A DNA stretch of 53,279 nt from Vermamoeba vermiformis. Taxonomy: Eukaryota. Shown in pieces: positions 1 through 53,279 of the stretch. The translations under genes and the position numbers were made by a program. The stretch is taken from NCBI GenBank assembly GCA_045837725.1, contig JBEWZL010000011.1, positions 744,001-797,279 on the forward strand, given 5' to 3'. Positions within the stretch are counted from its first letter, which is position 1. Each line of letters opens with the position of its first letter. Below the pieces are notes generated by a model. It had not been told where the DNA came from. It did no database searches and saw nothing but the letters and a program-made list of their open reading frames with translations.

Positions 1-1720
1 TTACAAGCCTAAAAAATACCTCAAAGTCATGAAAGCGCCGTATCTTCTATTGGTCTCCAGAATGACAGCCTTCAAGTACGGGAAGTTATTGATATCAAAT
101 GTTGACACGCCCTTAGCGATGTTCTCTTGGTACTCTTTAATCACTTTCTCGCGAGCTTCTTTGTGGTTGGCGAGGCGCAACAAAGCCCAGGCAAATGTTC
201 CGGCGGTGTTGGCGTGGAACGCGAAGATCATGCCCATCAAATGGCCGGAGATGACCTTTGTTATTCAAGGTGAGCAATATTAGTGTTAAATCGCACCGCT
301 TACGTCTTGGTTAACGTCCTTAGTGTGACCGTTCATAATCATGTTGGTAACGTATTCAGGAGTAGTCTATTGAAGAATAAGAGCATATTCGTTGTTAAAT
401 ATGAAGTTCTCTTACAGTATTTTGCGCGTGATTGTCAGCGTCGTTTGTCAAAAAGTCCATAACAATTTTGGAAACGCGTTTTCTGGCTTCTTGGACCTTC
501 TTTGGCTTACCGAAAGGTAGGTACGGGATAATCATAGTTAAAGCGGCAAAACCTGAATTTATAAATTATTATCCGAAGTACATCCGCTGAAAATTGAAAA
601 ATTTTACCGTCGATTTCAAGAGTTCTGAAGTCTTCGACAAGATTATCGCGATGTTTGTTGTAAATAATCTCTCCGAGAATAATACGAATGGCAGTGCGCA
701 ACATGAACTTGCTGGCCTCGTGGAATAATTCGAGCTGTCATGTGTCAAAATTAATTAGGCTACATTTGGACTTTGTATTTGTGGTACACGTACTTTTTCT
801 GTGCTTGCGGTCCATTCATTGACGATTTTATCCGTTTCCTCTTTGATAACAGTAAAGAATATTTCTAATTGTTTGGGAGTGTTGATGCCTTGCTTAACGA
901 TGCTCGGAATTTTTTTGTTGAAGTTGGGATCTGAGTACAATTTGTCGTCCAAAATGTGGCTTACGAAATCGAGAATGCCACTATAATAATAATTAGTATA
1001 CATGTTAAGTATTTACAGCGATCTTACGCTTCAAAGCTGACTTCTTTGGGGTTCCAAGAGTAAAGTTTGCGCAACAACTCGGGATCCAATACATAGGTGA
1101 ATTGCTTCAAGCCCAAATCGAATTCGACGACGTCTCCGTACTTAACAATATTTTGATTAATATGAAATCACGGGATTTTGCGATTTAGATTTGTACCTTC
1201 TTTTTAGCCCACAACAGCAACTCTCCGGGACGTTCACCGTACTCGACCGCAAGTGGTTTCCAAGACGGTGACTTGACTTGATGAGGCAACTTAAGACCAG
1301 CAGGAACGGCGACCTGTTTAATTTGTGTTAAAAATCCTGCAATTTACAAAAGATTTCATGACGATCCGTCAGCGGAATAACTATAGAGCTTGGCGGTTTC
1401 ATAGCATAGCGAGAATGTTGCAGTTAATTATTACAATATGAAGAGCTCTTTTACTTGATGTGCACAAGAAAAAGATCCGATCTAGCTGATCGCAAGCCGA
1501 AAATTTGTTGAAAAAACGTTGGTTGTCCAGTAAATCATTTAAAATAATTCTATGATTTTTAGCCAACGATTCAGTTGCCTGACATGCGCGAGTCACGCGA
1601 TCTTGATCAACAGTAAAAAACAACAGTTGAAGTCAAACTTACTTGTCTCTTGCCACTGAGTAACTTGATAGCCAACAGAACTGCAATACCTCCAGCGATG
1701 ACGATAATTACGGAGACCAT
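1..1720 (-). CDS. Cytochrome P450 (CYP51/CYP7-clan-like), multi-exon, 3' end outside the window
   Basis: ATG at 1720 opens an N-terminal membrane anchor (MVSVIIVIAGGIAVLLAIKLL). I-helix GMIFAFHANTAGT and K-helix ETNR (ExxR) are present. Short GT-AG introns. Paralogue of the next gene. Confidence 0.9.
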
Positions 1721-1962
1721 TGAAAAATTAATACGAACGATTGTTCTATCGTGGTGCTCTCTACAAGAATAATGAAAATCTAACGGCCGCCAAACATTTT
1801 AATTTTATTTCGGGTGTTCGCGCTCCGGATTTTTCGGGTTATTGAAGGAGTAACAGTAATTCCGATCTGACCCGAAGTGGAAGTATGCGTGTACATTAAT
1901 TGCACGCAGGTAATATCTCTGTATACATCGCGTTTAGTATTCCTATAAAACAACTAAAGCAT

Positions 1963-4126
1963 TTATTTCTTGGTCACAGTAACATAGTACGGATCCTTCG
2001 GGAAGAAGAATCCACTTCTCTGCCAGTCGACACGGGGCAATTCGGGGCTCTTGGGCGTCAATTGATAGTCGCTACATAGATAATTAATCGGGCGTTATTG
2101 TCATTGACTTCGATCAACTTACATAAATAATCTGGGTATCGCGTTAATGAAAATCATGTAGGCGATCTTTTCGCCCATACACGGGTGCCAGCCTAAATTC
2201 GATAGCGCATTTAGTACCAGTATGACTTCAACGCCGAATATATTCGCCATACCTGAGCCAAACGGGTTGAAGTACTGCAAAAACTTTTGATTTTCGAAAA
2301 AGCGATCTGGATTCCACTGTTGACTGGGTTAGTACGTTTCATCACATGAACTTGTTATAGAATCATACTTCCTCGGGGTTAGTAGCAAGATCAGGATCGT
2401 TGCCGTTGACCCAACTGGAGGCAGCAATCAGTCTGCCCTTGGGAATGAAGTAGTCACCAAGCTGCGTGTCCTTCACGGCTTTTCTGTCGTTTATAGCGTT
2501 AATGACACCTATTTTGAGTTTATTGTGCTATATGAAGGTACCTGAGATGAAAAGCTGAGCCGTATCGGCGATTGGTTTCACGTGTCACAGCGCGCATGTA
2601 GGGGAAGTTGTTGACTTCAGACATGTCCACACCGTTTGCCATGTTGTCTTGGTACTCTTTAATAGCTTTGTCTCTGAAAAGGCGACATTAGCAAAGATTT
2701 GGATACCAACCCAAACCTAAACTCGCTCACCTAGCATTCTTGTTGTGGACGAAGTGAGTCACCGCCCAAGCGTAAGTGCCGGCAGTATTGGCGTGGAAGG
2801 CGAAGAGCAACGATACCATGTGCATAATGGTCTTTTCAATCTGTAACAATGTTTAGATCAAGCGCTAGTTTGAAATATGGTGAACGTACGCCTGCCAATT
2901 CGTGATTCTTGCCACGTAAGAAGATGGACAAGTAGTCAATAGAGTCTGGCTGTTACAATAAAGTTATTAACAGTCTACAAGGGACCAGGTGACTTACGTT
3001 GTCCTCGACGTATTTTTCAGCATCGTTGCGGATGAAGTCACCCAATAATTTGAACAATCGTTCTCTGTACACTTGAGTGATCTTAGGTGAACCAAAAGGA
3101 AGATTAGGAAGCAAGGCTGTCAGTGAGGAGAAGCCTAAAGTACGGGTTTAGTGTTGACTTGAGTCAGTTCAACGATTTTACCATTAATTTCTAGGCCGCG
3201 GAAGTCATTGATAAGCACGTCACGGAAGTTGTTGTAGATATAATCGCCTAACATAATGCGCAAAGCCATACGCAGGACCATGTTGCTGGCTTCTAAACTG
3301 AGCTCGATCTGTGTGACGGGCTGTGTCAGTCACCCGTGATTAATAAGTATATAATTATCGCGTACTTCACCGCGATCAATCCACTCGGCAATAATTTTGT
3401 CAGTCTCTTCTTGGATCAAGGGCTTGTAATTGACGAGACTCTTGTTGGTCATTAAACCTTGCTTAACGACACCGACGCTCTTTTTGTTCCATTCTGGGTT
3501 ATTATAAATATCCTCTCCAAAGATATGCTTTACGAATTGAGTGATTCCTCTAGGATGAATTATTAGTACGGTCGGAAATAAGAGGCCCGAAAATCTCGTG
3601 GTGATGACGCCATGACGTCGGGTCTCGATCGTTATTATAATAAGTATTAAAGACGTACTCTTCGAAATTAATTTCGGCAGGGTTCCATGAATAGAGCTTG
3701 TTGCTAAGTTCGGGATCGAACACGAAAACGAATCTTGCCAAACCAAGATCCATATCAACGACCGGCCCGAACTACATTAATACCGTATAAATTAATTGCG
3801 TCCGTAAAAAGCAATAGTCAACAAGAAATTGAGCGATCCATACATTTTTCTTAGCCCACAGCATAAAGTGAGTTGGTTGTTTGCCATATTCGATAGCCAG
3901 AGGCAAGAAGGACGGAGACTTCACTTTTACCGGCAATTTCAATCCGGCTGGTGCAACAACCTGCGCAAATTAATTAATCAAGATCTGTCGCGGATGTACT
4001 TTATCCAATGACCCGCTGAATACAATAAAATATTATTAGTAATTTTTAAAAATTATGTACCTGTTCTCGCTTAAGGAGTTTCCAAATGAGAAACGCTGCG
4101 GCTCCAGCGAGGATGTAGATCAACAT
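1963..4126 (-). CDS. Cytochrome P450 (tandem paralogue), complete multi-exon gene
   Basis: ATG at 4126 (MLIYILAGAAAFLIWKLL). Motifs: I-helix LLFAFHANTAGT, ETNR, PDRF, and heme motif FGSG|WHPCMGEK spliced across the intron at about 2195-2252. Stop at 1963. Confidence 0.93.
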
Positions 4127-4171
4127 TATAATTGATTTGTGTTTGTAGTGTTCGCCAATAGAATGGCTTTT

Positions 4172-6444
4172 TTAAAACTCTAAAATTTCGGTGTCCAGAT
4201 ATGTCGAAAGAACTTTTTTTCCGAACGTCACGGTAAAATCCCTTTTTGTTCCCAAGCTTGCAACAATTGAAACACAAGTATTATTGAATTGTTTATCACC
4301 GATTATCATATTACAAGTCCAAGCTTGGGGTAACGGCGGCGTAATTGCCTGTAACTTTGTTTTCGTCGCTGTAATTTCGCTTTTCTGAAGCGTGCAAGTG
4401 TCGCACAATGATCTTCAAGCCTACAATAGCAAACGATATTAGTATCAATATAATTGATTTGCTCGCAGCGGCAGATATTACCAGGATTAATCACGTGCAA
4501 ACCAATGTGCCTGAATTCCCAAGCCACACGGTTGTCGCATCCAGGGTACCCGAGCGCGAAGTCAATATTCAGTTCTTTGTTGGCGTGAGGTTTGATCATT
4601 GGAGATTTGAAGATCCAAGCGTCCTAGATGATCGTGTTAATCAGATCTGCAGGTTCGTAACGACGAGGTTCTACGTACTTGACTGATAGGCGAGACCCAC
4701 TCGTTGAATTGAATAGTACCCTTCGATGTTACATCATGTCGTGACAGAGCCAAGAATTTTCCGTCAATGTAACCGCGAATGAGCTCGCGTAAAGTATGAT
4801 CAAAGTAGACATCGAGATTGGCTAAAATACAGATCTGACCCTTGAGCTCGTTGTTGCAAAAGTCAATGGCCTCACTGTACTTCAATCTACGGCCAAGCAC
4901 GGGGCCTTTAATGATCTTCGGGTTATTGTCGAACAATTGCGCCACATCCACGTCGTTCTCCAAAAAGAAGTATATGTTGTCAATGTATCTATTCTTCAAA
5001 TTATTTTCAATGCATTGCATCAACTCTTTTCTTCGGTCTTCGTTCTTTTCTTCATAATACTGCAGCACAAGTTAGAAAAGTTCAAGTTAACGTACAACAC
5101 TACGTACTTGAACTACTAGAGTGATTTTCAAGGGCTTGTTCTTCTCTTTCGGTTTGGCTTCTTTTTGCCACCATTCTTCAGGCTCGTTCACATCGCGATT
5201 AACGAGGAGATTTAACAGCAGAGGTGATCTGCACTTAATGTTAGCTTTACCATTTAGTTGTGCTCGTGACTTACCCTCGTACTGTGTGCTCGCTCGACAA
5301 TTGAGTACCGCACGCTGGACATGGCATTGACGGCAAACCATCGGGGGCAACGAAAGGAGTCTTGCATTGAATGCACTGGATCACATTCAATTTGAATCCA
5401 CAATCGCATCTAGGCAATGACTATTAGCTACGGTGGATCAATAATAATAATGAAGGCAAAGGCTTACCTCATGCAACGCTCTCCTTTTCTACGGAATACG
5501 GATCTCTTGCACACGCTGCACTCCGCTTGTGCGTCGACTGTCAGGGATGTTAGACTCGAAACAGATAATCATCATACAAATGTGACTCACCGACGATGAC
5601 TGGCAAGTTGACAGCTTTGCAGTAATGACACTCGATGGACCTGTCTTTGCGTTTGTATTGCAGCATTTCACCGCAAACTGTACAACTGGATGACAAGACT
5701 TCGTCTGGCGGCAGTTCATCGACGAGAATGAGTTGTTTTTTGCGTCCATATGGTTGTGACTCGTTGTAGATAGGGCGTGAATCAGCGTCCTCGTCTGAAA
5801 TCCGGATCAAACCAATTAGCCAACAAAAATATTGTCACCTATTGTGCAAACATACCATCGTCAATATAACTGTCCATGCTAGGAGCAGGAGCATGTGTTT
5901 GGCTTGGTGAAGTGGGTGTGTATGACGTATTTGACACGGGAGTGCTGTGTTGAGGGGCGTAATTGGTAGTTTGACTCGGAGAAACGACAGGCAAGGGAGT
6001 GTTGTTAGCCTCTTTACGTACATCACCCTTGACGGTAAAATACACGTCGTCGCCGTCTTTAAATATTCTCGAAGTTTTCTCGCTTGCTGGGAACGCTTGG
6101 CGTCTGTGGAAGTGAATTAAAAATAATTCCAAAAATTCGAAAAAGCATGGAAAATGATGCAATTAAATTGTAAATTAATATTGAACCAGGAAATAATTTA
6201 AAAATAATAACGCTAATAATACCTTTCATTGGCAACCACAAGATCTTCCTCTGACAACGGATTTGCACTGTTTTTCTTATTATATGCGTCCACGAATTGC
6301 TTTAAATAATTTTTAGCGATTGACAGGTTATTTCAATGCTATGTCCAAATAATGTTTTACCTTTCGCAAATCCTTAATGGTACCGTTGCTATTCTCCCAA
6401 CGCACAATTACAGTAGACTCTCCGTAATGGCAATAAAGCTTCAT
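4172..6444 (-). CDS. Multidomain protein: PB1/ubiquitin-like N-terminus, three CxxC..CxxC (LSD1-type) Zn fingers, C-terminal glycosyltransferase-like domain
   Basis: Manual splicing gives a continuous frame from the Zn fingers (CTVCGEMLQYKRKDRSIECHYC; CSVCKRSVFRRKGERCMRCDC; CIQCKTPFVAPDGLPSMPCPAC) into ITLVVQ|YYEEKNEDRRKEL...ANLDVYFD...LALSRHD...SQDAWIF...LGYPGCDNRVAW. Putative start is MKLYCHYGESTVIVRW at 6444; linkage of that N-terminal part is less certain. Confidence 0.7.
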
Positions 6445-7213
6445 ATTGAAATAGAGAGTTGTGGATAAGTCAAACGAATTAGCAATAAAGTCAAATAAAA
6501 TCTTTTTTGTATTTTTAGTTTTCAGCCGCCTCGTCCATAACAGGACATCCTCATTAAACCAATTGCGCATTTGCGATACAGTATGCATAATGAGTAGTAT
6601 CCGAGACAAGATTTTTTGAATGGACAAATCTGGCTTGGTAAGTTGCGGTTAATTAAGATTCGCGAATAATACAAAATTACTATGGAAATATTTGTGCTTT
6701 AAATTAATTCGCCTTTTTTAGAAAGATACTGCCGCTGTTTGAGGATCCACGATTTATTAAAGATTTTTAGAATAAATTTGATTGGTATAATCTGATAGAT
6801 TCTGTATACAATCTTGAATATATTCATAATACTTGTATTAACTGATTAATACTAACGCAATATTCTCTAGGCAAAACAAGCCACTATTCTGAATTATGTC
6901 GTAAACCGCTCAGAATATTGTATTCTTGGTACATCGGTTAGTATTATTTTGTCAGCTCATACTTACATACTTGATCGTGTACTAACCGAAGACAAATCTT
7001 TTTCAGATTTCTTTCGCTTAAAAAGGCAAAAATCTACCAATTTACCACGCAATCGTCGGTTGATTGCTGTAATGCTTGGGAATATTCACATTTACTTGCG
7101 GTTGCCTCATACTTCTCCGCGGAGTAAATTTAGAGCGGACACATAAATAGCGAGCTCGACGATGTTCATTGTATTCAATTTCGCTACAAGAGGAACACGC
7201 AAGCTTGATAGAA

Positions 7214-10200
7214 ATGTTCTACGTTATCATTGCTAGATATATTAGCATCGCTAGATATAGCTTGTTGATAGCATTGATATCTCTGCTGTTTATCTTTCCT
7301 TCAATCTTGACCGCGTAAGTAAATTTACAAAATGCATCCGGTTCTAAAATCGCTCGTAGTAGTTGTACAGCTGATTGGGCTTGCGGTGCCAACGAATACT
7401 GCAGTTATCAATCGTGCTTGACCGCAAAGGGTGCTTCAGTTAGCTCTTTCTATCCGTTTGGCTCGAATAACGGTACGGTGGATCTTCGATAACGTCTTTC
7501 ATTTCTAATCATTTCTTAGGCGACAAGTCGTTAATTGGAGACGACGCCAAAGCAGTTGTTTCCAGGAATCTCAGTTTTCCATTCGCGGGCACGACGTACA
7601 GCTACATGTTTATCAGCAGCAATGGTCTGATCTCTCTCGGCAATGACAAGTCAGCACCGTTCAGCCAATTGGATCCGCGTGCATTTCCTATTGAAAATGT
7701 CACCTTCATTGCTCCTTTGTGGCTTGATTATGGTACGTTGCTCATATCTATTGTTGCTATTCTGTTGCTGATTGATTGCTTGTAGACAACCGTCAGACTC
7801 TGCCCAACGGCGCTAATTCCATTTACTACCGCGTGGTTTCCGATGAAGACACGCTGTTCAACATCAGTGACGATGTGAAAGAGAATTTTGATTTGTCGGG
7901 GCTCGATTTCTCCGCTACCAGTGCAGTCATTGCCACTTGGTTTAAAGTCGCTAAATATAAGCGTTTCAGCGACAACTTGAACACTTTCCAAATTGTGCTT
8001 GCTACTGATGGTCAGCAGAGCTTTGCCATCTTATTCTACAATCGTATGTAGTCTACCAGTCAATGATGTCATGTTACTAACAGCTCTATGAAGACATCGG
8101 TACCACTCAAGTTCACGGTCTATATGCTCGTGCAGGCTTCAATGCAAATTCGGCCGGTGTCACAAGCATGGCTTATGAACTGCCCAGCAGCGGCACATCA
8201 CTCGTGGGCTCTACTCTCGAGCAAGATTCAAATGTCAATGTCGCAGGCAAGTGGATGTTTGAAATCTCGAGCACCACTGTGAACGTGCCTACGTCAACAC
8301 CAATCTCCGAGCCTGTAGCCGCTCCTGTATCGACTCCTGTCTCAACGCCTACTTCACCACCGGTCAAAGCACCAGTAGCAACCCCTGTATCTGTTCCTGT
8401 TTCCGCCCCTGTGTCACCTCCCATTAAGGCACCTGTTGCCACGCCCGTTGCGGCGCCTGTTTCTCCGCCAGTGAAAGCACCTGTTGCCACGCCCGTGTCA
8501 GTCCCTGTTGCCACACCAGTTTCTGTGCCAGTTTCAGCCCCTGTGTCTGTCACGACCTCACGTCGTAGTGTTGGCAATGCGATCACAACTTCGGCGCCGT
8601 TCTACTCGTTTCTCATGAATCACCCACTCACTCCACCTGCGAGTTTGCTCGGCCCAATCCCGATGCCGTATCCGACTAATTCATGGCACACGAACATGTG
8701 GCTCAATCAAGGCAACATGCCTATTGTCACCAGCCCGTATATTGTTGAAGTGCGTAACACTGGTGTTCAAGTCAGTTATTCCGCTCGCAGTTTCACTGCT
8801 ACCAATGGCAATACAGTCTTCACCGAAAACTTTGCTATGTTAGTGAAAGAAACAATTGCCCAGCGACGGGTTTTGGACTGGGACTTACTGTCAGTCACAC
8901 TGATTTGGTCGAACAATCAGCCCACTACTTACGATCCGAACACCATCAACTACGGCACTCGTGCTAACTCTATGATTGCACCGTTGGTTCAAGGCAGTCC
9001 ATACATCACTACTAAATGGGACGGACTTACTCCTGTTATAACTACCGTGCACGCCATTCTTTCAATCAACGGTGCGACCAGCTCTACGGTCACTGGCACC
9101 AAGTTTAAGATTGCACTCAACAATGGCCAGACTTGGATTCTCTACGCTAGTAATTCAATCACTTTCACTTGGTCTGGATCAACGCTCACGGCCACGAGCA
9201 CTTACACTGGAGTTCTACGCGGTGTCTGTTTGACGGACTCTTCATTCGAAACTACATTAGACCAGTACAAGAACAGCGTGCCCATTGCATCTAAGGTCGG
9301 CTGGACCGCGACAGGTGATACTGCTGTCCTTCAATTCGACTACATTACTGAAGATGGCTCTGCACCATTGATGATGACACTTCCTCATCACCGCGACATG
9401 ATGACTGGCGTTACATACGTGATGACAAACGCCTATGTCACGATGAAGGGCAAGATGTCTGGACTTGTAGGCCTGAGCTGGAAAATGACCGAGCAACTTA
9501 CCACAATAACATGGGGTGCCCCGAGAAGCATTCCAACGCAGTACGTTGAGTCCATTCGCACGGCGCTTCAAGCAGACCAGTCGATGACCCAAACAGCTAG
9601 TGACACATACACCAGCGGCAAGAACTTGGCTGCTGTTGCACGCTTGGCGCTTATTGCCGATGAAATTGGCGAGACAACGATTGCATCAAACATTCGCAAT
9701 CGTTTGAAGACTTTGCTGCAGAATTGGTTTAATGGGCAAACGTCAGACAAAATCATTTACGATCGCACGTGGGGTGGTGTCACTTCATCGAATGGCATTA
9801 AAGACAGTGGTGCCGATTATGGACTTGGTTACTACAACGACGTTCACTTCCACTTTGGCTACTTTGTGTACGCCTCAGCAGTAGTGGCCAAGGGTGACAG
9901 TGCTTGGGCGACAACATGGGCACCTGCCATCAACGATCTTGTGCGTGCCTATGCCAATCCAGTGCATGATAGTTACTTCCCAGTCACGCGCATGAAGGAC
10001 TGGTACGCCGGTCACTCGTGGGCCTCAGGTCTATTCGAGTTTGGTGACGTGAAGAATCAAGAGTCTTCGTCAGAATCTATCAACGGCTACTATGGCATGT
10101 ACCTCTGGGGTCTCGTGTCCAACAACGCCAACTTGCGCGATCTTGGTCGCTTGATGCTCGCACAAGAAATCCGCTCTACTAAAAAGTACTGGCACATGGA

Positions 10201-10576
10201 CAACAAATCTAATGACGTCTACGATCAAGTATTTGCTGACAACGGTTGTGTTGGTATTGTTTGGGGCACGAAGGTTGACTTTGCTACTTGGTTCGGAGCC
10301 AACATCGAGTACATCATTGGCATTCAAATGATGCCCTTCACGCCCATCACGGAAGAGTATATGAACAGCGCTTGGGTTAGCACGGTTTATCCAACATTAT
10401 CCACTGCTCTCACACGTGCTAGTCCAACGATTCAAGTAGGCTGGCGTGGCTTCATCTACATGGCCCAAGCTGTGTTGGATAAGGCGACTGCATGGACCAA
10501 CATCAATACACTCAATGGCTGGGACAACGGAAATAGCAAAACAAACGCGTTGTATTGGATAGCAACGCGCGCATAA
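7214..10576 (+). CDS. Secreted NIDO-domain + Pro/Val/Ser/Thr linker + GH81 endo-1,3-beta-glucanase
   Basis: Signal-peptide exon at 7214. NIDO motifs: FYPFG..GD, FPFAG..Y..MFISSNGLIS, FIAPLW, IATW, NTFQIVLATDG..SFAIL, SNVNVAGKWMF. PVxxPV linker. GH81 motifs: YPTNSW, YYNDVHFHFGY, KDWYAGHSWASG, NQESSSES, GIQMMP, DNGNSKT. Confidence 0.92.
8309..8551 (+). repeat. 12-bp-period coding repeat (P-V-x-x)n forming a mucin-like linker
   Basis: About 20 tetrapeptides (PVAA, PVST, PVKA, PVSV and similar) between the NIDO and GH81 domains. Confidence 0.85.
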
Positions 10577-10871
10577 GTGTCAATGCGACTCTTGTAAATA
10601 AATTGTTAATTTGAGCTTCTATTCCTTAGTTCCCTTTTAGTTGCGTAACGGCGTCTATCTGCGTGGTGTATTCTGTTCAACAATTTAACGTCAATAATTT
10701 TGCGGACGAACCAGCAGGTTGCGGAAAAGCGGAAATTGGTGAAATCCTCAATAAATTTACCAGTTTCAGTAATGAAGAACAATTTCAGCGTTTCAATTAA
10801 TTATGGATTACGTTATCAGAATATAACCGCAGGGAAGGCGGATTTCCACTTTGTAAAATTTAGGGTTGAAG

Positions 10872-13800
10872 ATGGAGCGAAGTGATCTCGAAACAAGCGC
10901 TTCCGATGGATCGGACACGAAAGAAAGCAGAGAAAAAATTAGCAATAATATTTCCACAAATAATGGCGAGGAAACAGAGAAAGAAGAGAAGATTATAATC
11001 GACCCGGATCAGATTACAGCCATTGCTGGTCAAGCAGCCGTAGACTTAGATGAGTAGGATTACGATAAATTATTTCTTATTTTTGACAATTATTTTTTAG
11101 AACATTTCCTTGGATGCAATACCGCAAGGTTCTGCGATCCACGAAACAGAATTACGAGCCGAAGCGCAAGTTCTCTATCGTGTGGGTGTCAGTATTTATC
11201 GGCGCATTTATTGCTATGGCTGTCATTATCGGTCGACGAGGTTCTTGTAAGTACAGCAGCCATGATTCGAAATTGAAATTCTGAATTTTTTGCTAATTTG
11301 GATTTTCTTCCCAGTGTCACCACTTGCTATCGCACTCATCGGAGTGATTATGATCATGTTGATATTCTTAATTGTTGAAGCCACGACATTTGTACGGTTT
11401 GTTTGGGCATGGATCTTTTTGGGTATGGAATTGTTATTTTCGATTAGTCAACAGCTCACGAATGACTAGGCGTGCTCACATATATTATGGTACCCGACGA
11501 TGCGCATGATTGGGTGATATTAGCAATCGCTGCCTTAGAAGTACTCACCGTGCTTGGCTACGTTCTTCACCACTACGCGTTTGACAAGTGTTACAAAGGC
11601 TGTTATTGGAACAGTTGGAAATTCGATCGTCTCAGTCACAACACGTTTAGGTACATCAAAATGACCTTATTAACATTAAATATAACCGTCACTCTAGATA
11701 CAAATCGAGAATTTGTCCGCGCATTTTCAAAGGTCGCGTGCGTTACATTGGTCAATTAGACGAGAACAGCAGACCTCACGGACTTGGAGAGTGGAACGAC
11801 AGCAGCAGACACGGCGAAAATATCAAAGGTAAGTCGCATAGTGTACAAGTGACTTGTCCTTATGAATGCAGGTCACTGGAACCACGGCAGGCTCGAGGGT
11901 CCGTACATTAGTCGTGAAAGTGGCACGGGAAGCATGTTTAGTGCCGTACGTATCGGATACATCACCGACACACGCAAATGGAACAAAGTTGTCGTTAAAG
12001 TCAAAAAGTAAGGGTCGTGGCGGTCTGACTAATGATCTAACTCCATTCTTTTTAGATCAAGAAGCCCTTTGAAATTTGGCGTGGCTGTTGTCGAATGCTC
12101 CATCTCTGGAAAGTTTTCGCAAGTATGTACTGGTCATGGAATACATGTCTATGACTTCTAACAATCCTCAAGCATTTCCCAAACGCCTATTTGCTCAGCG
12201 GCCCCGACGTTTGCGAGTGTAAAACGGCCGAGGAAGACACGACTGAACTGGATGAGCCAACTAAATGCTTGTGTACCGCGAAGATATTGGGCGATATTTT
12301 CACGCTTACGAATGCTAATGAAGTGGTAAGCACCTTAACTAAAACGAACAGTAATAATCAATTATTTAACAGACGGAGTTGGTGGTGAATGCAACAGGAC
12401 AAGGTATCGAAATTCCGGGTCTAGTGCCGTCCTCAGCGGTAAGCTAGTTATTTTTTGTTTATTGGTTTGTGCTTACACTTCAACAGGAAGACGCATTCAG
12501 CGTGACGATCAATTACGTACCAAACGCTCAAGATACTGTAATTAACATTGACGAGGACACTTCGAGCACTGATACCAGGGAGCACATCGATGCCAAAGTA
12601 TCACCGTTAAGTGTGTCAAAAAAACACAAGTTCGAAGCAGAAGAGGATGGTACGGTTGAGCAGTTTGTACTCATTGACTAACAGCCGTTTATAGCACAAA
12701 TCCGACTATCCAAGAGAGATAACACAAGTGACAGCCCCACTGCGATTGTCGCAAGTACAAGTATGATTGGTGAGTCGATGCAGAAAATGACACTCAGCGG
12801 TGAGGTCAGCGAGTCCACGAAAAGTACAAAAAAGAAACGCAAGTCGAAAAAGAAACGAAAATCAGCCCGCAGCTTTATTGGCGATGACACACTACCTGCT
12901 CCGGTGCTGGGACCAAGGTTGCTTGTAGACGGTTGGAATGCCTCTGCTTCAGCGAGCGAAGTGGTAAGTCGATTAAAGTAGAAGTAGAGGGTTTAATTGC
13001 GTGCACAGGAAATATTGTTCTTTATTGGCGGCTACAACTCACCGCTCGAAACAGCCCTAAAACGAATTGCGCAAATGGTACGTTATCAAGACAGACTTCA
13101 AGCACCAGCCTAACATAGTGTCTAGCTCGCTATCGGCAACTTTCCGCCTCACATTAAACCGATTGTGTTCTCGTGGCCCAACGGCGGTGCTTTGAGTTAC
13201 TTTTCGGCGCTGAAAGAGGGTGCCAAGTCAGACATGACACGTCAAGATTTGTTGAAGGCTCTCGATAGTTTTATGTATGTTACAATGGCTTTCTACACGC
13301 GCGAACTAACATTGAACAAGTGACGCCGGCGTTCGTAAAATTCACATCATGGTGCACAGCATGGGCATTCAAGTGTTCTTCAACTGTTTGTCTCACTTAG
13401 AGTACGTTGCGTTATGTTCTGTTACTTTAGTTCTAATTGCATTGAAGGAAGCGATTTTGCAAACTAGATGAGCGACGTGCATCGAATCAGCTGTATTTGA
13501 AGGTATTGATAATTATAGTATTGATGAATATTGACAGTTTTGTTAGACATTTACCATGCTTAATCCCGATTACGGCCTGGATTTGTTTGTTGACGAAGAG
13601 TATTACAAAATTAGAAATCTTTGTCCAATCGTGTCCCTTTACGGTGATAAGGTACGTTCACGCCACAGTCCGGCAAATAATGACCATGTTGCAGGAAGAC
13701 AAAGCCCTCTTCATCTCTCAGTGTATCAATAAGTTTAAGTCTCTTGGGCGGAGCATTAGGCCATTAAAAGATAGCAACAACAAGTTGCTTGACATGGGTA

Positions 13801-14092
13801 TGTTTGGTCTATCTCGTTGATCTGTTAGTCTAATACTCCTTGGACAGATATTATAGACACAACAAATATTGTGGATAACATGCATGCCTTGTAAGTAATT
13901 TACTGTTGTTGCTTCTCGCTGAAGTATCATTACAGGCGGCATAGCTATTTTGAATTAAACAGAACCATGGTGGATGATCTGCGGGAGTTAATTGTGTTTC
14001 AGCGGCGTGCTTCAGAAAGAACTACCAGACTTGCGAGGAAGAAGGGCAATGTATTTGTTTATGTTTTTACTCCATCTTACGTAACAAATTAA
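10872..14092 (+). CDS. Multi-pass membrane protein with MORN-like segment and C-terminal DUF900-type alpha/beta hydrolase
   Basis: N-terminal TM helices, then PHGLGEW...GHWNHGRLEGP. Hydrolase motifs after splicing: ILFFIGGYN, IVFSWP, nucleophile elbow IMVHSMG, and RHSYFELNRTMVDDLRELI. Stop at 14090-14092. Confidence 0.8.
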
Positions 14093-14673
14093 TAATAATA
14101 ATAAATTGTAAACCACAACAAATAAAATCGTTTTACAACATAAGTTTATTCGTTTTTGTATACAAAAAAAAAAAAAGCGTTAGAACTTGAATTTTGCCGG
14201 CTATAATAAACTGAATAAAGGCATGGATGTGCTAAAATGAACTATGTTATAGCAGATTATCGGTTCCTAGTTCATATATCGTAGATAATGAGGAGAATAA
14301 CGAGATTGCCTATTACACCTAACGCACTGATGCGGATAACATTTACAGAGAAAGGAGCTGAGGCAACGAAAATAGCGACCACTAACAAAGATAAATATTT
14401 CTTCATTAATTGTAATCACCACGATCTTCTCTTCCTCTCTATTCTAAATTGCCTCCATCCAAAAATAGATTTAATCCTGCAAAATATATAATAATATTAA
14501 TTTGAAGGAGATTCGTCGATCAACGACAATTTACTCTAATGCACAAGGAAGACGGTCAATAATTCATCTCACAATTTTTTCAGAAATCTATTCTTAGGTT
14601 TCCCTACGCGCTTGGAAAGAAGAAAAATATTTTCTATGCCGATTTATAAAAGAAGTGAAAGAAACCAGTAAAC

Positions 14674-16314
14674 ATGAAGCAAACAATACTTTTATTTTTG
14701 ATACTGCATCTCGCAAGAATTCGATTGATACAGGCCGACTTAACAATTGAATCTCCGCCATACAATGGCACTCGATATCAAACAGCCCAATATTATTATA
14801 AAGGTAATTACTACAATTCAGATTTTAATCAACAACTTGCTCAAATTTCTTCAATAGACGAGAACCCGGAATCCAGGTTTACCTCAATAAGTGGCACACT
14901 GGTTGCTGTTTCCTATCCCAATATAACAGGAAAGATCGTATTTCTTCCACAAGTCTCGTATACAACCTGGTTGGATGTAGTATTGACGATTCAAAAAGAG
15001 GGAGCAATTGCTATAATTTATGGAACTCCAACAGGTAAGAATTCCGTTCTACTACTAAGCGGATTAAAAAAAAATGTCTTTAGTTGTGGCAGGTCAATAT
15101 GGATGTGCTCAAACATCAGCAATTCCTTCGGGTGTTGTATTAATCCCGGTAGCAGAAATAAGTCAAATTTCATTTGTTGCCACTCCCGTTGGCAAATTAC
15201 TCAAGATCGGCACCAGCTTCCAAGCTACGCTGACATCCGAAGGTATTTACGGCGTCACCTTAAATGAAAAAATTTGATTTTTACTTTTTGACGCAATTAG
15301 GAAATCCATGGGTTTCGGCGATACATTCAATTCCCGTGATAATAATATTCTGGGCATTCTTTTCCGCTTTATCCCTTGGACTAATTGGTTGGGCTCTTTA
15401 CAAGCTAATTATGTTCATCAAGTTCGAAGGACCCAAATTCGATATTCCGCAAGTGTGTTTGGCGCTAGATATAATCGGAAACTTGCGTAAGTTGTCCAAA
15501 AGGTTTATTAATAATTTTAGGTACTGATTTTTTTTGAGTTCGATTTATTTACTTTGCAATTGACCCGTTTGGTTGCTGGGGAACTTATGGGGCTGCCTTC
15601 ACACTACTTACAACAATAAGCTTTCCATACACAGTTGCTACTTTTGTGCTTTTAACATTCTATTGGTATGAGCGTGATTGGAAAACATTAATTACGGATT
15701 GTTATTCATCAAATATTGTATTAAAAAGGTGGGAAGCAGTGAGCAATGCCTCAATCAAAATATACCCTTTTTTGCATCGTTTGAAGATTCCGTTCTTCGT
15801 TATAACGATTGCATTCATTGCAGCATTGTTCATCCTTACAATGTTGAGCTATTTCTTGGTGTTTTCCGATATACTAGCCTTGATTATCATTTATAGCACT
15901 TGTTCAGGTGGTTTCTTTATATTTTTCATGATCACTTTAAAAAGGATAAACCAAAAGATGAAACAGTTACCCGAGAACGACGCTAGAAAGAAAAAAATTA
16001 AGAAGGTAAAATTCAAAAGTAAAATACTTTTGCATTCGCTCTAATTCTACTCGAAGATAAATACTAAAGTCATCCTGACTGGAGTAGCCGAAGTTCTAAC
16101 GATTATCCCTCCACTACTGCTTGTGTCACCTGTACTCTATGGTTCGCCAGTATCGAACGTGGTCATCTCAGCGTTCTTGTACATTTTCTTTTATTTTGCT
16201 TCTTGGACTAGAATATACTTGTTCGCGGTACCCAAGCCCAAGCCAACAGCGCAGCCCGTTCAATCACCTGAAGTAGTGAACGACTTATCGGAACGACGTG
16301 CAGTAGCAGCGTAA
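14674..16314 (+). CDS. Signal peptide + PA-like ectodomain + 7TM (GPCR-like) protein
   Basis: Signal peptide, then a PA-like segment (NITGKIVFL...IQKEGAIAIIY). Seven hydrophobic helices emerge after joining the exons. Confidence 0.7.
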
Positions 16315-16396
16315 AGTTAAACAATATCTGGCGGAAGTAAATTGTTATTTCTAACAAATTGAGATAAAGAAATTCGGCGTCACCATCCGTTCATTA

Positions 16397-16825
16397 TCCT
16401 TGCCCTGGACAAGGAGCTTATTTTTTGCTCCTTATTTTTTGCAGGGTCAAGAAGCTACTTCTGTCAACCAAACCCAAGGAGCCTCGTTCCCCTTTTTTTA
16501 TTCTGGAAAGAAGCAGTTTGCCGCATTCCCTCAGAGTGGCCATTTCAAGAAAGTAAACGCAGTGAACTTACCTTCTGAGTATACATTGGGTCCAAGGGGC
16601 AAACGAGAACTCGCCTGGTAGTTAGCTTTGCTCCCTGCAGGCAAATCGCATTAAATGCTTTGCTACTGATTCTCGTGGTGGCCTGCAGTTTGTAACGTCA
16701 ATCAGTAGTCATGCTAAAAATCTTTACAATAAATAGATTAGAGTTGGTATATAGTTGGCGAAACATAAACATGCCCTGCAGAAAATAACTCGTTCTTGCC
16801 TCGCGCATGAAGCGAGGCAAAAATC
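16397..16825. mobile_element. Putative small non-autonomous element (MITE/Helentron-like) with subterminal inverted repeats and terminal hairpins
   Basis: TTATTTTTTGCAGGG (~16433) is inverted to CCCTGCAGAAAATAA (~16774). Hairpins CCTTGCC..GACAAGG on the left and TTGCCTCGC..GCGAGGCAA on the right. The right-end motif recurs at ~17657 and at 24039-24090. Confidence 0.4.
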
Positions 16826-17843
16826 GTTCCTTGGATCCCGAACAGCGTGAATTCAATTTCGTGTTAGCTGCGTAGACAATACGAACAAAATATTATTAAC
16901 AATATTATCGTGCAAATACTTCCCGTACAGATATTACAACGCCGTTACTCGACAGATCCCACATCTGCCAGCAGATCTGCAACGTGAAAAAAAGAGTACG
17001 CCCTCAATAGCCATTCCGCTAATATTAGGCGCTACACAGACTACGCGATCACATAGTACGCGCCTCCACTCCTGAAGCCATCCTGGTGGCAGTGAATGTG
17101 ACGTGCATGACCAAGACTGCCCGCCACAAACATCACCTGAGCGCCACTACCACAACTACTCGGTCTGTAACTTTATGCTGCACCCTCGAGGCACATCTGA
17201 CCACTCTCTGTGCAGGACGTGCCCTCGTTCATGAAAGGCGATGAGCGCGTGTCACTCACGTGGCGCGGTCGCAGTGACTTGAAGACCATGTACGATGAGG
17301 CTAGTCGCAACGATGAAGTGCATGGCTACTTCACGCCAGCAGAGCGATGTGGAGCAGTACTATGGCCTCTCCGAACAGATACCCACACTGCTCGATGGTG
17401 CGGGCGAGGTGTTGTTCAGGTACGTGCTGCGGGTATATATGTACTAGCACATAGTGCTCACTGGTGTGCAGCGGAGGAGCGCTGATCCAAACAGTGACGC
17501 AGACAACCGCTACGTGTTCTCCAGACCTGAAGTCGAACAGCTGCTCGAACACGTCACGAGCAACACTGTAAAGTGAGCTGCAATAAAGATGATGGTAGTG
17601 TACTGTCACGTGGTTTGAAATTTCGTGTCACATGGTATTTGGCGCCAAATCCTGCCCTGCCTCGTGTTACGTACAAGGCGAGGAAAAAATGGTAGTCGGT
17701 TCGTTATCCTTGCCTTTGACTTGGAGGGTTTGTGTGGCGATATGAAAACAATGAACCATCGTTGTCGCTCGCTTCGCCTGAATATTTGGACAATGTAACA
17801 ATTGCATTTAGTGGGTGGAAGGTTTGCTTAGTAAAAATTACAA

Positions 17844-20724
17844 TCAATTCTCATTAGTGGCTATCTTTGATCGCAGCAGAATGCAAACATCTTCCATTGT
17901 CTACGACAGAGAAATTAATTTAACAGTAAAAATATTCACTCTAGACTTACCGGTCGTTCATTCGGATTGGCCTTCAGACATAGATTGATTACTTCGACAA
18001 GCACTGGATCCGCGTTTTCAGGAATATCTGGAGTGACCGCATAATCTCGAATGCGAGCAGCAATTGTGAGTTGATCTTCGTTTGTATGTGGCTCTTGTCG
18101 TGAAATGATCTCGTTCACTTTTTTGAAGTGTGTTAGTAAGTTACACTTGAAATGATTTTAGCGAACATTACCAGTAATACCGAATGTCCAAACGTCCGAT
18201 TTAATACTGTATGATCGATCTTTTAGACTCTCTGGTGCCTATCGAAAAGCATGTGCTTGTTAACAATGTGCTATAAAAATTAATGTATCATCGTACCATC
18301 CATCTGATTGGTCCAAAGTTTGTTTTAGTTTGACCTTTTGAGTTCTCTTCTTGCAACAATCTAGACATTCCAAAGTCACTGATCTTCGGTTGTCGATCAT
18401 TCGTCAACTAAAGTCACTTGTTAGCAAATAGGTATCGTAAGTGTCAAAACTCACTAGAATGTTTCTTGCGGCAAGATCACGATGCACAATGTTGTTATTG
18501 TGAAGATGGAGAAGACCGTATGCGATCTTAATCGCAAACTCGCGTTGTTTCTCAACTGGCACTGGCTGGTCAATATCAAATAAGAGTTGATCTAAGCTAC
18601 CACCGCCACAATACTCGAGAACAATGCATGGATTGGGTCCATCAAGACTCACTCCGAAAGTTTGAACAAGGTTCGGATGTGGTGCAATGCCGCTAGAGTA
18701 AAAGATTGTTAGAATCAATGGCCATATGTCTAATCGTTGCTTTTGTACAGAGTTAGTTTTGCTTCGGCCAAGAATCCATCGACATCAGTAATCTGATTAT
18801 TCACTTTGATTGCCACCTTTGCTCCACGCCATTCACTATGAGTGTTAGTAAGCATATTCCGGACCAAATTAATTGTCAAACTCACCCTGAATACACTTTG
18901 CCAAAACTACCAGCGCCAATCTCTTTTACGAACATGAGACTCTTGTATGGGATGTGAAGTCGCTTGTCAATGTCTGGAAGGTGATCCACCACTGATGCCG
19001 CTTTGAAGCTGTCGTCGTTACTATCGACAGTCGACAACCCCATCGACGTGTACACCTTATTGGCATTTGAGACAGGAAGGTTGTTGTGATGCACTTCCGA
19101 TGAATTGGTCGTGTTCATGACGTTTGTGTTTGCTTGAGAAGCTGAGGGGTCGTCAAGATCAGTGACAGGGTTCATTTGGGTCTGTGCAGCATTCGTTTCC
19201 TTCTTGTTGTTCTTTGTTCGTTTGTGCAAGAAGAACACGAGCAAGAAGATAGCCACCCCAGCAACTGCCACAGGAATCGAGACACCTACTCCAACTGCAA
19301 CTGCATTTACAGGAGAAATTGATGGTGCATCGCCAAGGTTAGTATTGTTCGTGGTAGGTGAAGTGGTTGGTTGAATAGACTCTGGAGAGGTAACTGGAGA
19401 GTAGGTTGGGGTAACAACAGGAGGACTAAGTGGTTCAACTGCCGTACAAGCAGATGAATTGCGACTCCAGTTTAAAATGTCCAGATAAACACCCGTCGAA
19501 TTCGACACCAAAACTGATATCATATCGACTGTTGCGGATTGGTGTAAGCCATTAATCGACATTGCAGAGCCATGATAAGTATCTACTAGACTTCTAGTTA
19601 CTACGTCATAAATTGCTACTGTATAGCGCGAGTCTTCGCTAGTCAACACCGATAGGTGATTGCAGTCAATGTATGATATTGCGACGGAGTATATGGTAGG
19701 TTGAGTTCCAAGGCTTACAAACTGCGTTGTATCATTGCTGAACACGCAATTCAGCACGGAATTCTGATATAAAATATGAGTGATCGAAAAGCATTCAAAG
19801 ATAATCTACTTACTCCTATATAACAGACCACCCATTTATCGGGGGAGTGTACTGCTATTGAGATCGATGAAGCTTTTGATCCTGAAGTCTCGAAAATAGT
19901 ATTATATTGCCCCGAACTAGTAAGATTTCCAATGGAAATAGTAGCATTAGGCGTCGCAGCCGCGAATATAAGAGTGTCCGCTATTAAATCAAAATATTAG
20001 TTATTTTTTACTGAGTAGTAAGAGTAAATACATCGAACAATGTTAATTCAAATAAGTATCTTATGGTACTAAATTTAAGTTCCCTACCTGTCAGTCGTCT
20101 GCTTTCAACCTCGAAACTAAACTGTTTCTCCAGAGGTGCTATATATCCGGTCTGATTAATCACGAGAGCTAAAGGGCCTGCAGCCAAACTAGATACGCTA
20201 ATATAGGCAGCATTTGAAACCGGTATCGATTTCAAGATTGGTCCTGAGATTTCATACCAGGTACTCTACGAGCATTTAGTTACTAAATAATTAAGTATTA
20301 TCATTGCTTACATTCAGGCTAACAATATTACATTCGGTAGTACCGTCAACAACATCCACATCAGAAAATACCGGTTCAATCGATGGAGCATTGGGTAAAT
20401 TTGAAGGATTGATTATTCCTTCACTAAAAATGAATAAGCCTGACAGAATCTTGCCATAGGAATCAATCCCGGCAGCACAGTTAGACAAATTTTGAGCAGG
20501 TCCATAGCTTTCGATTCGTAGCTTGCGTGCTACTATTGCACTCCCAGATACTTGATACGATGCGACTAATTCTAGAAATATACAATAGGATTAACTATTA
20601 GAATTGTTTTACAAAAAAAAAAAAGAAAAAAATATGTTGCGGTCGAATTGTCATTCTTACGTAATTGGCAATTTGTTACTGCAAATAACGACAGGAATAT
20701 TGCGACCAAATAAAGTGAATTCAT
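17844..20724 (-). CDS. Single-pass receptor tyrosine-kinase-like (TKL/TK) protein
   Basis: Signal peptide MNSLYLVAIFLSLFAVTNC at 20724, ectodomain, S/T/P stalk and TM (AVAVGVGVSIPVAVAGVAIFLLVFFL). Kinase motifs: IGAGSFGKVY, VAIK, HRDLAARN, ISDFGMSR, GPIRWMAPE, KSDVWTFG. Confidence 0.92.
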
Positions 20725-22789
20725 TTGGCTACCCTTCGGCTGATTCTGAAATTCGATCTGTGAAACGTGACCAGTCTTGTAAGTAATTGACGATCATGTA
20801 CGTGAAAGAACCTACGTGTTTGTTTATTCTTAACTAACGTACAAATATTTCAGGACCGGATAATTGAATAAAACTTAGTTAATGGGTGACATGACAAGAT
20901 ACTTCATTCCCTTCAAGTGTGCAACATCGTTTTTGAGTCTCAAAGAAAACCTGTAATAAGTCGTGGTTAATATATATAACGATAAAATATCTCGCGTAGA
21001 ATCTCGACCACGTCGCGATTACACCTAATAAGCACGTTTTGAATGACAATTGACATCTGTTTAATGTGTAACAAAAAAAACAACCATGTTACTATTGTTG
21101 TTTGCAGCGTATACGCTAGTTTATTTATTGCTACTCCAAGAAGTGTTTTTTTCCGGTATCAGGTCAATTTTTCCAGCAGTTGTGTATGTATGACGAGTTA
21201 GACACTTACGAATATCTTTTAGTTGTGCACGGTTTTGATTTTCATCCTCACCTCCTTCACGGATTGAAAAAAATTCGTACCTAGGCTTATTATCTTCGTT
21301 GAAGCAGCGGTTAATAACGCGCTAGATCCCGTCACCGAATTTGCTAATTTTTTCTCCAGACCCTTGTACTAATAAATAAACAATGTCAGAACGTAATAAA
21401 TATAATTTTATAACGACTTGACTTCGTACTTTTGCGATCGATGCGCGCATTAATTGCCGAAATTGGGGATCAACGGGCCCGCGGGGATCTGCGATAAACT
21501 CAATTACGCAGTAACTCTACCGATGTCAACGAGTTAATACGGCTATACAAAATTGACTTACTATAAACCGCACTTTGTTCGTACCAATAAATTAGCGCAG
21601 TCAGATCGCGCCTCTTGTCCATTCCTGCTCGCTAATTGTTCTGTATTAGATACCACGTTAGTACGTTCTAAGTATTACATAGAATTAAATATACTTACCT
21701 TTAGAATTACGCATCTGTACTTTTATTCGCGATCCAAGATCGCTCTAAGTCTTAGATTAACGCGTCAGGCCAGCTAACCAATAAAAAGAGATTATTATAA
21801 TTATTAAATATGATATCTAAGGTAATTTACTTACTACTCCGCCAAGTAAAATTTAACGTACTTCTCGATCGTGTTACTCGGGCTCAAGGGTTCGGAAATA
21901 AGCTATCAAAATACGATTAGCATAATATTTAAATTATTAAATGAATGGCTAGTTAAATTTTATTCGAGCACGAAGCTCGATCTAAATAAAGAAATTGTTT
22001 TTAACGTTAACACGGATACAAAATTTAAAATTTACAATTTCTTATTATTATAGTACCAATTTATAATATCAAAATAACTTACCTTTCAATTTGATGACCG
22101 TAACGCTGAGATGTCACGATCCAACGATCTGGTCACGCGCTGCAACCCCGGTGAATATCATGGGGACATAACGTTGAAAATAAATGAATAATTCATCAAT
22201 ATTTGACCAGTTGTGGTCCCGAGATCTCGTGAAATCTTAAATAATGACGGCGCTGATCTTGATTTGCCGGTCAATCCGGCTCTTAATTGATTGTCACCTA
22301 TAATAATAAAAAATAAGTTATATAAGTCACTAATACGGCATTAACTTACAGCTCGCACCGCTGCAGCGGACAAGATCGTGTCAACGATTGATCGCACTAA
22401 TAACTGTAATAATAGCTCTAAAAATGACATAACTGAGTTATAACAGAAGTAAATAACGGGTTTTACTTACTTTTAGAGCAACGATGCTCTATATTGAAAC
22501 TTTGACGGTTCGAGATGTTGGATCTGATCCGGTTAACTTCGTCAAAGGGTCGCGTTGAACCCTCTCGATCTGTATTTATATTAATACAATCTAAATAAAA
22601 ATTGAAGTGTTATAATATTGTATTTAGTATCGTCTAATCGTTATTAATTAAAAATATGGATAAAGTACGAGCACTAAGCTCGATCCGGATCTTAAAAATT
22701 AATTTTTACTTGAAAATTTAAATATTGAATTTACGATAGATTAATATTATAAATGGAAGTATATAGAAAAATCTTACCTTGATTTATCT

Positions 22790-23375
22790 CGGTCTCTGTG
22801 CCGAGATTTGATCGCGTTTTGTTCGCGATCTTAAACCCGCACTGGAACGACGCTGAAAGTCGTTTGGCGCGTGTTGACAATCAATATTATCTCCCATAAT
22901 AGCGATAAATCGACCCTTGTGGTCGATCTGATGCGAATCTAAGTTCGCATCGGTTTCTCATCCAAATAACTCGCGCTGAACGGCCGTTGCGACCGTGGCG
23001 CGTAACTATCATTTGTTAATACTCTATAATAAATAATTATAACGACCCTTGTGGTCGATCTGTTGAGTTGATGAGGGAAATAACGCGCGTTATCATTTCA
23101 GCAGTGAATTCGAAATAACTCGCGCTGGAGCGGCTTTGATGCCGTGGCGCGTTACTATATGCTGTAAATGATCAATTAAATCGCTTCAAATAAATAACTC
23201 GACCCGTGTGGTCGATCTGTCTAAGTTCTCTTTTTAAAAACCGCTTTCGGATGACGCGTGCGATTTTGACAACTCGAAATAACCCGCGCTGTAACGACTT
23301 TGGTGTCGTGGCGCGTAACTGTCCTATCTAATAATCGATAAATAAAGACTTAATTGATCGTTTTGGTCGATCTCC
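22790..23375. repeat. Tandem array of structured ~130-160 bp units (hairpin A CGACC-YKTGT-GGTCG-ATCT; hairpin B AAATAAC-CGCGCTG..stem..TGGCGCG-TWACT)
   Basis: Units start at 22911, 23043 and 23200, with partial units at 22838 and 23356. Stems vary in sequence but keep pairing. Dispersed relatives at ~22135-22220, 35387, 36392 and 37837-37923. Confidence 0.75.
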
Positions 23376-23832
23376 TCGTTAAAACTAAACTTACCTGCTC
23401 GTTCCGTTGACGTTCTTGTTAAAATCAAACCTGTGGTGCTAAATTAAATTAGTACTGTTAATTACCAATAGAACGCGAGTAACGAGAATCTCGTTAATCT
23501 CGCGGATTTAATAATTGCTCAGCGTTCGAATCTGACCTCGAACGTAATCGAATAATAATTTTCCTTAAAAACCATAATTAACACGTACCTAATATTACCT
23601 CCAGCTGGTTGATTTTCTATAATTCTTCTAAGATCCGTCATTCTGATCTGACGGATCTACGCGACGTTTTCTATGATACAATGCGTTATTGAATTTTTCT
23701 AGTATTTTTCCTCGTACGTACCTGGCACTGTCTTTCATAATAAACAAAATTTACTTGATACCCAGTCCTTGGTCGCGATCTCGGCTCTTGGGCGTCCACT
23801 CGTGCCCCCAAGGGATCCGCGCTATTTCTCCG

Positions 23833-24040
23833 TTACTTCGCGATAGCCCATAAAATGCTGCATCCAGTACAGCGGCATCCGTCAGTGCAACCCTTTGCTC
23901 CTTTTATACAACGACAGCGCATCGTGTTGCAACCACAGGATATTGACGAAGGATCTTTAGGACTGTCATTTTCGCCGTAAGTGAAATCTGCTTGCACCTC
24001 CTTATTTCGTTCCTTCTTTTGCTGCCGTAGTTTCTGATCC
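23833..24040 (-). pseudogene. Tesmin/TSO1-type CXC Cys-rich domain fragment
   Basis: SCGCNTMRCRCIKGAKGCTDGCRCTGC matches the CXC Cys spacing and follows a ttttctgcag acceptor. No upstream coding exons found. Confidence 0.55.
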
Positions 24041-25208
24041 TGCAGAAAATAATTCGTTCTTGCCTCGCGCAACGTACAAGGCAAGGAAAAAATAATCGGA
24101 AATTGGACGCCAGTATTATGCATAATTGTGCCTTAAGAGCGATATATGGCGATTATTAATGTTAGGTTTTGGCAATACGCGAGCTTGGCGGCTGATCGAG
24201 GGGAAGATCGGAACGACGATAGTATTGAAGGCTTTGTACGAATTATTTAAGCATAAAAATGACAAATATTGATAAATTGTGCATTATTTTATCGCGTAGA
24301 GCGGCTTATTTGGCGAAACAAGGTTTGTCTTGGTCAACCTCGCGAGATTTGGGATCACAGAAACAACGAATTGGTAAAGTTGATTAGAGTTTGGGGTAAT
24401 TTGACTAATATTTGTTATTCAAATAAAGATATTTTACGTTTGATATTTTAATTTCTAACCGCGAAAATGGTGGGAAATGGTTGTTATCGTAGATCGAGCT
24501 TTGGAAATAACAGAAAAAAATAATTATGCGCTCTATCAAGACCTCTTACATTATAAATTCATACTAAAGCAGTTAAAATGGTTTTAAAATTCAAGTTAAA
24601 TAATAGAGCACGGGGACATTTAGTACCTTGACACGGCGCTTCTATATCAGTCCAGGCCATATTCAAGCTCGTTATTGATATATTCATAGTAGATATTATT
24701 GGGTGATTTGGACGCCAGTGTTGACTTCATTCTTCTGCGTTTGTTTTAAAAATGATTTGTACAGGAATTGATCGAAGAACACACGACAAGTGTGCGTTTC
24801 CAATTTCGGTCTGGCTGCTCTTCCACGACGAACCAGAAAAATTCATTGCACGAACACCAACGCTTGGGAGGCTACTAATTGAGTCCTAAGCCATTTAGCA
24901 TAGTTTAATTTTTCGTGTTCAGCGATCAGACCATTTGTGGAACTTCGCAAGTACTGGTCGTGTTTTTTAATTATAGCGGATATTAAGCCATCACAGTTCT
25001 TGCCGGTTATTACTGCGTAAGTTTCAACTCGAAGCCAAAACCAATTTTTTTAATATTAAATAAAAGGATGATTAGCTTGATAATGTTAAAATGCCATTAA
25101 TAATATTATTTTTGCCGTAATTTTCTTTGATTAATTTTATTATCAATAAAGTAGATGCGCCGTCGCTGGTCCATTAGAACAATCAGAAGCCCACCAAAGC
25201 CGTTTCCG

Positions 25209-26062
25209 ATGGGCAAAAAGGGCAAAGATCTGGCCGAAGAGCTCCAAGCGAAGCCTGTCGACAACTTCACCGTGTTTTCGGGTGACAAACAACTGCTACG
25301 GCCAGGAGAAGAAGAGCCCCAATTTCGCACTCTCGTAAAGAGCATTGAAAAAGGCATCGAAGAAGTGATCTGGCGAGGGGCTTGGAAGGCATTGCTGAAG
25401 TTCTTGGAGCGTAAAAGACGAAAGCACAAACGCGGTCGGATCAACTCCTGGTCGTACCATGCAGGGGCATGGTCTCCTCGTGGCAGCAAGAATATTGTTG
25501 CCACGGCTCACTCAAAAGACAAGAACGTCCCGGGCATCGAAGCTCTGTTGGCTCAATTCCGTACAATTGGCTTGTACGATGCCGTCGATGCCCTGGTGAA
25601 GAACCATTTCCCGCAAATGTATAAAGACTACGTGGCCGTCAATGGCGATCCAAATGCCATCACGCGCGTCTTCAAAGTAATGGCCATTAATATCGACGGA
25701 ATTGCCTCCGCTCATATTGACAGTGGCGATTACAAAGATGGCTACTGCTTGGTCATTCCGTTCGGGGATTATACCGGTAAGATCGATGTTCTAATTCAGT
25801 GATAATTTATAACGACTAAATAGGCGGGGACTTGGTATTCCACCAGTTGGGCTGTCGATTCAAGCTGGCTGCTGGCGATGCAATATTTTTTAAAAGCAGG
25901 CAGTTGGTCCATGGCAATGCCGAGTTGATCAAAGGTCATCGCTTCTCGTTGACATTCTTTACAAAGCACAAGGACTTCCGCTATCAAGAGCCAGCGGTCA
26001 CACCAAAACCCAAGCACATGGATCAGACCGAAGAGAACAGTGGTAAGGCAACACCTGTTTGA
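25209..26062 (+). CDS. TET/JBP-family 2-oxoglutarate/Fe(II) dioxygenase (nucleic-acid base hydroxylase)
   Basis: Two exons (intron ~25777-25823) give AINIDGIASAHIDSGDYKDGYCLVIPFGDYTG|GDLVFHQLG..FKLAAGDAIFFKSRQLVHGN..RFSLTFF. HxD, the distal His and the 2OG-binding RxS are all intact. Alternative start at 25155. Confidence 0.85.
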
Positions 26063-26559
26063 AAAAGCAATAACTAAGCATAATATTAATAGATGACGGT
26101 GATTCAGAAGATTCAAGTTATGTACAACCAAAATGGCATCGGTGATCCAGATCGAGCGGTCAACTTGTCGCAAGCATATTCTGCAATGTCTGATAGTGGT
26201 TATCATGGCAATGGTCACGGGATAAACTTTTGATGAGGTAAAACTCAATCAAATGTTACCCAACAGCTAGACTATTTGTAGTGATGGAGATACTCAACGT
26301 ACATTTCTGGACGCTCGATCTGACCGCGGTAAGTTTTTTTTTGAATTTTCCAAAACCAATATGATCAATCAATTACCCTTAGTGAGTAGTTATTACTGTG
26401 TTAATAAGGTAAATTTTTTTTGCGACTTAAGTGAGGTACGGTTGGGTACATTAGGTTGGTGGATCTCCGTTTTTTGCCGCTCTAACACCTTCAAAGAGTA
26501 CTCTACATTATTACTGTTTAATCGTGCTTCATGCTAGGTCATTGACCAAGGCTTAGTCT

Positions 26560-26935
26560 GCCCATGGCTCCCCGCTGGTCGGTGCAGATCCGCAATATTG
26601 TTCGTTGCCACGCAAGGCCCGTACCCGTCGTGCAGCACCTATGCCAGGCGGTCGCGGTAAGCAGTCTCACATTGACATTGCGGCACTTAAGCTAACAAGA
26701 CTATTCAGGCGAGCAAGATCTCGTGCAAGTCGCGCGCGTTGCCAAGCAAGGCCCTGCACCCGTTGCTCTTCGGGGCAACCACAACGAGCAACATCAAGAT
26801 CCCATGCTAGCCGTACCAGTAGCTCCCAAAGGAGGGCAAGGTAAGCAAGTGTGCGTCGCCACTTACGCTAACCAGACTATCGAGGCAAGCAGGGTCTCGT
26901 GCCCGTCGTCCTTGCTCAACAAGGCAGCAGAAAAA
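26560..26935 (+). repeat. Duplicated exon-intron unit of an unidentified gene fragment
   Basis: Two related copies of CCGTACC...G|GTAAGCA...CACTTA.GCTAAC.AGACTAT..AG|GC.AGCA.G.TCTCGTGC at ~26618-26730 and ~26811-26905. Confidence 0.5.
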
Positions 26936-27195
26936 AGCACGTGCTTTTGGTAAGACTCCCATTCGAATTCATGCTAGCTTTATTAACTTCGAACATAAAG
27001 ATAACAACGCATTGCCAGAGCCGCTTGCGAGTATGCAATGCGATCATTCCTTGGGCATTAATGTTTGCAATGCTACGCGATCCTGGCAGATGCAAAGGGG
27101 TCGAGCCGAATGCTATGCGAATAAAAGGCTGTCGATCGTTTGCTTCAAAAGCCCGGCAAGCATTAAACCAAAAACAGAATGTTGAGCAATATTGG

Positions 27196-28960
27196 TTACG
27201 GTTGCGGTGCACGGTTAATCTTGGAGTTGATTTTGTCCACAATTCCCTCTGCAGTGGGAATATCAAAAAGACGATAGCGCACTTCAACGGCACCGACTTG
27301 TTCTTTTGCTTGCCGCTTTCTGCACTTAAGGCACATATATTTCTTCTTTGACAGCTTGATAAAAAAGTTTGATATCGTTGTGTTGCATTGGTCGCATTCA
27401 AGTTCTTTTTCCATTTTGTTGACATCACTGACGAATTGAATCTCGGCACCGAGTTGATGCGATAATAATTTTTGTTCTTCGACCCATCTTTTGAATATTG
27501 GAAGCGCTCCCTTTGCGTGTTGAAACATTATTGTATTGCTATCCAAGGAAAGTGATTGACACAATTTGAATAAACAAAGGAGACCAAGTTCATAGAGCGA
27601 ATATTTGATATTGTAAAGTTGATGACATCTCTGTAACCGAACCGGGGTTATTATCTACGGAGCCAAATTACCAATAACTTACCATAATAGTGCAATAGTT
27701 TTCGACAAAGTGATCCACTCCAACGTAAGACGTATCGCAAGCACAACTAACCAGAGGTATAATATCACTGCCGGGATCTGGCGCGTGGTTTATCTTTTTG
27801 AAACAGTGATACTTTCCTTGAGGAAGAATGACGGCTTGACCGGGCTTGATTTTAATGCTCTTTGAATATATTCCATAATCATTCAATTCTCTCTCAAGCT
27901 TCTCATCCCAGATATTGACGTTTGAATCGACTTCATATTCGAGATCGTGCGGCTGCAGTTGATCTTCAGTGAGTGAAGGCAACGATAGCACCTTACGAAA
28001 GTAATAGCTCTGAGTATTTAATTGTTAAATACGAGCGGCAATAAATGTCTTCGGGTGGTATATCTTACCTCTGTCTCGCCGAGCTTTGGCCAGAGATGGA
28101 TCAAGTTTTCTCCATGGCCCATCAAGAAGCAATGGGTTGATAATTGACTGCCAAATCCATCCATATGCGGAAAGGTCATAATTTGACCCCACGGCGGTGA
28201 TATGAGGAAGATAAAGTCCATTCTTGGTATGGGTGCATCGCGACAGACTCTAGAGAGTTAGACTGTGAGTAAATGCGACACTAATTGCTTTTGTTTGGAC
28301 ACTGAGCTTACTCAAGAATGTAGCTGGTAAGGTCCAATCGACCGCAACACCCAAATGTACTGATGATTTTGTTCTTCCTAAGAATATTGATATCCGAGCT
28401 TAATAATGATATTCCGGTCAGATACAAGCATTCTCGTTCCTCAATCGGCTTTTTTTGTTCATTTTGGAACCACTAAAATCATTTTTTGTGTTAGATAGGG
28501 GTCGTCAGACTACTACTTTTCACTTACCGTACACCATTCTTTCAGCTTCATTTTACTACCGGAGCCTGTCTTCATCCACTTCTTGTTATCTTCATTCGTT
28601 TTGTTTGGTTTATACCGGAATACATCTCCTTCGTAGTCTCCATAGGTGTGCACAAGAGTGGTCCAGTCAGAATATTGCGCTTCACGCTCGTGGGGGGTAA
28701 ATCTGGCACGCGTTTATTGAGGGCATGTAGTTGGCGTGGGGTCACACCAGACTAACCAGAGACACGCCCCTTGTAATACAAGTAAAACAAAAACAAAAAT
28801 AAAAAGAAAAAATAATTTAACAAACCAAGCTTGTTGTGGCGCTCTGTTTGCTAAAACGACGACAATGGCGGTTGTAGCGTTGCTTCGTTTTTCTTCTCGG
28901 CAAGTCACGTGACACCTGTCACATGTCAACCAGGGCTATGTCGGAATTCTTCACTCGCTG
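27196..28960 (-). CDS. JmjC histone-demethylase-like protein with KDM6/UTX-type C-terminal Zn domain; 5' part possibly degenerate
   Basis: Spliced frame KMKLKEW..CLYLTGI..TFPHMDG (HxD)..IKPGQAVILPQGKYHCFKK (distal His). The C-terminus has ECDQCNTTISNFFI..YMCLKC..VRY. A PHD-like remnant WLTCDRC lies at ~28930 and there is an in-frame TAA at ~28714. Confidence 0.75.
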
Positions 28961-29188
28961 TGAATTCGAATATTCCGACGCTAATTGCTTCAGGCAATGT
29001 CGCTGCATGAAAGTGACTCGCTCTCTTTAATATTTGAAATAACGTCGAATACGATAAATTCAGCGTTGTTATTATCTATAATATGGTATTCCATTTGGAA
29101 AGGAACAGTTTTTGTAATTTTTTTGCACTTCACATCCGGTGCGCCTTGATCCAATCCTACTTCAGACAATTTTCCTATTTTTCTAACT

Positions 29189-29416
29189 TTAGTAAACTAA
29201 AAAGCAAAAAAATCTAATTCTCGATTTCGTTTTAGCGCACAGCCAATCAAATTCCTTACTTTTTTTATTATTTCTGCATTTATGTAATTGCTCTTTTCTC
29301 TGCAATAGAATGCATTCCGAGCAGTATCTTTTTAAAGTAGAAGTATGTACAAACGCTTTATTGCATCTCTTGCAGGTCAGGTTGTGTCCGTTCATTGCGT
29401 TTTCCAACAATTTCAA
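29189..29416 (-). CDS. Small Zn-ribbon ORF (CxxC...YCxxC), possibly an upstream exon of the JmjC gene
   Basis: LTCKRCNKAF..TLKRYCSEC followed by a basic tail. Confidence 0.35.
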   Translation of the reverse strand: MKLLENAMNGHNLTCKRCNKAFVHTSTLKRYCSECILLQRKEQLHKCRNNKKSKEFDWLCAKTKSRIRFFCFLVY

Positions 29417-29983
29417 TGCTAGTTTCGTTGCATTTCATTGCATTTGGTTTCATCAATCAAGTTCGGTAACTTCTGCGTTGCCTTTATCTTCCTCATGACC
29501 GGTGGGACGCCACCGAGCTGTGATGTTATAGTCGCATATTAGTACATGATGGTGCATCCGCCGTGGCGTAGGTCTGTAATCGCCCTGATTGGGAGAACGC
29601 GTTCCGCGCCTGCCTGATCGGTTTTTAAGGTAACAATAATTCTAAATAAAATACTATTAAATACAATAAATAATTTGATGATTATACGTATCGATTTTAC
29701 TAATTTTGGATTTTAGGAGACGAATTACCCGATCAACGGAAGATGGATTTTCTGAATCTGACTTGGTCGGTTTATAGAATTTATTTTATCGATTAATTTG
29801 ACATTAATATAATTTAAATTTATGAGTGATGATAAAATTTAAATGTTTACTGACGATTTTTTTTACAGTCTCGGGATTTGAGATCTTGGCTTGGTGGTGT
29901 TTTATCTTGAAGAGAATTGTCTAACGCCTTCAAAAAATAAGTAAGTAATATAATATATGCCTTCGTTAATTAATCACCCTTAG

Positions 29984-30900
29984 TAACTCGGTCTACAGTC
30001 GACATTTCATCGTGCACTGGATCCAACTTTATTAGTGACAGCACGACCTACCAAACTACGAGCATTATTGACTTTACCAACGTGTTCCCTGATTTGGACT
30101 CATACTACGGATCCAACTCGTTCACCCTTCCGAGCAGCTCGGTGCCAGTAGGCTTGTTTAAGGCTTACTTAGCTGACTGGCTATTGCCGCCTTTGAATTT
30201 GACCATCACTGATCGTGACAGCAATGGAAGATATCCTCTCAGAGTGTCAGTGCTCGTCACACCTGCTTCAACTCTTGGTGTGAACATTGCATGCGCCACT
30301 ACGACACCTGTCTTCAATCAACCGACCATTGCTGGCTTGCCTTACAGATACCAGCAATCTCAGCGAGTTCTTTATATTCCGAGATGACTTTGGCAACGGT
30401 AAGAACAAAAACTGTCAAAACTGCGCGGTACGAGACTGACTTTTTGACAGCGTCCGGCTATCAGATTAGCTCAGCACAAGCTTACGCTGGTAGCACTTCA
30501 TTGCTTTACGCAGGCGTAACAAGCACGTGGTTTGTTATTGATTTCCGGGCGTGTCCTAAAGACGTGTCAGTGTACGACTCGATCCGTGTTGCCATCTACT
30601 CGGATCTGCCCTTGACCGGCGGAAAAATCCAAGTCTACAGGGGAGATTGGAGTTCATCTACTCCTGCTGTATCCTTACAAGCTATGGAGGCTGGCAAGTG
30701 GAACACATTTACCGTTGTCTCAGTTCGTGCTGCTTTTCGAAAGCGTCGCGATGAACGAGTTGCTAACATTTGAAGTACGTCCTGGTAAGCCCAGACGATG
30801 TCGCGCAGTTCAATTAAGTTGATCTTTCGACTTTGTTTTTTTCGTCCAAGTTTTGAACAAGCAAACACACTTCTCGGACATTACGCGGATTATAATTTGG
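29984..30900 (+). pseudogene. Fragment of an extracellular/beta-rich protein, frameshifted
   Basis: Overlapping ORFs 30082-30387 and 30291-30773 with coding-like composition and a frame change near 30350. No family recognised. Confidence 0.35.
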
Positions 30901-32187
30901 TACTGTAAGTATTGTGTTACCTAAATTTACCATTTAAAGATACTATTAACCACTAGTTCATTAATTTTCGTTGCCTTCTACATCCAAGTCGAATCTACCG
31001 CAACTCACTTTCAAATTTCCTTAACGAACGGACATATGATTAACAAAAGGTAATGTATCGTATTTAAATCATTTTAAGCCATTTTCAACGCAACGCTTGT
31101 AATTTACAAAGCGCGATCGAGTTCAAAGAATTATTCAAATTTCACGCTTGTAATTCTATCAAAAAATCCGATTAACTGTCTTTATCATTAGCAAGTCGAC
31201 TGCAAACGCCAACCTTCCCCCTCCGACCGCTGAGTAAGTCTCAGGAATTTTTGTTCAGATTTTTTAATCAGATCTTACCGGATTCGTCTTATAGAGAGAT
31301 GGAGATTATGCAGGCAAAGTTCGATGACTTGCTAATAGTACCTATTGGCAAAGAGCGCGTTGTCTCAACCTTGAATGAAGACCAACCTGCACCAAGATCC
31401 GTGTAACAACCATGCAAGTCCATCATCAAGGGACGTGCTTTTTATTGAAGCATGTTTGAGCCCAGCAAGCCACTGTTGGACTTTGTGCGACTACGGAGGT
31501 AACAACGGATGTGGATGCGAAATTCAATTCTAATCGTCTGTCTCTAGAGAAACACCCAACCTCAAAGCCGCGCTTGCCACAATGGCGACTCAAAAGAACG
31601 CTGACAAACTACAAGAGGTTGAGATCGATATTGATGCCGCGTACGAGCAAGCGTTGGAAACCTGCATCAATGAGCCAAACAACACCAACTTCAACATCAA
31701 CGCACAGGATGGTGAAGAAAATCGCGAAAACATTGACTTGGCTGCAGTGACTTCGCACTCTCAGGCACCTGAGGAACAGTGCGACGACGCGAACCACCAA
31801 AAAAAGGTAAAAAAAGTAAGTAACTCGATTTGCCAACTATCAAATCCCTTTGCTAATTCCGTTAAATCACCAGGAAAATCGAAACAGTCGGATGCGCCGC
31901 AAGGATCACCAAAAACAAGAGACAAAAGTAAGTATCAAAGACATTTTATTATTACGTACAATACTAATATTTCCTTCAAATTAGGGCCCTGGGTGAGCCG
32001 TTATCGCCACCGTGCAGATCGCGCGATCGTACTTTTGGACTTTGAAATTTTCAACACGATCAAAGTCCAATCTTGATTCAGGCATATCGAATATCCAGCT
32101 GAAAACTTTACCAAACGAAGAAAAAGTTGCGTCAGAAGAACTAAAACGACAAGTCGAAAAAAAAGTCCGTTTAATTAAAGGGTCAGT

Positions 32188-34191
32188 CTAAGACTGGATG
32201 TTATCACTGCTTGTATCTTGAACATGCATTTGTACAGAATTCTCGGTATGGCGCAAGGAGGATGTGTTGGGGTTTGAGTTGGAATGGGACGACTGCCGTT
32301 TGTCACCTTTTATGTGAAGGCGCCACAATTTGGGACCAAAGACGAAGCCCAACAGACTTGCGCACACGACAAATATTGCGACAGTAAAAGAACCGACCTC
32401 TGCGAGCAAATTGTAGGCAATGACAAAGTTGACCATCATAATGAATATAGCAAAGAGAACAGTCACCAAAATGCACCATCCAATTTCTCGGCTTTCTTTG
32501 TACTGCTTGAATTGATGCTTGATCGAACGAGTCTTGTAGGAAACCACAATGCCCCCAAGCAATAGAATGCCTTTGGGTACGAAAAAGATGATGACAGGCC
32601 AAATTCCAACTGATCGGCAAGAGATGTAAACTTGATTGGTAGTCAAGAATGGCGAATCGGCTACTATTGCAACTTTGAGTGGGTCGAGCGTTGTCCATAA
32701 GACGAGTATAACCACCTCCAGACCAAGCATGGGCAGAATACCTTTGAGAATAAGTGATCGATCAGAGTCCGCTATCTTTGTGTCCAACGATTTGTCGCTG
32801 AAGATACGCCAAATACGATAGTTCTTCACTATAAGACCACCAAAACTGATAGAGAAACCAAGTCCACCAAGCCAAGGGCGCAACAGGCAAAAAGCGTCTG
32901 ACGGTTCACCAATCCAGAAGTAGCTGGATAGTGCACCAATGACCACTCCGAGTAATACAAGTACGCAGAAAATGTAGGCTGCCGAACGTATTACTGCGGC
33001 ATTGCGGTGTATCACCGTATCGATGATTATGGCGATTGCAAGCACCATTACAAGTCCGTTCAAAACAAGCACAGCAATGCCCAGAGGATCACCGTACTGC
33101 ACGTAAAGACGCTCTTGAATGTCCGCAGTAGTCAAGTTGCGTGGATTGTTGATGCCATTGTAGTATTTTGCCATTGCACGGATCTCTCGCAACGTCAAGC
33201 AGGATGTATTGCTAGACCTTGGAAAGAAATCAGCAAATTCTCCACAAAACACTTGCTCGGTTCCATTAGCAATTGCATTCTGATGTTCGACAATGTAGCG
33301 TTCCAAATCGTTAGTTGCAAGCGTTGAGAATGTGCTTAGCTCCATCACGTTGTCGAATCCACCGAGGAATTCCTTGTCACCAACAAATGTGCCATTGAGA
33401 ATGCTGCGAATTATCATCTGATAGAAGTACTCCCAATTGTAGACAACAGAGAATAGGACGTTCTCGTTGACATCGTAGCGGTAGTCCGCAGCTACGCCGA
33501 CCACCCATATATTCTTGCCATTGCCCCACTGATCGTTAGCATAAAGGCTCTGGCTGATACCACAGTCGACGTTGTAATTATCGACAAGATAACTCGCGGT
33601 TGCCCGCTCGACGGGGGGATTGTAGTAGTCTTTCGAATACATTAGAGTTAAAGTAGCGTCTGGCCGTTCTTGGATCAAACCAACATAGACTGCGTTTGCA
33701 ATTCCACGGCTACCACTGAGACTGACCATACCAACGGAACCAGTTTTTGTTACTCGGCCGCATGCACGACCCGCCAGGTAAAAGGCTTCAAATCCACGTG
33801 TGCCAATATTTACTGTGTTTGCAAAAAGCGGTCCTCCGACATTCATCATCTTCTGACTGGGATACAGAGCAGTTAAATTCGCAATTGTGTCGATATATTT
33901 GTTGCTGGTGAAAACGATCAAGTCGACAGTTTCGTTATCCAAAATTGAGATAAATAGCTTTGTCAAATTCTCGGGTGAATAGGATTGGAATAAATTGCAG
34001 TCTATATGATAGCCTTCAAGAACCAAAGAACGGTGCGTTTGAGATCTGGCCTCCTCTTGGGCGCGACTCCAAGCATCTTTACCAATGGGATCAGAATAAG
34101 CGACTAGCATCCTGAATGCAGCTGCATGACCAGTAATTAACATTATTAGTAGTGGGAAACCCACTACCAAAGAGCGGGCTATTCCGAGCAT
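32188..34191 (-). CDS. Family C (GABA-B-like/Grl-type) GPCR with BMP/PnrA periplasmic-binding ectodomain, intronless
   Basis: Signal peptide. BMP-like motifs: D.AWS, AFYLAG, TKTGSVGMV, WVVGV, VLFSVVYNW. 7TM_3 motifs: VIRSAA..FC, CLLRPWL..LGF, KNYRIWRIF, YKESREIG, FGPKLW. Confidence 0.93.
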   Translation of the reverse strand: MLGIARSLVVGFPLLIMLITGHAAAFRMLVAYSDPIGKDAWSRAQEEARSQTHRSLVLEGYHIDCNLFQSYSPENLTKLFISILDNETVDLIVFTSNKYIDTIANLTALYPSQKMMNVGGPLFANTVNIGTRGFEAFYLAGRACGRVTKTGSVGMVSLSGSRGIANAVYVGLIQERPDATLTLMYSKDYYNPPVERATASYLVDNYNVDCGISQSLYANDQWGNGKNIWVVGVAADYRYDVNENVLFSVVYNWEYFYQMIIRSILNGTFVGDKEFLGGFDNVMELSTFSTLATNDLERYIVEHQNAIANGTEQVFCGEFADFFPRSSNTSCLTLREIRAMAKYYNGINNPRNLTTADIQERLYVQYGDPLGIAVLVLNGLVMVLAIAIIIDTVIHRNAAVIRSAAYIFCVLVLLGVVIGALSSYFWIGEPSDAFCLLRPWLGGLGFSISFGGLIVKNYRIWRIFSDKSLDTKIADSDRSLILKGILPMLGLEVVILVLWTTLDPLKVAIVADSPFLTTNQVYISCRSVGIWPVIIFFVPKGILLLGGIVVSYKTRSIKHQFKQYKESREIGWCILVTVLFAIFIMMVNFVIAYNLLAEVGSFTVAIFVVCASLLGFVFGPKLWRLHIKGDKRQSSHSNSNPNTSSLRHTENSVQMHVQDTSSDNIQS

Positions 34192-36638
34192 AATTCAGAG
34201 CAAATTAAATGATAGATGGGTTGTGCTCTGTTTGTCTGGGTAAATTAAACTGACAAATAACGAGAAAAACTGGCTCCAATCGGGCATGTTCCGGTAATTA
34301 ACACACTGTTACAAAGTTAACTCGCAACTGGACATAGTTGTGAAACGATTTCAGCAATCGCTTTGATTATAGTAATTATAAAATATTTCCGTATTTGTTG
34401 GTGCGCTATTTTAGTTGCGGATCAGTAATTCTGAAAATAGAACTTGTCTCCGAATTTAAATTAATTAACCTATGAATAAAGATTAATTAGGACACCGGAT
34501 TCTGGGTTTTAAAGTAAATAATTAAATGTAGTTGCCCAAATAGTGCACTATTGACGTCAAAAATAGCAACACGATCGCGAATAAATAAATGAAGTTTTTG
34601 CCACGAAAATAGAATCAACCAAAGTTAGAAAAATTCAATGGGAAAGATACGATTTTAATAAGTATTTCTGATATTATACGAATGCCAAAATAGGCAACGT
34701 AAGCTGGGACTGCGACGCAGACGGACGGTATTTCCAGGGAGAGCGGCCGGTATACGACATAATTGACTCACAATGGCCATGCATATGCATGCGACACTTG
34801 ATTCAGGTGAGCAAGGCTAGCATAACACATTTTGCTGCTATTACAGGTGTGGATGTCAATCGAAATTGATGTGTTGCGGATTGATGCAATTCGGGTGATG
34901 ACAGACGTGAGGAGCATCAGCTCTATGACGAGGTTCAGTTGGGAAAAAGATAAATTCCCCAGTTTTCTTATCTGTGTCGTAAATCGTTTGATTGTGATAA
35001 ACGATCTAGTATACAAATGTATAAAAACGTATAAAACGTGACAAACGTAAAAAACAGATTCAGTCAAAGTGCTAAAAGCTAACTTACTTTTTCGACGTTC
35101 GTGTTGAATCAGAGGGCCGGATCTTGAGGGTGCGAGATCTCAATGAGCTGTTCTGAGTAGATCTAACGTTGAACGGGCCTTCATATGTAAATTGAAACTT
35201 TTCGGAAGTCCTTTCTCTGGCACGGCAATTTTCTTATATAAGTTGGAAGTTACATAAAAGTACTTACACGCCAAGGAAAAGTGCGATGCCGATCTCGCGC
35301 AAACTACCAACGCCGAATATAACGGCGTCATCGAGCATTAATGTGGAGGCGTTGTGATAACGCCTAAAAAATATAATGTCAAAATAAGACCTTGTGTGGT
35401 CTCGATCTTGAACTTACGCAAGGGGGGGCAGCATCGCCAACTAGCACCAACCTTGCCCTAACCGTAACTATGTTATTAATTATAAAATTGACCATTTTTT
35501 CGGTACTTACGGGAATCCCTGTGTCTGCGCAGATCCGGGATCTTGACCATCGCGCCGGGCAAAACATTTAAGTCTCCTATCAAATCCAACATTATATGTC
35601 AATAAAGTTTTCCGATTACTATCATTGTTTAAACTTACCGTCTTATCAAACGTATTGGTGGCCAACATGGCTCGCGCGGAGATCGGGTTGAGCGCGATCT
35701 CAAAATCTCAATTGGTTGACGTGTAACCTATTAACAATTTATTAGAAATTATATCGTTAATATTTTAAACAAAATTGATTATACTTACGTTGTTATTTGA
35801 GCCATTAATTCGGATTGACGGCCGTCGATCTGCCGGGAGAAATGACCTCCAAAACTGAAATACGATATTATTATATATGTTATTAATATCATAATTGAAA
35901 ACGATTTCAATTTGGCGCGATCTACAAGAAAGATCCGCGCATTGAAATTTCAACTTTATTACAAAATATTACTATTTGAAATTATATATTGTCCGCATTA
36001 TATTGCAAGTAGTTAATAAATATAAAAAACTTACCGAATTTATCTGAATCCTTTGACGGATTCGATCGCGCCATCTTCGTCACTGGCCTCAGTGTCCACT
36101 CCAAAATGTACCTCGAAAGTGATCCTTCGAGTGATAGCACGCCGCTGCAGCTAGCACCACCTTTGCTTGCTTGTTGAAGCTCATCTATTTGGAATAACAG
36201 TGTAGCTGACGGATCCAACGTTGCGAAATCAAGTGTTGTTTTCTTAAAGCTTTGGGTTTTGACTTTAAATTGCCAATTGTAATTCAGTGGTCGTGGTCTA
36301 CGGCAATTTGAACCGATATTACAAAATAGCGCCGATATCCATAATGACGAGACAGTCCGCCCACGAGAGGAACAACAATACAATTGTAAACGACCAGTGG
36401 TGGTCCAGATCTGGCGAATCGAACGGAACTGGATCGATCCAGTTCAATCGCGTTTTAAAATTTTAGCGGGAAATCTATAATTGAATAAAAACGTTAGTAT
36501 ACTAATTATAAACGTGTGAAATAAGGGTCTGATTGACCCTACGAGGTTAATTTTCGCGGTCTAAGCTCGATCAGCGGATCTTTAAATTTTGCAATCAAAA
36601 TTGAATAACCGTTGTAAAAATATTTAAACGGGGGAAGT

Positions 36639-37758
36639 TGTAAGGAAAATAGTGTGTATATTTATTGTAGGAAGGTCACCAAATAATGACGACTTGTAAC
36701 GTCACTAAATATTGACAATCATGTGACGAATGTCACCTATTTTCATTACATTTCCCTCTCCCCAGAGTAAACCAAGGCTTGAACATAGCTCCACCAGGAT
36801 CGAAGGGCTGCAGTGGTAAGTAATTTCTATCGTAATTCAACTTCACATGAAATTTCCATATCTCCGTCTCTCGTTCGTCTCTTGCTCCTCTACAATTAAT
36901 AGGATTGTTTCCATCATCTATTTCTCTCTCCGCTCTTCGCTTCAAAGCGTTGGGCCAATTTTTGCTCGGATCTGATCTCTCCGCGCTCTTTTGAATTTTA
37001 TTTAAAAAAACACCGCCCTTGAAGGCCCGGGCCTGTTTCACCTGTGTTGGGGCTGTCTCTGACTTCAATTCCTGCGGTTCGGTCGTACTCCTAATCTCTC
37101 GATGAGGTGTAATCTCAGATTCGGTGCACAAAATCTCCGTCACATCTGCTGACGTGTCATTACTAGTGACTAATGGCTCTCTAATAAACATATCTTCGCT
37201 CATAATATTATTTTCTTTGCATCTCTCTTCTTCGCCGTTCACTTTCTCCGCGTTCTGTAGTGCATCCGCAACTCGACTGGACTTGACTTCTTCTAACGTA
37301 CTTGACTCGCGTTCTCTCTTCTCTAACGGGGCTTCTACCCTACTAAACTCTTTTTCTAAAGCACTCGCAACGATAAGCATGAACTTCTCCGACGATAAAA
37401 AAGTGATGACGTCACTCGCGCAATCCAATCGCTCCAGAATCTTCTCGAATCTCCTTCTCAACTTGCCTTGCTTCTTGGAACGCGGATGGAGAAGTCAAGG
37501 TTGGTTTTGCCGTCGCTAGAGGAAGTACGAGCGAGATAAGGAGATTTCTAGTAAAGTTCGAGTGCGAAAGAAGTTACATACCACTGCAGCCCTTCGATCC
37601 TGGTGGAGCTATGTTCAAGCCTTGGTTTACTCTGGGGAGAGGGAAATGTAATGAAAATAGGTGACACTTGTCACGTGATTGTCAGTATTTAGTTACGTTA
37701 CAAGTCGTCATTATTTGGTGACCTTCCTACAATAAATATACACGCTATTTTCCTTACA
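36639..37758. mobile_element. 1120-bp element with long terminal inverted repeats (TGT...ACA) and a 4-bp TSD AAGT; each arm is a polypurine tract plus a 112-bp LTR-like unit
   Basis: 36639-~36830 is the reverse complement of ~37567-37758. AAGT lies at 36635-38 and 37759-62. GGGGAGAGGGAAA directly precedes TGTAATGAAAATAG...AATAAA...CTATTTTCCTTACA (37647-37758; mirror copy 36639-36750). Confidence 0.88.
36733..37461 (-). CDS. Internal ORF of the inverted-repeat element (acidic/coiled-coil, ends FDPGG...), function unknown
   Basis: 242-aa ORF that runs through the PPT into the LTR-like unit. No integrase or RT motifs. Confidence 0.35.
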   Translation of the reverse strand: MRRRFEKILERLDCASDVITFLSSEKFMLIVASALEKEFSRVEAPLEKRERESSTLEEVKSSRVADALQNAEKVNGEEERCKENNIMSEDMFIREPLVTSNDTSADVTEILCTESEITPHREIRSTTEPQELKSETAPTQVKQARAFKGGVFLNKIQKSAERSDPSKNWPNALKRRAEREIDDGNNPINCRGARDERETEIWKFHVKLNYDRNYLPLQPFDPGGAMFKPWFTLGRGKCNENR

Positions 37759-38553
37759 AAGTATATTATATTTTACGTTACCTTCAATAATTAATTAAAA
37801 TTATGACGCCGAGATTGGCTCGGGTCAAGATAGTCTCGTGCTGCAACGACGCTGATTGTCGTTGGGCACGTGTCCAACAATACATTTAAACAATAATAAA
37901 TAAAAATATCACCCTTGTGGTCGTTCATTCGGCGATCTAAAAATTAAGTTTGAATTTTTTGAATTGCTTTCCGCCAATACAAACGCGGGATTATTGCCAT
38001 AGCGGACTTACCTCGGCATGGAATATTTCGACCCTATACTCGTTAGATAGCCCTAGCCCTCCATTGAATTCACAAGGTTTGGCTCGAGTCGTATTTAAAT
38101 TATGCAAAATCTCCACCACATCTTTCAACAACTTACCATGGATTTATCTCGGCCGTAAGCCACCAGCGGCAAATCCCTCACGAGAAGAGAGGCGATATTT
38201 TGTATTATTAATTATTTTTTTGGTAGCAACTGGTGACAACAACATATCAAAAGCCAACGTCTTCCTGCGGTTTTAGAGATATTGAAATAATTTATTAGCA
38301 TTCTCGTTTAAGGCTTCCACTTCTTCGGTTCATCAGATCCGAAACGCAGTTCAATCTGACCCAAAACGGTAAATTTTGTTAATAATAATTCTTAATAATT
38401 ATTTATGATTTATAAAGCGTATAATTTGACTCTTTTTATGCTTGGGGCCAACGTTGCGCTAATTTTTCAGTTATTTTTATGGTAGTTTGTTATTTTGGAT
38501 CCGAATATTCCGAAAATTAATGTGACGTTTCCCTGACTCATATTTCGAAATAG

Positions 38554-39304
38554 ATGCCAAAAGGACCTCGTAGAAGGCGGGGATCAATATCTATTAAGGT
38601 TTCTGGCATATGTATTAGCTGTGGTGGGACGCGGTCATGTCAATATCATCCAGCCCCGCAAGAGTGGTCCGACTTCTATCATTGTTCGGACAATGTCACT
38701 CTGAGCAGCAAAAAGAGTACAATGCGGCTGTGCCATGGATGCTACGGTAGTATTTCAAAGCAATTTGCTTGTTCCGCACTTGCACGAACCACGGACACAT
38801 AACGTTGCCGCGAACAACCCAGCCACATCAAAACCTATCATCAAAAGGAGCCCCATAGGTGGCAAAAGCGAGCGCATTATCTTAACTGAGTGAGTTTGAA
38901 TAACACTGAAATTTGTAGGCTTATTCGCTGAACGCGATTATAAAAAGGGTGAATTTGTTGCCGAATATGGAGGACGACTTTTATCACTGGACGAAATAGA
39001 GGGCAAAGATCAAAGCTATTTCAGAGTACTCGGAGTGAGTAAACACAACGGCGTCATCGACGGCAAACACGACTTTGGCGATACACTTGGCCGGTACATT
39101 AACATGCCAATGAAAGGAAAACACCCAAACGTGCGGTGGGAGAAAGTCAACGAGAAAAAAAAGACGATCACTATCAAGACAAACAAAGACGTAATACGCG
39201 GTACGGAGTTCACGATTAAGTACAGCCCTCCAATGCGCGTGGCTTTGCAAGCGAAAAGGAAGAGAGGAAGACCACCTGGCCAGAAAAAGACCATTACTAA
39301 TTAG
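38554..39304 (+). pseudogene. Minimal SET-domain methyltransferase with N-terminal CxxC..CxxC and C-terminal AT-hook; one frameshift and a non-canonical donor
   Basis: IIKRSPIGGK|xLFAERDYKKGEFVAEYGG..IDG..LGRYIN..PNV..IKTNKDVIRGTEFTIKY, then KRGRPP. Frame change at ~38764, a GC donor at ~38868, and NH replaced by NM. Confidence 0.75.
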
Positions 39305-39510
39305 CAGCGCTTATTGTATTGCTAATAACCAATTGTACCCTGTTCAATTCGAAAAAAGAGTGCACCTTGACGAACATCGATTGTAGTTTCCACGAACCGC
39401 ATTAATCAGGTAATAATAGTCAAGATAATTAATCAATAATTAATAATAATTTCTCCGTTTAAAAAAAGGCGTCATATCAATCTTACAGAATTGACGTTTC
39501 TTCTGCATCA

Positions 39511-40881
39511 ACAATGTTACGCTTCATAATATTTTCTTTGGTGTCTGCAGTGGGCAATCAAATATGCAGATGACTGTTAGCTCCTTTTAATGGTAAGCAA
39601 TAATCGCGTGCCACATCTGTCTGACATTTCCAATTTAGCAACCCTCTCCATCGCCGAAGCTAACCAATACCCTTATATTCGTCTATTCACGGTTGGTCAG
39701 AACACGATCTCCACTACCCCGCTTCCTAACTTTGCAACGATTGAACAAAAGTGGCAAGTAGCATCCAATTTGTCCGTCAGCGGCAAACCCTGGACTTATA
39801 TCTCATACTTGTGCTGGAACTATGGTATACAAATTCATGATAAGTACAGACCGCCCATCGGTTTGGTTTCAAGTAACTGGGGAGGGTAAGTTTTCTTGAT
39901 CGTACGATGCATCCAACTAACTTTTTACTAAATGAAGCACTTACGTCCAAGCTTGGAGCGCTCCTCATGTATTGCAATCATGCAACATCAATGCAAGTCA
40001 CGTGGCTCAAAAAAACGAAGTTGACGTCCATAAGTTTTCCAAACAAGGAAACCGCGGTCCCGAACCAACCCCCGTGCTCTACAACGCAATGATAGTTCCG
40101 CTCTTAAAGATGCAAATTAAGGGTGTTTTGTGGTACCAAGCCGAATCTAACGTCTATCCTGGTGGAGAGAAGCTGTATGCTTGCGTCTTCCCTGCCATGA
40201 TTGCCAACTGGCCAGCTCGTTGGAACATGGCTGTCAATCACTTCTTTCCTTTCTTTTTCGTTCAGCTTGCTGCCTACACTCAAGGCCTGAACGATTTTAC
40301 TTCGTTGCCCTCGATGAGGCTCAAGCAAGAGGTCGCTCTTGGTATTGTTAACGCTAGTATGGCTACAGCCGTAGATTTGGTAAGCAAGTTATCAATTCTA
40401 TTTACAGCGGAACTAACCCTATTAGGGTGATTTAAGTTCAGACGCTGGCAACATTCATCCTCGTGACAAGCAAACCATTGCCGCTCGTATAGTTGCAAGT
40501 AGGTGCCAAGTGAGGTCTAACCCTAATTTCTTTTGGTCACTTTTGACACACAAAATGACAGCTTGGTCTTCACCACTGCCTCCTGTCCGACTTCCATTGA
40601 CAGCAAGAACTGCAACGGATTCGATCTCGTCACCTCAAATGGTCAAGCAGTTCAGCCGTACAGAGTTATTCCCGGCACTCAAGGTGTCACTCATTGGTTC
40701 TTGTTACAAGACGGTCAAGTTGGAGTCACTCTCAGGTACCATAGGCTAGAGTTAAATATCCCACCCGATGCGATATAATAACTATTCTTTCAGATACGGC
40801 TTTGGTAACTGGCCTTTGATCACTATATACAACACTCATGGCATTCCTGCTCGTCCTTTTGTGCTTCCTCTCTACAATTAA
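39511..40881 (+). pseudogene. Sialate O-acetylesterase (SASA/SGNH) homologue, 5'-truncated and degraded
   Basis: Motifs CSGQSNM, PIGLVSSNWGG, LYNAMIVPL, IKGVLWYQAESN, FFFVQLA, NIHPRDKQ, RYGFGNWP and GIPARPF. The N-terminus is missing, with apparent deletions and frame breaks. Confidence 0.8.
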
Positions 40882-41478
40882 TGTGGCAATAATGCCAGTA
40901 AATACTATCCTAATACACATTGATAACGAAAGCCTGAATTGTTCTCGTAGGCAAGAAAATGCTCGGATCCGGCTCTGTTGCGAAAGCAGTGCTGTTCGTA
41001 TAATCGTCGGAGTCAACTTTAGTTTTGTTTTGACGAGACAACGGAGATGGTGTCAGCGTCGCACTGGAGGTAGTCGACCCAAGTGAAGGACAACGAGGAA
41101 GATGCAATTGAGTTAGAACTGACGTTAATAGCGTTCTCTGTTTTCTTAGAGTCGTCGCTGTTCTCAGAATTTAAGCTGGTGACTAAAGCACAGCGATCAA
41201 ATTGGACTTACGGTGAGGGATACGTTTTCAACAGGCCTGTTGATGCGGATAACAAGGCCAAAGATCTTATCAGCACGGTTTTGCAAGTGTCGATCTTGGA
41301 GTCGTTCGAAGAAGGAGTAGTATCAATGAGGTTTGGAATGAATAAACAGAGAAAAAACGTCACCAAACATGGTTTATCCGCCGATACTTAATATTTCTGT
41401 ATTAATGTTTTGTCGCCTTACTTAGACTTGCTGTAATTTTGCGATTCCGCATGCAATGGCATAAATGTGCATGCGATT

Positions 41479-41691
41479 GCCGAACCTGCGCGCAATTTGC
41501 CAAAACTGCGCGCAATTTGCCGAACCTGCGCGCAATTGCCGAACCTGCGCGCAATTGCAGAACCTGCGCGCAATTGCCGAACCTGCGCGCAATTGCCAAA
41601 ACTGCGTGCAATTTGCCGAACCTGCGCGCAATTTGCCGAAAGTGCACGCAATTGCCGATACTGCACGCAATTGCCGAACCTGCACGAAATT
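41479..41691 (+). repeat. Left subterminal tandem array, 11 x GCCGAACCTGCGCGCAATT(T)
   Basis: Directly visible 19-20 bp units, each containing the palindrome TGCGCGCA, with no spacers. Confidence 0.95.
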
Positions 41692-41853
41692 GAAAGTGAG
41701 CATCGTTTATTTGTTAGGCATAATATAGTATAATGTATTAAGCGGAAGTCATTCTCCGCTGGTGAAAAAATAAAAAAATTTTCTGACAGAGTTTTTTGAC
41801 AGTGCAAAGTCGAAATTTTTTTTTAAAAATCGTTTATTACACTTTAACTACAC

Positions 41854-42795
41854 TTAATATTCAATAGATTCATCACAGGACCCCTCAAAATCATTCTCTT
41901 CCTCATCTTCATCGTCCAAGTAGTTGTTATTTGGGGCAGGAGATCGCATCTCCGATCCAACAAACGGCTGTGTTGGGTAAATATCGCCGGATAATCTCTT
42001 TATTAAAAAATTGGTTGATTCTAACACACCAATTGATTTTTCTAGCAATGTTATAAACAATCGCTCTTTTGTCTCCTGGCGTTTAGCAAATTGTCGTGCT
42101 TTTTCGGTTCGCTGAGATTTCACACTTTGCCGCTCTCGTTCGGCATCGTCAATGTCGTCATTTACCTCAGCAAGTGTTCGCTTTTTCCCACGACCTTTCA
42201 TTGCCTTCAATTCGTCATTAGCAATTTTGTCAAGAAGATCTTGAATTTTTTTGTGTTCTGACTTGCGCCGTTCTTCCGCTGCATCGTGCTCTCGTTGAAG
42301 CAACTTCTTTTGGTCAGAAGTTAATTTCCGATCTGTTTTAGGGTCTTTGGCAGGAGCCTTGAAGTTTTTCTTTTTGAAGGGCTGACGAAAGGCAGATTTG
42401 GCAGCGTTCAGCGAATTAAATTGGATCCGCAGTTTGTCTGACTCGGTGACGCTTGATATGAGGTGCTCATCGTGCATCTTCTTCAAAATTGACCCCCAAT
42501 TCTTGCCATGTTGATCTACAAGTTCAACTAGGCGACAGCGACTGGCCCAGTTCCAAGATGTGTCAGATCCATCCTGATCTCCTTCACCGACATCCTCTTC
42601 ACAGCTCATATATGGTTCTTCATTATCTGATGGTTCACCTTCTGTGACGACAAACTGATTTGTGTTTGACATGGCTAGATCGTTAGAAAATGAACCTGGA
42701 TGTGGCTGCGAAACAACGACATGCCAAAATTTTGCCCTGGTAATTGCGAAATAATACTCCAGTAAATATCTACGAAGCATTTTTACTATAGCCAT
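41854..42795 (-). CDS. Myb/SANT-like DNA-binding accessory protein of the inner Harbinger
   Basis: WNWASRCRLVELVDQHGKNWGSILKKM..KLRIQFNSL, followed by a coiled coil. The true start may be a downstream Met. Confidence 0.8.
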   Translation of the reverse strand: MAIVKMLRRYLLEYYFAITRAKFWHVVVSQPHPGSFSNDLAMSNTNQFVVTEGEPSDNEEPYMSCEEDVGEGDQDGSDTSWNWASRCRLVELVDQHGKNWGSILKKMHDEHLISSVTESDKLRIQFNSLNAAKSAFRQPFKKKNFKAPAKDPKTDRKLTSDQKKLLQREHDAAEERRKSEHKKIQDLLDKIANDELKAMKGRGKKRTLAEVNDDIDDAERERQSVKSQRTEKARQFAKRQETKERLFITLLEKSIGVLESTNFLIKRLSGDIYPTQPFVGSEMRSPAPNNNYLDDEDEEENDFEGSCDESIEY

Positions 42796-42825
42796 TATTT
42801 CTATTGACCTTTTACTCCCGACCAG

Positions 42826-43824
42826 ATGGGAACCGAATTGAATCTGACGCTCAATCTGCTCATTTCCGTTCGAACTGTTATTATTGTTTTAATTCAAAGC
42901 ATTTTGATGCATCTTCAACAATCAAAATGGCTTCACATAGAAGATTACCTCAAGATCACGCGACATCTGCTCCGTCCTCGCCAAAACGGGCCCGGAAAGC
43001 GAAGAGTTATTCCTCCACGAATGCCTAGGCACAAACCTGTGGGGTCTGTTGACATTTATGACAGAACAGGCATTGAACGATCATCATTTATGCAGATTTT
43101 TGGTCTTGTTCGAAGCGATCTGGAAAAACCACGATCTGGATCCCGCAAGATTAGAGTCACACTGTCATCTGCCCATTGCCTGCTAATGGTGCTTCAGTGG
43201 CTGCGAGAATACCCAAAATTTAAAGTGATGGCTCAATTGTATGGAGTGTCTCGCTACTTTGTCAAGCGCGAGATTCGACACCAGATTCCAATTTTATTCG
43301 TCAAATTAAATTGGATTGGTTGGCCAGGAGAGTACGAAATTAGCCCTGTAGGAGCCCATGCTGCAATCGATTGCTCTGCGCACCAGCGATTGCGAGTTCA
43401 CCCTAAATCCGCTGACTTTTATCGCGGAGACAAAAGAATTAATATGATGGTTAGCCAGTTTGTTGTTGAATTCAACGGAGCTTTGTACGAACTTGCTGTG
43501 GGTAAAGGACATAATAACGACCAAGCAATGTTCAATATTACGGGTATGAAACTTCACACAGAACTCAATCAGCTAACTCTTCTTGCGGATCGTGGTTATA
43601 TGCACCACCGAATCATCACTCCCGCCTCCGTTGACTGGTCTCAGTGTTCCTCAAGCCATCGAGTCATTGTTGAGAATGTTATTGGTCAAGTGAAGAGATT
43701 CGCTGCTGCATCCGCTACGTTTCGGCAATCACCCGAGTTGCAAGTGCTGGTTATCATTGTATGTGGTGAAATTGTTGCAGAAAAGAATCAAGGCAATGCG
43801 CAGCGATTTTTCCAGCTTGAATAA
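42826..43824 (+). CDS. Harbinger/IS5-like DDE transposase (DDE_Tnp_4, HARBI1-like), uninterrupted
   Basis: HTH LLMVLQWLREYP..MAQLYGVS, then catalytic AIDCS, FYRGDK, GHNND, LADRGY, RVIVENVIG.VK.F. Confidence 0.92.
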   Translation: MGTELNLTLNLLISVRTVIIVLIQSILMHLQQSKWLHIEDYLKITRHLLRPRQNGPGKRRVIPPRMPRHKPVGSVDIYDRTGIERSSFMQIFGLVRSDLEKPRSGSRKIRVTLSSAHCLLMVLQWLREYPKFKVMAQLYGVSRYFVKREIRHQIPILFVKLNWIGWPGEYEISPVGAHAAIDCSAHQRLRVHPKSADFYRGDKRINMMVSQFVVEFNGALYELAVGKGHNNDQAMFNITGMKLHTELNQLTLLADRGYMHHRIITPASVDWSQCSSSHRVIVENVIGQVKRFAAASATFRQSPELQVLVIIVCGEIVAEKNQGNAQRFFQLE

Positions 43825-43962
43825 ATGTCAATTAAGAAAATTATTGTGACTTTGCACCGTCCCGTCAAAAAACTTTGTCAGAAAAATTTTTTATTTTTCC
43901 ACCAGCGGAGAATGACTTCCGCTTATTAGCTCACTTAATGAATATCAAAGTCTGAGTAGTTA

Positions 43963-44754
43963 TTACAATTCATATGAAAGCTGCAACTTTTCACCTTTCT
44001 TCACTTGAAGGCCATAAAGGCTGTGCTCAGGCAATCGAATGGCTTTGACTCCATTCGGGTGTCCAGTGGGTGCAATGAGAGTCCATGAATTTTCCAGGTT
44101 TTCCCAGTTTGGAGAAAAATCACCAAAGTCAGCAATTAATCTTCTCACATCCTGTGATGGAGGCTTGATGGTGTACAAGCATTTAACGACAACTTTTCCA
44201 TCCACAAAAGCCGAATTCACTTTAAATTCGCCAGGAGGTAATGCCCAAAGATACCAATGATTGGTCTCATTTTCGCATGTCCAAGGTCTAATTTGAAAGC
44301 GAATTGAATTATCAGTTATCTCTTGCTCGAACTTTTGCTTCGCTAATTCTTCTTCGGGCTCAAGGACTTCAGAATATTCACTTTCTGATTCGTCTTCCAA
44401 TTTACGTGCATTTGTGTTGGATTTCTGGTTGGATTCTGCATAACATAATTTAACCCTGAAATTTAATATAATTAAATAGACAAACTTACTTTGTAAATGT
44501 TTTTGAAGTGCTTCTAAATCCTCAACAGTTTCTTCAATTCGGTCTTTTTTGGACTTCTTCTTTCGTTTCTTGTCCTTCACCTCGCGTACTTGCTTATTGA
44601 AGCGTGATTTCATCTCAACCATTTTTTTTCGAATAGCATCTTCTTTTTTTGTAATACCATAGCGTTGTTTAATTTCAGTAGCGCTTAGAACTTCCCCCGA
44701 ATCAATGTACTTTTGTAAATTGGCCAGATCTGCTTCACTCCAGCGAAAAGACAT
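43963..44754 (-). CDS. Accessory ORF of the outer Harbinger (N-terminal Myb/HTH-like, coiled coil)
   Basis: RWSEADLANLQKY..TKKEDAIRKKM, divergent from the transposase. Probable in-frame intron at ~44436-44489. Confidence 0.65.
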   Translation of the reverse strand: MSFRWSEADLANLQKYIDSGEVLSATEIKQRYGITKKEDAIRKKMVEMKSRFNKQVREVKDKKRKKKSKKDRIEETVEDLEALQKHLQSKFVYLIILNFRVKLCYAESNQKSNTNARKLEDESESEYSEVLEPEEELAKQKFEQEITDNSIRFQIRPWTCENETNHWYLWALPPGEFKVNSAFVDGKVVVKCLYTIKPPSQDVRRLIADFGDFSPNWENLENSWTLIAPTGHPNGVKAIRLPEHSLYGLQVKKGEKLQLSYEL

Positions 44755-44879
44755 TGTGATAATTCTGAATAAAATTTAGAAAATAATATTGAACCTTGTT
44801 ACAATTATAACTTACAATTTTTTCGTTGCAGTTGTTGTACTTTGTTGTAAATTAGCAAAAAATAAAAAAACGGTTGGCT

Positions 44880-44953
44880 GAATCACAAACCTGTACGCAC
44901 GAATCACAAACACATACGCACGAATCACAAACGCGTACGCACGAATCACAAAC
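44880..44953 (+). repeat. 3.5 x 21-bp tandem repeat GAATCACAAACnnnTACGCAC in the divergent promoter of the outer element
   Basis: Directly visible; ends 8 bp before the transposase ATG at 44962. Confidence 0.85.
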
Positions 44954-44961
44954 AAAACACT

Positions 44962-45912
44962 ATGGATGAGGTAAAGACCTTGCAATAAATTTTAAAAATA
45001 ATTTGATAATTATTTAATTCATAGACTAGAGCTAATGAGTGCTGGTTTGATATTATTAAATCAAGCTTACGAGTAAAAACAATGTCGTATCAAATATTTT
45101 TATCGCTCATTGGAGTGAAGCCCATTATCTTGTCGATTTTATGGACAAAGTATAGCCTGAAGTCAACGTTAAAGCCTGAACACCTCCTAATGGCGCTGAA
45201 TTTTCTCCGTGAATATTCGACAATTGACTGCTTGAGCACACTGTGGGGAGTTACAGCCAAGACTTTCTCTGGCATTGTTTGGCGAACTTTACACATCCTT
45301 GCAAATTCTCTGGAGGAGATTAACTTCGATGATCGGCTGGAAAATTCTGCGCACTTTTCATGGGGCCAGTATGTTGGTGCAGTTGATGCAACCGAATGCC
45401 GCGTACAGCGGCCAAAAAAGTGGCGAATTCGGCGCTTATTGTACAGTGGAAAGAAGAAGTACTTTTCATTGAAGTACGAAAGTAAGAGATTAATTAATTT
45501 TCTTATTATAAGCGTTATAACGATTTTTTAGTTGCTGTCCACCTTGCTACTGGGAAGCTATTCTGGACAAGTGGCTGGGTACCAGGCAAAGTACATGACA
45601 TCACTTTGCTCCGATGCAATGGTTTGCTTAAAAAGCTTGGGGAAAATGAGAAGCTGATTGGTGACAAAGGCTACATTGGTGAAAAGAAGCAAATTACTAC
45701 TCCATTTAAAGGAGAGTTAACAGATGATCAAGAAGAATATAATGACACTCTTGGATCAATACTGCGTCATTGTGGAGAATGTCTACTCACAGATTAAATC
45801 CTTCCGCTGTCTTTCCAATCCATGGCGACATCATTTAACACTTCACAAAATAGCATGGACTGTTGTAGTGAATGTTGTAAATGCCAACATTAAATACTTC
45901 CCGTTAAGATAA
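44962..45912 (+). pseudogene. Harbinger DDE transposase of the outer element, 2 introns, one +1 frameshift
   Basis: MDE|TRANEC.., LLMALNFLREY, AVDATE, LYSGKKK, GKVHD, IGDKGY. The frame breaks at ATA-CTGC-GTC (~45761) before VIVENVYSQIK. Confidence 0.85.
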
Positions 45913-45933
45913 CCCTTTATTCCATAAACTTTG

Positions 45934-46124
45934 GGCAACTGCACGCAATTGCCAAACCTGCACGCAATTTGCCGAACCTGCGTGCAATTGCCGAACCTGC
46001 GCGCAATTGCCGAACCTGCGTGCAATTGCCGAACCTGCGCGCAATTGCCGAAACTGCACGCAATTTGCCGAACCTGCGCGCAATTGCCAAAACTGCGCGC
46101 AATTTGCCGAAACTGCGCGCAATT
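45934..46124 (+). repeat. Right subterminal tandem array, ~10 x GCCGAACCTGCGCGCAATT(T), same orientation as the left array
   Basis: Nine full units plus one partial unit, directly visible. Confidence 0.95.
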
Positions 46125-46139
46125 GCACGCTTATGCATA

Positions 46140-46670
46140 TAATTGCACGCATGTGATAGCAGTTACAGCAAGTCTATTATTCACCGCGACATTAAATCAG
46201 CTAACATTTTGGTAAGACGTTGCTTTGGTACTAATTTTGCTAAACTAATATAATGTACAGTTAAAGCAGAAACGAGCGAAAATTTCCGATTTTGGTACCG
46301 CAACGCGGCTCGATACAAAGGGTACGTCAACGGTAGAAGGTACATTGAACTATATGGCTCCAGAGATGAAGGCTGAAGCTCCGTACAACGAAAAAGTCGA
46401 CGTTTACTCGTAAGTTATCACTTCTTTAAAAAAATTCGGTCGCTAACTTTTTTGTGGGGCAGATTTGGCGTGACACTTTTCGAGATTTTGACTATGAGGC
46501 ACTTGCCAGTTCTTAATGACGAATCAGAACGAATCGATAGGATTTGCAGATTGGTTGATGATTTGCCACTACGCCAGCTTGTCATTGAATGTTGCCGAAC
46601 AGATCCAAATGAACGACCGAGTTTTACTAAGTGTATTGAAATTCTGAAAGAACAAAAATGGAAAAATTAA
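46140..46670 (+). pseudogene. C-lobe of a TKL-type protein kinase, interrupted by the transposon (a few codons remain at 41426-41464)
   Basis: IIHRDIKSANIL|..AKISDFGT..EGTLNYMAPE..KVDVYS|FGVTLFEI..DPNERPSF. No N-lobe found. Confidence 0.85.
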
Positions 46671-46781
46671 CGTAGCTTGCAATAATGTAAAAATAAATAA
46701 TCAAAATTTAACATCTATTTACTCGAACTTTGTACATACGATGAATGCAACATCAGTCCTGGCGGATCTGTTTTCATTAAA

Positions 46782-49320
46782 TTAAGTGGCTTTACACGTC
46801 GCAAAGCATTTGTTCTGCATCCAATCAGATCCTAAGGGACATACGAACAGGTTGTTACTCGCTGAACAAACAGCCAGATTTTCAGGCAAAACAGTGACCT
46901 CATCATCCCACTTCCGAAATCGATTGTTTGAAATATCAAGGTAGACCATTTGGTTGAATGCAACCGGTAAAAGATGGAAATCTCCGTTGAGCTGATTATT
47001 GGACAAATCGAGATGAACTAATGAGTCAGATCTGGTCGCGGGAAATGAGTCGCCTGTCAGCATATTGTTCGCCAAATTGAGGTACTTTAGACCGAATCCA
47101 AAGTACGGCAGTGTTCCATTGAAGCGATTCGAACTCAGATCCAGCGTGTCAATCATTCGACAGTCGGGAATTGTTCCGTCGATCTGATTGTTTGCCAAGT
47201 TCACTTCCGCAATCCATTCGCTACTGAGAAAATCTTCTGGAAGTGTGCCGTAGAACTGGTTTCTGCTCAGATCGATCACGCGCAGTTCAGGATATTTTAC
47301 TATATTTGGAAGTGATCCTGTGAGACTGTTATCCGCAAGCTTTAGCTCTGTCAATCTGTCAAGCTGTCCAAATTCTTCAGGTATGGTGCCAGTCAATGAG
47401 TTGTTCCGCAGTACAAGACTACTAAGCCACGTGATTTTGTTCAGTGACGATGGCAATGTGCCAGTCAAGTTGTTATTGTCCAGCCAAATGTGAATGTTGG
47501 TCCACAACTCGCGTGGCATAGTGCCGTTCGGAAGCTCATCGAAATAATGCCACGTGTTCTCGCATTTAACGCCGTACCACTCGCAGATCGATATTCTTTC
47601 GTTGAGCCAATTGTCTTTTCTCAGCCACGTGTTACCATTCGTTGCAACATAAAAATCTTTCATAGCCGTGACGAACTCTGGCGGTATTTTAAAATCGTCT
47701 TGCTCGGTGCTGTGGAGCGGAATAACTCCAGCGAATGCCAGTGCCATGAAGACGGTGGCTAGAATCGTTACACAGCTGACCGCAAGGAGCACGATCTTTT
47801 TCGTTCGTGATCCGCGTTGATAATTATCAGTGGTGCGTGACGGCGTTGAGTGTTGCTTAGTAGTGTTGTCTTTTTGTAGAAATTGCTCGTACATCTCGTC
47901 AATAGTTCGCTGAATTCGTTCTGTCTTTGATCGAAGGTCGTTGATGTCACCATAGTTGGCACGAACTGACTCGCTAAGATATGGTATCAGAGACTCATAG
48001 TCAACGTGAAGAATACCTAGATGCCGTCTATGTTAGATAGATACTAAAGGGAATCACAATTGATTTAATAGAACTCACCGTCAATGAGTTGAACAGCTTC
48101 AGGAACAACACTCTCCACTTGTTGTGCAATGTAGCCAACAAATCGTCTGTTCGTGTCTGGATGCACTCCTTGCTTGAACTTGTAGTCAACACCGTCGATT
48201 TGAAGTAGAGTATTGCGGCAGTCGTGGTCTGAAGTACCATAAATGACACGTGTCAGTCCAATGTTACACGCGATCCTACGGGCGCAGAGAAGCTTCCAGA
48301 GATAATTATAACTACGTACCTTCAACGAGTAGCCTGATGTCCTCTTTGATATTGATGTCTGATGACTTGTAGAAGTTCAATGCTCTGAAGTTACCAACGA
48401 CTTCTGCATTGCCGTTGTAAAGTACCATGTACTGCTCGCCGTTGTTGTTGCTCGCTAGATACTGTAGCTCTGTATCGTTGTTGTTGTTCTTGGGCAAATA
48501 TTGCACCTCGATAGCACTACAGGAGTTAATCGCATAAAAACGGATGTGAAAACTTACTTCGGCTGATCGAAGGGATACATCTGATTGGTCTCCGAATAAC
48601 CTTGCCCCGAGTCTTCGTTAGAACAGCTCGCTTGGTTGTAGTGTTCTTCGTCAACATAATAAGTCTCGTGCTCGTGCGGTGGACTTTCTTCAACATAAGC
48701 CGAAAGATTGGGCGAAACTTGGCTTAGAGGTGATGTCGGAACGAAATCTGGTACCCAAAACACGGGGATAAAAGCTTAACAATAAACCGGTGAGTAAATC
48801 CACGAGAAAATACATGTTTTCGTATTTTTTGGCGTACGCTCGCCGGCAAAATTCTTAACTTGATCCAAATGCTTACCCGTCGAGTCGTTGCTCCCTTGGC
48901 GATTTTTTGGTAATATTTGGACGATGTTGCTGAATGCTTGTTTGATGATCTGACCATTTTTGATTTCATTCACTTGAATTCGTATTTCTCGGGCTTTGTA
49001 TCTTCGAAAATCGAACAATTTGGCTGGAAGCTTAATTCTTACGACAATTCCTCAATTTCTTGCGTCTCCTCCGAGCGTTGAAATCTTATTGGTTTTCTCT
49101 TCGCCCAAACGAAGCAGTTTGGCAATGAAACTTCTTCGTCAGTTTGAGGTTGTTTATAAACGAGTGTTATATGGTACTGCAGGCTGCTTTCATCATTATT
49201 TTTCTCGGCCAAACCAAATCCAAAATTCGTCCCCAATAAAGGAACAGATTCGAGATTCGCGGGACCACTTAGAGGAATGTACAAATCAAAAATGTTCCGA
49301 ATGCGAGCGGTGTGTGCCAT
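46782..49320 (-). CDS. MYRF-like copy A: putative DNA-binding N-domain, peptidase S74/ICA autocleavage domain, coiled coil, TM, LRR ectodomain (1-nt frameshift at ~49050)
   Basis: MAHTARIRNIFDL.. at 49320. ICA motifs YNGNAEVVGNF..YKSSDINIKEDI, GYIAQQVESVVPEAV and VDYESLIPYL. TM KKIVLLAVSCVTILATVFMALAFAGVI. LRR N-cap W..CEWYGVKC, then plant-type LxxLxLxxNxLtGtIP repeats. GAGG here versus GAGGG in the paralogue. Confidence 0.85.
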
Positions 49321-49570
49321 TTGTTGATTACATAGTAAAAAAGTGACGGGTGCCAGTTGATTCCCACAGGACACTTTCGGGCAAATAGCCAGTCCTATCA
49401 GATTTTTCAATCATTTTACTTAAAAAAAGGCGTGGAATTATTTTTAAGTACTTTGGCGAACCCGATCATCAATCTATTCAGTTATTTCGTCGGTTAAGTG
49501 TCTTGATCTAGCTGAAATTTAAATCAGCAAGCTAAGACCCAGACTAATAGCTCCACTATTTAATTATGAT

Positions 49571-51987
49571 CTATTTACAAGTAGCACGACAAATATGTTC
49601 GATATAAACCGAGCCCAACGGACAAGCAAACTGATTATTACTTGCGTCGCATCGGAACCCGTTCTCAGGCACGCGAGGGTACTCGTCTTGCCAAGTACGA
49701 AGCATATTATTTGAAATATTAAGGTACCTCATTTTGATGAATTGTTCGGCTGACATTGTAAAATGACCGCTGAATCTGTTATTCGCCAAGTTGAGATGGA
49801 TCGCGTTTGCAGTTGACGCTAAGATCTCGCCTTCAATCATGTTGTTGGATAAATCGAGGTATTCCAATGCAACGCTTAAGAAGGGAAGAGATCCGTTGAT
49901 GCGGTTTGAACTCAGATCCAGCACTTTTAGTCGGCTATGCCCTGGTATGGGACCTTCGATCTGATTGTTTGCTAAGTAAACTTCATTGATGTGATCGTTG
50001 TCGAAGAAATCATTCGGGAATGTGCCGTAGAACTGATTTCTGTTCAGATCCAGCACTATCAACTTGGAAAATTTAGCCATATTAGGCAACGTTCCCGTCA
50101 ATCTGTTGCTCGACAATCTTAGAACTTCCAAGTTTTCAATCTTCGCGAATTCTTCAGGGATGGTTCCAGTCAACGAGTTGTTCCGCAGAGCGAGACTTTG
50201 AAGCCACGTGATATTGTTCAATGACGAGGGCAATTTGCCAGTCAAGTTGTTGTTGTCCAATGAGACGTGAATGAAATTATATGTCACCGCAGTTCCGTTC
50301 AAGTAACGCTGTTGTTCGATGCACTTAACGCCATACCACTCGCAGATTGATATTTGTTCGTTGAGCCAGTTGTCATTTCTCAGCCACGTGTCACCATTCG
50401 TTGAACTATATAAATCTTTCCAAGCGACGCTGAACTCTGGCGGAAAGTTCGAGTCTGGGCTTGGTGGTGTGTCGTCTTGCGAGCTACCAACGTTTTGGAT
50501 AGGAATCACGCCAATGAAGGCCAACGTGGCAAGTATCGCCACCAACACTGTAACAGAAATGACGCTAAGCAGAACAAGTTTTTTCAGTCGTGATGCACGT
50601 TGAGGCTTTGATGACGTCGAGGTTTGCTGAAGAGACTCCGTCTTACGGATAAATTGCTCGTACATCTCGTCAATAGTTCGTTGGATTCGATCTGTCTTTG
50701 AGCGAAGATCGTTGATGTCACCATAGTTGGCACGAACTGACTCGCTTAGATATGGTATCAGAGACTCATAGTCGACATGAAGAATACCTACATGGGACCT
50801 CAATTAGCTTGATAGTTCTATAGATGTACACAACGCAATAGAACTCACCATCAATGAGCTGAACAGCCTCGGGAACAACACTCTCCACTTGTTGTGCAAT
50901 GTAGCCAACAAATCGTCTGTTTGTGTCTGGATGCACTCCTTGCTTGAATTTGTAGTTTACTCCGTCAATTTGCAGCAACGTTTCACGGCAATCGTGGTCT
51001 GAAGTACCATAAATGACACGTGTCAGTCAAATGTTACACGCACGATTATGCTGATGGTAGGAAGTGTAAAGTGCTATAGCCAATGCCTCGTACGTACCTT
51101 CAACGAGCAGCCTGATGTCCTCTTTGATATTGATGTCTGATGACTTGTAGAAGTTCAATGCTCTGAAGTTACCAACGACTTCTGCATTGCCGTTGTAAAG
51201 TACCATGTATTGCTCGCCGGCATTGTTGTTGTTTGATAGGTACTGTAGCTCTGCATCGTAATGATAAGGTCTACACATAAATGTTAGGTAAGGAATTCAC
51301 GGTCAGAAGAAACTTACGTGGGCAGCAGTGGGTCGATGTCTCCCAGGTTCTCGATCTCGTCCGCCGGACTTTCCGCCACATACGAAGAAAGGTTCAGCGG
51401 TGAAACTGGGCTCAATGGAATAACGTCTTGCATCCATAAAACCGGTATAAGTACTAAGTGAATCGTTAGCGCAGATTTCGCAGACGAGCTAATTAAACGT
51501 ATCTTTATCTTAAAAAATTCTTAAAAATGGTAAATCGCTTACCCGTAGAGTCTGTATGAGAAGTTCGACTTTTAGGTAATATTTGGACGATGTTGCTGAA
51601 TGCTTGTTTGATGATCTGACCATTTTTGATTTCATTCACTTGAATTCGCGTTTGTTGTGTTCTATGCTTTCTGAAATCGAATACTTTGGGTGGTAATTTA
51701 ATCTTAACTATTATTCCCTCGACTTCTTGTGTTGCCTCCGAGCGTTGAAATCTTATTGCGTTTCTCTTCGCCCACTCAAAGCAGTTGGTCAACGCAACGT
51801 CTTCACCCGTTCTCGGATGTTTGAAAGCTAGTTGAATGTGGTATTGAAGGCAATTTTCATCGTTGTTTTTCAAGCCCAACGCAAATCCAAAATTCGTTCC
51901 AAGCAAAGGAACCGCTTCCAGATTAGCAGGACCATTGAGAGGAACTAATAGATCGAATAGGTTACGAATACGTGCACTGTGGGCCAT
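49571..51987 (-). CDS. MYRF-like copy B: same N-domain/S74/TM/LRR architecture, apparently intact
   Basis: MAHSARIRNLFDL.. at 51987. SDINIK at ~51140-51123. S74 exons 51005-50848 and 50788 onward. TM KKLVLLSVISVTVLVAILATLAFIGVI. About 9 LRRs and a C-terminal Cys cap. Confidence 0.88.
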
Positions 51988-52174
51988 CTCTACCGAAATT
52001 GATTAAATGGAGGTTTTGTGCGCAATTAAGATGTGACGAGACAAATGTGACATCCGGGCGAATAGTTCGGCCAGTTCATTTCAACCGTTTTAAAATTATA
52101 TATTGTCGTTGAAGGTAACAACAAAGCATTATTCTTTAGAGTATAGTACAAATAAATAGTCGGAGACTGTTCCG

Positions 52175-53279
52175 TTACAGGATCTCCAATGCACCGGTCG
52201 GATTGCCGTAATAACAATTGACATAATGACCAGAAACTGCTTCGCGCATTTGAAAGCCTCGATGAAACACTTTCAGCAATTTGAGCTCTTCAGGAGTAAA
52301 TTTCCAACGTTGCTGATCTTCAGGCTTGTTTTTGTCCTCTTCTCTTTCGCGCTCTATTCGCTCCAAGTCTTGGTGCGTGCCAAATGTTAATACTCCATGG
52401 TTTTTCGACTTGAGACGTGGCTTTGGATCGCCTTTGGTGATGATACACGATTCAATATATTCGCCTAAAGAGAATAATGAGAAATAATGCTAAAATTAGA
52501 ACATTAAATATATCACTTACCAAGAATACCCTGGAAACAAGTCGAAAGCGACAAGCTGAGGACTTGATCCAAAAAATCTTTGACGAACTTGTGACAGTTC
52601 CACTCTGTCTGCGAGTATTTGATCGTAGAGTTCCATTTTTGTACAAATTCCACAGCCTAAAAGCTACTGTCAATCTTTGTAATCACTTTTGTAGTTTATT
52701 TATTTGATTTTTTGTTCCAGTTCAGAATATGAAAACGACTTGGACCTAAATCCGTGAACATCAAATAATATTGTAGCTGTCTTAGACTTTAACTCTCCAA
52801 TATGTACAAGGCTGCTTTCGTTCCAATCAATGACCTTAAAATCAGAAAGTGATCAGATCGAGCAAAAGAATTAAATTTTAACTTACAACGGAACCAAATT
52901 GCAATCCTACGTGCGATGCTCCAAATATTAGTGACCCTTTCTTGAAGAAATTGAGGACTTTAGCCATATTTACAAGAGACGGAGTAATTGAAGAGATGAA
53001 GAGCTTGACAGGCAGTCTGATCGTCTATATAATACAAGGATTAACTTTAAAAATAGCCAAAAAATATGCAGTATTATCTTAATAATTTTAGAATTAATCT
53101 ACTTACGCCGCTAGCATTTTTCGGGAACGGAAACATTTTATTGGCCAAGATCTCTGGTGAATAATAGTCGTCGGCGCTAATACTCGCCCAGTCATCTCCG
53201 AGGCCTTTAATCTTTTTATGGACGCTCGCTGCTCCATCACTCGTTGCCGAGGGATGACTTGAGGTGGATTTGCGATTTT
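52175..53279 (-). CDS. PPPDE/permuted papain-like protein (His...Asn-Cys), 5' end outside the window
   Basis: Spliced frame FGASHVGLQFGSV|VIDWNESSLV..WNSTIKYSQTEWNCHKFVKDFL..LLKVFHRGF..CYYGNPT. One donor near 52700 looks damaged. Confidence 0.65.

Follow-up and report, generated by a model that had tools for sequence, protein, structure and literature searches.

The hairpin units repeated in tandem in the window (the whole 53,279-nt stretch analysed here, which is the last 53 kb of contig C11) form one block of a longer conserved sequence that occurs in many copies at the chromosome ends of this genome (assembly of 43.3 Mb in 309 contigs). An earlier note on the window had proposed a self-standing structured RNA read from the plus strand; the units are instead modules within a 5' leader that has many introns and is read from the minus strand of a subtelomeric element encoding a recombinase-like protein. 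Our best reading, which we hold to be plausible but tentative, is a telomere-targeted tyrosine recombinase (YR) DNA element of chromosome ends with a structured leader that would attenuate splicing.

The hairpin array and its copies in the genome

The array of the window comprises three full units and flanking modules, and lies within a relic of the element. The features of this region are the following:

21200..23850, minus strand: inverted and truncated relic that retains only the 5' leader of the telomere-anchored element (supported by 84 genomic BLAST matches and by how far it resembles other copies)
21516..22348, minus strand: non-coding exons across five GT-AG introns, joints 21516/21585, 21640/21699, 21773/21835, 21902/22083 and 22295/22348 (contigs of runs X1 and X5)
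21965-21979, minus strand: second conserved intronic hairpin, in the spliced 180-nt intron (sequence and RNA-run contigs)
22668..22682, minus strand: conserved hairpin in a predicted intron (sequence)
22773..22872, minus strand: S module, with a B-like hairpin (22836), a variable middle hairpin, an ATCTCGG/CCGAGAT hairpin and then a canonical donor (35-copy alignment)
22911..23007, minus strand: unit 1, hairpin A at 22911, AAATAAC and bulged hairpin B at 22972 (covariance-model match of 122.6 bits, by construction)
23043..23156, minus strand: unit 2, hairpin A at 23043, AAATAAC and bulged hairpin B at 23121 (covariance-model match of 59.5 bits)
23200..23320, minus strand: unit 3, hairpin A at 23200, AAATAAC and bulged hairpin B at 23285 (covariance-model match)
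23355..23375, minus strand: degenerate fourth hairpin A, which opens the array (sequence)
23474..23657, minus strand: upstream conserved hairpin blocks of the leader, U at 23474-23492 and H at 23632-23657 (comparison with other copies)

This relic has neither a telomeric-repeat end nor a recombinase gene, and its end differs from the complete termini. On the transcript (minus) strand, each unit runs from an AT-rich spacer and an acceptor-like AG through hairpin B, GTTATTT and a middle stem to hairpin A.

The tandem A/B units described in the earlier note are real: the three were located in the window, and exact matches in the genome number 44 for the hairpin-B pattern and 101 for that of hairpin A, versus none for the reversed controls. 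A scan without match bias collected 119 distinct B hairpins, 190 A hairpins and 98 complete units from 45 sources, arranged in arrays of 1-4 units with a spacing of 154 ± 10 nt. Among the arrays on contigs of at least 100 kb with a size on record, 26 of 27 are found no more than 35 kb from a contig end (22% expected) and 25 point outward, the copy in the window being one of the two exceptions. Telomeric repeats adjoin element-like sequence at contig ends of C8 (where the terminal telomere is 2.5 kb away from the array), C16, C231 and C252; other contig ends can be assembly breaks. The copies are mosaic, truncated and, in places, inverted.

A variant module with a CGTGC/GCACG outer stem, reported in the earlier note at 37837, was found there and belongs to a second relic:

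35040..38140, minus strand: second relic, more strongly diverged and interrupted by an unrelated element with inverted repeats (similar to other copies by BLAST only at about 36300-36500 and 37800-38000)
36638..37759, unstranded: insertion in the second relic, with 227-nt terminal inverted repeats that are 92% complementary

The wider extent given for this relic was inferred from periodic donors and GATC density. The insertion carries a 242-aa frame without Pfam match.

Folding and splicing of the leader

The units fold: compared with dinucleotide shuffles, the 98 distinct units have a mean folding z of -3.06 on the minus and -2.37 on the plus strand, in line with the proposal that they are non-coding and folded, and the minus strand is the more stable one in 63 of them. 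The earlier note had taken the plus strand for that of the RNA, but both pairing and splicing favour the minus strand. Stem cells read on the minus strand hold 117 G-U versus 36 A-C pairs (73:12 in the inner stem of B, 30:17 in A, and 14:7 in the outer stem of B); as 72 of the 117 G-U cells derive from three recurrent substitutions, the independent events are far fewer. The variable middle stem folds alike on both strands (z of -1.62 and -1.61). Compensatory covariation, which had been put forward as an argument for selection on folding, is present but weaker than claimed: two-sided changes occur in 5 of 25 pairs among 35 units, a count reached by 35 of 500 shuffles, while the covariation score is reached by 10 of 500; in the S module they affect 1 of 13 pairs (35 copies). 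These counts concern paralogs of a single genome, and the alignments of units and S modules, like the covariance model R1, were built from an extraction biased to near-consensus copies. Folding is real and selection for it likely, with moderate support, since the G-U bias speaks for it but independent two-sided changes are few. Further downstream, 19 leader exons of the C231 copy, rich in GATC, show no excess of structure over 19 coding controls (z of -0.27 versus -0.49), so that structure is concentrated in the 5' part of the leader that includes the units.

Splicing on the minus strand is seen next to the array, where contigs of X1 and X5 (probable RNA runs, a status guessed by the tool) skip, among the joints listed, five CT..AC intervals between 21516 and 22348, i.e., GT-AG introns of that strand. 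Depth in these contigs is zero at 20340-21041 and 23850-25000. The spacers between the units are retained in two X1 contigs for which neither strand nor RNA origin is recorded (22966-23087 and 23103-23329), the latter containing unit 3 with its unspliced spacer to unit 2. Two raw-read runs, X8 and X10, match the organism poorly (none of their reads reaches 99% identity, and a single one falls at 95-99%) and are uninformative on the locus.

The spacers had been likened to minus-strand introns, and this holds, but the accompanying statement that the intervening sequence is not conserved does not: they carry a branch-like motif and a conserved acceptor-like AG, which precedes hairpin B in 106 of 119 cases with variable neighbours. 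They read GT..AG (median 41 nt, n=95), start with GTCG in 83 cases, and begin at the 3' arm of hairpin A, which in unit 1 contains a degenerate donor GT on the transcript strand. A canonical donor follows hairpin A in only 2 of 190 instances. A similar ATCGA..AAAG|GTAAGT closes other leader exons, and donors along the leader are 144-146 nt apart, versus 154 ± 10 nt for the units. In the S module the donor AAG|GTAA is invariant across the 35-copy alignment, for which it served as an anchor. These sequence features suggest that each unit arose by duplication of an intron-exon module and that hairpin A now hides its donor GT. Retention of the spacer is what a donor mutated into a stem predicts, and it matches the X1 contigs.

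Near the start of the leader, a conserved 15-nt GTAA..ATAG is found at 23813-23827 and in block Z of other copies. It is far shorter than the element's introns of 50-60 nt and could be either a very small intron or a donor paired with a decoy AG.

Ends of the element and the recombinase-like gene

The element's inner terminus lies upstream on the transcript strand; there, a fixed sequence meets about 2-3 TTAGGG repeats. We collected 13 such ends with 12 different flanks (C43 and C126 share theirs), one with variant repeats and one with only 1.5 repeats. Neither a fixed outer end, nor an empty site, nor a circle junction was found among the genome copies, and the two outer ends seen (C16 and C231) differ. 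The same CCCTAA+AA junction occurs where natural telomeres begin and in several unrelated telomere-side repeats, so plain healing and recombination would give it too. Natural telomere junctions carry the same A-run as the terminus, so the latter was not taken for poly(A).

Three copies link the leader to a recombinase-like gene. In C231, preserved as a whole, the leader runs without visible junction into a multi-intron ORF, while in C162 and C285 the path from the telomeric end to the first coding exon measures 5.7 and 6.4 kb and passes the units and 31-32 donors; at that exon the contig of C162 stops, and the C285 copy is frameshifted and truncated. The same ATG opens M-A-L-N in all three. 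According to a heuristic gene model, the leader has about 30 small exons with a period of about 145 nt (median exons of 86-89 nt, introns of 58-59 nt) and contains 27-52 upstream ATGs. No reverse transcriptase (RT) frame was detected in the leaders of C231, C162 and C285, the longest frames in the latter two being about 90 aa. The motif scan for hammerheads gave two matches, both outside the element, and Rfam gave none.

The ORF behind the leader appears, from its sequence, to be tyrosine-recombinase-like. Relatives are encoded at seven loci, and 11 homologs were found among the cluster representatives, of which P0124 (849 aa) is apparently full length. They share the motifs GGQRRE, EK, PxxxRR and HAxLINTS..Y, which we take to be signs of a YR; the catalytic candidates R, K, RR and Y are conserved by eye, whereas the first His is not. 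In the Atlas, 20 of 30 named-cluster matches fall into the Phage_integrase set at 0.96, a family found on 15% of the set members. XerH, Cre and topoisomerase IB stand at or near the top of the Foldseek list at non-significant values (best E of 0.68, for a model with a pLDDT of 52); the predicted structures are poor (pLDDT of 35 for the single-sequence model, and 52), and VIA-align returned no clear fold (best Z of 5.5, unrelated). Searches of Pfam, PHROG and PDB sequences gave no match for this protein, including none in Pfam for GCR1_C (up to E of 1) or DUF3504. No homolog was found for one YR exon among longer proteins, no P0124-related locus was confirmed in metagenome contigs, and no pairwise similarity was detected with a DIRS-type YR of the same genome.

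Four paralogous YR loci have the opposite polarity and no hairpin leader: downstream of the gene they end in CCCTAACCCT, followed by unique flanks. They are L107, L109, L110 and L113 (on C117, C183, C123 and C190). Three of them have an inverted TTAGGGT about 22 nt inside the end, and upstream of the four genes lies a divergent ORF of unknown nature on the other strand. At L106 (C16, 1-360), a YR gene lies directly beneath the terminal telomere, and a near-palindrome of the telomeric repeat stands just in front of that telomere. Over its last 300 nt the gene is 88% identical to C231, the proteins being only 36-56% identical.

A second, unrelated repeat family also begins at TTAGGG repeats and continues toward the telomere with GATC-rich hairpin exons and GT-AG introns; its sites are:

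L115:7500-8100 (C276)
L116:7900-8100 (C127)
L079:7420-8493 (C231)

Further CCCTAA-ended repeat families occur on C46/C217, C177 and C257. The sequence AAACCCTAACCCTAAAAATTTT is present at five sites (L118, L126, L127, L130 and L141), several of them internal and intergenic-looking, and resembles a telo-box promoter motif.

Origin of the element and competing explanations

Under our best reading, the mode of movement of which is inferred from sequence, the element would spread as DNA, most likely by YR recombination at telomeric repeats, and would therefore keep its introns. Terminal erosion, capping by telomerase and recombination would then leave mostly truncated copies. The units would have arisen as tandem duplicates of a leader intron-exon module in which GTCG replaced the donor GTAAGT and now forms the 3' arm of hairpin A, so that the spacer would be retained or poorly spliced. 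As a hypothesis for their role, an RNA with a variable number of hairpin units might dampen or delay expression of the recombinase. We regard as unlikely the wider proposal of a new group of compact telomere-targeting YR DNA transposons, in which a single gene stands behind about 30 non-coding exons at roughly nucleosome-length spacing and the units of a tandem hairpin array bury a splice donor, the array either holding back recombinase expression to a tunable degree that depends on copy number or serving the recombinase as an RNA partner. If the best reading is true, it adds a route of chromosome-end colonisation in a telomerase-bearing protist and offers a testable case of a splice donor turned into an RNA stem and then amplified.

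Yeast Y' elements carry a helicase gene, a protein that differs from the present YR-like one, and we know of no multi-exon structured leader in them. They share with our element the state of a subtelomeric repeat amplified by recombination, as described in the cited parts of PMC11042809 and PMC6071591. Cryptons, according to the sections of PMC3212892 used here, are eukaryotic DNA elements with a YR gene, no RT, and direct repeats of 5-6 bp or none, CryptonF elements also having a GCR1_C domain. The present element would be alike as a eukaryotic DNA element with a YR-like gene and no RT frame detected in its leaders, but it differs in its telomeric-repeat end, its subtelomeric copies and its leader of about 30 introns, and from CryptonF by the lack of a Pfam match to GCR1_C. 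Endogenous nimaviruses possess telomere-specific YRs and insert into telomeric repeats (as described in part of PMC10871703); compared by description, they likewise tie a YR to telomeric repeats, but they have large viral genomes, whereas no viral genes were seen in the about 10 kb covered here. Terminons and the Athena/Coprina EN-minus Penelope-like elements, as portrayed in the cited portions of PMC6431247, PMC8557442 and PMC3846280, share with it a fixed end with short reverse-complement telomeric repeats (found here at 13 ends), polarity toward the chromosome end, truncated telomere-capped outer ends and retained introns; the present element differs in having neither hammerhead nor RT of its own, and a YR-like gene instead. 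MoTeR1 and MoTeR2 of Magnaporthe form telomere-embedded polarised arrays with short interstitial telomeres and inverted internal relics that resemble the copy in the window, but they are retrotransposons, and the cited parts of 10.1101/845669 describe neither a spliced hairpin leader nor a YR. The element appears to work like a telomere-targeted mobile element and is at most a candidate member of the Cryptons, terminons or MoTeRs. YR elements and telomere-attached elements are each known in eukaryotes; our search, which covered the open-access literature, returned neither a YR element that combines a telomeric end with a multi-exon non-coding leader nor one of roughly 10 kb that is anchored on telomeric repeats and has a 6-kb non-coding leader with 30 introns.

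Possible but doubtful is a passive subtelomeric duplication block of the yeast Y' type, in which break-induced replication (BIR) primed at short telomeric seeds spreads a YR-like gene and its long spliced leader between chromosome ends, and in which the hairpins have little function and arise in part as by-products when templates switch and segments duplicate in tandem. It would account for the mosaic, truncated and inverted copies, for the junction type shared with natural telomeres and other repeat families, and for the few two-sided changes and a middle stem that folds alike on both strands, and the cited parts of 10.1101/845669 report BIR-driven array growth and inverted internal relics for MoTeRs. 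Since that junction is shared and neither outer end nor circle was found, it fits nearly as well as the best reading; the G-U bias toward the spliced strand speaks against it, as do a terminus placed exactly at 12 flanks and the telomeric termini of four other YR loci. If it is true, the element is an unusual subtelomeric repeat of modest interest. A terminon-like retroelement (EN-minus Penelope-like) would instead produce a plus-strand RNA ending in CCCUAA repeats, which anneals to G-rich overhangs and is copied by an RT in trans, with the YR gene as cargo and with introns that survive because they are antisense. The reverse-complement telomeric repeats at the fixed end, the variable telomere-capped outer ends and the head-to-tail stacking match what the cited portions of PMC6431247 and PMC8557442 describe, and part of PMC3846280 proposes intron retention through an antisense template; yet the element has no hammerhead motif, its folding favours the other strand, and none of the 17 of 55 RVT_1 matches of the genome that were inspected looked Penelope-like, one being unclassified. 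We hold this explanation to be improbable. The inspected matches were assigned to telomerase RT, Gypsy, DIRS-like and non-LTR elements, the match on C146 being classed by frame length alone; a telomerase reverse transcriptase-like gene was recognised by motif reading at L064 (C282:347000-356999).

We consider very improbable that the array yields independent small structured RNAs or ssDNA motifs (snoRNA-like RNAs or a ribozyme), as stable folding, 1-4 units per array and conserved hairpins within introns might suggest. Rfam provided no family for the units (no match at the gathering threshold in the window or in five loci, and two chance-level matches with E of 3.9 and 4.9), the covariance-model scan found units solely inside the element (4 matches in 21 sources), and the exact unit pattern had no match in the viral and metagenome contigs scanned. 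ARAGORN predicted no tRNA, and hammerhead, H/ACA, SECIS and tRNA-like identities were dropped after sequence inspection and the blank Rfam results. The least probable reading is a decayed or cryptic coding repeat, with spacers and middle segments as non-canonical introns and the 48 nt left per unit encoding a 16-residue repeat before the YR. With both segments removed, this micro-exon frame has a stop in 1 of 77 units (38 and 6 for the two alternative frames), the length classes from A to B are skewed (47/31/20) and exon lengths are conserved; however, the synonymous share is 0.30, third positions are no more variable than the others, 24 of 119 B hairpins are of another length (17 of them one base shorter), and spacers are seen retained. 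Six other paralog exon blocks likewise show no codon periodicity, with synonymous shares of 0.13-0.43. One frame in each of two of them has fewer stops than shuffles (E, 9 of 19 versus 17 expected; V, 9 of 18 versus 16), but these frames do not chain through all exons; the longest stop-free stretch is 59 codons in the six window exons joined by the splicing at 21516..22348, and at most 98-132 codons in the modelled spliced leaders. The view that no ORF accounts for the units is thereby borne out, also for a spliced protein-coding frame, which was looked for and not accepted. Judged from these alignments, present-day coding is rejected, and an ancestral coding origin is conceivable. A recoded genetic code was dropped as well, given neighbour genes with long open frames in the standard code and stops of all three kinds.

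The remainder of the window encodes a GH81 protein, Bmp plus 7tm_3, LRR proteins and a kinase, a gene content that suggests an intron-rich and perhaps amoebozoan-like protist. The segment 18635-26569 is 98% identical to C110, a match that may extend further and reflects a haplotype copy or a recent duplication. A receptor-kinase-like gene lies at about 18000-20715 on the minus strand, as the relic does, and its signal-peptide-like start comes about 500 nt downstream of the relic; the two are joined by no contig. An ORF with a DDE_Tnp_4 domain and a divergent second ORF are enclosed by 65-nt inverted repeats at 41736-43928, an element that we take to be Harbinger-like and that is flanked by arrays of a 19-nt repeat (41439-41711 and 45911-46124). 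The GH81 glucanase gene (8168-10576) is intronless and has a Pro/Ala-rich linker, and the LRR genes at 46782-51987 are tandemly duplicated with a period of about 2.7 kb.
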